64,000 bases of DNA. Origin: Elainellaceae cyanobacterium (GTDB taxonomy: Bacteria; Cyanobacteriota; Cyanobacteriia; CAZCXK01). The stretch covers positions 1 to 64,000 of the forward strand of contig JBNPEG010000026.1 of the NCBI GenBank assembly GCA_051117555.1, given 5' to 3'. This document shows, in pieces, positions 1 to 64,000 of the stretch; within the stretch, counting starts at the first letter, position 1, and every line of letters begins with the position of its first letter. The position numbers and the translations under genes were made by a program. Below the pieces are notes generated by a model. It did no database searches and was not told where the DNA came from. It saw nothing but the letters and a program-made list of their open reading frames with translations.

Positions 1-126
1 AATGAGTCTCAAACTAAAGGAAATGAGTCTCAAACTAAAGGAAATGAGTCTCAAACTAAAGGAAATGAGTCTCAAACTAAAGGAAATGAGTCTCAAACTA
101 AAGGAAATGAGTCTCAAACTAAAGGA
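1..126. repeat. Perfect 21-bp tandem repeat (AATGAGTCTCAAACTAAAGGA), at least 6 copies, truncated by window start
   Basis: Six identical head-to-tail units at 1-126 with no spacers; reads MSLKLKE or NESQTKG depending on + frame. Confidence 0.95.
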
Positions 127-379
127 ACGGGCACTCAAAACAACGGTTTGTAAATTGGTTGGGCACACGCGATCGAGGACGGTCGCACTGACACGAAAAC
201 CTAAACGCTCTCGAAATCCGGTTGATTCCCCTATAAAAACCGACACGCTGTAAGGGCGTTGGCGGAGCATGACGCACCCTTGATGACGTGTAATCACAAC
301 CAAAACAATTGCCCAACATTGAGAATCATGGAACGGTGCGTTTACTTGATAGCAACGCACCCTAGCTTTTCTTTGGGCT

Positions 380-616
380 TTACGTATTCAACCCCCGAAT
401 GCGTTTCGTCAAAATCCGCATCACTTCATTCGGATTCACCGTGGGCAATGGCTTTGACCATTCACCCGGTTCGGCATAGTCGAGTTGATACATCTGCATC
501 ACACACTGATTGACGACGGTGAGCGACCCTACGGCAATGATGCGCAAGGTATGGCGATCGTCGTCTGGACGCGATGAACTGTCCGCCCCACCAGGCGGAT
601 TGGGTGGAAAAACCAT
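380..616 (-). CDS. Small hypothetical protein of a widespread cyanobacterial family
   Basis: 78-aa ORF with AGGAG SD 8 nt before ATG; the pattern GS..VV......LDYAE..EWS..LPT.NP.EVM.IL is recalled from conserved cyanobacterial hypotheticals. Confidence 0.65.
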   Translation of the reverse strand: MVFPPNPPGGADSSSRPDDDRHTLRIIAVGSLTVVNQCVMQMYQLDYAEPGEWSKPLPTVNPNEVMRILTKRIRGLNT

Positions 617-1427
617 GAAGTACGCTCCTATTTTTTTGAAAGGGAGCGCTCAAACAAACACGCCACCCTGATTCTTGACATGGCAAATGAGGATGGCGAT
701 AGGAGCTAAAATGCCTAAAGCCACTGATTCTGTTACCGCAGGGTCAGGGGTCAGCTTCCTAGTTGTGTGCGACCACTTCTAGGGAGCGCTGCGCTGTTTG
801 AGCGCTTACCGACAGAGAATAACCTAAGGTGTAAAAGAAAACAACCGTACTTCGCGCTTTAGAAAAATTTAATGGGATTCTGGTGGGCGATCGCTCATCA
901 CATTAGAGCAAGGTTTGAGAGGGTGGGCGTTGGCGCTAGCGTAACCATGCCCAAAAGGGCTGTAGCCTCTCCATCGGAGAATCGCCCCTGTTACCGAATT
1001 TTTCCCATCAATGTTGGAGTACGCTGATATTAAACCACCCACCGAGGGCTCTTAAGGAGTTTTGATATGACAGTTGAGTTATATCAGGAAGTCGCTGCGG
1101 TAGAAGCATATTTAAGTCAAAGAGAGCAGTTGGCTGAATCTGTGCAGCAACGTTTGTCTGAATATTCAGCCCGATTTGAGTTCTATCCGTACCCGGTTAC
1201 TGTCTCAACAGAATTCATAGTGGCGTGCGGAGTGTGTTGAGTGATGAAAATTTCAATGGCGACATCGTTCGGGGATTGCTGATGAATTATCCCTACTAGT
1301 AGCGCGATCGCCTTTACTTCAGATCATTTCCCTCTAAATCAAATAGTGCGTTGCGGTCAAGCAACACACTATTCGAAAAAATCAGCGTTTTAAGAGTTTT
1401 GCCAGTCAACGAGATTAGATATTCATT

Positions 1428-1559
1428 GTATGTATTTAGCGTAACGCCCTAGAGATCCCCCTAAATCCCCCTTGAAAAGGGGGACTTCAACACCCTGTAA
1501 ATAGCCCCCTTTTTCGGGCAGCGTCAGCGGGGGATCTCACACATGTGCTAAACGCATAC
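1428..1559. mobile_element. MITE family A copy 1 (132 bp) with 8-bp target-site duplication
   Basis: TIR GTATGTATTTAGC...GCTAAACGCATAC; TATTCATT direct repeat at 1420-1427 and 1560-1567; near-identical copy at 5254-5389. Confidence 0.9.
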
Positions 1560-1625
1560 TATTCATTTCAGCTCACGTGCACGGGATCTATTAACGTGTG
1601 CTGAGCCGAAACAGCTAGATGACGG

Positions 1626-2807
1626 CTATGATGGTGCTCCAACTCCCGACATAATGGGATACCGGAAGATGGCTGCTGCCGCTGCATCTGCTACAGGCAT
1701 ATGGTCTGGATGAACGGCGTAGACGGTTCCTCCATTGATGAAGGTATAAATTGCCGCCATATTCAATAGGTCGTTTGCACCGGGGCTTTCATCAGCGTGC
1801 ATTTCTACGGTGCGTTCCTGGGGAGAAAAGTTGCCCCATTGATATGCTCCATCTGCAACAAATAGAGTGTCAACCTGCCCTTCATAGGCTGCAACGACGA
1901 TATCTTGTAGGCTAGATGTCGCTTGTCCTGTCCCCTTTAGGTGATGATATTGATCGACTGCCTGACGCTGAGACTCCTGAAAGTAGGGCTCAACAGTAGC
2001 CCATGCTTGTTGATGCAAATCGTCTAAATCGACATTTTCTGGATTGCCCGTCACGCTTCTGTCAAGCAGGTTGGAATATGAGCTGCATTCTCGATATATC
2101 TCAGTCAAATAATCGACACCCGCAAGCACGAGGGGCGATCGCTCATCTTTTAATAGCTCTTGTACCGTGTTGTCAATGATGTTACAGAAGCGCCGCAGCT
2201 CATCTTTGTTGTCAGTTGTCCCAACTCCCTGACCGTGATAGAGCGGATCAATTCCTCTACCCTGCGTATGAAACTGAAGCTGATTCTCTTTCTCGTCGTA
2301 TCGAAGGACTTCTTTCAAACTAGTCGGTGTGTCCCTCAGATCAATTTCAACAATGCTGTGACGATTGCCAACATAGAGATTAACTTGATTCTGACTTAGC
2401 GATAGCAGGAAGAATCGACCATCGTTTTTCAAAATCGGCATCAAAGGCTTCAGGTAGAAGCGATCAGATACGACGACGTGTTCTTCAAAATTGATAGGCA
2501 GATGGAAACGGTGAAAGCTATCAGGCGCAATGAACAGTGCTAACCCATCACTTTGATGTCGCCAAAAATCTGCATCATCAATCAATGCCGAGATTCGATC
2601 GGGTTCGAGCAAGTTTCCTACGTCTCTAGAGTCATAGCCTTGAGCCGCAAGTTTTTCCTCAGCGTCTCGAACTAGATTCTTCAGGCGAATTGGGTCTTGC
2701 CGAATTTCAGGACCCGCCTTATGGGTTGGCATATAGATAGATACGCATGTCTGGCCGTCAGACACATCGGCTAAGAGTTGCAAATTAGTTTTGGATAACA
2801 AGGTCAT
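1626..2807 (-). CDS. Bacterial archaeo-eukaryotic release factor (baeRF, family 3/7-like) domain protein
   Basis: CVSIYMPTH..G....QDPIRLKNL, DFW.HQSDGLA, PLVLAGV and AA.EGQVDTLF motifs; start placed at MTLLSK (track ORF begins 2828). Confidence 0.8.
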   Translation of the reverse strand: MTLLSKTNLQLLADVSDGQTCVSIYMPTHKAGPEIRQDPIRLKNLVRDAEEKLAAQGYDSRDVGNLLEPDRISALIDDADFWRHQSDGLALFIAPDSFHRFHLPINFEEHVVVSDRFYLKPLMPILKNDGRFFLLSLSQNQVNLYVGNRHSIVEIDLRDTPTSLKEVLRYDEKENQLQFHTQGRGIDPLYHGQGVGTTDNKDELRRFCNIIDNTVQELLKDERSPLVLAGVDYLTEIYRECSSYSNLLDRSVTGNPENVDLDDLHQQAWATVEPYFQESQRQAVDQYHHLKGTGQATSSLQDIVVAAYEGQVDTLFVADGAYQWGNFSPQERTVEMHADESPGANDLLNMAAIYTFINGGTVYAVHPDHMPVADAAAAAIFRYPIMSGVGAPS

Positions 2808-3140
2808 AGAAGTTCCAGAATAAGTCACGACATTTGCTTTACAAAATAGTTGGAAAAGCCAATTTTTTTTAGCCTAGAGATTTAGGAAGTAGCTCAGGTA
2901 ACATTTAGCGCTTTTCAAACAGTAAAGCAATTAGAGGAGAGGGGAAAAAGAATATAGCTGAATCAATTGGGGATAGTTTAAGCAATTTTATGCGGTATTT
3001 GTTGTACGTCTGTGAAGGGCTTGAGATTTTTCATGAGGGGATTAGATGGGGGTGTCCTTACAACTAGTCTGAATAGTCTATTCAGACTAGTTGTAACGGT
3101 AATCAATGATCAATCCGTGATTGGCCAGCGATTATTGAAT

Positions 3141-4001
3141 CTATTGAGCGTCATCATTGAGGGGATTATTCACAATAAACTCAGATTCAAAGGGTTCAAC
3201 TTGATCGTTAACAACGAGGGCTTGATACAGCATGGCAGAAACATCTGCACGCGTAGCGGATTGAGTCGGATTGAGTTGATCGACATTGGGATGATTTACA
3301 ACCAGTCCTGCTTCCGTTGCAGCGGCGATCGCCCCACGGGCATACTCTGGAATTTGGTCAGCATCCGTGAACGTTTGCAAAATTCCATCTGCTGGTGTGT
3401 CTGTCTCTAAGCCTAAGCCACTTGATAGAGCAACTAGCACGTTTGCCCGCGTCATATCTTGGTTAGGACGGAACTCATTTCCTGCATATCCGCTTAAAAA
3501 GCCTTCATTGGCAACACTGGCGATCGCATCAGATGCCCAAAAATCAGACGGCACATCTTGAAACGGCTCGGCAGTTTCTGCTGTTTCAACATCGAATGCA
3601 GATTGTACCATCGCCGCAAACTGCGCTCGCGTGACAGGCTGTTCTGGATTAAACCCTCCATCTGGATATCCAGACACAACATTTCGTTGAGCTAGTTCTT
3701 GAATGAACGGTCTGGCCCAGAACCCATTGGGAACGTCGGCAAAGTCACGGTCTCCTTGAAAACCAAATTGTTGAGTTTGTTGATCTCGTCCAAACCTTGG
3801 AGCAACATCAATCACTCCGAAGTATTCTAAAAGTACGCCTGCGCCCACGATGATTAAAAATGCCAGCAACCACTTTAATACAGCTGCTTCTGATGTCTTG
3901 CTGGTGGAATCACTCGGACGCGACTTTTCCTGCGTTCGCGTTCCAACACCTTCGTCTTTGATGTCGCTATTAGTATGTCTGCCGGTATCTTGATTTGCCA
4001 T
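3141..4001 (-). CDS. S-layer homology (SLH) domain protein with N-terminal membrane anchor
   Basis: Three SLH repeats (FADVPNGFWA..GYPDGGFNP...TRAQFA etc.) after a hydrophobic helix. Confidence 0.9.
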   Translation of the reverse strand: MANQDTGRHTNSDIKDEGVGTRTQEKSRPSDSTSKTSEAAVLKWLLAFLIIVGAGVLLEYFGVIDVAPRFGRDQQTQQFGFQGDRDFADVPNGFWARPFIQELAQRNVVSGYPDGGFNPEQPVTRAQFAAMVQSAFDVETAETAEPFQDVPSDFWASDAIASVANEGFLSGYAGNEFRPNQDMTRANVLVALSSGLGLETDTPADGILQTFTDADQIPEYARGAIAAATEAGLVVNHPNVDQLNPTQSATRADVSAMLYQALVVNDQVEPFESEFIVNNPLNDDAQ

Positions 4002-4263
4002 GTTTCTGCCCTCAATTTTAATGACACACGATCTGAAGTGATGATTTGAGTCGTGAGCCTAAACCTAGTTGAACTCTTTGTCTGGATTGCCCAATTCGGC
4101 TCGAAAGAATTCAGCTTAACGCGCAATTCAAACAACATTCTGAACGACTCAAATCCCTAATGAATTTGAGACAAAACAGCACATATTACTTTATTATTTG
4201 GAGTTTTTGCTAAGCATATCTCAAACTGGATCTTTAGCTTAAACAATTTGAGACGAACCTGAA

Positions 4264-4304
4264 TCTATCGGATGACGGAAATCCCACGCCTCTCAGGAGA
4301 TAGA
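4264..4304. promoter_or_regulatory. Pair of 16-bp imperfect palindromic boxes upstream of SLH gene
   Basis: TCTATC-GGAT-GACGGA (4264-4279) and CCTCTC-AGGA-GATAGA (4289-4304); minus-strand -10 TAAGCT (4236-4241) 22 bp from first box. Confidence 0.5.
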
Positions 4305-4465
4305 CAGTATTGAGCATCGTATTGAATCGCGATCGCTCACCGTAATTGCTCACGTAATCGCTCACGTAATCGCTCACCGTAACCGTATTGGTAATCCAAT
4401 TCAAATCATTGCAATCCGAAACAATCTCTGAAATGTATAAATGACGGATACTTTGTCAATGAAGC

Positions 4466-4481
4466 TCTATCGGATGAAAGA
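4466..4481. promoter_or_regulatory. 16-bp imperfect palindromic box upstream of the 4799 gene
   Basis: TCTATC-GGAT-GAAAGA followed 22 bp later by -10-like CACGAT (4504-4509). Confidence 0.5.
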
Positions 4482-4798
4482 TGACATGGGCACTATTATC
4501 GATCACGATTATTGGGGTTAGTAGCTAAGCCTAAATCTTTAGTTAATTCAATCTAAGACTGTAAACGTCTGAAATCGATGTTAAGCAGTCGGATTAGCTT
4601 AATTTGTTACCCAGGAATATGGATTGAGTGAGTAAAAATTGCAAATCCTGGACATATTCCTATGTCTTTGTCTTGCAATCAGCGCGTCAATCAGCGTGTC
4701 TTTCTGAGGTATTGACTGTAGCTTCATTAATCAAGAATGTTCCATTCATTAGATCTTGAAGTACAGATTTGAAGAGAAATTTTCAAGGAGAATCATTC

Positions 4799-5206
4799 AT
4801 GATGAGTCATCTAAGTCGAGTTCTGAAAATGTTAGTTTCCACTGCCCTTATCGGGTTAATGGCGCTTACGGTTGCACTCGGCGGGCTGACTACCCGTTCG
4901 GCTTTTGCTCTGCCAAACGCGGCGGATGATGCAATGCTTGTGGCACAGGAATCCAGTTCAGAGAATCAAGGCGTTATCAAAGACGATCGGCTCAAAGCAA
5001 TTGAGGATTGTATTCCTGAAGAACTTACCTTGCAGAACGATGATGCAGGCGATCGCCTCGCTCGTGCTCTAGGTGAAATGACCAACGATCAAATTGAACG
5101 AGCATTTAATCTAACAGACAACCCTGAACTGAGTGATGCAGAAGCTGAGTTTGAGAGATGTCTGGAGCGTAAGGGCTATACGCCTCAGCGGCAGCAAAAT
5201 TCATAG
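4799..5206 (+). CDS. Hypothetical secreted protein
   Basis: AAGGAG SD before ATG 4799; signal-peptide-like N-terminus ending AFA; acidic mature part with two Cys. Confidence 0.7.
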   Translation: MMSHLSRVLKMLVSTALIGLMALTVALGGLTTRSAFALPNAADDAMLVAQESSSENQGVIKDDRLKAIEDCIPEELTLQNDDAGDRLARALGEMTNDQIERAFNLTDNPELSDAEAEFERCLERKGYTPQRQQNS

Positions 5207-5253
5207 TTTGCCAGCCCCCTTAAATTAATAAATTCAGGCGTAGGGTAAGCGAA

Positions 5254-5389
5254 GTATGTATTTAGCGTAACGCCCTAGAAATCCCCCTAAATCCCCCTTA
5301 AAAAGGGGGACTTCAGCAACCTGTAGATAGCCCCCTTTTCAAGGGGGGCAGCGACAGCGGGGGATCTTACATATGCGCTAAACATATAC
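5254..5389. mobile_element. MITE family A copy 2 (136 bp) with 8-bp target-site duplication
   Basis: TIR GTATGTATTTAGCG...CGCTAAACATATAC; TAAGCGAA direct repeat at 5246-5253 and 5390-5397. Confidence 0.9.
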
Positions 5390-5459
5390 TAAGCGAATCG
5401 CTTACCTTACGTGCAAAAAATTTTCGTAAGTCCTAGACGAAATAAAGCACCCGCGTTCT

Positions 5460-6695
5460 GTGGAGCAGTTTGGAGCACTCAACATCAACCTAATACTTCT
5501 AACCTTGGGAGGGCTCGTCCTGGGGTTAGGGTTGATGTCTGGCATTCTCAAAGAAAAGCTACTTTTAACGAACCCGATCATCGCAATGCTGGTCGGGGTT
5601 TTATTCGGTCCAGATGTTCTCAATTGGTTGAATCTTAATGAGTGGGGCAGTCCTGAGGGTATCTTGAAAGAAGCAGCCCGAATTGCGATCGCCATTCAGG
5701 TGATGGGGGTTGCACTTCGACTTCCGCCTCGCTACTTGTTTAACCATCCGCGTCCGATGAGCATTCAACTGGGGCTAGTCATGCCGCTAATGTGGCTCGT
5801 GAGTAGCGGTTTGACCGCGTGGATATTAGGTCTGTCCGTTTGGAATGCTCTACTCGTCGGCGCCATTATTACCCCCACCGACCCTGTTGTATCCACTTCA
5901 ATTGTGACAGGTCGGCTTGCAAAAGAGTATCTTCCCCATCGAATCCGAAATTTGATTTCCGCTGAATCAGGAATCAATGATGGGCTTGCCTATCCATTCG
6001 TGTTGCTGCCAATCTTATTTCTGACGCGATCGCCCCAAGAAGCCTTTTGGCACTGGCTTATTGATGCCTTGATTATCGAAGTGGGGCTAGCCATTATGCT
6101 AGGTGCATTAATGGGATATGTGGCCGGACGCTTATTGCATTGGGCTGAAGATCGAGAGACGATCGATCGCCAATCATTTTTGGCCTATACGGTCGCCTTA
6201 GCGTTGTTTGTGTTAGGAAGTACCGAAATTTTAGGAAGTGATAGTATTCTGGCAGTCTTCGTTGCTGGCATTGCATTTGACAATACTACGAACGCAAGCG
6301 AACGGGCTCAAGAAGAAAAAGTTCAAGAAGCGGTCGATTGTTTTTTTACTATTTATATCTTTGTGTTGTTCGGTAGTGCACTTCCGTGGCAGGGTTGGGT
6401 TGACTTGGGATGGAGCGGAATCATGCTGGCGATCGCCATTTTAGTCTTGCGGCGGCTTCCTGCCATGCTGACACTCCGGCCTCTCTATGGTAGACGTTGG
6501 CATCTGTCAGATATCGCATTTATAGGATGGTTTGGGCCTGTTGGGGTAGCAGCGGTGTTCTATGCCATGCTGGCAGAGATAGAAACTGGGCTGGGTGAAA
6601 TCTGGACTATTAGTAGTTTAATGATTACCGTGTCAATCGTATGCTACGGCATCACATCAGTTCCGCTAACGCGATTATATGGCCGATCTAACTAG
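5460..6695 (+). CDS. Cation:proton antiporter (CPA1/NhaP-like)
   Basis: About 12 TM helices; TPTDPV and ESGINDG motifs. Confidence 0.9.
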   Translation: MEQFGALNINLILLTLGGLVLGLGLMSGILKEKLLLTNPIIAMLVGVLFGPDVLNWLNLNEWGSPEGILKEAARIAIAIQVMGVALRLPPRYLFNHPRPMSIQLGLVMPLMWLVSSGLTAWILGLSVWNALLVGAIITPTDPVVSTSIVTGRLAKEYLPHRIRNLISAESGINDGLAYPFVLLPILFLTRSPQEAFWHWLIDALIIEVGLAIMLGALMGYVAGRLLHWAEDRETIDRQSFLAYTVALALFVLGSTEILGSDSILAVFVAGIAFDNTTNASERAQEEKVQEAVDCFFTIYIFVLFGSALPWQGWVDLGWSGIMLAIAILVLRRLPAMLTLRPLYGRRWHLSDIAFIGWFGPVGVAAVFYAMLAEIETGLGEIWTISSLMITVSIVCYGITSVPLTRLYGRSN

Positions 6696-6718
6696 CACAT
6701 AGTTGATTCAGGCTAATG

Positions 6719-6840
6719 TAATGGCATGGCACAGCTAAAATAATGCATTGGTAGGGTGTCGTTAGCGCAGCGTAACGCACCGGTTTCAAGAGTTTCAGCC
6801 TTTTAAGAGTTTGCATTATTTTAGGCATGTCACAACAGTA
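6719..6840. mobile_element. MITE-like family B copy
   Basis: Imperfect inverted ends (CTAAAATAATGCA...TGCATTATTTTAG) around a GGTG(T)CGTTAGCGCAGCGTAACGCACC hairpin; related copies at 18129-18250 and about 48550-48644. Confidence 0.7.
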
Positions 6841-6893
6841 GCATGGGTTAGCGATAGCGTAACCCATGCTGATCAAAGATTTTAGCCTTTGTA

Positions 6894-8048
6894 TCAGTCT
6901 TGTTGAGAAATAGAAGGGTGAGGCGTCGGTGCAGATTGCTCTGTTCCATCTTGCCCATCTGGAGAGTGAGCGCTAAATGAATCATGCAGCAAGATTCTCC
7001 AGGTTTGAATGCTGTCAAAAGCACTTTTCAAGAAGCCTGCCGACGGAATTGCAATGAATAGCCCAACGACTCCTCCTAGTTTTGCGCCGATTAGCAACGA
7101 TGTAATCACCTCAATCGGGCCTAACCCAATAAACTTGCCGACTAATCGAGGGGCGATCGCCTGATCAATGGTCTGATCTAGGACAAGCGCTACCACAACC
7201 ACTCTGATCCCCAACCAAATATCTTGGATAGCAATCAGCGCGCTAATCACGCTGAATACCAGTATGTCTGCGAAGGGCACCAGAGCTGCGGCCCCCACTG
7301 TAATGCCGCAGAGCAAGGCAAAATCAACGCCTAGCACATAAAAGGCAATCGTCATAAGGATAGACGCTAGAGTCGCAACCATTGCCTGTCCTAAAAAGTA
7401 GTTTTGAAAGTTTTGCTGAAGGGATTGCCCGATATTCTGTCCAATGTGATAGGGGAATAATTCTAGAAGCCAGTTGACGATGCGCTGACCATCCAGTAAA
7501 AAGTAAAAGGTTAAGACGAGGGCTAGAGCAATCTGAGACAAGCTTTCAAGTGTGAAGAGAGTGATATTGAAAACCTGCTCGCCGAGGGAGTTGAGTTCTG
7601 AGATCACTTCGTCTGTGAGCTGGGCAATAGTTTCATTGATGCTGATTGACCACTGCTGACTAATAGACCAGGCTCGTAACGAGGAGAGGTTTTTGTTGAT
7701 AGCATCCAGCCATTCGGGAATGCGCTCTAGCACGGCGTTGATTTCGTTAAATAAGAAGGGAAAGACAATAACGCCGACGATGCTAACGGTGGCGATCGCC
7801 GTTAGAAACACGAGCAAAGCCGCATATCCACGATTGAGCCCTGCTTGCTGGAGAAAATGAACCGGATAATTCAAAATAAAAGCTAATAATGCTGAAATAG
7901 TAAAAATGCTGACAAAGGGTTGCAAATATTGGAGAATTTGCAGAATGAGCCACCCATTTAAGCAAACAAGAGGGAATAAGGTAATAACCAGCAGCCCATA
8001 ACCTATTGGTTTGGGAATATTTGATAGCTTATCGGGAAAGCTAGCCAC
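6894..8048 (-). CDS. AI-2E family transporter
   Basis: LAFILNYPV, LTFYFLLDG, NYFLGQ and GLFIAIP motifs; multi-TM. Confidence 0.9.
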   Translation of the reverse strand: MASFPDKLSNIPKPIGYGLLVITLFPLVCLNGWLILQILQYLQPFVSIFTISALLAFILNYPVHFLQQAGLNRGYAALLVFLTAIATVSIVGVIVFPFLFNEINAVLERIPEWLDAINKNLSSLRAWSISQQWSISINETIAQLTDEVISELNSLGEQVFNITLFTLESLSQIALALVLTFYFLLDGQRIVNWLLELFPYHIGQNIGQSLQQNFQNYFLGQAMVATLASILMTIAFYVLGVDFALLCGITVGAAALVPFADILVFSVISALIAIQDIWLGIRVVVVALVLDQTIDQAIAPRLVGKFIGLGPIEVITSLLIGAKLGGVVGLFIAIPSAGFLKSAFDSIQTWRILLHDSFSAHSPDGQDGTEQSAPTPHPSISQQD

Positions 8049-8080
8049 ATTAGCCTCATTAGATTATTAGAGTATTGATT

Positions 8081-8836
8081 CTACGTTATTAAGCTTTGAA
8101 TTCTCCAAACATCTGCCTTGAGCCATATTCGTAGTTTCTTTTGATGAATGTCTACGTGTTGAATTGAAATTGAAAGATCGTCAAATTGAAAGCATCGTAG
8201 GTGCAGAATTTCGCTGAGCACCTCTAGAATTGCGAGTGCGTCTGGAAGAGGAAGACTAGTATCATCTAAAAAACCGCCCCGTTCCAAAAAAAAAGTAGTG
8301 CCGTCGCGGTGGAGTCGGAGCATCAATTCAACGGCGATCGCCTCAATCGGTAACGCATCGGACTGGTGAAGGCGCGTGTTTAGCTGCACTCCGATCTGGT
8401 TATTGGAATAAAGTTGACAGTTAATCTGATCAACATCTAACCGCATGATTTTATGAGTTGAGGGAATGTCTACCGTCCTTAACCAATCATGCAGCAGATC
8501 TGAATTTAATAGTTGATTTAAGTCGGTTTCTGTTAATACAACTTGGGCAGAGACACTCGCGGGTTGAGAAAGTTCGGGGCTGCCCATTGCAGAACTCAGC
8601 AGGGCGATCGCCAATTGTTTGATCTGAACCACTAACGAATCAACGCGCAGATTCTTTTGCACCCTAAGACCATCTCCTTCCACAGTCACAGAATGAGCCT
8701 GCCCTTGAAGGAGTTCAGAGGGTTGTCCATTCACTTTGATGTTGAGACGATCAAAGCTTTCAAGCTGGCTCGAAACAGTTGTCTCAATGACTCGACTCAA
8801 AACATATTCAATGAATGTCGTTTCATTAGATGCCAT
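8081..8836 (-). CDS. DUF2993 / LmeA-like protein
   Basis: LLQGQAHSV.V.G.GL and VLTETDLN motifs; adjacent to the AI-2E gene. Confidence 0.75.
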   Translation of the reverse strand: MASNETTFIEYVLSRVIETTVSSQLESFDRLNIKVNGQPSELLQGQAHSVTVEGDGLRVQKNLRVDSLVVQIKQLAIALLSSAMGSPELSQPASVSAQVVLTETDLNQLLNSDLLHDWLRTVDIPSTHKIMRLDVDQINCQLYSNNQIGVQLNTRLHQSDALPIEAIAVELMLRLHRDGTTFFLERGGFLDDTSLPLPDALAILEVLSEILHLRCFQFDDLSISIQHVDIHQKKLRIWLKADVWRIQSLIT

Positions 8837-8933
8837 GTATGGAGATATGTCACTAAATTCATCCGATTCTAGGGTAAATCACCTGCGGAGAAGTCACCAT
8901 TGCCGATAGGGGGATCTGCACTCAGTAATACCA

Positions 8934-8970
8934 ATTTTGGATTTTGGATTTTGGATTTTGGATTTTGGAT
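8934..8970. repeat. Heptamer tandem repeat (ATTTTGG) x5, STRR-like
   Basis: Five units seen directly in intergenic DNA. Confidence 0.9.
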
Positions 8971-9094
8971 GGGTGGGTGCCGCCGAGCGGTTTTCAGAGT
9001 TTGCTACTAATTCGCATAATAATTATAAAAAGACACAGCACGATCGCTGTGTCTTCTTCCAATATTTGTGCTTTCCAATCTGGCTAAATTAGCA

Positions 9095-10252
9095 TCAGAC
9101 TTCGGCGGGCTGAAGATCTTGAATCTTTTGCTCCAATGATTCCATCAGGGAGTGGAATGGTTTGTTGAATTTTTCGATTCCTTCCTCCAATAGCTCTTCC
9201 ATGACTTTATGCAAGCTAATCTGAATATCGGGATCGTTGAGAGACTGAAGTAGCTTGTGAGCTTCTTCAACACCTTGCTCAACTCGATCGCCTGCGATAT
9301 CACAGTGGTCAGCACATGCTTCTAGTGTCGCTGTGGGCATAGTGTTGACGGTATGAGGCCCAATCAGCTCATTGACGTACATTACATCGCTGTATTCAGG
9401 ATTCTTAGTACTTGTGCTTGCCCAAAGCAGGCGCTGTGCGTTGGCATTATGCTTTGCTAATTCCTGCCAGCGATCGCTACTGATCAGTTCATTAAATTTC
9501 TCATAGGCAACTTTGGCGTTGGCGATCGCAATCTTGCCCTTGAGTTCGTTAAGCCGAGCTTCGCGGTTTAGAGTTTCCGTTCCTTCTCCCTTCAGAAGCT
9601 CTTCAATGCGCTCATCGATTTTGGTATCGATGCGGCTTAGGAAGAAGCTTGCAACGGATGCAATTCTATTGATGGGCTTACCAGACTGCACGCGGCTTTC
9701 TAAACCTCGCATGTATGCCCAAGCTGCCTGCATATAATTTTCAACTGAGAACAGTAGGGTGATGTTGACGTTGATGCCTTCAGCGATCGCCTGCTCAACG
9801 GCTCCAAAGCCCTCCATGGTTCCAGGAATCTTAATCATCACGTTTTCGCGATCGATTGCATTGTAAAACCGCCGAGCTTCTGCAATCGTTCCTTGGGTAT
9901 CACGAGCTAATTCGGGAGAGACTTCGATGCTGACATACCCATCTTGTCCGTCTGTTTTCTCATAGATGGGACGAAACATGTCGCAGGCATTACGAATGTC
10001 TTCAAACACTAGCGATTCATAAATCTCTTGTGCAGATTTGCCCTCGCGAACTCCCGCTTCAATGTCGGCATTATATACATCGCTGCCGGAAATGGCTTTC
10101 TCGAAAATGGATGGATTGGATGTCAACCCGCAGAGTCCGTAGCGCTCAATCATGTTGTTAAGCTCACCAGATTCAATCAAATCGCGGTTAAGGTAGTCCA
10201 TCCACACGCTTTGACCGTACTCTTTGAGTTTTAAAATTGGGCTATCTGCCAT
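9095..10252 (-). CDS. tal: Transaldolase (long type-2 family)
   Basis: GQSVWMD, TSNPSIF, GYVSIEV, MIKIP (Schiff-base Lys), NVNITLLFS, SVASFFLSRID, RLLWASTS; GAGGAGG SD before 10252. Confidence 0.95.
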   Translation of the reverse strand: MADSPILKLKEYGQSVWMDYLNRDLIESGELNNMIERYGLCGLTSNPSIFEKAISGSDVYNADIEAGVREGKSAQEIYESLVFEDIRNACDMFRPIYEKTDGQDGYVSIEVSPELARDTQGTIAEARRFYNAIDRENVMIKIPGTMEGFGAVEQAIAEGINVNITLLFSVENYMQAAWAYMRGLESRVQSGKPINRIASVASFFLSRIDTKIDERIEELLKGEGTETLNREARLNELKGKIAIANAKVAYEKFNELISSDRWQELAKHNANAQRLLWASTSTKNPEYSDVMYVNELIGPHTVNTMPTATLEACADHCDIAGDRVEQGVEEAHKLLQSLNDPDIQISLHKVMEELLEEGIEKFNKPFHSLMESLEQKIQDLQPAEV

Positions 10253-10311
10253 AATTACTTTCCTCCTCGTTGAGGCTAACGTCATAGATACACGAAAGAC
10301 TAAATCGCGTC

Positions 10312-10833
10312 TTAAGCTGTAGCGGGTTCGCTGTATCCTTGAATGTTTTCGGGCTCAAACTGTCGCAAAATACGAGTCGCATTGCGGACAACGTCGTCTG
10401 TTCCTCTCACGACAATCAAATACTTGCCGGCGTTTAGACGGTTTCTATATGCTAACGCATCACCACTGCCAACTGTCCAGCCAACAGCGCCACCAACTAG
10501 AAGCGCACCCAAAGCGCCGGATGCTGCGCCCAAAATGCCGCCAATGATGTGATTAACAACGCCACTCGCAGACGAGATAATGTCAATTCCGGTGAGCAGG
10601 TTAAACGCATATCCAGCAATAAATCCAAAGGGGATTATCCAGTAAGCAAGTCGCGTTGACTGCTTTCCTGCTTGGTTATTCGGATCAATCAAGCCGAATT
10701 CGTCTGCACTTTGATATCCTTTACCCAAAATGCTAACTTGCTCAAAAGGTAGATTCTGGTTTTTCAGGGCAGCAAGTGCCTCTTCAGCTTGAATCCGATC
10801 AGATAGCACGGCAATAAGGTAATTCATATGCAA
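10312..10833 (-). CDS. Conserved hypothetical membrane protein (general-stress-protein-like, glycine-rich TM hairpin)
   Basis: 173-aa ORF, Gly-rich TM segments, Y..RL.AGKYL.VV C-terminus; directly upstream of tal. Confidence 0.75.
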   Translation of the reverse strand: MHMNYLIAVLSDRIQAEEALAALKNQNLPFEQVSILGKGYQSADEFGLIDPNNQAGKQSTRLAYWIIPFGFIAGYAFNLLTGIDIISSASGVVNHIIGGILGAASGALGALLVGGAVGWTVGSGDALAYRNRLNAGKYLIVVRGTDDVVRNATRILRQFEPENIQGYSEPATA

Positions 10834-10938
10834 AGTAAATCGAATTCGCTACTAGTTTTAACGTAGCGAATTTCATCTAATGAAACCTCTGTCGTCAGGA
10901 GTTTAACAATTTGTAAAGAGTAACTCTAACGATAGATT

Positions 10939-11862
10939 TCAAGACACTGCATCGTGTTCAAGCTGCCAGGTTTCCCAATAAATTCCTAGGCGCTGAGTAA
11001 AGGCTTTTGGCTTTTCTGCATAGATGCGGCGACCGAGAAACCCCGCGCGCGATCGCAGTTGGGCACGCCTGCGGTCGATCAAAGGAATCAAAACGTCTAA
11101 TCCACTGACATCCTGAAGTCGCCTGGGTTCGCTTAAGACGAAGTCGCGTAGCACAGACAAATCGTGTTCAGTACCGAGCAAACTCGCTAAATGGTGGACT
11201 TGATCGGCCCACTCCTTGATGATTTTTCGCCATACGGGGCGCAGGATAGAAAGGTGATACCACAAATATTTCACCCGCTTACGCCAGTCATGGTAGTTCT
11301 CGGCGGTTGGTGCTTCTGATAGACGATGCCACCCTTTATACCCCTGCTTATAGATTTTCTTAAATCCACCTTCAATGGCTGACCAATCGTTTTCTTCAAT
11401 TGACCAGGTGTCAACTCGTTCTCGCGCATCTTTAAGGGTCTGAATGGTCGTGGCGATCGCCTCTTGGGTGCCGAGCAAATACTCCCAGGTTGAGGCATAA
11501 TAGGCTTCGAGTGCTTGGCGTGCGTCATCGAATATCTCAACATCTGCAAGATTTTCGAAATGCTCCTGCAAATCGTCTAGCGTCTCGATGCGAACCTTAG
11601 CATCCCGAACATGGGAGAGTTGTTTGCCCATATCACGAAAATACGCATTCTCTTGTTTGTAGGAGTCTTCGCCTAGTTCATATCGAATGAGCCGTAAAAC
11701 AGCACGAATCTTCTTGAACCGTTTACGAGCATCGTGAATCGATTCGTCGCGATCGCGCTCAAACTCATCAAGGAGTTGCTCAAGGGCTCGATCAATTTGC
11801 TCTTTTACAATTCGCTTGACTCCCTCATCAAGCGTTTCCTGAGATTTAAGTCGGTACGCCAT
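10939..11862 (-). CDS. CHAD domain protein
   Basis: IHDARKRFKKIRAVLRL, HDWRKRVKYLWY and LG.EHDL motifs. Confidence 0.9.
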   Translation of the reverse strand: MAYRLKSQETLDEGVKRIVKEQIDRALEQLLDEFERDRDESIHDARKRFKKIRAVLRLIRYELGEDSYKQENAYFRDMGKQLSHVRDAKVRIETLDDLQEHFENLADVEIFDDARQALEAYYASTWEYLLGTQEAIATTIQTLKDARERVDTWSIEENDWSAIEGGFKKIYKQGYKGWHRLSEAPTAENYHDWRKRVKYLWYHLSILRPVWRKIIKEWADQVHHLASLLGTEHDLSVLRDFVLSEPRRLQDVSGLDVLIPLIDRRRAQLRSRAGFLGRRIYAEKPKAFTQRLGIYWETWQLEHDAVS

Positions 11863-11878
11863 GCATGCCTCATCCAAA

Positions 11879-13030
11879 TTAGCTCGTTACTGCAATGCCG
11901 GTTGTCGGTTTAGCCGGACGAAGACTCTCGTCCGTTCTCGCCTGGTACAGCGATGCTAGCCATTGCTCATTCTTACTAAGGTCTTCGACGATTTCGTCAA
12001 AGATCGCTACCGTGATGGGGTCAGTCAACGAATTTTGTAACCGATAGGCATCTACCACCCCTGTTTGCAAGTCACCTAACGCGCGACGAAGGATTTCGTT
12101 GCCCTTACTTTTTCTAAACCAGTGCTTAAAGCGGGCATACACAGCACTATTGGCCGCTAAGAAAGATTCATTGCCATCAAATGCCGCTAAACGCGCTTTC
12201 AGCATTTGGATATGCTTCTCTTTAATGACGCATATTTCTCGGAGTGCGGCGGCTACTTCCAGATCGGAGGTCTTTTCAGCATATTTCTCAAATGAATGGA
12301 GCCCATAGCGCTCACCCCGAATGGCAACATTGAGACAGGTTACGATTTCACGTCGACTCGATCCGCCCCACGCTTCGGCAAGTGTCCATGCGTCTGTCGT
12401 GTCGTTACCTGAATCATCGGGTAGATTCCCGTCATGAGGTTTCAAACCCAGCCGCGAAAGAAGGGCAGTCGTAAAGCTGACCAAATCTCCCGGACGACGC
12501 GCTGTAATCAGATTGGTATCAACAACGAGGGGTTCATTCACATACTGAGAACCCGCATTTTCCAGATCCTGACGAATGCTGTGAAAACCTGTTAGACGCT
12601 TGCCGCGAATCACATCCGCCTCAATTAGTACTTGAGGCCCATGACAAACCGTTGCAATGATTTTTTCCTGTTCCATCGCTTGCTGAATAAAGCGGACGAC
12701 ATTTGTATTACTCCGCATGTAGTCCGGAGCATGTCCTCCGGGTATCACAACCGCATCAAAGCGATCGGCGCGAATCTCTGCAAACGTGACATCTAACTTA
12801 GTTGAGACATATCTACGTTTGCCCTGGTACCGTTCATTCATGCGCGGTCCAACTACATAAACATCAGCACCCGATGCCTGCAATGCCCGGTAAGGAACTT
12901 GAAATTCAGAATCTTCAAATCCCTGTTCAATCAAAATAGCCACTCGCGGCTGATTGTGAGATTGGTTGGGCTGCTCAACTTGAGTATCTGTAGTTTGTTC
13001 GTCTACAGGCTGGTTCATAGATTCATTCAT
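11879..13030 (-). CDS. DJ-1/PfpI (YhbO-like) protein with C-terminal ferritin-like helical domain
   Basis: FEDSE, IPGGHAPD, VCHGPQ, NLITAR; C-terminal GER...E..H pattern. Confidence 0.85.
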   Translation of the reverse strand: MNESMNQPVDEQTTDTQVEQPNQSHNQPRVAILIEQGFEDSEFQVPYRALQASGADVYVVGPRMNERYQGKRRYVSTKLDVTFAEIRADRFDAVVIPGGHAPDYMRSNTNVVRFIQQAMEQEKIIATVCHGPQVLIEADVIRGKRLTGFHSIRQDLENAGSQYVNEPLVVDTNLITARRPGDLVSFTTALLSRLGLKPHDGNLPDDSGNDTTDAWTLAEAWGGSSRREIVTCLNVAIRGERYGLHSFEKYAEKTSDLEVAAALREICVIKEKHIQMLKARLAAFDGNESFLAANSAVYARFKHWFRKSKGNEILRRALGDLQTGVVDAYRLQNSLTDPITVAIFDEIVEDLSKNEQWLASLYQARTDESLRPAKPTTGIAVTS

Positions 13031-13396
13031 ATTTTTTCGCTATTTTTTTCGCTATTTTTTTTCGCTGCTGAAGTATTGAATTCTGTAGAAGGTTTTTGCT
13101 CTATGTTTGGGTTTAACTGTATAAAATAATGCAGATCGTTCGCATCATTCTGAGGTCACAGCCTGTCATCTGTCATTTGAGAGAGTTATCACGTTTAGAT
13201 AGCCTCATGTCGAGAACTCCTTCATTTTGAAGATGACAATCCGACAACAGATTTTATAGGGTGAGTGTGAATCATTTAATCAATTCAAAAATAAGTCAAT
13301 TTTTGGTCAATTTTTGAAATCGCCTTGAGATTGATAGCGGTTATTTTCAATAGCCCCATCTTGAGGATGATGTTGCTAGTTAGGAGTTAATGACAT

Positions 13397-13879
13397 ATGG
13401 CAGATCGTTCCCGTCCGATGCAAAGTTCAGCGGACGAATCTATCAGAAATTCAGCGATCGCCCCCGACAGTATAGATGCGAATGACGATGAAGCGATCGC
13501 CGCTAATCCTATAACAGAGCCTGATCCTGTGCTAAAGCCTGATCCGGCTGAAACGGTGCCAGAAGGGGTTGAGGATCGCAACACGGGCTCTGGTGATGTG
13601 GTGAGTCAAGCGAGCGATCGCATGGCAACCGGCAGCAATACAACCGGCGGCGACATGGATGCCAATCTCGGTCAAGCCAAAGTGGTTGGGGAAGAAGCCG
13701 TTGGTGGAACAACTCCCACTCCAGACCAGGATGTTGTGGATGAAATTGCAGCATCTGTTGGAGTTGACATACCTGATAAAAAGCCTGTCCAGGTTAGTGA
13801 TGATTTAGAGCGACGAGATGATCAGCGATGGGAGCTTGATCCCCAGTCGTCAGAAGATTATCAACGACACAAACCTTAG
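13397..13879 (+). CDS. Acidic low-complexity protein (DUF6335-like)
   Basis: TGGDMDA...A..VGEEAVGG.TPTPDQD.VDEI...VG and LERRD..RWELDP.S motifs; AGGAG SD. Confidence 0.8.
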   Translation: MADRSRPMQSSADESIRNSAIAPDSIDANDDEAIAANPITEPDPVLKPDPAETVPEGVEDRNTGSGDVVSQASDRMATGSNTTGGDMDANLGQAKVVGEEAVGGTTPTPDQDVVDEIAASVGVDIPDKKPVQVSDDLERRDDQRWELDPQSSEDYQRHKP

Positions 13880-14398
13880 GGGCCGTAAAGAAACAGCGTC
13901 ACGGCTTGATTGATGTGAATTGTGAGTGGTGGGCGGCGCCCGCCACTCACAATTTGAGATTGCTATAAATAAGGATCAGGGACATCGTATGATGATGCCC
14001 CTGAATAAATTGTGAAAGAATGGTTGCGAATAGAGAGTATGGGATGGACTTAGGCGTTTATCACCTCAGACTGTTCTGTCGGAGAATTTAATCCCCCCTT
14101 GGTGATAACAAAGCGAAGGAAGCGACAAAAACTTCACACCGCCTAAATCCATTAATCATCCTACAGTCCAGACATCTGACGTCGCTCTCCTTCGATGTCC
14201 GGCAATGAGCCACAACAGAAAAACACTCATCCTGTACGACAACAAGTTTTCTATTCTTTATTTAGAATACCGTCCATAATTCATGATTTCATCACACTAT
14301 CGGGCAAGATTTTAAACCGTAGTTTCAATCCAATGGTAGAGACTAAATCGTCACGATATCTTCTAAATTCGTCTATTCAACTAGTAGATTCATTGATC

Positions 14399-14478
14399 TA
14401 TAGAAATCTCAGATGGTGTGTGAGTGGTAGGCGCCGCCCCCCTCACACACAATTCACAAGCGATTTAGGGTCGCTATA
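14399..14478. mobile_element. MITE-like family C copy (TATAG...CTATA ends)
   Basis: TATAGAAATCTCAGATGG...GATTTAGGGTCGCTATA; related copies at 24174-24274, 13916-13967 (partial) and more distantly 41354-41447. Confidence 0.65.
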
Positions 14479-14537
14479 TTTTATAATTAAAAGCGATGAA
14501 AATCTTAAAGTTTCTTAACAGTTAGGAGGGTAATAGG

Positions 14538-15983
14538 TTGGGTCATTCAAATCCCACAGCGCTTCTAAATGAATTATTAGAACTCCGGAACTCCATCATT
14601 GAGGCGGGACAATTGATCCTTCAACGATGGCGATCGCCGACATCCGACACTCATTCATTTCATACAAGTGCCCAGAATCTTGCCTATTACCTCGCCCTTC
14701 AACACCATGACATGTATGGGCTTCAGCGTGCATTGATGCCTTTGGGATTGTCCCTCAATCATTATGAATCTCGTGTTTTACCTGCCCTAGATGCAGTGAT
14801 TGCGAGTTTGAGATCCCTGGGTGAAAAAAAAGTCAATGCTCACCCATCCTGGCACACTTTCTTTGAAGGGGAGCAGTTACTTCATCAACGCAGCCGAGCT
14901 TTGTTAGGGGATGTTAATTCTCGTCAGGCCATCAGAATCATGGTGACCTTGCCGTCTGATGCCGCAAACAACTACGATCTACTTCGCGATTTGTTGAATT
15001 ATGGTGTCAAGTGTTTGCGGATCAACTGCGCTCATGATGGTCCAGATGAATGGGGCATGATGGTTAACCATTTGCGGCGTGCAGAAGTAGAAACTGGGCA
15101 GTCTTGCCGATTATTAATGGATTTAGGCGGAATTCAAGCCCGAACAGCAGATATCACGATCGATGAGCGAGTGCCCCATCGGGTTCATCCGGGCGATCGC
15201 ATCTTGTTGACCACTGAAACACCCCAACCGCACCCCTCTGTCTCCTACCAATTCCGATGCACGATTCCCGACGTCGTAGACCAGCTTGACATAGGGCAAT
15301 CAGTTTGGATTGATGATGGTCAACTCGGCACTCGGGTTATAGATATCACGTCAGAGGGAATCTGGCTTGAAGTCAGTCATGCTCGTCCTGAAAAGGGGGA
15401 AAAGCTGAAAGACGATAAAGGTATGAATTTTCCAGATACCGATATTTTCTATCCATCGTTACGTGAGAAGGATCGCAGTGACTTAGACTTCATTGCCACT
15501 CACGCCGATATAGTGGGGCATTCATTTGTACAAACTGCGGATGATATCCAGCAGCTTATAGATGAAATCAAAAATCGAGGCGATCGCCAGCATCCTCTTG
15601 GGATTATTGCCAAAATTGAAACATCCTCATCTATTCACAATTTGCCTGACATCATCATGCAGGCAATCCATCAGTGCCCCTTTGGAGTCATGATTGCGCG
15701 GGGTGATCTAGCTGTAGAGGTAGGCTACCAACGTATGGCAGAACTCCAAGAAAAAATTCTTTGGACGTGTAAGGCAGCCCATATCCCTGTTATTTGGGCT
15801 ACGGATGTTCTCAGGCAACTCGCTAAAAAAGGAACACCGTCACGTGCAGAAATAACGGATGCTGTAATGGCAGGGCGCTCGGAGTGCGTCATGCTAAATA
15901 AAGGTGCGTTCATTCTAGACGCGGTCACAATGCTTGATGATATAATCCGCCGAACTAAGAGGGACGCTGATCGTCTGGGGTGA
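14538..15983 (+). CDS. pyk: Pyruvate kinase, atypical (N-terminal extension, no C-terminal regulatory domain)
   Basis: RINCAHD, DLGG, IDDG, AKIET, MIARGDL, SRAEITD, CVMLNKG; AGGAGG SD before TTG. Confidence 0.85.
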   Translation: MGHSNPTALLNELLELRNSIIEAGQLILQRWRSPTSDTHSFHTSAQNLAYYLALQHHDMYGLQRALMPLGLSLNHYESRVLPALDAVIASLRSLGEKKVNAHPSWHTFFEGEQLLHQRSRALLGDVNSRQAIRIMVTLPSDAANNYDLLRDLLNYGVKCLRINCAHDGPDEWGMMVNHLRRAEVETGQSCRLLMDLGGIQARTADITIDERVPHRVHPGDRILLTTETPQPHPSVSYQFRCTIPDVVDQLDIGQSVWIDDGQLGTRVIDITSEGIWLEVSHARPEKGEKLKDDKGMNFPDTDIFYPSLREKDRSDLDFIATHADIVGHSFVQTADDIQQLIDEIKNRGDRQHPLGIIAKIETSSSIHNLPDIIMQAIHQCPFGVMIARGDLAVEVGYQRMAELQEKILWTCKAAHIPVIWATDVLRQLAKKGTPSRAEITDAVMAGRSECVMLNKGAFILDAVTMLDDIIRRTKRDADRLG

Positions 15984-16215
15984 CGGGCTTGCTGAATCCT
16001 AATGAACCTGCCGCAGTAATGTCATTAGCCGTTAGTTCATCTCGATTCGGTTGTTCTCGAACGATCTCCGGTCGGTTAGAAAAAAGCTCGATATGCTCTT
16101 CAGCACTTGTTTCATCTAGGTTCCCTGTATAGTTCGCAAAGTATGAGTCAATATCAGCCGGATTCAGGTGAGAGCAAGCTGCTTTGATTTTGTTGATAAA
16201 CTGTTCAAATTTCAT
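15955..16215 (-). CDS. Small hypothetical protein
   Basis: 86-aa ORF with AGGAGA SD; 3' end overlaps the convergent pyk by 29 nt. Confidence 0.6.
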   Translation of the reverse strand: MKFEQFINKIKAACSHLNPADIDSYFANYTGNLDETSAEEHIELFSNRPEIVREQPNRDELTANDITAAGSLGFSKPVTPDDQRPS

Positions 16216-16492
16216 GTTGAATCTCTCCTAATATTCTCGTATAACTCTTGATTTAAGAAGATTTAAGGGCGATCGCCTTTAATTCTGTGTTACCAAAATC
16301 CGACGCGCTTTTTCGTCTTGCGGGAGTAAGAGATTCAAGAATATAAGCGATATACGTTTTGCATCATCTTTGCGGGGCATCGGATTGCACGACGGCAGGC
16401 TCAAATGATTTGTGAAAACCTCTCTCATCGGGACTTACACAACGGGTAGTGGTGTCCGCTAAATGCAGAACATGGACATTCGATCAGAGGTG

Positions 16493-16536
16493 TCTAACCT
16501 TCGATAGATCAATTGAAAGCATCTATTTGTTAAGAT
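16493..16536 (+). promoter_or_regulatory. Palindromic box plus -10 upstream of rhodanese gene
   Basis: TCTAAC-CTTC-GATAGA (16493-16508), 22 bp spacer, TAAGAT (16531-16536). Confidence 0.55.
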
Positions 16537-16567
16537 TTGTACTAATGTTAGTAATGGAGAGTTTCTT

Positions 16568-16969
16568 ATGGAAAACATGCAAGAAACCGTCCAAAATGCG
16601 AAAGATACGGTCACGACTCCTCTACCCAGTCCCCCCGATTTGGAAAAGAAATCGAGTGCCAGTGATCTGAAGGAGAGACTAAACTGGGGCGAGCCTGCGC
16701 TGACCATTGTCGACGTGCGGAGCCATGAGGCATTTAGCCAAGAGCGTATTACGGGTGCCGTTAATATTCCGATGAATCAGTTGGTCGCAGAAGTCCAAGA
16801 GAATCTTGAAAAGAGCCGAGACATCTATGTATATGGAAGCTCGGACGAGGAAACTGAGCATGCTGCGGCTCAACTGCGTGAAGCAGGTTTCAGTAGCGTC
16901 GCTCAACTAGAAGGCGGCTTGTCTGCGTGGAAATCAGTGGATGGCCCCATTGAAGGTCGTGGAGTTTAA
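16568..16969 (+). CDS. Rhodanese-like domain protein
   Basis: IVDVRS....ERITGAVNIP and LEGGLSAW motifs; no active-site Cys. Confidence 0.9.
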   Translation: MENMQETVQNAKDTVTTPLPSPPDLEKKSSASDLKERLNWGEPALTIVDVRSHEAFSQERITGAVNIPMNQLVAEVQENLEKSRDIYVYGSSDEETEHAAAQLREAGFSSVAQLEGGLSAWKSVDGPIEGRGV

Positions 16970-17143
16970 CTGGGCGTAGTTTACTCTACATTTCCTAGAT
17001 CTTAGATCTGGACTAATGTATGCTTCGAACGCACCAAGCGATTTATAGTTGGTGCGTTTGTGCTAAGTATTTAGACTTTCATACCCAAACTTTCATCTGG
17101 ACATCGGAAAATTTGGGAGGGAAGTTCACTCACCCCAATGATG

Positions 17144-17332
17144 TCATTCTTTGTCAACATCAGGAACAATGTCAGGGCGTTCCTTATCTTCCCAGCCGGT
17201 CGGACGTTTCGAGTTGTACCATGCAATTGAACCGATTGCAGCCGCGGCAATAAAACCAATCACAAGAACTAGCGTTGCTGATACAGGAAAGTGAGACGCA
17301 CTATTGGCAACATCAGCAGCAAATAAAATCAT
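17144..17332 (-). CDS. psb35: Photosystem II assembly protein Psb35-like
   Basis: Single TM with GFIAA..IGSIAWYNSKRP.GWEDKERPD motif. Confidence 0.75.
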   Translation of the reverse strand: MILFAADVANSASHFPVSATLVLVIGFIAAAAIGSIAWYNSKRPTGWEDKERPDIVPDVDKE

Positions 17333-17457
17333 CAGTTTGCACCTCTATGCTTATCATTCTTATATTTTTATCGTATTGATGCTCTCCAGACTACTAGAAA
17401 GAATTTAAATAGCACCTCCCTCTAGATGTATATTTTAATTCAACCCGAAGAAATAGA

Positions 17458-17874
17458 TTGGCTCATATGACGAATTCAGATGCCCAGCGTCGTCTCCCAG
17501 AATGCGCCTACTGCATGTTTTATGCAGACAGTCCGCATTTGGTCTGCGCCATTCATCCGCAAGGGCCGTCGAGTGAGTCATGCCTCGACTTTCGAGAAGA
17601 TGATCATGCCTTGAAGCACTGGAGCGCATTTCTCGGATTAGATTGGCACACGGTTGATGCATGTTGGCAGCCCGACGGCGAACCTATCCATATAGGAGAA
17701 TTTATCGTACAACCTCAACGGCGACTCTCTGTCGATGAACAAATGCAGTTAGCCGACTCGCATCCTACCTTCACACATCGTTGCCCCGATTGTGACTATC
17801 ATTATTCTCCAGACGCCCCGCCACCTGAGCATTGGGAATGCCCTCGCTGTGGATGGAGCGATCGCCTCGAATAA
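17458..17874 (+). CDS. Cys-rich hypothetical protein (putative Zn-binding)
   Basis: C..C.FY...P.LVCAIHP.GP...CLDF N-terminus; C-terminal CPDC and CPRCGW. Confidence 0.7.
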   Translation: MAHMTNSDAQRRLPECAYCMFYADSPHLVCAIHPQGPSSESCLDFREDDHALKHWSAFLGLDWHTVDACWQPDGEPIHIGEFIVQPQRRLSVDEQMQLADSHPTFTHRCPDCDYHYSPDAPPPEHWECPRCGWSDRLE

Positions 17875-18128
17875 ACGAGACGATCTGCGTTTTGCGCTAC
17901 TATCAGGGCAACACCGAAATCAAGTCACGCATTCCAATCGTGGTATTGTCTTCGATAACCGCTATTAAGTCTCTTCCTTTAATAATGTTGCGGTTATCTA
18001 TTTTGTGTACAGCGTATTTACAAACCATCAGCAGGCAGTAGTAGCAAGTAGCAGTTAGCAAGTAGCAATCAGCAGTCAGCAGGACTCCTGGCTCCCTACA
18101 TTGTGTTAGCGCAAAAAGCTTAACATGG

Positions 18129-18250
18129 TAGTGTTGTGACATGCCTAAAATAGTGCATCAAGAGGGTGTCGTTAGCGCAGCATAACGCACCGGATTCAAG
18201 AGCTTCAGCCCTTTAAGGATTTGCACTATTTTAAGCATGTCAGACCAGTA
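18129..18250. mobile_element. MITE-like family B copy
   Basis: TAGTGTTGTGACATGCCTAAAATAGTGCA...TGCACTATTTTAAGCATGTCAGACCAGTA; interior very similar to 6719-6840. Confidence 0.75.
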
Positions 18251-18499
18251 GTGGTGCGTCTAACCTAATCTTGTAGCTTGGGTATATAGCTCTACAAGTT
18301 CAGATTTGTGTGTGGAATCCCTACGACGAGGGAGTTCTATACATGTTCAATGCCCTAACACTCTCGCATTAGGTCGTATCACTTCGAATTTGATGGCGTG
18401 TCTGTGAGCGTTGTTCTGCCGGACATTCAACGGCCTTGTTACAAGCAGTAATAATATTTTAGTTTTAGAGCACACCTCTTCTAAAAAATGCTAAGGTAA

Positions 18500-18595
18500 A
18501 TTCGGTTGGTTTTCGGCAGAGTACGCTTGTTTCAGCTTTCGTTTGCAGGCACATCTCCGATCTGACTCTCTACATTTTTCTATTGGAGGTGTCCA
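18500..18595 (+). promoter_or_regulatory. Conserved-type structured 5' leader of cyanobacterial rbp gene
   Basis: TTCGGCAGA (18512-18520) can pair with TCTCCGA (18554-18560), resembling boxes of cold-inducible rbp leaders; extended -10 TGCTAAGGT just upstream. Confidence 0.5.
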
Positions 18596-18904
18596 ATGTC
18601 TATTTACGTAGGTAATTTGTCTTACGACGTCACCCAAGACAACCTATCGCAAGTTTTTCAAGAATACGGTAAAGTCAATCGCGTCAGTCTACCAACAGAC
18701 CGCGAAACGGGTCGCCCACGCGGGTTTGCCTTTGTCGATATGGAAAATGAAGATCAGGAAACAGCAGCAATCGAAGATCTCGATGGTGCTGAATGGATGG
18801 GGCGCGACCTGAAAGTTAATAAAGCCCGCCCTCGTGAACAAAAGCGCTCTTCCGGAGGAGGACGTTGGGGAGAGCAGCGTCAGCAGTTCTCTCGCTATAG
18901 CTAG
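18596..18904 (+). CDS. RRM RNA-binding protein (Rbp family)
   Basis: RNP2 IYVGNL, RNP1 RGFAFV, short Gly/Arg tail. Confidence 0.95.
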   Translation: MSIYVGNLSYDVTQDNLSQVFQEYGKVNRVSLPTDRETGRPRGFAFVDMENEDQETAAIEDLDGAEWMGRDLKVNKARPREQKRSSGGGRWGEQRQQFSRYS

Positions 18905-18960
18905 CGTCAGTCTGTTAACCGGATTTCAGACCTTATATTGTTATAGCTCTTGAGCTTTTG

Positions 18961-18986
18961 GGGCAGGCAAGTGGTCTGCCCTTTTT
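18961..18986 (+). terminator. Intrinsic terminator-like hairpin between rbp and rpsU
   Basis: GGGCAG...CTGCCC stem followed by TTTTT. Confidence 0.55.
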
Positions 18987-19013
18987 GTGTTGTGCGTAAA
19001 AGGAGAACAGTCT

Positions 19014-19202
19014 ATGGCCCAAGTTATCCTTGGGGAAAACGAAGCAATTGAATCGGCACTACGGAGGTTTAAGCGAAAAGTGTCTCGTGCCGGAATTTTT
19101 CCAGACATCAAAAAGAATCGTTTCTTTGAGACTCCGCTAGAGAAACGTAAGCGGAAAAAACTTATCAAAAACAGGCAGAGTAAGCAGCGGGGTCGGCGCT
19201 AA
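19014..19202 (+). CDS. rpsU: 30S ribosomal protein S21
   Basis: [12 protein letters not shown]...FFETP.EKRKRK; AAGGAG SD before ATG 19014. Confidence 0.95.
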
Positions 19203-19270
19203 CGCTTTGGCTTCGACAAGAGCGATCTAGCCCTGATCCTCTGACATCTATAGCGCATTTGTTTGGTGGG

Positions 19271-19768
19271 TTACGGGCGATCGCTCCTTTCTTGATTATC
19301 ACAGCCAACGCGATTCTGGCGTTCAGCGATGATGGTTGCTAGATCAGGTCGTCCGGTTAGGGCAAGTCGCCATTTTGCCCAGATACCGTAGATTGCATTA
19401 GCAATGGGGCGCAGAATTGGCAGGCGGGTCGGTGCATAGATCCATCCCATTCCTAGTATTTCATAAACACGCCGAAATACTTCAAGGTCAGTAAGGACTG
19501 TGCCATCCGGTAGAATTGCGTGGATTCGACCCATTGCCGACTCAAAGTCAATTCTTTCATGCTGGTCAGGGTCATAGTTCTCATCTGTAATGTCTACGAA
19601 TGCAATTCGTCCTTGCTCTGCATCTCGCGTTTTGAGAAAATCTACTTCCCGCAAGCATAATGGGCACTCTCCATCATAGAGGAGTTTAATCTCCCACGAT
19701 GGGGATGATGCAGTTTGGGCTTCTGCTTGATGTTGAGAATCGTTGGATTGAGTGTCGGATAATGTCAT
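19271..19768 (-). CDS. DCC-family thiol-disulfide oxidoreductase (DUF393)
   Basis: LLYDGECPLC motif. Confidence 0.9.
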   Translation of the reverse strand: MTLSDTQSNDSQHQAEAQTASSPSWEIKLLYDGECPLCLREVDFLKTRDAEQGRIAFVDITDENYDPDQHERIDFESAMGRIHAILPDGTVLTDLEVFRRVYEILGMGWIYAPTRLPILRPIANAIYGIWAKWRLALTGRPDLATIIAERQNRVGCDNQERSDRP

Positions 19769-19877
19769 GTCGATACGAATATGAAACTATTCTAAATGTC
19801 CATCGATAGGACATTTAAGGTTACCATGTACCTTTATTTTAAGAAAAATTAAACCACCCGGCTAGGATTAATGCTTG

Positions 19878-21377
19878 TCATTTCGTCTGAGCTGATGGAT
19901 GAAAGCGGTGAAGTACCCGTCCCGGACGTGCGTCGGTCACGTGTCCTGCTTCCCAAACGATCTGCCCATTCACAAAAACCATCTGAATGCCCGATGCAGG
20001 TTGCGTTGGGTGCTCAAATGTGGCGCGATCGCCAATTTGATTCGCATCGAATATCACCAGATCAGCATAGTTACCCACTTTGATGACACCGCGATCGCGC
20101 AGTTGAAATTGGGTAGCAGGCAGGCCAGTCATCCGATAGACGGCATCTTCAAGCGTTAATAGCCCTACATCCCGCGCATAGTGCCCCAAGACCCTGGGAA
20201 ACGTGCCCCACAGCCGAGGATGGGGAAATTGGTCGTGGGGTAGCCCATCCGAGCCAATCATACTGTGAGGATACGCCAAGATGCGCTGCACGTCGGCTTC
20301 ATCCATCTGAAAGTAGACGGCTCCGGCAGGCTGGAGTCGTTGCGCAGCCTCTGCAAGAGGACAGTTCCATTCATGGGCAATATCAGACAGATCGCGACCT
20401 GCCATGCGAGGTTCAGACTCAGACCAGGTGACAATGATGCGAATGTGCTCGTCCATCAAGTCGGGCATGAGCACCGTCGAGCTTGCGGCATAGGGGTAGA
20501 CATCAAGCCCAACCGGGTGATGTTGGCGTGCCTGATCGATCAAGGATAATGTTTTGGAGCTACGTCCCCAGTTGCGCCGTCCTGCGCACTTATGATGAGA
20601 AATTACCACGGGAACCCCTGCTGCTTGAGCGGTTTCAAAGGTTTCTTGGAGCGACTCTTCCACAAAGTCTGCTTCATCCCGCATGTGAGTCGTGTAGATA
20701 CCGCCAGACGAGGCTAGCAACTCTACCAAGGCAATGACTTCCTCTTTGGGGGCAGCTCGATTCGTTGGGTAAAACAATCCCGTTGAAAAGCCAATTGCTC
20801 CATTGTCTAGCGCATCCTGGAGGAGCGATCGCATCTGATCGATTTCAGCACGACTCGCAGGACGATCGACCTTGCTCATCACCCGGACTCGCAGCGTCGA
20901 ATGCCCCACTAACATCGCAGCATTAATCGTAGGTGGATGGGCTTCCACAGCCGCAATATAGTCTCCAAAGGTTTCAAATCGATACCAGTGGCGATCGCCC
21001 AATAAGTCGAGTGGGGGAGGTGGACGATCTGTGACAATTAACGGAGCAAGACTGACACCACAGTTGCCTGTGATCACAGTCGTGACGCCTTGGCTAACTT
21101 TGGGGCGCATCTCTGGAGAGGATAGCAATGCCCGGTCGTCATGGGTGTGAGCGTCGATGAACCCCGGAGTGATGGTGAATCCAGTCGCATCGATGGTGTG
21201 AGCAGCTCTGTAATGAGACAAATCACCTACAGCAGAAAGGCGATCGCCTGTAACTGCCAGGTCTGCTTGAACCCGATGAGCACCTGTGCCGTCAATAATC
21301 GTACCGTTGAGAATCAAACGATCAGCAGTGTGATCATCGGGGGGATGATCAGCAGTGTGAGTTGAAGTAATATCCAT
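19878..21377 (-). CDS. N-acyl-D-amino-acid deacylase (D-aminoacylase)
   Basis: PGFIDAHTHDD, QGVTTVITGNCG, THMRDE, SHHK, GSDG, PHPRLWGTFPR. Confidence 0.92.
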   Translation of the reverse strand: MDITSTHTADHPPDDHTADRLILNGTIIDGTGAHRVQADLAVTGDRLSAVGDLSHYRAAHTIDATGFTITPGFIDAHTHDDRALLSSPEMRPKVSQGVTTVITGNCGVSLAPLIVTDRPPPPLDLLGDRHWYRFETFGDYIAAVEAHPPTINAAMLVGHSTLRVRVMSKVDRPASRAEIDQMRSLLQDALDNGAIGFSTGLFYPTNRAAPKEEVIALVELLASSGGIYTTHMRDEADFVEESLQETFETAQAAGVPVVISHHKCAGRRNWGRSSKTLSLIDQARQHHPVGLDVYPYAASSTVLMPDLMDEHIRIIVTWSESEPRMAGRDLSDIAHEWNCPLAEAAQRLQPAGAVYFQMDEADVQRILAYPHSMIGSDGLPHDQFPHPRLWGTFPRVLGHYARDVGLLTLEDAVYRMTGLPATQFQLRDRGVIKVGNYADLVIFDANQIGDRATFEHPTQPASGIQMVFVNGQIVWEAGHVTDARPGRVLHRFHPSAQTK

Positions 21378-21387
21378 CTGACTCTTG

Positions 21388-22329
21388 TTATAAATGGTTT
21401 GGAATCTGAATACCTGTTTGTTCGCAAATCAGACGGTAATGCTCTGGGTGACGATGGGCGGCAAAATTAAAGATTGTGCGCTTGTAGGGCAGTCCGGCAT
21501 CTAGGTCACATCGAGCGACAATTAGTTCATCGTCAACCGTGAGCGCCTTTGCCACGATCTCACCTGAGGGTGCAATAATGGCGCTGTCACCAATTAGCAT
21601 ACAGCCCTCTTCATTGCCGCATTTGGCGACTCCAACAACCCACGTGCCGTTTTGATAGGCGCCAGCCTGCATCGATAAGTGATTATGAAAGTGGTTGAGA
21701 TGATCGCTCGATGGGTCGTAGGGATTATGCTGCGGCGTATTGTAGCCTATGAAAATCATCTCAACGCCTTGAAGACCCAAGACTCGATAGGTTTCACACC
21801 AGCGGCGATCGTTACAGATACACATCCCCAAAATGCCATCAAATGCTCGAAAGACTTGAAATCCTAGATTGCCGATCTCGAAGTAACGCTTTTCAAGATG
21901 CTGAAAGTCTCGCCACGGTTCGAAGTCTCGATGACCAGGTAGATGTATTTTGCGATATTTACCCACGATCGTTCCAGTTTCATCTACCGTGATGGATGTA
22001 TTGTAGCGATGGGGTTTTCCATTTTCGAGCGCTAGTTCAGCGTAGCCGAGATGAAAGCCAATCCCAAGTTGAGCGGCTGCATCAAATAACGGCTGAGTGT
22101 CAGAATTCGGCAGGTTTGGCTCAAAAAAAGTATCAATTTCTGCTTGGTTCTCCATGTACCATCGAGGGAAAAAGTTGGTTAATGCGAGTTCTGGATACAC
22201 GACTACATCACAGCCCATACTTTTTGCTTGCTTCATGAGGTCGAGTAAACGACTCACGACCTGGGTACGGGATTCATTGCGCGCAATGGGACCCAGTTGA
22301 GCGGCTCCAACCGTAATCACTCTACTCAT
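21388..22329 (-). CDS. N-carbamoyl-D-amino-acid hydrolase (nitrilase superfamily)
   Basis: PELALT.FFPRW, YRKIHLPGH, ICNDRRW catalytic E-K-C triad. Confidence 0.92.
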   Translation of the reverse strand: MSRVITVGAAQLGPIARNESRTQVVSRLLDLMKQAKSMGCDVVVYPELALTNFFPRWYMENQAEIDTFFEPNLPNSDTQPLFDAAAQLGIGFHLGYAELALENGKPHRYNTSITVDETGTIVGKYRKIHLPGHRDFEPWRDFQHLEKRYFEIGNLGFQVFRAFDGILGMCICNDRRWCETYRVLGLQGVEMIFIGYNTPQHNPYDPSSDHLNHFHNHLSMQAGAYQNGTWVVGVAKCGNEEGCMLIGDSAIIAPSGEIVAKALTVDDELIVARCDLDAGLPYKRTIFNFAAHRHPEHYRLICEQTGIQIPNHL

Positions 22330-23282
22330 TTATCATCCTCTCGATAGTTCATGCGAATGGTAGATTGACCACTCATATCAACGAGTTGCCCGTGTTTAAC
22401 AGTACACATGGGCTCAAATAGTGTTTTCCCGAATATTCGACCACTGGTTTGACGAATGACGCTGTGCAAATAAATAGCCGCTCCAATTTGTTCTCCGTGG
22501 GCAAACCGTGAGTCTGTTGTCACAATATGTTTGGCAACCCCGTTCTCATCCACGATGATTGCATCTTCGCCTCCCATCGTCACTGAAATGCCGACAGGAA
22601 TGGTGATCCATCCGGTCGCGGTTCGGGGTGCTGTCATCTCATCGAAAGCAATCTCTGCCACCAATGACGCCAAGGAGGAATGAGGGCGAATGGCATTGTG
22701 CAACACAGATACTCGAGTACCTGACACTGCGTCTTCGTAGAATGCGTGGCCTAAATCAGGACGACGTTGAACCCGCTCGGAATTTTGAGCATATACACGA
22801 CCTGCTAGGTCTACCGCAATCAGCCCTGCATCAGCCTGAGGATTCCGCTCTAATACGGTTTTAACGGCAATATGAGCAGGCGTACCCTCAATCAAGTCAT
22901 TAAGAACCTGAGAGTTGAGAGACTGTCCATCAATGCCGACGCTGTTGGGCAGCCGATGTCCGCTGACAAGCCCTCCCCTGGCATCCGCCAATAAGAATTG
23001 ATCGAGAGGAATAGGGCGATCGGGGCCACTAGAAATCACCGCAGCGGCGATCGCCTGCGCAACGGGTTCAGGAGGTTCAACTCCAGTGTGTTCTCCATCA
23101 ACAAATAAGGTTTGACTCCCGCCTCGCTGGGTTTCGTAACGATAGACCGTGCCATGGTGAGATAGAGCCGCATAGACAGCAAACCCACCGATCGCACCTC
23201 GTCCAACGGCTTCCGCAGCCTGTAGTGCCCTGAACACGGCAAGTCCGGCTTGAGATCCAAATGCACCTATCCCGATTGTCAC
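22326..23282 (-). CDS. Uncharacterised protein, first gene of D-amino-acid hydrolase operon
   Basis: 318-aa ORF; stop overlaps the next start (ATGA); begins M-T-I-G-I. Confidence 0.8.
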   Translation of the reverse strand: MTIGIGAFGSQAGLAVFRALQAAEAVGRGAIGGFAVYAALSHHGTVYRYETQRGGSQTLFVDGEHTGVEPPEPVAQAIAAAVISSGPDRPIPLDQFLLADARGGLVSGHRLPNSVGIDGQSLNSQVLNDLIEGTPAHIAVKTVLERNPQADAGLIAVDLAGRVYAQNSERVQRRPDLGHAFYEDAVSGTRVSVLHNAIRPHSSLASLVAEIAFDEMTAPRTATGWITIPVGISVTMGGEDAIIVDENGVAKHIVTTDSRFAHGEQIGAAIYLHSVIRQTSGRIFGKTLFEPMCTVKHGQLVDMSGQSTIRMNYREDDK

Positions 23283-23644
23283 GATCTCTCATCCTTTTGA
23301 AAGGAGCTACGGGGGAGCCAGTTTTGTGCTAGCCCTTGACGTTATTTCTTTACAGCCCCTAACCTACCACTCGTTAAATTTGAAAGAGTAAAATTCATCA
23401 CATTTTATCAGTTGAATAGGTCGAGCTATATCAACATCCCAACAAACCCCAATAAACCCCAACAGGGAGGCTAATTGTCACTACGTCCTAGCATAAAAAC
23501 AGGGACACGCAATTTGGTGTCCCTCAATCGACTGCTTGGATCTGATTGACTGAAGTACGGTTAGGGCTTACAGCGATACCGGCTGATTAAACGCACCATT
23601 TCGGAATGATCTTGAATGAAATGGTGTCATCTAAACCTCACTGC

Positions 23645-24130
23645 CTAAGGTGTAGGCGTAGAGTGCTCATTCGCGGTCGTCGATGACTGATTGGGCGTTG
23701 GATGATAGCCGTTTGATTCCGTGTCTAAAAACTCATCGGTATCATTTTGAAATTCGAGCAAGAGTTGCTTGTCGATATCACTTAAATCAGGATCTGGATT
23801 ATCTAACATTTCTTGAATCGTTTGCTCAACCAGCGATGCTTGCTCTTCAGCTTCTAATAACTCTGCCTCGAATTCAGGGGTGAGGAGATCTTCAAATGGC
23901 TTGAGCTGCTCATATTTTGCCTTGACAGTCTGAAGCTCTGATTCAATACTGCCTTTTTCTTGCTTTAAGGTGGCAATGGTTTGTTTGTAAGACCGCACCG
24001 CTTGGAGCACTTCAGGCAACTTGCTCTTTAGGGTCATGTATTCAACATCGAGTTTTTGAAAACGCTCAGCGAGTTGGGTATACGCGCGGCAGAGTTTGGT
24101 ATAACGTTCAGCGATCGTAGTCATAGTCAA
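23645..24130 (-). CDS. Coiled-coil hypothetical protein
   Basis: 161-aa helical ORF; AGGAG SD; real start may be ATG 24124. Confidence 0.7.
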   Translation of the reverse strand: MTMTTIAERYTKLCRAYTQLAERFQKLDVEYMTLKSKLPEVLQAVRSYKQTIATLKQEKGSIESELQTVKAKYEQLKPFEDLLTPEFEAELLEAEEQASLVEQTIQEMLDNPDPDLSDIDKQLLLEFQNDTDEFLDTESNGYHPTPNQSSTTANEHSTPTP

Positions 24131-24173
24131 CTCCTATCATGGTCTATAGATCATGGGTTCAACGTCATATGAA

Positions 24174-24274
24174 TATAGCAATCTCAAATGGGTTGTGAGC
24201 AGTAGGGGCAGCGTCCTTGCCTACCGGTCAAACACAATTCAAAAGCACAGTTCACAGCGATTTAGATCGCGATA
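24174..24274. mobile_element. MITE-like family C copy containing a GTAG-type REP-like hairpin
   Basis: TATAGCAATCTCAAATGG...GATTTAGATCGCGATA ends match 14399-14478; internal GTAGGGGC...TGCCTAC. Confidence 0.65.
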
Positions 24275-24433
24275 GAAACAGGATTTGTCATAAGAGATAG
24301 CGGCAATCATTTACCATTAGGTCATTGATACCCTGTATTCCCTGAATTTTACAAGTTTCCTAAGCATTAGTATTTTTTCTGATTTGGTCACCACAACTGT
24401 CTTTTGCAGTACGGTTTTGGGTGAGGGATGTCA

Positions 24434-24715
24434 TCATTTCATAGGTTTTTTGCCCATGCCTGTGGGGTTTGGAAGGTGGGGATCAGTTGGAGACAGTGGC
24501 GATCGCCCCGTTGTACATGTCGTAGGCTCGCTCAAAATCTGTTCAATCTGCTGCTGCATGTGCTGAAACTCATCACGCAACTCAGTCGGTTCGCAAATCG
24601 TCATCGGAGTATCTAACTCAAGCAGCACCAGGGCAAGCCATCGCAGGCTTTCGACATATCCTTGCAAGACCACTCCGTCTTCAGTCGTAGTCAAGATTCC
24701 TAACGTGACAGGCAA
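24434..24715 (-). pseudogene. C-terminal remnant of a YafY/WYL-family regulator
   Basis: L.WLA..LL.L..P..I.EP.ELR motif typical of the WYL C-terminal (WCX) region; HTH and WYL parts absent. Confidence 0.55.
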
Positions 24716-24727
24716 CTTAGACTTTGA

Positions 24728-27700
24728 CTACCTGCTGATCGCTGCGGCTTCTAATAGGCGCTTCACTTTATTGACAAGTTCAATCGTCGAAAACCCTTTG
24801 GTGAGATAGTCTGTTGCGCCGAGGCGTTTTGCTTCCGTAAACCATTCTTCAGACAACCGAGATGAAATCACCAGAACGGGAGCCTTGATTCCAGCTTGTC
24901 GGCATCGTTCAATGAGCGTAAAACCATCCATGCCCGGCATCTCGATGTCAGTGATGATGAGAGTCGGCTGCGGATTTTTCTGAATCCAAGTCCAGGCTTC
25001 TAGCCCATCTGCACAGGTGTGGGTGGTATGGCCGTAGGCCGTCAAACTTGCCTCAATGCGGCGGCGAATCAGGGCTGCATCATCCACAATCAGGATGGCT
25101 TGCGTCGAGTCGTCTAGTTCGATTGCACTGGGTTGGGCAGGAGCGACGCTGGCAATATTGAGCTGTTCGGCTGGCGTCGTTAACAGCCAATCGGCGATCG
25201 CCGTGGCCTCTAAAACCGGGATCAATCTGCCGTCGGTTTGCAGACTGACTCCCATCAAGCCATCTGGCGCAACGAGCGGGTTGGGCAGCGGATTGATGAG
25301 CAAGTCAGATTGCCCCAATAGCTCATCGGCAATCAGCCAGATGCCCCGAGACCAGTTTTGAGAGGTGTCTTGAGAAATATCGTGAGGCGTATCTTGAGAG
25401 CGAACATACACACCAACGGCAGTATAGGGAAGCGATCGCTCCAGAGGACGAGGTCGCCAATATTCCAACAGGTCTAACGCAGGTGTTGTATTGCCGTCAT
25501 CATCATAAACCAGCCTAGAGTAAATCAAATCATTAGTATTAACCCGAGTCACCGTTAAGGTATCGAAGAGCGTTGTTGTGCGGATATCTTCGGTAGGAAT
25601 GGCAAACGTGCGATCGCCCGCTTGAAGCATCAGACACGATACCAACAGGTGCGGCACCGGGAACTGGAGATGAAAGGTCGTACCGACGCCGGGTGTTGTC
25701 TCAAGACTTAATTTGCCGCCAAGACTGGAAATTTGCGCGGCTACGATATCCATACCAACTCCCCGCCCCGAGATGTCACTGACATTAGCCTCCGAGCTAA
25801 AACCCGGCTGACAAATAACAGCTAGCAGGTCAGATGAGGTTTGAATTTGGGTAAGAGGCAAGCCTAGATTTTTTGCCCGTGTTTCAATAGTGGCGGCATC
25901 CATGCCGCGACCATCATCTCGAAACCGAACTTGGAACGAATTTCCTTGCCGTTGCAGGGATAGAGTCATCGTGCCCTGTTCGGGTTTGCCTTCAGCAGCC
26001 CGTTGAAGAGGGTGCTCTAGCCCATGGTCATAGGCATTTCGAATCAGGTGCAAGAGAACAGGCTCCAACTTGCGGGCAGTACTGACATCCAGTTCAATGT
26101 GTTCACCGTGCACGATGAGTCGAGCAGGCTTGCCAACGCGGGTAATCAAATCTCGAAGTATTGCCCTAGCGCGGAAACCTAAATTTTGGAACGGGACAAG
26201 TCGACTCTCTTCAATCGTATTTTGTAGTCTTAGAAGATTACTATCTAAGCTTTGCAAGCTTTCCGAGGTTTGTAGAGCCGTTCTGTCTGCTTCGGTGCCC
26301 AGCTCAGAAAGCCTCAAACTAGTTTCTAATAAGCGATTAATCGCCGTGTAGCCCTGACGATAACGTTCGGGGGTAGGGCCTTGAGCATTTCTATTTAAGC
26401 TATTGAGCAGGGCATAGTCGTCCTGAATTTGTCGGAGTTGCGTGATATATTGAGCGCCTTCTTGGGCAAGGGCAACTAATTGCGTAATTTGAGCTTGCAG
26501 GGTTTGATAGAAGCCTTTCGTCATTCGGGCTGTGAGCAGGGTTTCTATCAAATATTGGGCAGACTGATCCAGCTTTTCTAGGGGAACAGGAATTTGAACC
26601 CGTTCAGTCCTATCGCTGGCCCGATTGGGCTGGGGTGAGCGGATAGACTGAACATTATCGTGATCAATCTCTGCATCTAGGGCAAACGGAGTACTGTCGG
26701 TGATCTGGGTGAAATCGACAGACTCGTTATCTGAACTATCATTTGAACTATCATTTGAACTATCATTTGAACTATCAGCAGTACTATCAGCAGTACTATC
26801 AGCAGTACTATCAGATATATCGTTATTTATAGTCGCGTCAGCGCTTTCACTGACCTCAGCATTGATTGGAGCATTGATTGGAGCATTGATTGGGTCACTC
26901 GTGGCTAGAGAATCAGGAGGATAGATATCCGCACCATTAGCGAAGTCATCGACGAGTTCAAGCTCATCTGAAAATAGAGGATTGTCATCAATCAAGGAGT
27001 CAGGCTCGGGATCAAGCGCCTCCGATGTTTCGTCACTATCAGTTGGATATTCAGCAAACTCCAGCGCCTCTACGACCTGTCCGGCGCCAGTAATCTCGCT
27101 GGGTGGCGTTGATTCATGAGTATGGTGATCATCAAGAATCTCCCTGTCAGATTGATTGCTTACGTCTTGCCTCTCAGGGCTAGGCTGAATCGAGAAATCG
27201 TCAAGTCGGTGAAGTAGTGGCGATCGCCCAGTTGGCATCCATATGGGTTCAGAGACATCCTCGATATCTTCCAGTTCAAATTCGACAGAGTTTCCACCCT
27301 GTTTAGCACAAGCCTTGAGTGCCGTAAATAATCGAGGAATTTGGGAGCGCCAGATTGAATTTAACGGACGACTCAGGAGGGCGTCGGCTTGGTCTAGCAA
27401 ATCAAACCAGCCCAAGGCAAATTGCAAGTCTTGCCCAATTTGCCGGAGTTGATCCCAGGTTTGACGGGCAATAGCAATCGTGGCTTCAAACACCGACCCT
27501 TGATGGGGCGATCGCTCTAGAGCGATTTCTAAATCAAGGACAACTAGTTCAAATCCTTGCTCAGCAAACTCGTGGTGCAGGTGTTGTTGCTCATTCCAGG
27601 TGGGTAAATACCGCTCCCGCACCTGATTATGAAGGATCTGAATACGGTTCAGAGCCGGTTCAATTTGAGCCAAAATGGAGGCATTTGATCCAGAGATGTC

Positions 27701-28060
27701 TAAGGTGCCCGTCAAGAGCTCTCCCGTTTCGAGCAGGATTTGGTGGAAGTGTCCATCATCTAACGCCGGAGCATTCTCGAGATGTCTAAGGTCAGAAAGC
27801 AGGTCTTCTATAACCGTTGCTACTTTTAAGACTGCTTCTGCGGCAACCGTAACCGCGCCACCTTTGATGGTATGAATACAGCGGTAGAGTTCTTGGATAT
27901 CAGCCGTCCAAGACTCAGGATGAAGGTGCTCCGCAATCTGGTGATAGCGTTGCAAATAGTTTTGGGTGTCAACCGCAAATAGAGCGCGTAGCTCTTGCTG
28001 CAACTGTGCTTCAGCGATTGCTTCTGGATCGTGTGACGGATCAACGTCTGAAATCGACAT
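24728..28060 (-). CDS. CheA-like hybrid histidine kinase (Hpt, HATPase, CheW, REC)
   Basis: HTIKGG Hpt, HLIRNAYDHGLE, DDGRGMD, SGRGVGMD, C-terminal REC (IVDD...TDIEMP). Confidence 0.95.
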   Translation of the reverse strand: MSISDVDPSHDPEAIAEAQLQQELRALFAVDTQNYLQRYHQIAEHLHPESWTADIQELYRCIHTIKGGAVTVAAEAVLKVATVIEDLLSDLRHLENAPALDDGHFHQILLETGELLTGTLDISGSNASILAQIEPALNRIQILHNQVRERYLPTWNEQQHLHHEFAEQGFELVVLDLEIALERSPHQGSVFEATIAIARQTWDQLRQIGQDLQFALGWFDLLDQADALLSRPLNSIWRSQIPRLFTALKACAKQGGNSVEFELEDIEDVSEPIWMPTGRSPLLHRLDDFSIQPSPERQDVSNQSDREILDDHHTHESTPPSEITGAGQVVEALEFAEYPTDSDETSEALDPEPDSLIDDNPLFSDELELVDDFANGADIYPPDSLATSDPINAPINAPINAEVSESADATINNDISDSTADSTADSTADSSNDSSNDSSNDSSDNESVDFTQITDSTPFALDAEIDHDNVQSIRSPQPNRASDRTERVQIPVPLEKLDQSAQYLIETLLTARMTKGFYQTLQAQITQLVALAQEGAQYITQLRQIQDDYALLNSLNRNAQGPTPERYRQGYTAINRLLETSLRLSELGTEADRTALQTSESLQSLDSNLLRLQNTIEESRLVPFQNLGFRARAILRDLITRVGKPARLIVHGEHIELDVSTARKLEPVLLHLIRNAYDHGLEHPLQRAAEGKPEQGTMTLSLQRQGNSFQVRFRDDGRGMDAATIETRAKNLGLPLTQIQTSSDLLAVICQPGFSSEANVSDISGRGVGMDIVAAQISSLGGKLSLETTPGVGTTFHLQFPVPHLLVSCLMLQAGDRTFAIPTEDIRTTTLFDTLTVTRVNTNDLIYSRLVYDDDGNTTPALDLLEYWRPRPLERSLPYTAVGVYVRSQDTPHDISQDTSQNWSRGIWLIADELLGQSDLLINPLPNPLVAPDGLMGVSLQTDGRLIPVLEATAIADWLLTTPAEQLNIASVAPAQPSAIELDDSTQAILIVDDAALIRRRIEASLTAYGHTTHTCADGLEAWTWIQKNPQPTLIITDIEMPGMDGFTLIERCRQAGIKAPVLVISSRLSEEWFTEAKRLGATDYLTKGFSTIELVNKVKRLLEAAAISR

Positions 28061-28107
28061 GATAACTAACCCTATGATCAGTTTGAGCGATAGTGCATGG
28101 GCTGAAT

Positions 28108-30516
28108 CTAGCGGTCGAGCTGATTCGCAGTAATGGTGACTGTGGCAGAATGATTGGGGTTTCTCAATGGCTGTTCATGAGACTGGTCACGTGATTTAAG
28201 AAATGGAGGTGGAACATCTGCATCCCAGTCTTGAAGATGACGCGCCTTTAGCTTGAAGAAGTCTATAGTTTGCAGCAATGTCCGGGTAAGGAGTTCTATG
28301 TGCTTGGCTTGGTCTTGGGTCATCCTCGCTTGGTTTAAGGTGTCAGAGGCGATCGCGTCAATTAATCGAACCGATTGCAGCGCGGTTTGGGTGGCGTCTG
28401 CAATAGACTGACTCGATCGAGTGACCTGCTGCCCGGTCTGCGCGACTTGCTGACTGGCAGTTTGAATCGTGTCAAAGACTTGCCGCGACTGTTCGACTCC
28501 CTTCGTAAAGTCATTCACCTGCTGTCCAATTGTTTGAACGTCGTAGTCGAGCCCAGACACCGTCGTTTGAATTTGATCGGTTCGCTGTTGCAACACAATC
28601 AAGCTCTGGTTTGTTTGTGCGGCTAAGTCATTCACTTGGGTTGCGACGGTCTGAAATTCGCGGGTGATGCTAGCAAACTGGGCTGGATCTTGCTGTACGG
28701 ATGCTCGGTTTGCCAACATAGAAGCATTGACGGCCAAAATTCGAGTCATCGAGGCTATCCGCTTTTGGTCTTTGGCAAACTGTGCCGCAAGTTCGACATA
28801 GCTGGTGAGGATTTGAATGCGCTTGGCAATTTGATCCGTACTTTGCTGAAGGCTGCCGATTCCCTCAAAGATAACGGCGAGTTGTCGTTGTCCTTGATGG
28901 GTTGCAGACTGCGTCAACTGGACAGCGTTATTGGTTTCAGTCACCTGCGACGCAGCATCTTGAGAAAGCTCATCAACAGTTTCTACTAAGGTTTGCACTT
29001 GACCGACTGACTGCGACTGCTGCTGAGCGTTGTCGGATACTTCAACGACTAACCGTTCTAGCTGTTTTGCGCTTTGGGCAACCTGTTCGGTCGTACCCAA
29101 GATCACTGCCATGACGTGACCCAGACGGTCAATTAAGTCATTGAGAGTCTCGGCCACGAGCCCGGTTGCGCCGCTACTGGTGTGGGCTTCTACCGTTAGA
29201 TCGCCATTGTTGATTTCATCGATGACAGCAAGAATATGGCCGACGTGGGTTTGCAATTCTTGACTGACGTGATCTGCGATCGCATGTTGTTTACGTTGCT
29301 CTTCTGTTTGTACTCGCGATGCAATGTCTCTCTGAAGCCGTTCTTTATTCATTTCAACCTGTTCAAGTAGATTGAAAAAAGATGTGGTAAGCTGTCCAAT
29401 TTCGTCCTGCTGCTGGAGTAGGGCAGTCTTATCATCCGCATTGGTAAGTCGATTACACTCGGCTATCAAGGGCTGCAATCGACGGATGAGCGATCGCCCA
29501 ACGAATGCGATAATGACCGCCATGAGTAGCCCGACAGCGAGTGTCCCCCCGACCGTAATGATGGTGATTTGACGCAACACCCCGCTATAGGGGACGAATG
29601 CAACGGCCACCCAATTGGTGGTAGGTATTCGTTCATAGGCCCAATATCCTTGGCTGCTTTTCAAAAGTCCGGATTGGTCAGTCATCTGATTCCACACCCT
29701 ATCAAGCCCTGGAATCGATTCATAGGTCGCGGCGTCTCCGCTGTTTGATGGGTTTGTTTCATTGGAGATGGTAGCCAGCGAATTTGAAATCACAGTTCCA
29801 GTTTCACTCAGTATCGTCATCGTCCCGGTGTCATTGATGACGGGCATGTTGGCGATCGCGCTAGCTGTGCTGTCAATTTCAACAAACACAGTACCTAGCC
29901 ATTGGGATTGGTCGTCTATAATTTGCGAGTAGTAGGCCGTTTTAGTGATATCTCCCACCACTTCTGGCTGTGACCAAATATCTTGTTGAGGGAGGAAATA
30001 GGTTTGGTAGCGATCGCTGTCAGTATAAAATATATCCGACTGAGTGCCATCTATATATCGGATCGAATCATAGGGCGACGACAGTAAAATGCCAGATGAC
30101 TCTGACACGGCAGAATCGAGCCCATAATAGGCAGCAAACCAGGACTGCTGAGAGAGAATCCCGTTCTGACTTTGCCCCACGCCCAGCCCAACGACAAACT
30201 CAGGTCGGTCTTTAAACTGTTCAAAGATCAGTCTGCGATAGGTTTCTGCTGATTCGATATTACGAGCATGCAAGGCTACGATGCTAGCTCGCAGAGTAGT
30301 TGCAAATACTTCAGCGTCTCCCAAACGGCTGTCAACTAAGCGAGCCGTACTGCTAACGCCGTCTTGGAGGTGGTTTTCTACCTGACGTTCAGCAACATTC
30401 CCAACTAGAAAGGCAATGCTGCCGACTCCTATCAAAGTGACTCCAATGATTGGGATGAATAGCTTCGTTTTAATAGAATTGATGCGCAATCGGCGAATAA
30501 TCGGAAGATGCTGCAT
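28108..30516 (-). CDS. Methyl-accepting chemotaxis protein (Cache-type sensor)
   Basis: Two TMs flanking a periplasmic domain, HAMP (DEIGQL), divergent signalling domain (LAVNASMLANRA). Confidence 0.9.
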   Translation of the reverse strand: MQHLPIIRRLRINSIKTKLFIPIIGVTLIGVGSIAFLVGNVAERQVENHLQDGVSSTARLVDSRLGDAEVFATTLRASIVALHARNIESAETYRRLIFEQFKDRPEFVVGLGVGQSQNGILSQQSWFAAYYGLDSAVSESSGILLSSPYDSIRYIDGTQSDIFYTDSDRYQTYFLPQQDIWSQPEVVGDITKTAYYSQIIDDQSQWLGTVFVEIDSTASAIANMPVINDTGTMTILSETGTVISNSLATISNETNPSNSGDAATYESIPGLDRVWNQMTDQSGLLKSSQGYWAYERIPTTNWVAVAFVPYSGVLRQITIITVGGTLAVGLLMAVIIAFVGRSLIRRLQPLIAECNRLTNADDKTALLQQQDEIGQLTTSFFNLLEQVEMNKERLQRDIASRVQTEEQRKQHAIADHVSQELQTHVGHILAVIDEINNGDLTVEAHTSSGATGLVAETLNDLIDRLGHVMAVILGTTEQVAQSAKQLERLVVEVSDNAQQQSQSVGQVQTLVETVDELSQDAASQVTETNNAVQLTQSATHQGQRQLAVIFEGIGSLQQSTDQIAKRIQILTSYVELAAQFAKDQKRIASMTRILAVNASMLANRASVQQDPAQFASITREFQTVATQVNDLAAQTNQSLIVLQQRTDQIQTTVSGLDYDVQTIGQQVNDFTKGVEQSRQVFDTIQTASQQVAQTGQQVTRSSQSIADATQTALQSVRLIDAIASDTLNQARMTQDQAKHIELLTRTLLQTIDFFKLKARHLQDWDADVPPPFLKSRDQSHEQPLRNPNHSATVTITANQLDR

Positions 30517-30688
30517 GTTCTTTAAGACCCACTATAGCGGTGTTCGTTTGAGTTGAGTGTGATGACGGGAAGCATCGTGCATCCTGCTTCACCATTTTTG
30601 TCCTGGACACCCTTGATAGAGGTGAAAGTCCGATTCGCAGGGGCGAACGGTTGGTCGAAACGTTGAGTACATTAAGCAGGCGTTACGG

Positions 30689-33600
30689 CTAGTATTTGGG
30701 TAGAGATTGAGCATCTAAAGCAGGTGAGTCATCACCAACCTCCTTCGCGGACATTGTGGTTCCGTTTGAATGAATCTCGACGGTTGTTTCATCCGTATCA
30801 GACAAATCGATGCGATGATCTACGTCTTGAGTTCCAGACGAGATGGCGGGCAAACGGAAGAATTCGATGCTTTGCAATAACTGATTTGAAAGGATATCCA
30901 TCTCCTCCGACTGCAACTGGCTCCGCTGAGAAAGTTCGGCAGTCTGGGTTGCGATTTCGGCAATGTCTCGCACCACTTGCGCGGCAGATTGGGCTGCATT
31001 CGTGATGGCTTGATTCGATTGAGTCACTGCTTCACCGGCCTCAACCACTTCATCGGTTACTGTTTGAACATTCATAAAGACTCGATTTGATTGCTCAACC
31101 CCATCGGTAAAGCCTCGGACCAATCCTCCTAGATTTTGAATATTAGAATCAATAATCGAAACGACACTGTGAATCTGGGTACTGCGCTGTTCAAGCGTGA
31201 CCAGACCTTCATTGGTTTGTTGGGCAAGTCGGCTAACCTGATTGGCAATCGAATCAAATTCACGAGCAACGACCGCAAACTGTCTGGGGTCACGCTGTTC
31301 AGAGGCTCGTGCGGCAACAAGGGATGCATTTAAGGCAAGGGTCTGAGTGAGCGATGCAATCTGACTTTGATCTTGCACAAACTGATCGGCTAAGCCAACA
31401 AATTCTCCAAGCGTTTTCATCTGTTGCACAATGCGGTCAGTCCCGTCTTGAAGGATTCCAATTCCTTTGGTGAGAGTGGCGATCGCCCCTTGTCCGTTTT
31501 CTACCGTTACTCGCATCGTTTGCAGCGACGTAATCGTTGCACCTACTTTTTCTAATGATCCTTGAGCAATCTGTTCGACTTGCTCAGTGAGTCGCAACAC
31601 TTGATTCACCGCTTGAGCCTGCTGGTCAGTGTTGGTTGCTACCGCCTCAGCCATTGCTCGCTGCTGGTTGGCTGCATCTGATACCTGTCGAGCCGCACCG
31701 ACAACGCCTGTCAATACCTCAATGAGTCGTTCAATGAGTCGGTTGAACGTATCAGCAACTAGCCCCGTCGAGCGATCGCTGACTTTCGCTTGCGTGGTCA
31801 GGTTACCTTCCTCTACATCCGACACTACATCGAGCAGGTGACTTACTTCTTCTTGAAGGAATTCACTTTCAAGGGCAATTGACACAAGATTGGCAACCGA
31901 ATTAACAAAAGTTTGTTCATCTGCTTGCCAAGTGCGAGGCGTTTGCAGGTGATCGCAGCGGATCACGCCCGCTGTTTGACCTGATATCTGAATCGGGATA
32001 TTCAAGGTTGCTTGGGTATCGGATGACAGTAGCCCCGCCGCAACTAATGAAGCAATAGCGGGATGCAACTGGGCATTATCGGTTGCGATCGCTGAATCGA
32101 TGGCCTCGGCATACTCGGGAACAGCGGAGAGAGAAAGGGCATCTCCGTCAGCATGGTGATCGGCCTGTTGCTCATACTGGTCAAGGCAAACTAACTGAGT
32201 GCGATCGCTGCTATAGACCCAAATCCCAACCCGCTCAATAGTCAATGTTTGGGCGATCGCCTCGGTAAAGGCTTTGGCAACCTCTTGAGCATCGCCTTGA
32301 ATGAGGGCTTCATTTTGTGCCAGTGCTGCTAAGACATCATTCTGATGACTTAACTGTTCAGCATTTTGGTGCACCGTATCGAGCAGCGTTTGAATTTGAG
32401 ATGCCATCTGGTTCACATTTGCACCCAACACCGCAAACTCGTCACGTCCTCGAACGGCTACTCGAGTATTCAAATCGCCTCGTCCCAACTTTTCAACAGC
32501 GCTAGCGACCTGCTGAAGTGGGGATGTGAATCGTCGTGCCAAAATCGCACCGAGCACCGCTGATATTAACGCTGTCAACGCAGTCCCCAAGCCAATGGCT
32601 CGTACAAGCTTTTGCTGCGGAAGAAATGCCAGTGATGCGTCTGTAGACGACACGACGCTCCATTCCAGATTCTCGATCCCTGTAACTGGCGAATAGGCAT
32701 TTAATTGCTCGCTCGCCCCGGCTCCGGCTATCCAAGTTTGCCGTTGCCGCTGTTCGTCCACGGTGGAGAAGGTCGGCATTATCTCAGCAATGGGGGTGCC
32801 CAGTGAAGCCGGATCGAGATTAGGCAAATCCTGGAAAATTAGACCATTACTATCTACTAACCGAAAGGTTTCCCCCTCCTGCAAACGGGTTGTTTCTAAA
32901 ACAGCATTCCCAATAAATTCAACTGGAATTTTGCCTGCAACAACCGCTGTGGTTTGCCCCGCCGAATCGATGATAGGAGCTGCTATGTAGATTGCCGATC
33001 GTTGAGAGTCTTCTATGCTGTTCAACAATATAGGCTCACTGATAACGGGTGCCCCCGTTTCGATCACGCGCTGAAAGTAGGGTGCATCTTTTTGATTGAG
33101 TTCGCGCACCGAGCCTTTAGATTGTGCAATGACATTGCCTTGCAGCGTATACAATGCAATGTTTTCGTAGGTCTGATAGTTTTGGACAAAGGTCGTTAAT
33201 TCGTCGATGATCAGACTGATGGCAGGTGAGTCATTTGTCGTCTCAAATGTTGCCAGCCCAGTTGTTGTATTCGTTGTTGCGTTAATGGTATTGACCATAC
33301 TCGCAACCGTTTTAATAGTTGCAGTCTGTTCTTGCAAATAGCGGCTGAGCTGATCAGAAAGCTGGTTGGCTTCCGCAATTTTTTCTTGGGCAATTTGTGT
33401 CGTGATTGAACGATCTGCAGATTGATAGGCCACTCCTCCGACCGCGACCGCAGGCAATACACCAAACACCGTCGCAAGCAGGGTTGCTTTGATGCCAATA
33501 CCAATCCCCTTATCAGCCGAACGTTCATCCGGAATCACGATTGGGGGGTGTCTCGCAGACTCAGACAAAGCGCGGTCAGTCGGTGGGGTGACATCTGAGG

Positions 33601-33733
33601 AATGAGACGGATCGCGTTTAGATTGCTCATTCAAATGAGCAGCCTCTGGCATCTCATCCTGCTGAAGACTCCACATGTCTTGGCGTTGAGCTGACATCGT
33701 AATACCTTCTTGCTTCGTGATAGTTCCTAACAT
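30689..33733 (-). CDS. Methyl-accepting chemotaxis protein (Cache, HAMP, GAF)
   Basis: TM-periplasmic-TM, HAMP, cytoplasmic GAF, LALNASLVAARA signalling domain. Confidence 0.92.
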   Translation of the reverse strand: MLGTITKQEGITMSAQRQDMWSLQQDEMPEAAHLNEQSKRDPSHSSDVTPPTDRALSESARHPPIVIPDERSADKGIGIGIKATLLATVFGVLPAVAVGGVAYQSADRSITTQIAQEKIAEANQLSDQLSRYLQEQTATIKTVASMVNTINATTNTTTGLATFETTNDSPAISLIIDELTTFVQNYQTYENIALYTLQGNVIAQSKGSVRELNQKDAPYFQRVIETGAPVISEPILLNSIEDSQRSAIYIAAPIIDSAGQTTAVVAGKIPVEFIGNAVLETTRLQEGETFRLVDSNGLIFQDLPNLDPASLGTPIAEIMPTFSTVDEQRQRQTWIAGAGASEQLNAYSPVTGIENLEWSVVSSTDASLAFLPQQKLVRAIGLGTALTALISAVLGAILARRFTSPLQQVASAVEKLGRGDLNTRVAVRGRDEFAVLGANVNQMASQIQTLLDTVHQNAEQLSHQNDVLAALAQNEALIQGDAQEVAKAFTEAIAQTLTIERVGIWVYSSDRTQLVCLDQYEQQADHHADGDALSLSAVPEYAEAIDSAIATDNAQLHPAIASLVAAGLLSSDTQATLNIPIQISGQTAGVIRCDHLQTPRTWQADEQTFVNSVANLVSIALESEFLQEEVSHLLDVVSDVEEGNLTTQAKVSDRSTGLVADTFNRLIERLIEVLTGVVGAARQVSDAANQQRAMAEAVATNTDQQAQAVNQVLRLTEQVEQIAQGSLEKVGATITSLQTMRVTVENGQGAIATLTKGIGILQDGTDRIVQQMKTLGEFVGLADQFVQDQSQIASLTQTLALNASLVAARASEQRDPRQFAVVAREFDSIANQVSRLAQQTNEGLVTLEQRSTQIHSVVSIIDSNIQNLGGLVRGFTDGVEQSNRVFMNVQTVTDEVVEAGEAVTQSNQAITNAAQSAAQVVRDIAEIATQTAELSQRSQLQSEEMDILSNQLLQSIEFFRLPAISSGTQDVDHRIDLSDTDETTVEIHSNGTTMSAKEVGDDSPALDAQSLPKY

Positions 33734-33903
33734 GGATATAACGTGAACGCATCTCAGGGCGTAGTGTCAGCGTGAGAGGCGTTTAGGATGATCTACTGCG
33801 CGACGATCAATCCAGCATTGGGCTAAGCAGTTTTCTACGTTTCACAGACTTTCTCCTTTGATGAATAAATTTATAAAATAAAATATTAGATTGGGTTAGC
33901 TCT

Positions 33904-34395
33904 CTACAGACTGATCGGGCGCGATCGCCTGCGCTGAGGCAACCAAAGGCGATCGCCTAGCAGTTCGGGGCGAAACAGATGAATTGACTCAGGAAGGGGC
34001 GGAGATGGGGGCAATGATTCGGTAAATATCTCGTCCGGGAGTTGCTCGCGCGAGCGGCTTTCGAGGACTCGATCCACAACAATGCCCATTCCTGCGACAT
34101 GCCCTGCGTCTTGGCTCAGTTGCACCACACTAATCGTTTCTCGCGTTAGGTTTGTGGTTTGGTCGAAGATATATTGAATTGCTGCAAGCGGTACGATGCG
34201 CCCATGATAGTGAACAACTCCTAATAGGGTTCGATCATAAAAAGGAAGGACTAAAATTTGCGATCGCTCAACGAGTAAAATCTCAGCAGCATAGGATGAT
34301 GGAAACACCAGATAGTGGCGATCAACCTGAGTGAGAATAAAGCGATTTTGTAAGGACGGCAGTGGAGAAGGGGTCAGTTCGTCAGTATTATCCAT
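33904..34395 (-). CDS. CheW-like adaptor
   Basis: LPFY...LLGVV...G.IVPL motif; operon context. Confidence 0.85.
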   Translation of the reverse strand: MDNTDELTPSPLPSLQNRFILTQVDRHYLVFPSSYAAEILLVERSQILVLPFYDRTLLGVVHYHGRIVPLAAIQYIFDQTTNLTRETISVVQLSQDAGHVAGMGIVVDRVLESRSREQLPDEIFTESLPPSPPLPESIHLFRPELLGDRLWLPQRRRSRPISL

Positions 34396-34416
34396 AACAC
34401 TGTTGTGATAAACACG

Positions 34417-34773
34417 TCAGAATTTCTGCAACGTCTTTTCTAAACGTTCGCGAGTCGTAGGTTTGGGTAGATAGTCATTAGCTCCAGCCCGTTTAATGCC
34501 GTAGTTGACTTCTACGGACTTTTTCTTGCTGGAATAGAAAATGACGCGCTGCTCAGCCGTAAGTTGGCTAGACCGGAGTTCTCGAAGAAACTTATATCCA
34601 TCCTTTTCAGGCATCACAATGTCTAAAAACACAGCCGAGTAGTTGCCCGTTGCAATCTTGTCAAAGACTCCAGTTGTACTCTCACACGATTCAACCTGAT
34701 GTCCCATTTCTTCAAGTAAAGACTTTAAAAAATGGCGATCGACGGCACTGTCATCCACAATTAAAAATCGCAT
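34417..34773 (-). CDS. Single-domain response regulator (CheY/PilH-like)
   Basis: IVDD, LDIVMP, GANDYLPKP. Confidence 0.92.
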   Translation of the reverse strand: MRFLIVDDSAVDRHFLKSLLEEMGHQVESCESTTGVFDKIATGNYSAVFLDIVMPEKDGYKFLRELRSSQLTAEQRVIFYSSKKKSVEVNYGIKRAGANDYLPKPTTRERLEKTLQKF

Positions 34774-34776
34774 GCT

Positions 34777-36003
34777 TTACTTTTCCTCCACAAGATGAGC
34801 CGCAAATTGAGTCGATGATGGAAGGGGAGCCAATTCTTTGAGCAACGTTTTCAGATCCATTTGAAACTGGGGCACTTCCTGGGGTGTCAAGGGTTTAGTC
34901 AAAAATCGACAGCCGCTCCACTGCGATCGCCAGTTGTTAGAAAGCGTTTTGTCGGCAGTGAGCATGATGAGTGGAACGGTCGCTAATTCTGGACGACGAC
35001 GAATCTGTTTAACGAGATCAAAGCCCGTAATCTCAGGCATGTTGATATCCAAAAAGATAATGGCAGGATTAGAACAAAGCATGGTTTGTAATGCTGTTGA
35101 CGGAGTCTGACAGATCGTTGCCTGGTAGCCCCATTTTGTTACCAAATTCTTAAACTGTTTCAGAATCATGGGGGAGTCATCCACAATCATGATTTCTGGA
35201 ACAGCCCCAGTCGTGGGTAGATTTAGCGTAATTAACCCTGCACCAATCAGCTTTGCAAATCCTATGGCAATCTCCAGCGGATCTTGACTCAGCAATGTCG
35301 CAATCTCACTCAATGTTTTGCTATGCAAGACCAAACGTTCTAGACGCTGTCTTTGTAAAGGTGAGAGGTTTGAGCGGACGACTGCCTCAGCGTTGAGTAC
35401 CGGAACACCATCCATGGATGGAATTTGAATTTGCAGCTTGCGCCACAAACGCCGTCGTTTTTGGGCATCTGAGAGCAAACTATCAAGCTCAAATCCTAAG
35501 ATAGGTGATTGGGTATACAACTGCGGCGACGGCAAGAATTGTGCCCGCCCTGAATAGTCAAACAAATGGCTATCAAAGTCACACAAAATTTTAAGCCGGA
35601 GTGCCTGAGTTATTTCTTGAATGTCGACTAGTTTAAGTTTTTGCAATTCATTCAAGAGTTTGAGCAAGACAGCAGAATGTGGAACGTGTCGTTCAGAAAT
35701 GAGCGCGTGCTCTAGCAATGAAATTTTCTGCGTCGCATTACTGCTACGCAGACGTGGAACATAGTGCTGCAAGGTCTTGAGCAAATCGTGCCAGGAAAGC
35801 TGTTGATCTCCTGAAAAGACCACACGCCCTTGAATGAAAGCGATATACAGTGGATGAACTTGACTCGATCGATCAGCAACAGGGAATTCACAAAGCCAGT
35901 ATCCTGTGAGCATGCCAGCGAGCATGTCGTGAGATGCTTGGCTAAGCTTTTGAGGCAACTCCTGTGCTTGAAATACAAAGCCATAGGTTGCCGGTACTAC
36001 CAT
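34777..36003 (-). CDS. PatA-family response regulator
   Basis: Long N-terminal PATAN-like region plus C-terminal REC (IVDDS, LDINMP, FLTKP); first gene of the cluster. Confidence 0.88.
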   Translation of the reverse strand: MVVPATYGFVFQAQELPQKLSQASHDMLAGMLTGYWLCEFPVADRSSQVHPLYIAFIQGRVVFSGDQQLSWHDLLKTLQHYVPRLRSSNATQKISLLEHALISERHVPHSAVLLKLLNELQKLKLVDIQEITQALRLKILCDFDSHLFDYSGRAQFLPSPQLYTQSPILGFELDSLLSDAQKRRRLWRKLQIQIPSMDGVPVLNAEAVVRSNLSPLQRQRLERLVLHSKTLSEIATLLSQDPLEIAIGFAKLIGAGLITLNLPTTGAVPEIMIVDDSPMILKQFKNLVTKWGYQATICQTPSTALQTMLCSNPAIIFLDINMPEITGFDLVKQIRRRPELATVPLIMLTADKTLSNNWRSQWSGCRFLTKPLTPQEVPQFQMDLKTLLKELAPLPSSTQFAAHLVEEK

Positions 36004-36582
36004 AGGTAAAACAACAGGGAGGTATCAACTAATTGACCATGATGGGGCTAGCAGTAGCTCGCCAGCAAGAGCATGCAAAGGCACTTTCAATTTAGATTGG
36101 AGTCGCTTGCATGAGGTATCATGGCTGAATTTGCGAATGGCTTAACAATCAAACACCGTAAATTCTTGCACTAGCATGATATTGCCGTGCCCCTTCAAGT
36201 ATCAATCCTTGAAGCAGCAAGGCGTTCACCGAGAACGTTTCTGCTACCTGACTCAAAAACTCATACCCATCCCTGACAAACAGACATTTTGTCGGTCTTC
36301 ATAGAGAATTCAATATGGAATTCAATATGGAATTCAATATAGAGTCTGGGTATGTGACCACCCGGTGGAAACATTAGCTGGAAGTATTAGCTAGAACTAT
36401 TAGTTAGAACTATTAGTTAGTGGCGATCGCACCCTTACTATGACCCACCGATAAGGACGAAACAGGATAAGCACCCCTATCCCATCTGCCTGACACTCTT
36501 ATCACAACTACTTGCCAGCCTAATGTCTTTCGTGCCTGCTCAAAAACTTTGACGCATTCACTCTTAATTCACTTGTATCAAG

Positions 36583-36627
36583 TATCTACGGTTTCTCTGT
36601 CTACGGTTTCTCTGTCTACGGTTTCTT
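36583..36627. repeat. 15-bp tandem repeat (TCTACGGTTTCTCTG), about 3 copies
   Basis: Seen directly in the long intergenic region upstream of the PatA-like gene. Confidence 0.85.
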
Positions 36628-36955
36628 TATCACTATTACGCCGACTTTACTGCACATGCGATGGCGATGCAACACCTCTATCACGTATGTACACAGCAAT
36701 ATGTTCGTATACACATGTATACAATATCCTCTTACCCTTCCTACGGCTAGTCCTCTACGTAAGGTTTAAGGAATCTTTATACCCAGATTGAGTTTCTTCA
36801 GCTCGAGTATTTGCCTGGATTGGAATCAACCCGACCCAGCTTCTACCTAAATTCTGGAATGTTTCGTTGATTCCAATGTCGAATTTGTACTTGAGCAAGA
36901 TTAAATGACACATCCATTACACTGTATTTCAGGCATCAGCAATACATCAGCCATA

Positions 36956-38959
36956 TTAACGGAATAGGGTATCGCATTCGTCGGCATAAAACCGATAAAA
37001 CAAATACTGATCTTCAAAGGTGTGTTCGTCGGTGACATGATGAATGATTCCCCGTTCAACTAAAATCTTCCCAATGCGAATCGCCTCATCGCGGGTTGCT
37101 TTTTGCTCATTCATTAGCCAATCGACTGCTTCACTCCCCACAAAGCATTGAGCATAGATTCGTAGCCCATAGCGACGGTCTTTGATTTCTATGCCTTGCT
37201 CTCCTCGCAGTTGAGACACGAGTCGATCAAGCTCGCTATCCGGTAGATCGCCCTTCTGCCGTAACAAGATAGAACATTCGATTAAATCTGTTAGCAAGTC
37301 ATCCGATGCTGGCTGGAGTTCAGACTGAGAGTCAGATGAATCGAGTGGGTTCGTCGATGTGGAGAGAATGGGCAACGACGAATCTCGACCCGCCCACAAA
37401 GAAATCAGATCATCAATTTGAGGCGATCGCACGTGAAGATCGCGTTGAGGAAACGGAATTTCGATATGGTATCGCCGGAAGTTGGCTTCGATCAGGTAAT
37501 ACAAATCGCTGCGGATGCGGAACTGATGTCGAGGATCTCGAATCCAAACGAGTGCATCAAAATCTAGAGAACTCTCCCCAAAACCTTGAAACCAAATCTG
37601 AGGCTGAGGATAGCGCAATACCTCTGGGTGAATCTTAACCGCCTCTAAGACGGATGCTCGAACCTGCTTGACATGAGAACCGTAGGCAACCCCAAACGGC
37701 ACGTGAAGCCGAGAAACGGGATGTCCGTGGCTCCAGTTAACGACTTTACTGTCAATAAATTCGGAGTTGGGCACAATGATCGTGACGTAGTCTAGCGTGC
37801 GAATCTCGGTACTACGTGCGCCGATGCGCTCAACCGTGCCCACTAATTCTCCCAAATTAACGAAGTCTCCGACTCGAATCGGACGTTCAAATAGAATAAT
37901 CAACCCACTCGTAAAATTGCTAGCAATATTTTGCAGCCCAAAGCCGATACTGACTCCTAAAACGCTTGCCAGAATGGCTAAAGAACTCACGTCAAAGCCA
38001 AGCCCCTGCAAGATAATCAAAAGCCCGATGCCCGTTAATAGAAACTGCATCGATAGAGCGATCGCATCTTGAATTTCTTGGTCAGCTCCTATGACTCGCA
38101 ACAGCCGCGATCGCACCAGTAGAGTAATGCCTCGCACGCCTATCCAGAGCAGTAATGCCAGAACCACAATCTTCAAAATATCAAAGATAGAATACCCTCT
38201 TTCTCCCAAATCAAAGATGGGTTCGGTGAGTGCTTCTTGTAAAAATGTCAGGGTTCGATACCGCCAATATCGGCTCTGGGGAAATAACCCCGTGAAATAG
38301 ATGAGAGCTGCGATCCAAACGCCGAATTGAACGCAAATCAGCAGGGGTTGTATGACAGGTGCAATAACCCAATGAGAGGAACTGGGGGATGAGGTCGAGC
38401 TTCGGCGTGCTGTCTGTCGATTGATGAGTCGACGGAGCCTATGCACCAGACCATGAAGGGCGATCGCCAAGCCAATCAGCCCAATGCTGATCAACCAAGC
38501 ACGTCGTCTGTAGGCAGCCGTTCGTTCCCGCTGGGCTTGATGCAGCGCATCTTCTAAAACCTGACCCCACTCCTCAGCTTGTTCCATAGGAGTGATACCC
38601 GGAATAAAATCTCCTTCAGTGATCGTCAACAGGTGACGATCATTGATGCGGAGAGTTGTCAAATCACCTTGCTGAGTAGGCTTAACCTGAATCGGCTCAT
38701 CGGGCGGCGTTGACGCGAGCGCTTGATTAATTTTTCTGTTGGCATTCGCGGCCCGATTCTCGGCTGAAAATCCCTCGATGCTTCCCACCCTAACCATGAT
38801 TCGCCCATCCACCATGATCGGAGCGGTATCAGACTGGTTCGCTTGACGGGTCTGCGATCCTGCTGAGATGGGAGTCAAGCCAAGCAGGAGACTGAGTAGG
38901 GCAGCCAACAGGAGAAAGAATAGTCGGACTCTTGGACTCCAAATCGAGGCTGTCATCAT
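36956..38959 (-). CDS. MscS-family mechanosensitive channel with C-terminal DEP domain
   Basis: GFGLQNIASNFTSG..I.FERPIRVGD, VPNSEF, IPFPQRDL; C-terminal IKDRRY...CFVGSEAVDWL...HHVTDEH.F.D..LFYRF. Confidence 0.92.
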   Translation of the reverse strand: MMTASIWSPRVRLFFLLLAALLSLLLGLTPISAGSQTRQANQSDTAPIMVDGRIMVRVGSIEGFSAENRAANANRKINQALASTPPDEPIQVKPTQQGDLTTLRINDRHLLTITEGDFIPGITPMEQAEEWGQVLEDALHQAQRERTAAYRRRAWLISIGLIGLAIALHGLVHRLRRLINRQTARRSSTSSPSSSHWVIAPVIQPLLICVQFGVWIAALIYFTGLFPQSRYWRYRTLTFLQEALTEPIFDLGERGYSIFDILKIVVLALLLWIGVRGITLLVRSRLLRVIGADQEIQDAIALSMQFLLTGIGLLIILQGLGFDVSSLAILASVLGVSIGFGLQNIASNFTSGLIILFERPIRVGDFVNLGELVGTVERIGARSTEIRTLDYVTIIVPNSEFIDSKVVNWSHGHPVSRLHVPFGVAYGSHVKQVRASVLEAVKIHPEVLRYPQPQIWFQGFGESSLDFDALVWIRDPRHQFRIRSDLYYLIEANFRRYHIEIPFPQRDLHVRSPQIDDLISLWAGRDSSLPILSTSTNPLDSSDSQSELQPASDDLLTDLIECSILLRQKGDLPDSELDRLVSQLRGEQGIEIKDRRYGLRIYAQCFVGSEAVDWLMNEQKATRDEAIRIGKILVERGIIHHVTDEHTFEDQYLFYRFYADECDTLFR

Positions 38960-38983
38960 TGCAGTGCGTTATTGATTGACCTC

Positions 38984-39829
38984 TTACAGTAGCTTGTTGC
39001 AAATATCCCTGGCAATATTTCGTCCAGCGCGCCGATCACTGGGGGTTTTTGCAAACGTGAATGTATAGCGAGGATCGTCACGAAATACAATTTTATAGTG
39101 ATTGCTTTGGGCAACTATCTCAAATCCCATCGTCTCGAGCGCGCTTTTTATCTTGGGATTCATGCTTGTATAACTTCGAAACAGATTCTGGATCTGCGAT
39201 TTAAATTCATCTCGTTGTGTATGAACGCTATTATTACTAATAATGTCAGATATTACATGCTCTCTTCGGCTATTTTCAGGGATGTTTCTAAGAGACTCCT
39301 TAAGACTCTCAAGTAATTTTTCCTTTATTTCTTGGCGGTATAAGTCCTTTTCTGTTATGTTAAGTGCAATGGTCGAACCCGACTCTAGCTCTGGCTTAAC
39401 TGGTTTTATAATTTTATTTCTTAATTCAAATTTCAACTGGGTATTCTCGTCTCTTAACCTCCCTAGCTTAACCTCTAATTCTTTAGTTTTTTCCTCGATT
39501 GATTGTTCTATATTCTGATATAAATCATCTGCTTCCTGTCTAACCTTCTCTTTTTCTTTATACAGCTCCTGTAATCTAATCTCCGCAGGATTTTTCTGAT
39601 GACTCAGACTACGTATTTGCTCATTAAGCTCATTAAACTGTCCAAGCGATTCATCGTGCGCAACAATCAAATTACTATACTGTTGTTCAAGTTTTCGATT
39701 TTTTAGCTCCGTTTCTCTTAATTTCTGTTGCGCTATTTGGTATTGATTTTTTTGTTGCTGAAGCTGTTTAATCACTAAAGCAAGAGCAGTCGTCAATGCG
39801 ATTAATAGAAAGAGCAGTGGGTATGTCAT
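38984..39829 (-). CDS. Membrane-anchored coiled-coil hypothetical protein
   Basis: N-terminal TM, long coiled coil, C-terminal GF...NHYK...RY....KTPSD.RAG.N domain; AT-rich. Confidence 0.75.
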   Translation of the reverse strand: MTYPLLFLLIALTTALALVIKQLQQQKNQYQIAQQKLRETELKNRKLEQQYSNLIVAHDESLGQFNELNEQIRSLSHQKNPAEIRLQELYKEKEKVRQEADDLYQNIEQSIEEKTKELEVKLGRLRDENTQLKFELRNKIIKPVKPELESGSTIALNITEKDLYRQEIKEKLLESLKESLRNIPENSRREHVISDIISNNSVHTQRDEFKSQIQNLFRSYTSMNPKIKSALETMGFEIVAQSNHYKIVFRDDPRYTFTFAKTPSDRRAGRNIARDICNKLL

Positions 39830-40048
39830 GACTAGTGATCAAAACGTGCTGCCTTATGTGCGATGAGTTTGGTACAGCATGAGAACCGTACCGAATCGCT
39901 AGAGGATGATGAAATGTTGTATGTGGATAGGGTCTCCTTAAAATTCTCTACAGTATGGCTAACTCTCGCAGAAAATTCCACTAATTTTTTTTAAGCCTCT
40001 CTGATTAACCAATAATACCGACTCCCCTAAATTAGACTTACAAATCTC

Positions 40049-40077
40049 GTAGGGGCAGTTCGTAAACCACCCCTACG
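40049..40077. repeat. GTAG-type REP-like hairpin
   Basis: GTAGGGGCAGTTCGTAAACCACCCCTAC imperfect palindrome. Confidence 0.55.
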
Positions 40078-40205
40078 CGGCGCGTGGGCTCACTACGTTC
40101 AACGTCCTAACGCGAGAGCGTGGCTCTAAATTCAAAGAATGGGCATAAAATCCTCAGCTCGATGCTATCCTGATGATTTGCTCTTGCGAGATTGTGAACC
40201 CGTGC

Positions 40206-41318
40206 TTATCCGACTGCTTGTGCCTCCCTGTAGGTTGGGAAATCGGTATATCCCTCCGCATCGAACGAATACCACACTGACATATCCGCCAGAGGATTAA
40301 GCTCCCAACCGTGGGCAAACCGTTCGACTAAATCTGGGTTGCTAATGTAGGGGCGACCAAAGGCAACCAAGTCAGCAGATTCTTCTTGAAGAACCACTTC
40401 AGCATCTGCTTGCGTATAGCCACAGTTGCCCATCAACGCTCCAGAAAATACATCCCGAAACTCAGCCAGGGTCATGGGTTCTCCCAACTCATGAAAGCCA
40501 AATGCTAAACCATCCATGACGTGGAGATAAGCTAAACCATACGCACTCAACTGGGTGGCGACATAAAGAAATGTTTCTCGAAAGTCGGAAGACCCCATAT
40601 CGTTGAACACTCCGTTGGGGGAGAGGCGCACGCCAACGCGCTTAGCATCCCAAACTGTCAGTACTGCTTCAGTTACTTCTTTGAGAAACTGATAGCGATT
40701 TTCGATACTGCCACCATAGCGATCGCCCCGATGGTTTGTCTTAGACTGAAGAAATTCGTCAATCAAATAGCCATTTGCGCCATGAATCTCGACCCCATCA
40801 AAGCCAGCTAGTTTAGCTCGTTGAGCCGCGTTGTGATAGTCATCAACGATGCCGGGAATCTCATCGGTTTCGAGGGCGCGGGGTGTTTCATAGGATTGCT
40901 TACCAATAGGGGTGTGGATATCGCCATTAATCTGAATAGCCGACGGTGCTACAGGTAACTGTCCGTTATGGAAGCTGGAATGGGATGCCCGCCCTGTATG
41001 CCAAAGCTGAAGAAAGATATGTCCTCCTTTAGCATGAACAGCATCAACCACCTGTTTCCAAGCTTTGGCTTGTTCATCGGTATAAATGCCCGGAGAGTTC
41101 AACCAGCCAATTCCCTGCGTTGAAATAACAGTTGCTTCAGTAATGATCAGACCTGCTGATGCTCGTTGAGCATAGTATTCAGTCATTAATGGGTTGGGAA
41201 TGCGTGCTTCACCGGCTCGCGATCGCGTCAGAGGAGCCATCACTACTCGGTTTCTTAACGACAGATCACCCAACGTAAATGGGCTCATTAACATCGATGA
41301 GACAGTCTGTGATGTCAT
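40206..41318 (-). CDS. Old yellow enzyme / alkene reductase (NemA-like)
   Basis: NRVVMAPLTRSRA, QLWHTGR, GFDGVEIHGANGYL, FGRPYISNPDL; start at MTSQ (track extension runs into a repeat). Confidence 0.93.
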   Translation of the reverse strand: MTSQTVSSMLMSPFTLGDLSLRNRVVMAPLTRSRAGEARIPNPLMTEYYAQRASAGLIITEATVISTQGIGWLNSPGIYTDEQAKAWKQVVDAVHAKGGHIFLQLWHTGRASHSSFHNGQLPVAPSAIQINGDIHTPIGKQSYETPRALETDEIPGIVDDYHNAAQRAKLAGFDGVEIHGANGYLIDEFLQSKTNHRGDRYGGSIENRYQFLKEVTEAVLTVWDAKRVGVRLSPNGVFNDMGSSDFRETFLYVATQLSAYGLAYLHVMDGLAFGFHELGEPMTLAEFRDVFSGALMGNCGYTQADAEVVLQEESADLVAFGRPYISNPDLVERFAHGWELNPLADMSVWYSFDAEGYTDFPTYREAQAVG

Positions 41319-41353
41319 TCTGGTATTATCTCCACGAGTTGGATTTTTGTATC

Positions 41354-41447
41354 TATAGCGGTATGCGCTTGGGTTAAGTACAGTGGGTGTGGGGGCCGCA
41401 CCCCACACCCACCGTCTCTGTACTTGACGCAATTGCACATTGCTATA
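41354..41447. mobile_element. MITE-like element with TATAGC...GCTATA ends
   Basis: Inverted ends and internal GTGGGTGTGGGG...CCCCACACCCAC hairpin. Confidence 0.6.
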
Positions 41448-41492
41448 AATCGTAGAGTATGGTCGTTAAAAACTCCTGAGAAGCAGCGTGTC

Positions 41493-42230
41493 CTATGAGT
41501 TCTCCTGCTCGGCATCTTTGACTAATTTGTCGATAAAGTTAGGAACGAATCCTTCTGCAAAGCCAGCGATAAATCCCCATAAGATTGCTTTAGCAGCGTC
41601 TCCGTTCGTCGCCGGAATGGTTTGGTCTGCAAACTCATAGGGGGTGGTATATTCACTGTCTGCACTTTGAAATCTGGGAAAGATTTCGCCTTGAATGATT
41701 CCAGATGCAAAGACTCCATAGAGCACAAAGGCAAACAAGCCACCAAAGACTGGAGATAAAAATATCTGTAATCGAAGCAGAAGAATGGTTGCTTCATCCT
41801 TCATCGCTAACGATTTGGGGTCTGACGGCTCAGATAATATGCCTTTAGCATCGCTGGGGTCTTCTGGAGTAGAAGGTCGTTCAGAATTTAGCGGCTGACT
41901 CTCAGGTGGCTGATTCTCAGGTGACTGATTCTCAGGTGACTGATTCTCAGGTGGCTGATTCTCAGGTGGCTGATTCTCTTGCAGTTGAGTAGGCGGTTGA
42001 ATACTGTGTCTTGACTTTCCCAGTTGCTGTACATAAGCTTCTTGCAACCGGCGATAGTTGCTTGCGGCTCCTCCTACTGTTCCCGACACAAAAATAACAA
42101 GGGTAAACGATTCGAAGGTTCTGACATTGAGCACCAGGTATCCTGTCATCAGGTTCAGCAGGACAATCACAGACGTGACCCATGCGTTGAGGATTGCTAA
42201 CCGTTCGATATTGTGTTTGGTATTATTCAT
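41493..42230 (-). CDS. Hypothetical membrane protein with internal ENQ(P/S)P repeats
   Basis: Four hydrophobic segments; 15-bp tandem repeats at 41893-41978; start at MNNTK overlaps the upstream stop. Confidence 0.7.
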   Translation of the reverse strand: MNNTKHNIERLAILNAWVTSVIVLLNLMTGYLVLNVRTFESFTLVIFVSGTVGGAASNYRRLQEAYVQQLGKSRHSIQPPTQLQENQPPENQPPENQSPENQSPENQPPESQPLNSERPSTPEDPSDAKGILSEPSDPKSLAMKDEATILLLRLQIFLSPVFGGLFAFVLYGVFASGIIQGEIFPRFQSADSEYTTPYEFADQTIPATNGDAAKAILWGFIAGFAEGFVPNFIDKLVKDAEQENS

Positions 42231-42675
42231 GTCGAGCCTCTGTTTCAGGAATGGGCACCCAGCCAGTCTCAGTTTTTTGAAACAACGGAATATGTCCAAT
42301 CTGGTGTACATGTTGCGCCCAGTCAAATTCAACGGCTTGTAATCGAGCTTTCCAAGCATGCCCTTCTGTCAAGACCACGACAAGCGCAACGACCTCTGCA
42401 CCTACCTTTCGTAAGAGCTGAATGGCGGCGGCGGCAGTGTCTCCTGTACTGATCACATCATCAATCAGGATGGTTCGTTGACCCGCAACCCGCTCAACCA
42501 ATCCGGGGTCAATATAGAGCAACTTCTTTGTTCCTGGGCTAGTGACGGATTCAACGGGAACCGCAAGCTCATCATCGTACCAAAACTTGCGCGAGTTTCC
42601 TAGCGCTACATAGCGAGGCAAACCGATTGCCTTAGCCACTGCTCTCGCATAATCTAAGCCCAAGGTTGGAATCCC
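42223..42675 (-). pseudogene. 5'-truncated type I phosphoribosyltransferase (APRT-like)
   Basis: PRPP loop LIDDVISTG; homology begins abruptly at GIPTLGL directly at the stop codon of the upstream gene; no SD or ATG. Confidence 0.65.
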
Positions 42676-43385
42676 TATAGGTTGGGTGATCCCATTCGAG
42701 AGGCAGAATCTTCAAAATCGATCGCCGCTTGATTGGTCGCCGCCACGTTAAAGAACTCTGCGGCAATCTTGGGGGAAAAGGTAAACGTATTCAGCCCTTG
42801 TGAGGCGAGATAGGCGATATCATCAACGCTGCGGATACTCGCCACGAGAATACGAGTGGTGCTGTTTACCCCCGCGATCGCCCAGTGCATGGCCGTTAAT
42901 TCGTCACGTCCTTCTTGTCCCAGGTCATTGATTCGCCCGAGGTAGGGGGCTGCATAATCGGCCTTCAATGCGGCTGCAATGAGTATTTGATGAACGGCAT
43001 ACACGCCAGTGAGCGTCACGCGAATTCCTTCCTGTCTCAACCGTGTGGCGGCTTCCGCGCCCATCGACGTGACTGGAATTTTGACCACAACGCGCGGGTC
43101 AATGGCGGCTAAGATTTTGCCTGTGGTGACCAAAGCTTCGACCGTTGTGCCCCAGGTCTGCATGTGAATTTCCTGAACACCCAACTCAAGTGCTTGCGTT
43201 GCCAGACCCTTTAAAGATTCGACGGTGCAGGGGATTTGGGCTCGCTCTAGCAGCAGTGGATTGGTTGTCACGCCGTAGAAAATGCCAATCGGTAGCCACG
43301 TTTGCCATTGCACTGCATCAGCCGTATCCAGAAACAATCGAATCTGGGGAGAGACAGAGGTCGGTGCGGATGTAGAAATTGACAT
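42675..43385 (-). CDS. Short transaldolase / fructose-6-phosphate aldolase family protein
   Basis: LFLDTAD, GVTTNP, VVKIP, YAAPYLGRI, ILVASIR. Confidence 0.9.
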   Translation of the reverse strand: MSISTSAPTSVSPQIRLFLDTADAVQWQTWLPIGIFYGVTTNPLLLERAQIPCTVESLKGLATQALELGVQEIHMQTWGTTVEALVTTGKILAAIDPRVVVKIPVTSMGAEAATRLRQEGIRVTLTGVYAVHQILIAAALKADYAAPYLGRINDLGQEGRDELTAMHWAIAGVNSTTRILVASIRSVDDIAYLASQGLNTFTFSPKIAAEFFNVAATNQAAIDFEDSASRMGSPNL

Positions 43386-43495
43386 GGGCGATCGCTCGTG
43401 GCATTAAACTCAACATCCCACCCATTGTGCCCTAGAAACCGGACGAAGCGGTCATCTGATCCATCGGCGTCAGCCTAGCGTGCCAGCAATGGCTG

Positions 43496-45298
43496 CTATA
43501 GCTTTAACACCGCCATAAACGCCTCTTGAGGAACATCGACCGTTCCTAATGACTTCATGCGCTTTTTACCCTTTGCCTGCTTTTGCAGCAGTTTCTTCTT
43601 CCGGCTGATATCACCGCCGTAGCATTTTGCCAAAACGTCTTTTCTCAACGCCGGGATGCTCTCACTGGCAATCACTCGGCTGCCGATGGATGCTTGGAGA
43701 GGAATTTTAAACTGATGGCGCGGAATCAGCTCTTTGAGCTTTTCAACCAGCGCTTTGCCGACGTAATACGCCTTGTCGCGGTGAACGATATTGGCGAGAG
43801 GGTCGACCACTTCGCCATTGATGAGAATGTCAAGCTTGACCAGCGGGTTCTCTTGATAGTCAGTTAGGTGATATTCCATGCTGGCATATCCGCGCGATCG
43901 CGACTTCATCTGATCAAAAAAGTCAGTTACCACTTCTGCCAGCGGCAGTTCATAGGTCAGAGTCGTTCGTCCCTGCGTGAGATAGCGCATATCTTTGAAG
44001 ACTCCCCGGCGACTCTGGCTGAGCTCCATGAGAGGCCCCACAAACTCTTCCGGGGTAATCATCTCAATTTGAACGTAAGGCTCTTCGATCTTTTCGCGGT
44101 GTTGGGGATCGGGTAACAAACACGGATTGTCAATACTGATAATATCCCCCTCGGCGGTCGTGACTCGATAAATCACTGAGGGAGCCGTAGTGATCAGGTC
44201 AAGATTGTATTCGCGCTCGAGTCGCTCTTGCACAATTTCCATATGCAGCAAGCCTAGAAAGCCACACCGGAAACCAAACCCCATCGCGCTCGATGTTTCA
44301 GGCTCATACTGCAAGGCCGCATCGTTGAGCCGGAGCCGCTCTAAGGCTTCCCGCAAATCTTCAAACTGGTCGGCATCAGTTGGAAATAGCCCACAAAAGA
44401 CCATTGGCTTCGCCTCTGTATAGCCAGGAAGCGGTTCAGGGGCAGGTGATTTTGCCAGAGTGATCGTATCGCCAACTCGCGCATCCTCAACTGCTTTGAT
44501 AGCGGCGGCAAAATATCCAACTTCGCCGGCGTGAAGATCATCCACCTGGATTTGAGTGGGCGATAGGATACCTAGCTCATCAATTTCATATTCCTTGCCG
44601 GATGCCATCAGTCGCACGCGATCGCCCTTACGAACGGTGCCATCCATCACCCGAAAATAGACGATAACGCCTCGATAGCTGTCGTAATAACTGTCGAAAA
44701 TCAGGGCTCGAAGCGGCTTGTCAAGCGTTTCTTGAGGGGGAGGCACCAGATAAACGATTGATTCGAGAATCTCAGTAATGCCGATGCCTTCTTTAGCCGA
44801 CGCCAAAATAGCGGCACTGCAATCTAAGCCGATGACCTCTTCAATCTCGGCTTTAATTCGGTCAGGCTCTGCGCCGGGGAGATCGATCTTGTTGAGGACG
44901 GGAACAATCTCTAGATCGTGTTCGAGCGCTAGGTAAACGTTCGCCAACGTCTGCGCCTCAACCCCTTGAGAGGCATCCACCACCAGCAATGCTCCTTCAC
45001 AGGCTGCGAGCGATCGCGACACTTCGTACGAAAAATCAACGTGCCCGGGCGTATCGATTAAGTTCAGCACATAAACATTGCCGTCGCGAGCGATATAGCT
45101 CATTCGAGCTGCCTGAAGCTTGATGGTGATGCCTCGCTCTCGCTCTAAGTCCATAGAGTCGAGGAACTGCTGCTTCATATCGCGATCGCTGACCGTCCCC
45201 GTTGACGTTAACAAACGATCGGCCAAGGTCGATTTGCCGTGGTCAATATGAGCAATAATTGAAAAGTTGCGGATGCGAGAGACAGGTACGTCAGTCAT
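43496..45298 (-). CDS. lepA: Elongation factor 4 (LepA)
   Basis: [42 protein letters not shown]. Confidence 0.99.
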
Positions 45299-45525
45299 AG
45301 ACCTCGAAGAATCAGACTTGCAGTCGGCATGAGCAGCCTACAGAACGGGAGTTAGCTTAAGATATTGTAATGCCTTCTTGGAAATCAAGCATGGACTCAT
45401 ACTTGAGTTGACTAATTTCATCGAACTTGGACGTAATGTTTCCCGCTGTCTTACCATAAACTCAAGCAGGTTAACGCCGTAACCTAGCATGAAACTCATC
45501 TTATTCAAGTGATTTTCTTATTCCT

Positions 45526-45756
45526 ATGGATAATCCTACTGTCAACTCGGATGTATCGTCAGACAAGATTGAAATTTCGGTACGCCTAGATGCCGAACTG
45601 CTAGATCAAATCGGTCATTTGACTCAAGATCCGAGTAAGGTGATCGAAGTTGCCGTGCGTCAATGGCTGCGGGGTGGTGTACGCCGAGATGATGATTTAA
45701 CTCGCACTCTCGACCAAAATCCTCCTGTCCCGCCTCGCGGCGAATGGAATGATTAA
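45526..45756 (+). CDS. Small conserved cyanobacterial protein, ribbon-helix-helix-like
   Basis: ISVRLDAELL..I..L...PSKVIE.AVRQWL pattern; PPRGEWND C-terminus. Confidence 0.7.
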   Translation: MDNPTVNSDVSSDKIEISVRLDAELLDQIGHLTQDPSKVIEVAVRQWLRGGVRRDDDLTRTLDQNPPVPPRGEWND

Positions 45757-45955
45757 TCAAGATTTTCGCGGTTTTGCCATTGTTGAACAGATATGGATAG
45801 GCTAAGTTAGAGCGGGAACTCTAGCCATTGACATCGGCGATATGCATCAAGCATTGTCTCGCATCTATCGGGACTGCATCTACATTGATTAGGATAAGCA
45901 TTGATTTAGGATAAGCAGATGTTAATCGCTGACCGTATTCGTTGTTTCCGGTTCA

Positions 45956-47776
45956 ATGTTGATGAACTCGTTTAGCCACTCGTCACCCACCTTTAGTGAA
46001 CCTGTTAGGTCAGTCATAACTGATAATTCCCAGGAAGCATTGTCTACTTCCGAAACCGATCTTTTTTATATTCAGGATCGATCGGGGCAATATTTGTCAT
46101 TTCAGTGGCAAGGTGCTCTCCAGTTAGGGCTAGATCCGAGGGAATTAATTGGTCAGTCTTTTGAAAATAGTTTTAGACCCGTCTCTATTAGCCTCTACAA
46201 AAAGCGGGTCGAAGAGGTTTTGGGTGGGGTTATCCCAGAGCAGTTCACCTATGCGTTTCAATATGGCGATCGCTTCCTACTTTTTGATATCGTCATTAGC
46301 CCCTTAATTGTGCCGTATGGCAGGGCTGATCGCGTCGTTGTGACAGGGCGTTTTCTAAGATCGTGCTCCAAGACAGAAGCCCTCCAGACCGTTGATTGTC
46401 TTCCAAACTTGGTATCTGCTCTCAACCCCAGCCAGTATCAAAAGCTGTTAACTCAAGTTGCGTGGAATATTCGCCGCACGTTAGACCTCGAAACGATTTG
46501 GCAGCAAACTGTTGACGGGTTGGGTAAGGCATTGCAAGCGTGTCACTGCTTCATCGGGGCGTATAAACCCGATCAATCTAACATTCAAGTTGTCGCAGAA
46601 TATCAAGACTCCTCATCTCTAATTCATTTGGGGCAAACATTTAGCCTCGATGATCATCTGCCTCTTCGTCAAGCGATTCAAACGCTCAAGCCTGTCGTGT
46701 TCGACTCCGGCGAACTAGGCGAATCTCAGCCAAAGCGATATTCCACTTTAGCAGTGGCGACCTCGCATCAAGATCAGCCCAATGGGCTTATTGTGCTGTA
46801 TCAGTTTGATCGATCCAGAATCTGGAGCACCACCGACCTAGAAATCATTCAGGAACTTGCCGATCAGGTTGGCACAGGTATTGCTCACGCCACGCTGTTT
46901 TCAGAAAGCCGTGACCTTGCAAGTGAATTGCAGCGGGCAAATGAACGGTTGATTCACAAACATGATGAGCTGGAAGAAGCGCACCAAGCAGCGGAAGAAG
47001 CCTCTCGACTGAAAAGTGAATTTCTTGCCAATACCTCTCACGAGTTGCGGACTCCTCTGAATGCCATGCTTGGCTTCCTCAAGCTTATTATGGACGGCAT
47101 GGCAGATGATCCAGAAGAACAGGGTGAATTTATCAAAGAGGCGTATCGGTCTGCCGTTCATCTCCTCAGCATCATCAATGACATCTTAGATATCGCCAGG
47201 ATCGAAGCGGGCAAGATGCAGCTTGATATGAATCCCGTCAAGCTCGATGATTTGCTAAACGATGTTGAAAATTTTACCCGCACGCAAGCCGAACAAAAAC
47301 ACCTCAGTTACGAAATTCGCACGCCTGCAACGCTAGACCAAATCATCCTACATGGCAATTATCAACGAATATTGCAGGTCATGCTTAACCTAGTGGGGAA
47401 CGCAATTAAATTTACCCATCAAGGTGGAATCACGATTACGGCTGAGGTGATTCAGAAAGAAGCGCTTACTGCATCGGATGAAGAGGATGCACCTGATACA
47501 CCCAACAATATGGTGAAAATCAGCGTCGCAGATACGGGGATTGGCGTTTCGCTAGAAGACCAAGATAAGCTATTTCAATCATTTAGCCAGGTTGATAGTT
47601 CCCGGACACGCCAGTTTGGTGGATCAGGATTGGGGCTGGTGATTTCTCAAAAACTGGTTGAAGCGATGGGCGGTATTGTCAATTTCTACAGTTTGGGCGA
47701 AGGCTTGGGATCAACCGTTACGTTTACCGTTGCGCTTTACCAAGACCCTGTCATGATTGAGACGCAACCTGATTAG
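45956..47776 (+). CDS. Sensor histidine kinase (PAS-like, GAF, HisKA, HATPase)
   Basis: SHELRTPL, NLVGNAIKFT, DTGIG, GGSGLGL. Confidence 0.95.
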   Translation: MLMNSFSHSSPTFSEPVRSVITDNSQEALSTSETDLFYIQDRSGQYLSFQWQGALQLGLDPRELIGQSFENSFRPVSISLYKKRVEEVLGGVIPEQFTYAFQYGDRFLLFDIVISPLIVPYGRADRVVVTGRFLRSCSKTEALQTVDCLPNLVSALNPSQYQKLLTQVAWNIRRTLDLETIWQQTVDGLGKALQACHCFIGAYKPDQSNIQVVAEYQDSSSLIHLGQTFSLDDHLPLRQAIQTLKPVVFDSGELGESQPKRYSTLAVATSHQDQPNGLIVLYQFDRSRIWSTTDLEIIQELADQVGTGIAHATLFSESRDLASELQRANERLIHKHDELEEAHQAAEEASRLKSEFLANTSHELRTPLNAMLGFLKLIMDGMADDPEEQGEFIKEAYRSAVHLLSIINDILDIARIEAGKMQLDMNPVKLDDLLNDVENFTRTQAEQKHLSYEIRTPATLDQIILHGNYQRILQVMLNLVGNAIKFTHQGGITITAEVIQKEALTASDEEDAPDTPNNMVKISVADTGIGVSLEDQDKLFQSFSQVDSSRTRQFGGSGLGLVISQKLVEAMGGIVNFYSLGEGLGSTVTFTVALYQDPVMIETQPD

Positions 47777-48644
47777 CATTACCAATTCACGTGTTTTGAG
47801 AAAAACAACATAGGCTGCTCATGGTCAGGCCCATGCTTCGATGGGATTTTGAGCAGCCATTGAATAAGTACAGAAATGGTGATGGGGGGCGCGAGTGCTC
47901 TGCACCATTATGTTATGCCGATTTTCTTACAAAAAATTGCTAATAAATTCTGACGTTAATCGTTTGTTTATAGACGTTAATCGTTTGTTTATAATAGAAA
48001 ATAGGAGGGGGATCAGCGTGGGATGACCCTTTCAACCCAATCGATCAACCCAATTAATCAAATCTGACATAAAGAATGTTTACGTTTTTCTGAATACGGC
48101 TTTGACATCAGAACTCTTGACATCAGAACTTGAGTTTTACATTTTTTTTCACACATCCATTAATAATTTCGCGAGACAGGATAATACTATGAAAATTTTA
48201 CTATTTCTCGCCTTCGATTTTTTCTTCTCGTGGATGTTCATATCATTAATTTTCCATTTCATCAATTGGATGCTGGATATGGATAAGGGAAGAGAGCCTA
48301 AATATCCAGGATTTTAATCTGAATTATTTACGGGTCAATCTATAGCAATTTTCAATTGACCTTTGTGGCTTTGCCAGATGTGGGGACTATCCGCCGAGCG
48401 AGTCAGGCGCGGATGCACAAACCGCTCTGTGAGGCGAGTGACCTGTTTCAGGTTGCGGAGAATCTGTCGCGCCAGGGTTGAAGGAAACTGGAATTGGGCG
48501 ACTCGTTGAGGTAGCCAGGGCGATCGCACTTACACGAAAATCTAAACGCTCTCTTGAAATCGGTGCGTTACGCTTCGCCAACAGCATCCGCTGCGCTAAC
48601 AGCACCCTACCTAATGCACTATTTTAGCTGTGCCACGCCCCTAC

Positions 48645-49409
48645 TCAACTAAAAAGCAGAGATACTACGTAGGCGATCGCATCAGAGATGGACGTGTTTG
48701 CCCAGTGTTCATTGAGAAAAAAGCCCGTGGCTGCACTTCCTAGCGGAACGGTGAGGTTATCAATCCCGAATTTAGAAAATGCTTCTAGCCCGGTTGAAAC
48801 TAGTGCGATCGCCACGGGAACCAGCCAGGTTTGCCAGATATTTCCTTGAATCCCCAGCAAAATCACGCTGCTAATTACATAGCTGACTCCTGCCATCGTC
48901 AGCGACCCTTCCCAGCTTTTCTGAATTCCCCACAGTTTATAGGCGTGCTTGCCCCATCGCTGCCCAATCAGAGCGGCAAAACCATCGCCCCACGTCATCA
49001 CCAAGATTCCGAGAGCGGCATAGTGATATTTCTCTAGTCTCCAAAACCATGCCACCAAGATGCCAATGCTCAGGGCATAGAAAAAAGTCCCCAAACTTTT
49101 GCGTCCTACACTGTTGATACCAGGAAGAATCGGATAGCGATAGGAGAGCAGCGCAATTCCGCTACAGATAACCGACGCAGCAATGCTAAACCAGCTTGGA
49201 ATGTGAAGAAACCAGGCGAGAAGAATGACATTGCCAACCCCGATGTGGACAACTTTACGCGTGGTTTCTGCTCCGCCGAGCTTCGTTTTATTGAGAATTT
49301 CAGCAATCAGAACGATTGCCCCTAGCCACACCACAACAGCACCGAATTGAATCCAAAATTCGGTGGATGTGAGCAGCGAATCAATAAATGACCAAACCGA
49401 GTAAACCAA
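48645..49409 (-). CDS. Phytol/polyprenol kinase family (CTP-dependent)
   Basis: RKVVHIG, GDGFAALIG, KSWEGS, DNLTVP. Confidence 0.9.
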   Translation of the reverse strand: MVYSVWSFIDSLLTSTEFWIQFGAVVVWLGAIVLIAEILNKTKLGGAETTRKVVHIGVGNVILLAWFLHIPSWFSIAASVICSGIALLSYRYPILPGINSVGRKSLGTFFYALSIGILVAWFWRLEKYHYAALGILVMTWGDGFAALIGQRWGKHAYKLWGIQKSWEGSLTMAGVSYVISSVILLGIQGNIWQTWLVPVAIALVSTGLEAFSKFGIDNLTVPLGSAATGFFLNEHWANTSISDAIAYVVSLLFS

Positions 49410-49666
49410 GATGTATGAGTAACCGTCGGCTGTTCGTTTTCACGTCACTGTAGTCAATATTAAGTCTCTATCAACCCGTTTTAGAGATTGATCTGGCTGT
49501 GTAAACTCAAAATGAAGATTTTGTAAAGCTGAGCCTATCTGATAAATTCCTTAGATTTCACATACAAGATCTCTTTGGCTCTTTCGGGAGTCAAGCTGGC
49601 ACCGTTTGGGGGGATATCTCGGTGCCGGCTTCTAGTCTTTCGGTGGGGACGAGTCCTTAACCAGCG

Positions 49667-50437
49667 TCAAACAACGAGTGGACGGCACGTAGATAACACC
49701 GCCCTCAGATTAACCACTGCACCCACCACGGCGATCGCAGGTGCTTCAAATCCAGTTTCTTCGACGAGTTTAGCGATTGTGTCAAGCGTTCCTACTAATT
49801 CGTCCTGGTCAGGGCAAGTGCCCCAGCGCACCAATGCCACCGGGGTGTCGTTCGATAAGCCCGCTGCTTGCAGTTCTGCTGTGATATAGGACAGGTTATG
49901 AATGCCCATGTAGATGACAATCGTTTCTGAACCGTGGGCGATCGCCTGCCAGTTTACCTGCGGGCGATACTTCCCAGCGGCTTCATGCCCGGTCACAAAG
50001 GTCACTGATGAGCTATGAGCTCGGTGGGTGAGGGGGATTCCTGCATAGGCAGGCGCAGCAATACCAGACGTAATGCCTGGAATCACCTCAACCGGAATTC
50101 CCGCTGCCACTAGATCCTCCATTTCTTCACCACCGCGCCCAAACACAAAGGGATCGCCCCCCTTCAGGCGAACCACGACCGCATGGTGTTTTGCCGTCTC
50201 AATCAGGAGCTGAGTTGTATCGGCTTGCAGACGCGAATGCCGTCCTCGACGCTTTCCAGCGTTAATGATCTCAGCTTGGCTACCAATCATCGCCAAAATT
50301 TGTGGGCTTACCAACGTATCATGGATGACGACATCTGCACATTCAAGCAGCGTCTTGCCTTTTAGCGTAAACAACCCTGGATCGCCAGGGCCTGCACCCA
50401 CCAGATAGACTTTGCCCCTACAGGTTTTCATACGCAA
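49667..50437 (-). CDS. cobA: Uroporphyrinogen-III C-methyltransferase
   Basis: VYLVGAGPGDP, RLKGGDPFVFGRGGEE, GIPLTHR. Confidence 0.96.
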   Translation of the reverse strand: MRMKTCRGKVYLVGAGPGDPGLFTLKGKTLLECADVVIHDTLVSPQILAMIGSQAEIINAGKRRGRHSRLQADTTQLLIETAKHHAVVVRLKGGDPFVFGRGGEEMEDLVAAGIPVEVIPGITSGIAAPAYAGIPLTHRAHSSSVTFVTGHEAAGKYRPQVNWQAIAHGSETIVIYMGIHNLSYITAELQAAGLSNDTPVALVRWGTCPDQDELVGTLDTIAKLVEETGFEAPAIAVVGAVVNLRAVLSTCRPLVV

Positions 50438-50469
50438 ATTGATGCTAAGTAACGAATGGGCTAAAACGT

Positions 50470-51336
50470 TTAATGCTCTGTCATTAAGTCGATTACGAGA
50501 TCAGCAATTTCAGGCGTTGCCCCTAATGGCTGAGCCAGTCGGAGACGCATGTCAGAATATCGAGCCGAAAGCTCATCAACTGTTTGGGCGATCGCATCAG
50601 TGATTCCTCCTGGGAATAGAAAATATGGAAAAATTGTGATGTGCCGTTGCCCAGCACCGCGAAGCTCCTGAATGCGGTCGGCTAAGCTGGGTGAGACAGA
50701 CCAATAGGCAGACGTGGCGCCAATGCGGGAGGCGATCGCCTCGATCGGTGCATTGCCTCCTTCACGACGGCTACCGTGAGCCATCAAGATCGTGGCATCA
50801 GCCCCAGACAATGCCGAGTCTTCTAGTAGCGTCTTCACATAATGGCTCAGTTGGGGATGACTGCCCAGAAAAGAGTGTAAATGAATGTCAAGCTTGTTTT
50901 CGAGTGGGGGTTGAGCTTGCTCAATTTCTGCAGGAATGTCTTCTTTGACATGAACACCCGACAGCAGGAACAACGGCAAAATGTGAAGCTGCCGACACCC
51001 AACCGTTTGGAGGCGATCGCCAAATTGCTGAATTTGCTCGTGAAGGGAACGTGGCGATAGTTCCAGAGCAGCGGTTCCCACGTGAGGTGCTGCGTTCAAT
51101 TCGTGCTGTTTTGATTTGCTGTGAGGTGTTTCGATCTGCTTGCTCATCTTGGATGCGAGAGCAAATTCACCGCTTATAACAGAGTCGCGGCTGCGTAGAG
51201 CCTGCGTCCGTTGTTGCAGACGCTTTGCAACAAGCATCGCCAAATGGTGAGCCGACGATTGCGATCGCGAATCACGACTTCCATGATAAACCAGCAGATA
51301 TGCAGAAGAGGGCGTTAATATTCCGCTCTTTGCCAT
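50470..51336 (-). CDS. Sirohydrochlorin chelatase (CbiX/SirB family)
   Basis: Two HGSR motifs, PLFLLSGVHVKEDIP, PYFLFPG; start at MAKSG. Confidence 0.9.
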   Translation of the reverse strand: MAKSGILTPSSAYLLVYHGSRDSRSQSSAHHLAMLVAKRLQQRTQALRSRDSVISGEFALASKMSKQIETPHSKSKQHELNAAPHVGTAALELSPRSLHEQIQQFGDRLQTVGCRQLHILPLFLLSGVHVKEDIPAEIEQAQPPLENKLDIHLHSFLGSHPQLSHYVKTLLEDSALSGADATILMAHGSRREGGNAPIEAIASRIGATSAYWSVSPSLADRIQELRGAGQRHITIFPYFLFPGGITDAIAQTVDELSARYSDMRLRLAQPLGATPEIADLVIDLMTEH

Positions 51337-51455
51337 CCTTGACCGCCCAGCACTATGACAACAACAATTGTTAATTATCATAAAGGCTGAAGCCAAAACA
51401 TGCGATCGCCAATTGAGCAAGTTGCATTCACAACTTGCAAAATGCGAATAATGCC

Positions 51456-52310
51456 TCAAGAAATCTGACGCTGATCGCCCATCATCCGCTCATGTTCAAC
51501 CACAAACACATTGGAATATAAATTAGCGATAATTTGCTGCCCCTGCTGAGTAAGTTCTAGATAGCGCAACCCGTCTCTGACGTAAGGGTATACTCCGTTC
51601 CAATAAAATCGAGGATAGTTATCTCTCAAATCACCCGGATGGCTATATCCCAAGGCTTTGTTGACACCCGTTTCTTCAAACTCATAAAACAGTGCCCCAA
51701 TTTTTTTCAGATACCGAGGATCGCTAAGCTGACCAATCAAATCAGACGCCCGAATTAATCCAGGGTAGTTGACTGTATCTCGATGATCCTCTGCTTTAGG
51801 AACAGGGAACCGAGTCAACTCAATATTTTGCTTGATGGCCTCAGCATTAATCAGCTTGTGGTTGCCAAATCGCTCGTCAATAAACAACTTTGCGCGATCG
51901 ACATGATAAGGAGTCAAACTCGCATCGGAGGCTCCAGGAGGCAAATGGACTCGATGCCCATTTTGCCCAGTCGCATACCATCGATTTTCGTCTTGACGAC
52001 AGACCCCTTTCACATAGCCGATGTCATGACACACTAGCGAAATAATAAAGTGAAGCCAGTCTTCGCAAGAAACCCCCCCTTCTCGGATGTGTTTGCCCCG
52101 CAAAATTTCTTGACCAACCAATGTCACTAAGATGGTGTGCTCGACATTGTGATAAAGAGCATCACTGTTGGCAATATTCTCCAACGCCATTGACCCAACC
52201 CAACCTATGATGTCTTCATAGTCGGTTTTCCAGCCACCATAGGTCCGGTGATATCCATTTTTAAGCTTTTGAACAAAGTCGTCTATTAACAGCTCAGTTG
52301 CGTTAAACAT
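51456..52310 (-). CDS. HD-domain metalloprotein (Npun_R2479-like)
   Basis: YHNVEHT, CHDIGY, YHVDR, DLIGQL. Confidence 0.85.
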   Translation of the reverse strand: MFNATELLIDDFVQKLKNGYHRTYGGWKTDYEDIIGWVGSMALENIANSDALYHNVEHTILVTLVGQEILRGKHIREGGVSCEDWLHFIISLVCHDIGYVKGVCRQDENRWYATGQNGHRVHLPPGASDASLTPYHVDRAKLFIDERFGNHKLINAEAIKQNIELTRFPVPKAEDHRDTVNYPGLIRASDLIGQLSDPRYLKKIGALFYEFEETGVNKALGYSHPGDLRDNYPRFYWNGVYPYVRDGLRYLELTQQGQQIIANLYSNVFVVEHERMMGDQRQIS

Positions 52311-52722
52311 CCTGAATTCTCGCCTAGATTTTAGAAGGGCTCGGGCACGAACTCCAAATTAGTGGCTCACGTGGGATAGTCAGAATATCTAAAGCGGAAT
52401 CGTCAACCGATTGAAAACTGTCAGCAAGAGGAAAAAACAACTTGTTAGGAAAGAGAGCCTGATTGGAGTGCACTTGACATCAATGATAACTAAATCCTGT
52501 CTAAATAAAATCCTAGAGCTTTTCTTAATGAAAACGACAGGATTCGATTGAGATATGATTTTAGATTGCTCAAACTCTATCAGATCAACTCCTTGAAAGG
52601 AGCGTATGTTGCTAAATACAACGTAAATGAACGTAAACGGTTTTTCTAATAATTCACACCCTCAGTTGGGCTATGGCGGTGTGCGCTTGAGTTAAGCAAT
52701 GGTATTCTTAAGGAACCGCGAT

Positions 52723-52794
52723 GCGGGTGTAGTTCAGTGGTAGAACGTCAGCTTCCCAAGCTGAATGTCGTCGGTTCGAGTCCGATCACCCGCT
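52723..52794 (+). tRNA. tRNA-Gly (CCC)
   Basis: Acceptor GCGGGTG/CACCCGC, anticodon arm TCAGC-TTCCCAA-GCTGA, T-loop GGTTCGA; CCA not encoded. Confidence 0.97.
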
Positions 52795-52800
52795 TTTTTC

Positions 52801-52838
52801 TGAAGAGCCCTGAAATCAGCTGATTTCAGGGCTCTTCA
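52801..52838. terminator. Perfect 38-bp palindrome downstream of tRNA
   Basis: TGAAGAGCCCTGAAATCAG|CTGATTTCAGGGCTCTTCA; terminator role is inferred from position. Confidence 0.55.
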
Positions 52839-52988
52839 AGATCTTGATGTCACTGGTAGAAAAGCTAATTTCCTGCAAATTGGGGTAAACGTTTGGCCAC
52901 TTTGTACCAGTTTGCACTAATTATTGGGGTAAGTTTGGGGTAGGATTTCAACAGATTGGGCTGGTATCTACGTATTGTTTCTAAGGTG

Positions 52989-54176
52989 ATGCCGATGACC
53001 AGTACCCCCAAAAAGCGAAAAGCCTCGAAAGGAACCGTTCAAGTTAAGTCTTCTAACGATCGCTTACAGCTAGTTTTTTCCTATAGCGGGAAGCGTCATT
53101 ACTTGAGTCTTGGATTGCCTGACACGCGCACGAATCGAAAAGTAGCCGAAGCTAAGGCCAAACTGATTGAAGCCGACATTGCGTTTGACCGATTTGATCA
53201 GACCTTAGACAAATACAGGCCGCAATCTCAACAAAGAGGCGGGTCTTCAAGCGATGGCAATCTTACATTAGAGCCGTTGTGGGAACAATTTGTGGAATTT
53301 AAGCGCCCACAATGTTCACCGAACACCATGATCTCGACCTACGGGACCTTTTCAAGGTATGTCAATCGGCTCCCAACCCATGACCTAGGCCGGGCTATGG
53401 AAATTAGGGAATATGTTCTAGCTAATATTCCCCTTGATGCCGCTAAGCGCTTTATTACTCGTTTGTCTGCCTGTTGTGATTGGGCTATCGAAGCTGACCT
53501 AATTGCTGATAATCCCTTTCAGGGTATGGCTGCCAAGATCAAGAAGCCAAAATCGGTAGCGGCAGACGGCCTTAACGACATCAATCCATTTTCGCTTCAG
53601 GAGCGGGATGCCATTATTCAAGCGATCGAAACTGATCGCTTCTGCTCTCCTCATTCAGCGTACAAGCATAGTCGCTATGCTTCCTTGGTTAAATTTCTAT
53701 TTGCCACAGGATGCCGACCCTCAGAAGCCGCAGCGCTGCAGTGGGATAACATTTCCCGAGACTGTCAACAAATCAACTTTTCTCAAGCAGTGGTCTTAAC
53801 AGAAACCGGTAAACGGATTCGCCAGGGCTTAAAAACCCAGGAGCAGCGAAAATTTCCTTGTAATGGCTCCTTAAGCGCCTTATTAAAATCGATCAAGCCT
53901 GAGGACATTGATGCAACGACCTTGGTGTTTCCGTCTCCTAAGAACAAACCGATCGACCTGAATAATTTTCGAAATCGTACTTGGGAATTGGTCCTTAAAG
54001 GACTTGGCATCGAGTACCGGAAGCTTTACCAGACTCGCCATACCTTCATTACACACGCATTAGAAACCGGCAAATTAGATGCCAAAGATGTGGCTCGATT
54101 GGTGGGGAACTCCCCTGAGGTCATCTATAAGTACTACGCCGGGAAGAAACGTGAGCTAGAAGTTCCGGAGTTTTAA
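52989..54176 (+). CDS. Tyrosine recombinase/integrase with N-terminal arm-binding domain
   Basis: RLQLVFSY.GKRHYLSLGL arm domain; TGCRPSEA (R), LKT (K), YQTRHTF, GNS...IYKYY (Y). Confidence 0.95.
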   Translation: MPMTSTPKKRKASKGTVQVKSSNDRLQLVFSYSGKRHYLSLGLPDTRTNRKVAEAKAKLIEADIAFDRFDQTLDKYRPQSQQRGGSSSDGNLTLEPLWEQFVEFKRPQCSPNTMISTYGTFSRYVNRLPTHDLGRAMEIREYVLANIPLDAAKRFITRLSACCDWAIEADLIADNPFQGMAAKIKKPKSVAADGLNDINPFSLQERDAIIQAIETDRFCSPHSAYKHSRYASLVKFLFATGCRPSEAAALQWDNISRDCQQINFSQAVVLTETGKRIRQGLKTQEQRKFPCNGSLSALLKSIKPEDIDATTLVFPSPKNKPIDLNNFRNRTWELVLKGLGIEYRKLYQTRHTFITHALETGKLDAKDVARLVGNSPEVIYKYYAGKKRELEVPEF

Positions 54177-54215
54177 ACTTGCACAGTGGGGGGGCTAAGT
54201 TGTCTCTCGTGGGTT

Positions 54216-54851
54216 CTACAGTTTGCGGCCAAACCAGACAACTCTGCCCATGATGCTTAGACCAGCTGGCTTGCTGGATAACTGAATTGCAAAAGTTTCA
54301 TACGCAGGATTTTCGCTAAGCACCTTTAACGTGTTGTCAGCAACATACTGTAAGCGTTTGACGAGGACCCGACTATCCAGCTTGAGTAAATAAATGCCGT
54401 GACTAATCGTCTCCAAATCTCGGTCATAAGTGTCTACCAGTACAAAGTCTCCAAGATGAAGTGTCGGTTCCATACTTTCATCACTGACCTGAGTCAGCAG
54501 TAGGTTTTCGAACGTGTGAGGGAACTCCGTTTGTAACCACTCCGTCTTAAAGGCAAATGGATCCTGGCAGATATACTTTTCCTGCAAGGTGGCAGCTGTC
54601 TCTTGAGACGTAACTTTTCCAGTGGCCAACCATTCCAGATTAACACCAGCCGTGCGAGCTATTGCAAGCAAAGCAGGACGAGTCGGTTCACTTTGCCCAT
54701 TCAGGTATTGGCGAAGGACAGTATCAGAGAAACCGCATTCTCTGGCAAAACCGCGAATACTTTTCTCGCCCAGCGCCTCTTTCAGACGGCCTGGGAAGTC
54801 ATCGGATTCAGCTAAATGGGTCTGTTGGTCTGTAGAGGATGGATGAGTCAT
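54216..54851 (-). CDS. CI-like repressor (XRE HTH plus S24 autopeptidase)
   Basis: N-terminal HTH; ESMEPTL (Ser), LVKRL (Lys), GRVVWF. Confidence 0.93.
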   Translation of the reverse strand: MTHPSSTDQQTHLAESDDFPGRLKEALGEKSIRGFARECGFSDTVLRQYLNGQSEPTRPALLAIARTAGVNLEWLATGKVTSQETAATLQEKYICQDPFAFKTEWLQTEFPHTFENLLLTQVSDESMEPTLHLGDFVLVDTYDRDLETISHGIYLLKLDSRVLVKRLQYVADNTLKVLSENPAYETFAIQLSSKPAGLSIMGRVVWFGRKL

Positions 54852-54947
54852 AGACTTTCAAACTCGCGTTTTGCAAATTATAACTCTTGACGTGCGCGTT
54901 AATAATTGCTAGCTTCATCATTATATCGATGGAGCTAGGACGATTCT
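54852..54947. promoter_or_regulatory. Divergent overlapping promoters (genetic switch)
   Basis: + strand TTGACG(54887)-N17-TAGCTT(54910); - strand TATAAT at 54877-54882. Confidence 0.6.
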
Positions 54948-55277
54948 ATGCATGTAGAGGACATTAAAGCAGCTCTGCGGAAGCAGGGATGGACCTTGGC
55001 CAGCATCGCTAAAGAACTCGATATTGGTCCTTCGGCAGTATCCCACGCCTTAACCCGCCAGCGATCGCGCCGGATTGAGCAGGTCATTGCCAGCAAACTT
55101 GGCCTGTCTCCCCATGAGATTTGGCCCCAGCGGTACAAACGAGGAAAGGTCAGCCATGCCCCAATTTGTCAGCAAACAGGAAGCCATCCAATATCTCAAG
55201 CTCAGCGACTCGACTCTAAAACGTTATCGCTTGCAGGGCCTGCTGGTCGAGGGCATTCACTGGGTTCGAGTCAATAG
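54948..55277 (+). CDS. Ner/Nlp-family DNA-binding protein (Cro-like role)
   Basis: MH.EDIKAALRK.G.TLA...E.VIA..LG.SP.EIWP.RY. Confidence 0.88.
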   Translation: MHVEDIKAALRKQGWTLASIAKELDIGPSAVSHALTRQRSRRIEQVIASKLGLSPHEIWPQRYKRGKVSHAPICQQTGSHPISQAQRLDSKTLSLAGPAGRGHSLGSSQ

Positions 55278-55431
55278 CCGCTGTATCCGCTACAACCTAG
55301 AGCTGATTCAAGATTGGCTACATAATCGCCATGACCCCATTGCTCACCAAAGGGCTATTCACATCTACCAGTCCAGTTTGTTAAGCAACCAAAAGAAATC
55401 ATCTCAGCGAGTCTCTTCAAAGCGAACTTAA
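55156..55431 (+). CDS. Excisionase-like HTH protein
   Basis: EA..YL.LS.STLKRYR..G....GIHW......IRYN pattern; start at MPQF. Confidence 0.75.
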   Translation: MPQFVSKQEAIQYLKLSDSTLKRYRLQGLLVEGIHWVRVNSRCIRYNLELIQDWLHNRHDPIAHQRAIHIYQSSLLSNQKKSSQRVSSKRT

Positions 55432-55770
55432 GGTTGTAAAACGGACAGAAATCTTCTTGAGAATTTATCAATAAGTTGAACCCTTTTCTGAAGAAGATAG
55501 CTGAATCAGAAGAGTCAAAAAAATACACCCTAAACATTGAGTTGTAAGGGTGCATCGCTTTTGCTTTTTGTCTTTTGAGCTGGGTCAATCAACAATTTGA
55601 AGAGGTTTGTCAGAACCGCTTCAGAGACCGACCTGCTAGCAAAACTGGTGTTTTAAACTATAGCAAAGTTGCTGAAAATGTCTATGGCAAAAAGGCAGCT
55701 TTGGTCATTGCTTGACCAAGAATTAGCAGTTTGAGATTGATGACCCAGCTTCTGGAATCAGGAGCTGATA

Positions 55771-58172
55771 ATGACACAGTACGTTTACTCGGGGCGATCT
55801 CGCCCCTGCCCAATTTGCGATCGCACTAAAGATCCAGACTGCCGCTGGAATGAGGAGGTGGTCTTCTGTCACACTTACATCGACCAGGATGCCAGTATTG
55901 AGGGCTACGTCTATCGCGGGGCCACCGCTGACGGTTTATGGGGACAGTATTTCAAATTGACCCAGTCAGAAAAGTCCGCTCGTCCCCAGCAGCGGCAGGA
56001 CTTCTTTTATCCGACTCGGCAGGGACAGCCCCTGGTGAAGGTGACGCGGGTGGATCGCGGGAGTGGTACCAAGTTCTTTGTTCAGTACCACTGGGATGGG
56101 CAACGGTGGGTGAAGGGGCTGACGCCAGCGGTAAGAAAGCAGGTGCCAATTTATCGCTATGCGGAAGTGAGACGGGCGATGGCGGCAGGCCAATCCATTT
56201 GGATGGTGGAGGGGGAAGGCTGTGCGGATGTGCTGTGGAATGTTGGCATTCCGGCAACGACAACGCTGGGTGGCTCTAAGAAATATCACAGTTATGGCGA
56301 CTATCCCAAGACTTGGAAGGGGCTCGCCTGGTGTTGTGCCCCGATCGCGACCAGGTCGGCATGGCTCACATGGAAGAGATTGCCCAGGATTTTCCGGACG
56401 CTCAGTGGTGCTATCCCTATCCGGAGAGTCTGCGCTGGCAAAACCTGCCTAAGCATGGCGGCCTTGATGTTGCGGACTGGATTGCCGAGGGCGCAACAGC
56501 TGAGCAGATTCGAGCAGCCGTGGGAGAACGGCGACAGCTGGGATCGTCTTCCCCAGTCGTGGCTAAATCATTGGACTTGCCCACCCTGAAGGAGCAGTTG
56601 CGCAGCTATCTGGCGGCGGAGCATTCGGAGTTGGAATTGGCGGCACAGGTTTTGCAATGGCATCGGGAATCGGGGCTAGCCGCTAAGGATATCTGGAGTT
56701 TGGTGAAGCTGATTCAAGCGGAGTTGGAGCAGGATGAGGAACGGGGCGATCGCACTGTTCAAATCCGGCAACTCCTGAAGATTGGTGATTACCAGCTGCA
56801 GTTAGGAGAGTATCTGCATCCTGATTTGGCGGCACCGTTGGAGCATATAGCGGCATGGATCGGGGCGACGCCTGCAGCCATGTTAGTAACGCTGTTGCCA
56901 GTGGCCGCTTCTCTGCTGCGGGTCGGGACGGAGTTGGAAATTGACGCGAGGATGGGCTTCTATGTACCCCCGATTCTGTTTACCGGGTTGGTGGCCCCCT
57001 CCGGCAGTAAGAAGAGCCCCCTTCAGCGGCAGATTTTGGGACCGCTTTCTCAATTGCAGACAGAAGCGGATCAGGACTATGAGTATGCGGCTGCGGAGTA
57101 TGAGGTGAACCTGCGGGACTGGGAGCAGGCCAAGGCAGATGACAGGGGAATGCGGCCTCGGAAACCGATGCCCAGGGAATATCACACCTCAGATGCCACA
57201 CGGGAAGCGATCGCCCGCATTCAGTCCCAACAGCCGGAGCGGGGCATTTTGGTGACGCCGGATGAGTTGGCGGGCATGTTCAAGGGGCAGAATCAGTACC
57301 GCAACGGTCGGGGCAACGATAAGGAGTCGCTGCTAACAGCCTTTGATGGCTCAGGGCTGAAGGTAGATCGGGCCAGTGGCATGCGCATCAGCATTCCTCG
57401 CACCAGTCTCAGCATTACCGGCACGATTCAGCCGGACATCTTGCGGGAGATGATGGGCGATTTCTCTGACGCCAATGGGCAGTGGGCACGGTTTCTGTGG
57501 TGTTTGCTGCCGCTGCAGCCTGCCCCGTTTCCCCAACAGACGGTGCGGTATGACCTTTCAGAACGGCTCTATGGTCTGTACCGGCAATTAGAGGACTCTC
57601 CTCCCAAGCGCTATCGGTTGACGGCGGAGGCGAAGGCGCTGTTTGCGGAGTGGTATGACCAGTTGGATCATCTGCGGGTGACAGAAACGCACCAAGGTTT
57701 GCAAGCAGTTTACTCGAAGATGCAGGGCTATACGGGGCGGCTAGCGTTGATTTTGCACTGTTTGCAGGGGGCGGTAGACGGGGGTTTACCCGCAGAGAGG
57801 ATATCGGTTCAGACGATGGGGGCAGCCATCAAGCTGGCGCGATGGTTTATGGGGCAGGTGAAGCTGCTGTATGCGGAGGGCGACTCGGTAGATGGGGCGC
57901 TGGAGGCGGTTTACACGAAGCTGATTCAGTTGTCGCGGGTGCGGGGTTGGCTAAGGGCGAAGGATGTGCGCAATTATGAGCGCAGCTTGCGGAAAGCGAG
58001 TGCGGAGGTGATTCGATCTCACTTTCGAGAGCTGGAGGCGATGGGGTATGGGGAGACGTGTGGGGTGGGGAATCGGTTGCAGTGGCGAGCAACGGTAGAC
58101 GCGGTAGACAGATCTGAGGCGACGGTAGACAGGGTGTCTACCGCTGAAAGCGTTGATGGTCATGGATCATAG
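55771..58172 (+). pseudogene. Primase (Zn finger + Toprim) fused to DUF3987 helicase-like domain, split by a frameshift near 56305
   Basis: ORF 55771 has CPIC and VEGE; ORF 56313 (-1 frame) has PDRD, APSGSKKS and PDELAG; one extra C in CCC 56305-56307 would join them into about 800 aa. Confidence 0.8.
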
Positions 58173-58324
58173 GAAAACGGTAGACAAGTAGACAAGTTTT
58201 GTCTGTAGGAAGTCTCTGGAAAGTGTCTACTGTCTACCGAAATGCTTGAAAGGCTCTTGAATAGAGAGTTTCGAGTGGTAGACCGCGTGTCTACCGAACG
58301 TCTACCGCTGTCTACTGTGTCTAC
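58095..58324. repeat. Cluster of 13 GTAGAC/GTCTAC direct and inverted repeats (putative origin iterons)
   Basis: 6 GTAGAC plus 7 GTCTAC in 230 bp at the 3' end of the replicase gene. Confidence 0.8.
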
Positions 58325-58339
58325 CAACGACAAATCAGA

Positions 58340-58645
58340 TCAATCGTCGTCTGTGAACAAACCAGTCAGGTCACGATATCCACTGACGACTCGTAGGATA
58401 TCTACGCGAGATTGCGTCACTGTATAGAGAATGAGATAGCTATCCATGGCAAGGCTTCGCAGACCCGGAAGGATTTCGTCACGAGGTCGCCCAAGGCTAG
58501 GAAATTGTGTGATTCGGGCGAATTTGGCATCAAGCTTCAATAGGAAACGCTCTGCCTGTTCAAGTTCGGTCTGGCTGGCGATGTAGTCCGCAATATCCTC
58601 AATGTCTTGAATGGCAGGCTGAGAAAGGTAAAACTGAGGCGTCAT
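58340..58645 (-). CDS. ParE/RelE-family toxin
   Basis: A..DIEDI.DYIA...FP.LGRPRDE..PGLRS....YLILY...V.ILRVV.G.RDL. Confidence 0.92.
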   Translation of the reverse strand: MTPQFYLSQPAIQDIEDIADYIASQTELEQAERFLLKLDAKFARITQFPSLGRPRDEILPGLRSLAMDSYLILYTVTQSRVDILRVVSGYRDLTGLFTDDD

Positions 58646-58911
58646 GATTCGGGGCTGGCGTGGCGATTTCTCAACTTCTCCCGAATTTGGGCCATAGCAG
58701 TGGGTCCTTCGACCACTTCCCCTCGTCGGACAGCTTCCAAGCCGATTTGAACGTCCTGCTGAAGTTCAGGCAGTCGTCCTTGATAGATATCTTCTTGCTG
58801 TTCGAGTAGGTATACACCAGCTGCAATAACATCCAGAGCAGACTGGTATTTACCAGCGGCGAGCTGACGTTGAATGAACTGCTCCAGTTCAGGAGGGATG
58901 GTAATTTGCAT
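58642..58911 (-). CDS. ParD-family antitoxin
   Basis: I.IPPELEQFI..QL..GKY.SA.DVI; 4-nt overlap with toxin; start at MQITI. Confidence 0.9.
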   Translation of the reverse strand: MQITIPPELEQFIQRQLAAGKYQSALDVIAAGVYLLEQQEDIYQGRLPELQQDVQIGLEAVRRGEVVEGPTAMAQIREKLRNRHASPES

Positions 58912-59072
58912 GAAGGACTCAAGAAAGCAACCACACTGTAAGTTCAATTCTAGCGCTCAAACGTATTGATTTTGTTTCAGTCAAGTGAGTAGCCAGCCAG
59001 AAAGCAGAATGTTGTTGAGAGGAAGTGGTGTTGAAATTGAAACATAAAATTCAAAAACCGACTTATCTTCAA

Positions 59073-61028
59073 CTAATCATTTATAAAATCTTCAGGTATT
59101 AAAGCTTTTCCATGTGTCCATGGTTCTTCAACAAGTGCTTCTTGAAATTTTCTGTTGCTCAAATTTGCATGTTCCAAAACAATGATCTGAAATCTTGGAA
59201 AAAGTTCCTCACAAAATCCATGTAGAAGTTCGAACATTCTTTCGACAGCAACTATATCTGCATTTGAACTGAGGGTTTCTTCAACTGTGATATCTTCCAG
59301 AGAGAGATAAGTTTCTCTGGAAGGGAAATATACTTGTGACGGCTGATCTAATATTAGAAAGCGGGGAACTGGGCGTTGTTTTTCCACAAAGTGTTTATGC
59401 AAGCCTAGGTGAGCGATCAAATGGCAGCCGAGCCAATTTTCGCCACTTCCCATGCGATCCATGGGGATTGGTCTTTCAGTTCTATCTGCTATTACAGTTA
59501 GTTTCTTTAAATCAAGACGATATGGTGATCCACAATGCTCAAGTTCAAGAAAGTTTGCCCACTCAGTCATTTGCTGACCAATCCTATTTAGAACTGATGT
59601 AATAATCTCATCTATCTCAATTGGATCATGTTGGGATTCTAAATCTTCGACTCTTCGCTGAGCAGAATTAACACTGATTCTTAGTTCAGAAGACTCATCA
59701 GTGAAATCAACGTCTTCCAAGTAAAGACTAATTCGACCAATCACTCTGGCAACCCTAGAATTGAAATCACGCATTCTTCGAGCTGCTTCCTCTTCTTCTA
59801 AAATCCCTTGAATGGCGAGCTCTACTTCAGACATCTGATGTTGTATTTCTAACCGTTGCTCCTTTAATTGTTGTATATATTCTCGCAATCTGGGTTGCTT
59901 TCCTTCCACAATATGAACACTATTGCTTAAATCTTCGAGTGAACTTTGTATCGCCATTGTGGAAGGAACAGGTTCTGAAAGCTCAGAACTACACAAAGGA
60001 CAAAGATGACTAGAGTTATCGTTTTCATGACGAAATAGATTTACCGTTTCTAATCTAACTAATTGTTGGTTAGCTTCATTTGAGTAACCCTCAGCTTCTC
60101 TCACAAAAGATTCGGCGGCCTCAACCTGTTCCTGTTTTCGCTTTAATTCTGTATATAATCTCTCTCTCTCCTGTTGAAGCACTGGGAAGCGGTCATCGAC
60201 TATTCCTGCTTGCAAATCAGTAGGTACCCATGTAAGGGTTTGTCTCAATGCCGACAAAATTTCTTCTGGACTTTCAGCTATAAGCTCTGACTCGACTAAA
60301 CCAACTTGTCTGGCTTCTGATAGAAGTCTTTGACCAATATCAGTTTGATTGCTAGCGATAGATAGAGCTTCATATAATCTTCGCTGAGCAAGTCTGAGTT
60401 CTCGGCGTGCAACTCGTAATTCTTGTTCTAGAATAAGCTGATCTTCCTGGGTAACGCCTAGAAAATACGGCAGAGAGTCTTTGATAGCTTGTGGAATAAA
60501 TTGTTCTTGCTGTCTGTGAAATAGTAAACGTCTATTAGCAATTTGATTTTGGTCCTGAAAAAGATAGAAACTAGCATGCCTAATATCAGCTCTTAAAGGC
60601 TCCCTAGATTGCCCTAAATCTGGAGTATTTTGATTTGCGGAAATCCCTATCAGACCTGAGAGAAAAGTCTTAAGAGCACTGTCATTCGTGTTAGGTTCTA
60701 AATCAGCTATTTCAGGTATTTCAATATTTTCGCTAATCTCATAATAGGCTTGACTTTGGGTTATACTATATCCAGATGGACTAGGTTTTCCGATAAAAAG
60801 TTGACTGCCCGGCAGCTGAAAGAGAACGGCATACCAAGACACTGTATCTCTAATAATTCCTTCTGGAATTTGGAAATTTGAGCTTCCAAGGCAATAGTCT
60901 ACAATATCGATAATCGCAGACTTTCCAGTCCTTGACTTTCCAGTAATTATATTAACTTTGCCTAATTCGAAATCGAGAATTCGCTTTCCACCCAATGAAT
61001 TATAAAGAATAATTGACCTTATTTGCAT
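59073..61028 (-). CDS. lmuB: Lamassu/ABC-3C SMC-like ATPase (DUF3732)
   Basis: Walker A GKSRTGKS, coiled coils with CPLC zinc hook, GSGENW signature, LILDQPSQVYF, terminal LEHA. Confidence 0.88.
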   Translation of the reverse strand: MQIRSIILYNSLGGKRILDFELGKVNIITGKSRTGKSAIIDIVDYCLGSSNFQIPEGIIRDTVSWYAVLFQLPGSQLFIGKPSPSGYSITQSQAYYEISENIEIPEIADLEPNTNDSALKTFLSGLIGISANQNTPDLGQSREPLRADIRHASFYLFQDQNQIANRRLLFHRQQEQFIPQAIKDSLPYFLGVTQEDQLILEQELRVARRELRLAQRRLYEALSIASNQTDIGQRLLSEARQVGLVESELIAESPEEILSALRQTLTWVPTDLQAGIVDDRFPVLQQERERLYTELKRKQEQVEAAESFVREAEGYSNEANQQLVRLETVNLFRHENDNSSHLCPLCSSELSEPVPSTMAIQSSLEDLSNSVHIVEGKQPRLREYIQQLKEQRLEIQHQMSEVELAIQGILEEEEAARRMRDFNSRVARVIGRISLYLEDVDFTDESSELRISVNSAQRRVEDLESQHDPIEIDEIITSVLNRIGQQMTEWANFLELEHCGSPYRLDLKKLTVIADRTERPIPMDRMGSGENWLGCHLIAHLGLHKHFVEKQRPVPRFLILDQPSQVYFPSRETYLSLEDITVEETLSSNADIVAVERMFELLHGFCEELFPRFQIIVLEHANLSNRKFQEALVEEPWTHGKALIPEDFIND

Positions 61029-61029
61029 A

Positions 61030-61515
61030 TTATGGACGAACTCCCCACATAGTGAAAAAAGATGTTGGCTCTTGGATTTTAGCCATCCATTGGCCTAGAA
61101 ATTCGGCTCTCCTTATCAAAGAATCTAGCGCTGGATTTTCTGTATTACTATTCAGAGAACGACGAACCCAAGTCACTGTTCCATCTTCCTGGAACGTAAT
61201 TATTCCCGTTTGACAGCCGAATACTATTGCTTCTTTTGTGTGGGGAACTAAATTCCTCATGCGATTGACAAAATCAATTCGAACTTCAGGATTTTCCTGT
61301 AACCAAACATGTAATTTGGTACGAGTAGTAGTGGGTAATACGCTTCGTGTATATGGATGTAAAGTAATTGGCAGAATAAAAAATAGTAAGGCATATGGCA
61401 TGCCAGATCTGCTTTCTCTTTCATATCCTCTAATGCCATATTGGAGCAACACAGCACAAAAAGCAGGATTAAACAGGTTTGCTATTTCAATAGGGCGTCT
61501 TTCCCAAGGCAGCAC
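61030..61515 (-). CDS. lmuC: Lamassu/ABC-3C middle component
   Basis: ANLFNPAFC...LPITLH..TR..LP motif; AGGAG SD before GTG 61515; lies between effector and ATPase. Confidence 0.82.
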   Translation of the reverse strand: MLPWERRPIEIANLFNPAFCAVLLQYGIRGYERESRSGMPYALLFFILPITLHPYTRSVLPTTTRTKLHVWLQENPEVRIDFVNRMRNLVPHTKEAIVFGCQTGIITFQEDGTVTWVRRSLNSNTENPALDSLIRRAEFLGQWMAKIQEPTSFFTMWGVRP

Positions 61516-61525
61516 GGAATAGCTC

Positions 61526-62710
61526 CTATGAAGTTGGTAATAATTGAGCGAGTCTTTCAACGAATTTTGGATGCCAACATATAATAGGTGAAATTTTGTC
61601 AGCTAATATGTGGTAACTTCCACGCATTACATATTCTTCAGCAACCTGTGGCCGTATTCTAATATCTGCAATTTGATCCACCCAGTTATATAATTTTCGC
61701 CCAAATTGTTGATGCGCTGTTTCATCTTCATCTTCAAGAATTAACTCATCCTGAAGCATCAATCGATAGCGATCCCACTCATCAATTAGCTTCTTTTCAT
61801 ATTGCTCTGTTTCATCACTGAACAATAAATCTTCGCGAGCCCATCTAGATCTTTGTTCAAACGCCCTATAGTAATCCAAAATAGCCTTTTCAATGCGCTT
61901 ATTATTAATCGCAATGGCTTTAAGTTGCATCACAAATCGACGATTATCTGCTTCAATATCAGGTGGTTCAGATGGTTGCAGATCAAAATAATCTATGGGT
62001 AAAGCATCAGGTTTAAACTGCTCTGCTATATCCAAGATTTTATCATGTACCTCAAATCCTGAAATTGGCACAGTAGATTCCTCAGTTAGGTGGTTGACCA
62101 CCTTTGAGAACCACCATCCCTCCAACCTCTCATAGAGGCTATTTAAGTGTTCTCGCCTTACAGAAAACTTGATTCTTTGCCTGATTCTTGGGACAACATC
62201 ATTGATTCGGGGTGAAGCGTCAATAATTTGTATAGAGTTAACTAGTTGTTCTTGCTCGGAATCTGTCAACGCATTAAAAGCCTCAAATTCTTTGACTAAA
62301 CTCTGAGTATCTGTAATTTGAGCGATGCTACGTAGCTGCTGTGTCGCTAGTTGTGGGTTCCTATCAGTTCCATGTCTTAGAAGGGATGAGACTGAATTTT
62401 CAGGAGCTATTCCCGTAGTAACTAAGGTAAGCAACGTGTTAGATGATACTAGGCCATCTTTGGTGAGGCTACTCCATACACGAAGCGTCTTCCAGAGATC
62501 TCTACTTCTATCCGTGAGAGACGCTTGGCTTACATGATGTTTCAGTTGCAGAAGTTCCGTAGGTGTACCTTGATCATGAAAGGTGACATCATCGAGGCTT
62601 TCAATTGATAGTTGGAGTTCTTCGCGATTTTCCAAAACAAGGTATAGCGCATAGCGAATTTGGTAAAGATAACCGAGTGCTTGAGGCCCTGCTGAAAAAC
62701 CTGAACTCAC
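61526..62710 (-). CDS. lmuA: Lamassu/ABC-3C effector: Cap4-like PD-(D/E)xK nuclease plus C-terminal domain
   Basis: GYLYQ, E..DDV, QLKHH, DLWKTLRVW; C-terminal RGSYHILAD....WHP; GGAG SD before GTG 62710. Confidence 0.82.
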   Translation of the reverse strand: MSSGFSAGPQALGYLYQIRYALYLVLENREELQLSIESLDDVTFHDQGTPTELLQLKHHVSQASLTDRSRDLWKTLRVWSSLTKDGLVSSNTLLTLVTTGIAPENSVSSLLRHGTDRNPQLATQQLRSIAQITDTQSLVKEFEAFNALTDSEQEQLVNSIQIIDASPRINDVVPRIRQRIKFSVRREHLNSLYERLEGWWFSKVVNHLTEESTVPISGFEVHDKILDIAEQFKPDALPIDYFDLQPSEPPDIEADNRRFVMQLKAIAINNKRIEKAILDYYRAFEQRSRWAREDLLFSDETEQYEKKLIDEWDRYRLMLQDELILEDEDETAHQQFGRKLYNWVDQIADIRIRPQVAEEYVMRGSYHILADKISPIICWHPKFVERLAQLLPTS

Positions 62711-62881
62711 GTCGCTGCTCCACAAGTCAGTTCACGAATCTTATAGAAGCCAAACCGAGGTTTGTACGCCTTTGGAAAGTGTGATTCACACCAAGTGAAA
62801 GTACATCCTAGTTAAATATCATCTCGCTCGATATTGGCATATCAAGTTACTGATACTGACCAAATTTTGAAAAAAGTTGCA

Positions 62882-63328
62882 TTACGACCCTTGTAACCGC
62901 TTCTGCATCGTCTCCAACTTCCGCAAATCCGCTGCCCGCTTCCGCCGTTGATACCGCTCCTTCGCCATCCCATTCACCACCTTCATCGCCTTGGGATGCT
63001 CCGACAGATACTGGTATGCCGCCTCAAACCACACCTCCTTGGTGATCTTCTCATCCATGCAGAGATGCCGCAGCGCCTTATCAATCTCCTCCTCCAACCG
63101 CGTGGTCGTACGCACCAACTGGGGCAGATCAGCCCCTTCCCCCTGACTCATAGACATGCTGACGTCAACACCCGCAGACTCATCAGAGTCACTGTATCTT
63201 GATGTCACGGCTGCTTCTGCATCCGGTTGACGAGACTTCACACGGGACGTTTCCTCCAGCCCGTCATAGCGTGGCGGCACGGTCGGGCGCTGCCGCTGCA
63301 TTAATCTTTCCAGGGCATCTTCATTCAT
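62882..63328 (-). CDS. Putative ParA partner (RHH-type centromere-binding protein)
   Basis: Starts 3 nt after the parA stop; flexible N-terminus then RTTTRLEEEID..L..LC....IT.E strand-helix-helix pattern. Confidence 0.65.
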   Translation of the reverse strand: MNEDALERLMQRQRPTVPPRYDGLEETSRVKSRQPDAEAAVTSRYSDSDESAGVDVSMSMSQGEGADLPQLVRTTTRLEEEIDKALRHLCMDEKITKEVWFEAAYQYLSEHPKAMKVVNGMAKERYQRRKRAADLRKLETMQKRLQGS

Positions 63329-63331
63329 GGC

Positions 63332-64000
63332 CTACACCTGCTCCAAGATCTCAATCACCTGCCGCAGCGGAAATTCCAACTCCCCATACCCCAGCTCTGC
63401 CAATAACCGTCCCTGCCGAATCGCTTGTTTGTAGCGCTCACTCTCCAAAATTGACGGCAGCACTGGAATCTCTCCTGCCACCTGTCGCATCGCCGCGATC
63501 GCTTCCCGACTATCCGTCGCCTGCGATCGCCCGAACCACTTATCGCGAAACGGCAGCACTCCCAGCACCTGCCCCGTAAACGCCCGAATGCGCCGCATCT
63601 CCTCCAACAGCTCCAGGCTGCGCAGTAGCGAGTTCACGCCCTTCATCGAAGCCTCCGCTGGAATTAATACCCAGTCCGACGCCCCCACCACCGATAGACA
63701 AATCTGAGTGCGCTGGGGCGGGGAATCAATCAGGCAAACGTCAAACAACTCACCCACTGCTTCCAAGCTGTAGCGCAGCGCCAACGCTCCCATACCACTG
63801 GTGGCTAAATACTCTTGGGCCTGATGCAATCCCTCATCGGCAGGCAACAGATACAGGTTCTCGTATGCCAGGGGATAAATGCCCGCTGCCGTCTCCACCT
63901 GACGCCTCAGCACTTCTAGGAGCGTCGGGGCATCCGGCTGCACGTCATGGCCTAAATAAAACGTCAGATTTGCCTGGGGGTCCGCATCCACCATCAATAC
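63332..64000 (-). CDS. parA: ParA/Soj-family ATPase (5' end outside window)
   Basis: VDADPQANLT, IDSPP, VLIPAE. Confidence 0.92.
   Translation of the reverse strand, partial: VLMVDADPQANLTFYLGHDVQPDAPTLLEVLRRQVETAAGIYPLAYENLYLLPADEGLHQAQEYLATSGMGALALRYSLEAVGELFDVCLIDSPPQRTQICLSVVGASDWVLIPAEASMKGVNSLLRSLELLEEMRRIRAFTGQVLGVLPFRDKWFGRSQATDSREAIAAMRQVAGEIPVLPSILESERYKQAIRQGRLLAELGYGELEFPLRQVIEILEQV

Follow-up and report, generated by a model that had tools for sequence, protein, structure and literature searches.

The window analysed here, the whole 64,000-nt stretch at positions 1 to 64,000 of contig JBNPEG010000026.1 from an Elainellaceae cyanobacterium (genome G000), ends in an island beside a tRNA-Gly(CCC) gene, and the question raised by this locus is what kind of mobile element the island is or was. 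An earlier note had proposed a cyanobacterial satellite or excisable replicon. Every gene listed there (tRNA, int, repressor and Ner, xis-like gene, primase-DUF3987 gene, iterons, ParDE, Lamassu and ParA) was recovered at its coordinates, and the features of the island are as follows.

52723..52794, plus strand: tRNA-Gly(CCC), left border and integration landmark (ARAGORN)
52801..52838, no strand: perfect 19+19 nt palindrome after the tRNA, terminator-like (sequence repeat scan)
52956..54176, plus strand: tyrosine integrase with arm-binding domain ("type A"; Arm-DNA-bind_2 E 3.5e-16, Phage_integrase E 8.7e-12)
54216..54851, minus strand: CI/LexA-like repressor (HTH_3 and Peptidase_S24; Pfam)
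54852..54947, no strand: control region separating the repressor gene from the divergently oriented ner-xis-rep operon (promoters and operators predicted from sequence)
54948..55277, plus strand: Ner/SfsB-type HTH_35 regulator, Cro analogue (HTH_35 E 9.3e-22)
55156..55431, plus strand: AlpA/Xis-like HTH_17 protein, putative excisionase (Pfam HTH_17 E 2e-4, under the Pfam cut-off; PHROG)
55771..58172, plus strand: Rep, a zinc-finger, DnaG-type primase and DUF3987 helicase-like protein, split (Pfam, PHROG, fold)
58094..58325, no strand: iteron cluster, putative replication origin (10 GGTAGAC heptamers and variants of them, arranged as two arrays that face each other)
58340..58645, minus strand: ParE toxin (Pfam E 9.8e-19)
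58642..58947, minus strand: ParD antitoxin (Pfam E 3e-6)
59073..61028, minus strand: Lamassu LmuB, SMC-like ATPase, DUF3732 (PADLOC 1.2e-143, Pfam)
61030..61560, minus strand: Lamassu LmuC, ABC-3C middle component MC3 (PADLOC 5.5e-17, Pfam)
61526..62725, minus strand: Lamassu LmuA, Cap4-nuclease-like N-terminus and CTD7 (PADLOC 2.5e-69, Pfam)
62882..63328, minus strand: McdB-like adaptor of 148 aa, partner of the ParA-type ATPase (match to 6NOY)
63332..64000, minus strand: McdA-like ParA ATPase, the gene running past the window to contig position 64096 (alignment to 6NOO)

The integrase gene begins 162 bp past the tRNA gene, so that a recombinase lies at the border as in integrative and conjugative elements (ICEs). 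The same tRNA-Gly(CCC) flanks related elements in genomes G005, G011 and G199, and of 24 related loci with a visible tRNA it is the one found at 9; an empty site in G002, from the same genus, resembles the window until about position 52825. The window integrase is only 37% identical to that of G199, G011 and G005, and integrases 69-83% identical to it sit at tRNA-Gly(CCC) in L053, L056, L063, L065, L066 and L067. Within the ICE family described below, integrases are swappable and aimed at four different tRNA sites. The earlier note had looked to the DNA downstream for an attR; the contig stops at 64634, 634 bases beyond the window, so there is no further window to read, and neither the 3′ part of the tRNA nor the flank that follows it recurs over 16 nt or more anywhere in the G000 assembly. 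No attR was found in G005, G011 or G199 either, the best repeats in relatives being 11-14 nt long and unconvincing.

The repressor and Ner-type genes are divergently oriented. LexA/CI-type self-cleaving repressors have an N-terminal HTH and an S24 domain with a Ser-Lys dyad, and are usually cleaved at an Ala-Gly site. Ser126 and Lys165 of the window repressor, which we take to be the catalytic dyad of the S24 domain, are unchanged in all four aligned homologs. The candidate cleavage site reads AAG in two relatives and ATG in G000 and G005, Thr-Gly replacing Ala-Gly in G000. The likely start of the xis-like gene is the ATG at 55156, which makes it overlap the 3′ end of the ner ORF in a different frame; its product matches the PHROG family "excisionase and transcriptional regulator" (1.6e-6).

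Proteins of the T7 gp4, Twinkle and P4 alpha architecture consist of a zinc-binding N-terminus, a Toprim RNA-polymerase domain and a C-terminal P-loop helicase. The primase-DUF3987 gene of the earlier note is present but not as a single intact gene: compared with the intact 783-819-aa genes of relatives, a 1-base deletion near 56304 splits it into reading frames 55771-56589 and 56313-58172, the second of which carries DUF3987 (E 6.7e-56). This frameshift is known from the assembly only, and none of the four contigs covering the position in three metagenome runs, most of them from other strains, carries it. Rep gave PHROG matches to primase (2.4e-15) and helicase (8.2e-26), with Toprim_2 in Pfam at only E 0.039. 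For residues 1-360 of the intact G199 Rep a fold was predicted (pLDDT 76.6), and its best Foldseek matches were DnaG catalytic cores and T7 gp4, with E values down to 1.5e-6 at low TM scores of 0.3-0.39. Rep is thus predicted to be a DnaG-type primase fused to a helicase, in the architecture named above, with the G000 gene frameshifted. The iteron cluster at its 3′ end was borne out: the window holds 17 copies of GGTAGAC where 3.19 would be expected, a count reached in 0 of 100 shuffles, with 10 of the 17 copies within 58094-58325, and G199, G005 and G011 keep the cluster in the corresponding position. Rep homologs (30-41% identity) were found on 31 cyanobacterial plasmids, some of just 7-8 kb, and McdA-like homologs on 44, while a search of phage records with the Rep and Par proteins returned only four weak matches.

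These counts bear on the satellite proposal of the earlier note, which would make the island a P4-/PICI-like phage satellite that a helper cyanophage induces and packages. The island's order of int, regulator, AlpA-like gene, primase-helicase and defence hotspot is that of P4-like satellites and PICIs, there are PHROG matches for int, the repressor, ner, xis and Rep, and int, an AlpA-like gene and a primase-helicase make up the three-gene "Type C PICI" set of SatelliteFinder in PMC10085698, a text which itself cautions that three-gene sets may be other mobile elements. The same paper defines P4-like satellites by seven components (Psu, Delta, Sid and Ash with int, AlpA and alpha); of these, general Pfam profiles run on 15 ORFs recovered only int, the AlpA-like HTH_17 gene and a primase-helicase analogue. 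Neither Psu, Delta, Sid and Ash nor terS, ppi, capsid, connector, terminase or other packaging genes were detected among the ORFs scanned (Pfam, PHROGs), in line with the earlier statement that capsid, terminase, tail and conjugation genes are missing from the visible 11 kb; VirB4 and the coupling protein are likewise not in the assembly. With Rep and Par relatives residing on plasmids rather than in phages, and with relatives of the whole island bearing type IV secretion system (T4SS) genes, a satellite is exceedingly improbable. What stood of the proposal was the excisable replicon, equipped with a CI/S24 switch and ParA pair, here as the maintenance arm of an ICE family.

The evidence for an ICE comes from the search for the same synteny across cyanobacterial genomes. 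The backbone was found in many Leptolyngbya/Nodosilinea-type cyanobacteria in the order cI-like/ner-like switch, xis-like gene, primase-helicase Rep, GGTAGAC iterons, variable defence slot and McdB-like/McdA-like genes, and in relatives it runs straight into a T4SS arm with a VirB4-like ATPase, a TrbI/VirB10-like protein, an M23 peptidase and a coupling protein. The segments from cI to the iterons and mcdB/mcdA share 74-92% DNA identity with the same-tRNA elements of G005, G011 and the closed genome G199. Beyond mcdA, those elements encode a 937-aa VirB4/TraC-class ATPase (TIGR02746 2.4e-11 and TIGR00929 1.2e-8, both matches far below the NCBIfam cut-offs), and other arm proteins include the TrbI/VirB10-like protein (1.3e-10), the coupling protein (TrwB_AAD_bind 1.3e-28) and the M23 peptidase. 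No relaxase was matched by Pfam or NCBIfam among the arm proteins of G005 and G199, several of which have no family match. L050 is colinear with contig positions 54217-64221 over 10 kb at 86.5% identity, ParDE and Lamassu included, and has VirB4 about 1.4 kb beyond mcdA. T4SS genes of their own were found in G005, G011, G199, G381, G169, G092, L050 and others. On gene content and synteny, the region is assigned to a coherent and widespread ICE family of Leptolyngbya/Nodosilinea-type cyanobacteria.

In G000 itself, homology to G199 breaks off exactly 511 bases beyond the window, at contig position 64511, where an IS-like multi-copy repeat common to seven contig ends begins. It could be argued that G000 holds a complete functional ICE whose conjugation arm lies beyond this repeat, unassembled or unbinned: the assembly consists of 256 contigs, none below 2 kb, contigs of two metagenome runs continue beyond 64511 in a sequence almost identical to that of G199, and the arm, with a VirB4 homolog of at least 80% identity, is present in all 12 other genomes with a close Rep (G404 and G383 being the same genome, entered once). 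About 20 kb of unique sequence would then have to be missing from an assembly scored 100% complete, in which no VirB4, coupling protein or any other part of the G199/G011 conjugation arm was found. Blastn with the 28-kb G199 stretch 17001-45000, starting just upstream of the break, gave only 324 nt upstream of the repeat, and tblastn with 15 G011 proteins gave just the two par proteins and M23 domains. Moreover, the gene block that follows the same tRNA in G002 lies inside G000 contig C204, preceded by unrelated host DNA rather than element DNA, and rep is frameshifted. A complete ICE is therefore rather unlikely.

A mobilisable derivative without its own secretion system, moved in trans by intact family members, would explain why int, the xis-like gene, the switch, origin-like iterons and par genes are kept, and intact relatives do co-occur with near-identical Lamassu pieces in metagenome runs. 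However, what truncates the element is an IS-like insertion and not a conserved deletion, neither an oriT nor a relaxase was identified, rep carries a frameshift, and no second copy lacking a T4SS was encountered; the five related loci without VirB4 within 10 kb all lie in genomes carrying VirB4 (at least 95% identity), apparently about 21 kb downstream on the same contig in at least two. We regard this derivative as very improbable.

Taken together, the island adjoining tRNA-Gly(CCC) is probably the left arm, for integration, regulation and maintenance, of a member of the cyanobacterial ICE family, interrupted by an IS-like repeat and likely an immobile remnant; gene identities, synteny with T4SS-bearing relatives, the clustered iterons and the break where the repeat begins were read directly from sequence. 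Because the conjugation arm was not found in G000, its status as an ICE rests on the relatives, and with its own T4SS not in the assembly and present in relatives the window is filed as a truncated family member, not a functional ICE. Whether the element can still move today is doubtful, given a conjugation arm missing from the assembly, a frameshifted rep and searches that found no attR.

Between the origin/ParD and the par genes lies a slot that held defence genes in all four elements examined. Here parD and parE overlap by 4 nt, as a ParDE type II toxin-antitoxin module, and LmuA, LmuB and LmuC are adjacent and co-oriented, forming a Lamassu system with a Cap4-nuclease-like LmuA. Across the ICE family, the slot contains two Lamassu types, a Uma2 nuclease, a STAND ATPase and PDC-M28. 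Near-identical Lamassu pieces occur in metagenome runs that also hold intact family members. HIP1 (GCGATCGC) has 85 sites in the window, 79 before position 51410 and six in the island (one in ner, three in Rep and two in ParA); the scan of the window found none in int, cI, ParDE or Lamassu. The earlier claim of HIP1 sites in the core genes holds for the backbone only. The G000 element is most likely an immobile remnant persisting as a ParDE-stabilised Lamassu island, and may now act mainly as such a Lamassu/ParDE island.

The earlier ParA call was correct, whereas the "RHH-like" label of the neighbouring 148-aa gene was replaced: its product had no match in Pfam, NCBIfam or PHROG and matches the solved McdB-like protein 6NOY (E 7.8e-30). 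Aligned to 6NOO (E 4e-96), the ATPase shows lslsGGQGKTs and the conserved "EAS.KGVNS" lysine; its Walker A is SGGQGKT, with serine replacing the signature lysine and the distal "Lys151" kept, as in the McdA-like ParA proteins 6NON, 6NOO and 6NOP. Carboxysome-positioning McdAB systems are characterised by genomic association with carboxysome genes and by an McdB that binds shell proteins. Such a system was considered and rejected for the present pair, which sits in a mobile-element backbone, always between the cargo slot and the secretion operon in the ICE family. In PMC6582323 and PMC7182216, a Walker A of this kind with a distal lysine is described for McdA-like ATPases, and the plasmid pair that was crystallised is "not true McdAB" in the view of PMC7182216. 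As PMC6582323 reports that the McdB-like homolog with a crystal structure does not bind DNA, the pair perhaps does not act in classical centromere-based partition. The pair could conceivably position a protein assembly of the element (such as the relaxosome or secretion machine) on the nucleoid, and such ICEs would be a natural vehicle for bringing a plasmid-type McdAB-like system into a cyanobacterial chromosome; we consider this speculative and unlikely. If true, a plasmid-type McdAB-like system on an integrating element could be recruited for carboxysome positioning; a plasmid-type origin for the Type 1 McdAB of Synechococcus elongatus is proposed in PMC7182216.

For an intact family member we infer the following course of induction, excision, replication, partition and transfer. 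The tyrosine integrase with its arm-binding domain would insert the element beside a tRNA gene, and the CI/LexA-like HTH-S24 repressor would keep the divergent ner-xis-rep operon switched off. Once the repressor is lost, presumably by RecA-stimulated self-cleavage, the Xis-like factor and Rep would be made, whereupon the excised circle could replicate from the origin that the GGTAGAC iterons form directly behind rep, be stabilised by ParDE and the McdA-like/McdB-like ParA pair, and be transferred by the T4SS arm starting just past the par genes. The slot would carry exchangeable anti-phage cargo, here Lamassu, and in G000 the insertion of the IS-like repeat at 64511 appears to have interrupted the element.

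The broken G000 copy is of modest interest by itself, and the window leads to an ICE family with swappable integrases, a CI/Ner switch, plasmid-type Rep with iterons, an McdAB-like pair of a kind whose structures are solved and a fixed defence slot. Conjugation in cyanobacteria is known almost solely from gene profiles; PMC4027160 states that no study of conjugative systems in cyanobacteria, whether experimental or computational, was found, and PMC5587801 that no ICE of the cyanobacterial class could be delimited. Several of the strains that carry such elements are in culture, which makes excision, transfer and cargo exchange testable, along with what the McdAB-like pair truly has as its cargo.

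Among known systems, cyanobacterial plasmids with a DUF3987 Rep and an McdA/McdB-like pair come close. One of them, pP742402 of Gloeothece citriformis PCC 7424, shares with the window element an McdA-like ATPase (58% identity; SGGQGKT Walker A and distal lysine in both) and an McdB-like partner. Its pair adjoins CRISPR-Cas and other genes and not the same Rep, and unlike such plasmids the window element has an integrase, an Xis-like gene and a CI/Ner switch and is integrated beside a tRNA gene. The ICEclc/PAPI-1 family comprises proteobacterial MPF_G elements at tRNA-Gly or other tRNA genes, with a ParA/Soj-type gene near one end; compared by description only, the window element is like them in its tRNA site and ParA-type gene near one end and unlike them in regulation. 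SXT/R391-type ICEs, reportedly treated by Carraro et al. in 2015, have a CI-like S24 switch, plasmid-like replication, partition of the circle, toxin-antitoxin genes and hotspots with anti-phage systems. The window family differs from them in host phylum and integration site, in a Rep that is a primase-helicase with iterons rather than relaxase-driven, in its McdA/McdB-like partition pair and in its highly divergent secretion genes, presumably of the cyanobacterial MPF_C class, and is not a member at the sequence level. It shares with them the S24 switch, plasmid-like replication and partition, a toxin-antitoxin and variable anti-phage hotspots.

Scans for ORFs, protein profiles and defence systems returned, downstream of tRNA-Gly(CCC), the same genes that the earlier note had read from the sequence.

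Genes of the island, from left to right
52723–52794: tRNA-Gly(CCC), the single tRNA in 45000–64000 (ARAGORN)
downstream of the tRNA: tyrosine integrase with an arm-binding domain
HTH-S24 repressor gene, divergent from a Ner-type HTH_35 gene
HTH_17 Xis/AlpA-like gene (weak in Pfam, E 2e-4; PHROG 'excisionase and transcriptional regulator', 1.6e-6)
downstream of the Xis/AlpA-like gene: DUF3987 protein (Rep) gene, then ParE and ParD
complete Lamassu operon (LmuA, LmuC, LmuB)
last in the window: 148-aa gene and ParA-type gene

The iteron cluster described in the same note was also recovered, with 10 GGTAGAC copies within 58094–58325 and 17 in the whole window against 3.19 expected. The copies form two facing arrays that begin within the 3′ end of the DUF3987 gene, and arrays are found at the same place in the related elements of genomes G199, G005 and G011. 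There are 79 HIP1 sites in the 52.7 kb left of the island and 6 inside it; their reported presence in the core genes held for ner, rep and the ParA gene, which contain all six, and failed for int, the repressor gene, ParDE and Lamassu, which contain none. The GC content is mosaic (0.55–0.585 in rep, 0.38–0.40 in Lamassu, 0.51–0.58 in the par genes). In the repressor, Ser126 and Lys165, which we take to be the catalytic residues, are invariant, and the candidate cleavage site reads AAG in two relatives and ATG in the window's genome, G000. At 54948–55431, the ner-like ORF overlaps the xis-like gene by 122 nt in a different frame, and its final ~40 codons, outside the Ner domain (ending near residue 66), appear to be read-through of the adjacent gene and not Ner sequence.

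Among 401 genomes sampled at class level, 17, including G000, matched Rep at E ≤ 1e-100. Close homologs of the DUF3987 protein (76–91% identity) were found in G199 (a closed genome), G169, G092, G005, G381, G076, G011 and G383. The elements of G005, G011 and G199 adjoin the same tRNA-Gly(CCC) as that of the window and align to it in two blocks, one from the repressor gene to the iterons and one covering the 148-aa and ParA genes; the sequence separating the blocks is non-homologous. Beyond the ParA gene, the three are mutually colinear for about 20 kb, running into conjugation genes.

Genes of the conjugation arm in the relatives
VirB4/TraC-class ATPase, 937 aa (NCBIfam E 2.4e-11 and 1.2e-8, both falling far short of the curated cut-offs)
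TrbI/VirB10-like protein
M23 peptidase
coupling protein (TrwB_AAD_bind, 1.3e-28; TraG-D_C; T4SS-DNA_transf)
methylase and giant Sno-type helicase

The P4- or PICI-like satellite proposed in the earlier note is contradicted by these relatives, in which the same backbone carries type IV secretion genes, the finding that the note itself had named as evidence against its proposal. We read the island as, most likely, the left arm of a member of a cyanobacterial ICE family. No relaxase was recognised by Pfam or NCBIfam among the arm proteins of G005 and G199. Past the giant helicase, at the right end of the G199 element (locus L044), two NACHT/EAD10 NTPases and a caspase/CHAT-like protease lie in the element or its flank, and these may constitute a second defence-type cargo region.

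The stretch between the origin/ParD and the pair of the 148-aa and ParA-type genes (the par pair) is a cargo slot whose content differs in each element, with defence cargo at the same slot in all four elements compared.

Content of the cargo slot
G000: ParDE and Lamassu with a Cap4-nuclease-type LmuA
G011: Uma2/PDC-S03 nuclease and a different Lamassu subtype
G199: Uma2/PDC-S03 and a STAND-TPR ATPase
G005: candidate system PDC-M28

A family scan with one genome per species yielded 39 loci, spanning Leptolyngbya, Nodosilinea, Phormidium tenue, Leptothoe, Halomicronema, Kovacikia, Thainema, Tildeniella, Kaiparowitsia and MAGs. Among the carriers are the cultured strains Nodosilinea nodulosa PCC 7104 (L070), Phormidium tenue FACHB-1052 (L072) and Leptolyngbya sp. 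Heron Island J (L060). The N-terminal part of rep was covered in 31 loci, and 24 of these have a tRNA gene next to the integrase: 9 with Gly(CCC), 9 with Pro(CGG/GGG), 5 with Ala(CGC) and 1 with Tyr/Thr. The integrase type varies with the tRNA, and two unrelated types occur at Gly(CCC); the integrases of the window and G199 are only 37% identical, though both are located at tRNA-Gly(CCC). The repressor is 60–69% and Rep 75–94% identical across loci. Loci L049–L080 present one conserved backbone with at least four integrase types, targeting Gly(CCC), Pro(CGG/GGG), Ala(CGC) and a tRNA-Tyr/Thr pair.

The par pair was seen in 12 loci and VirB4 inside the 10-kb flank in 10. In five loci with full flanks, VirB4 was out of view; each of the five genomes has a VirB4 of at least 95% identity. 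In at least two of these loci it appears to lie some 21 kb downstream on the same contig, which implies large cargo. VirB4 was present in 12 of 12 distinct genomes tested with a close Rep (G404, the same genome as G383, was entered once). The most telling relative is L050, at tRNA-Pro(CGG), which aligns to window 54217–64221 as one 10,050-nt block of 86.5% identity, ParDE and Lamassu included, and continues past that block with VirB4. An uninterrupted rep frame of at least 750 aa was found in 28 of 31 relatives. In L068, L071 and L074, the frame breaks off after 339–370 codons and the match exceeds that of the other loci by about 51 nt, which could reflect an insertion or intervening sequence within rep.

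Rep generated hits on primase (2.4e-15) and helicase (8.2e-26) in PHROGs, an E value no better than 0.039 against Pfam Toprim_2, and carries a CPxC...C..H motif at its N-terminus. A structure model of residues 1–360 of the G199 Rep (7-sequence alignment, mean pLDDT 76.6) resembled DnaG catalytic cores, Aquifex primase, T7 gp4 and Twinkle in Foldseek (E down to 1.5e-6, probability 1.00), with low TM scores of 0.3–0.39 for this multi-domain model. Rep homologs of 30–41% identity are carried by 31 cyanobacterial plasmids, including plasmids of 7.0 and 7.6 kb, and phage records gave four weak partial matches. Two further DUF3987 homologs in G000 (C220:12-836 and C155:35565-36395), 36–38% identical to the Rep of the window, suggest other plasmid-like or integrated elements in this genome.

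The ParA-type protein matched the solved 'McdA' of Cyanothece/Gloeothece PCC 7424 (6NON, 6NOO and 6NOP; E 4e-96), with which it shares the SGGQGKT Walker A motif and a distal lysine, and its homologs occur on 44 cyanobacterial plasmids. The 148-aa product had been called RHH-like; this identity found no support, since the profile of its family matches the solved 'McdB' 6NOY instead (E 7.8e-30). The solved pair is encoded on plasmid pP742402. Passages of PMC7182216 argue that plasmid McdAB-type pairs serve partition and do not position carboxysomes, and that such pairs may have given rise to the Type 1 carboxysome system; a section of PMC6582323 describes ATPase binding by the solved partner's N-terminal region, and no DNA binding by that partner. 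A carboxysome function for the par pair of the window was rejected because of its genomic context.

The window covers nearly the whole of contig C71 (64634 bases, one of 256 contigs), so the right end of the element was sought in other contigs and in relatives. Homology to G199 ends at contig position 64511, and a repeat, inserted after TA, begins at 64509–64511 and fills the contig to its end at 64634. Its first 120–126 nt recur at six other contig ends and once within contig C49; the repeat is thus multi-copy, occupying 7 contig ends in G000, and it also occurs in the same-genus genome G002, where the copy likewise terminates a contig. Its TA-type target and the N-terminal peptide of its first reading frame, a putative transposase start, are presumably IS630-like. 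The G199 sequence runs on past the equivalent of 64511 with AATCACGCATCG..., and nearly identical letters form the loose end of contigs with related elements in two metagenome runs. As G199 and the metagenome contigs continue past the break point, the repeat is an insertion specific to G000. No contig overlapping the last 12–127 nt of C71 was found in the G000 assembly, the inverted terminal repeat was absent from the other contig ends, and the repeat interior was missing from the assembly; nothing could therefore be traced beyond the repeat.

In blastn of G199 17001–45000 (28 kb, starting just upstream of the break) against G000, the match was limited to 324 nt upstream of the repeat; tblastn with 15 G011 proteins gave no matches beyond the two par proteins and unrelated M23 domains, and searches of G000 for a VirB4-like protein and PF10412 gave nothing over threshold. 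The conjugation arm is absent from G000 in the draft assembly. The rep gene of G000 is also split by a 1-base deletion near 56304, which none of the four covering metagenome contigs carries; most of these contigs belong to other strains, and the deletion is therefore tentative for the strain of G000. No metagenome run contained the whole stretch (best shares 0.52, 0.51 and 0.33, with contigs mostly from relatives). We rate the copy in the window as a damaged family member.

A right-end repeat of the tRNA (attR), which the earlier note proposed to look for, was not found in G000 or in the flanks of G005, G011 and G199. Searches with the 3′ part of the tRNA and the next 160 nt for exact or near repeats gave only chance-level 10–14-mers throughout G000 and 50–70 kb downstream in the three relatives. 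A 14-mer in G005 (E 0.03), lying 48 kb downstream, was not matched in either G011 or G199, and an inverted tRNA-like piece in G005 was dismissed as a chance match. The host genes on the left side of the tRNA (window 52625–52722) lie on a different contig from the tRNA itself in G002, both with other neighbours there, and the gene block 3′ of the G002 tRNA sits within contig C204 of G000, with unrelated host DNA ahead of it. Judging from these contigs, the chromosome has been rearranged around tRNA-Gly between the two genomes; the right flank consequently cannot be placed beside the island from G002, which was discarded as an empty-site reference. A MITE-like repeat of about 95 nt at window 41354–41448 has many copies on dozens of other G000 and G002 contigs, some of them on either side of the G002 tRNA-Gly gene.

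The literature searched held no account of such an ICE family, and passages of two papers describe cyanobacterial conjugative systems or ICEs as unstudied or undelimited (PMC4027160, PMC5587801). The element is predicted to be inducible, to excise, replicate and partition, and to transfer. The hijack and packaging genes that define satellite families have no counterpart among the ORFs scanned in the element of the window. Its functionally nearest model is the SXT/R391 group, which pairs a CI-like repressor with defence hotspots and a circle that is replicated and partitioned, and to which the element does not belong by sequence.
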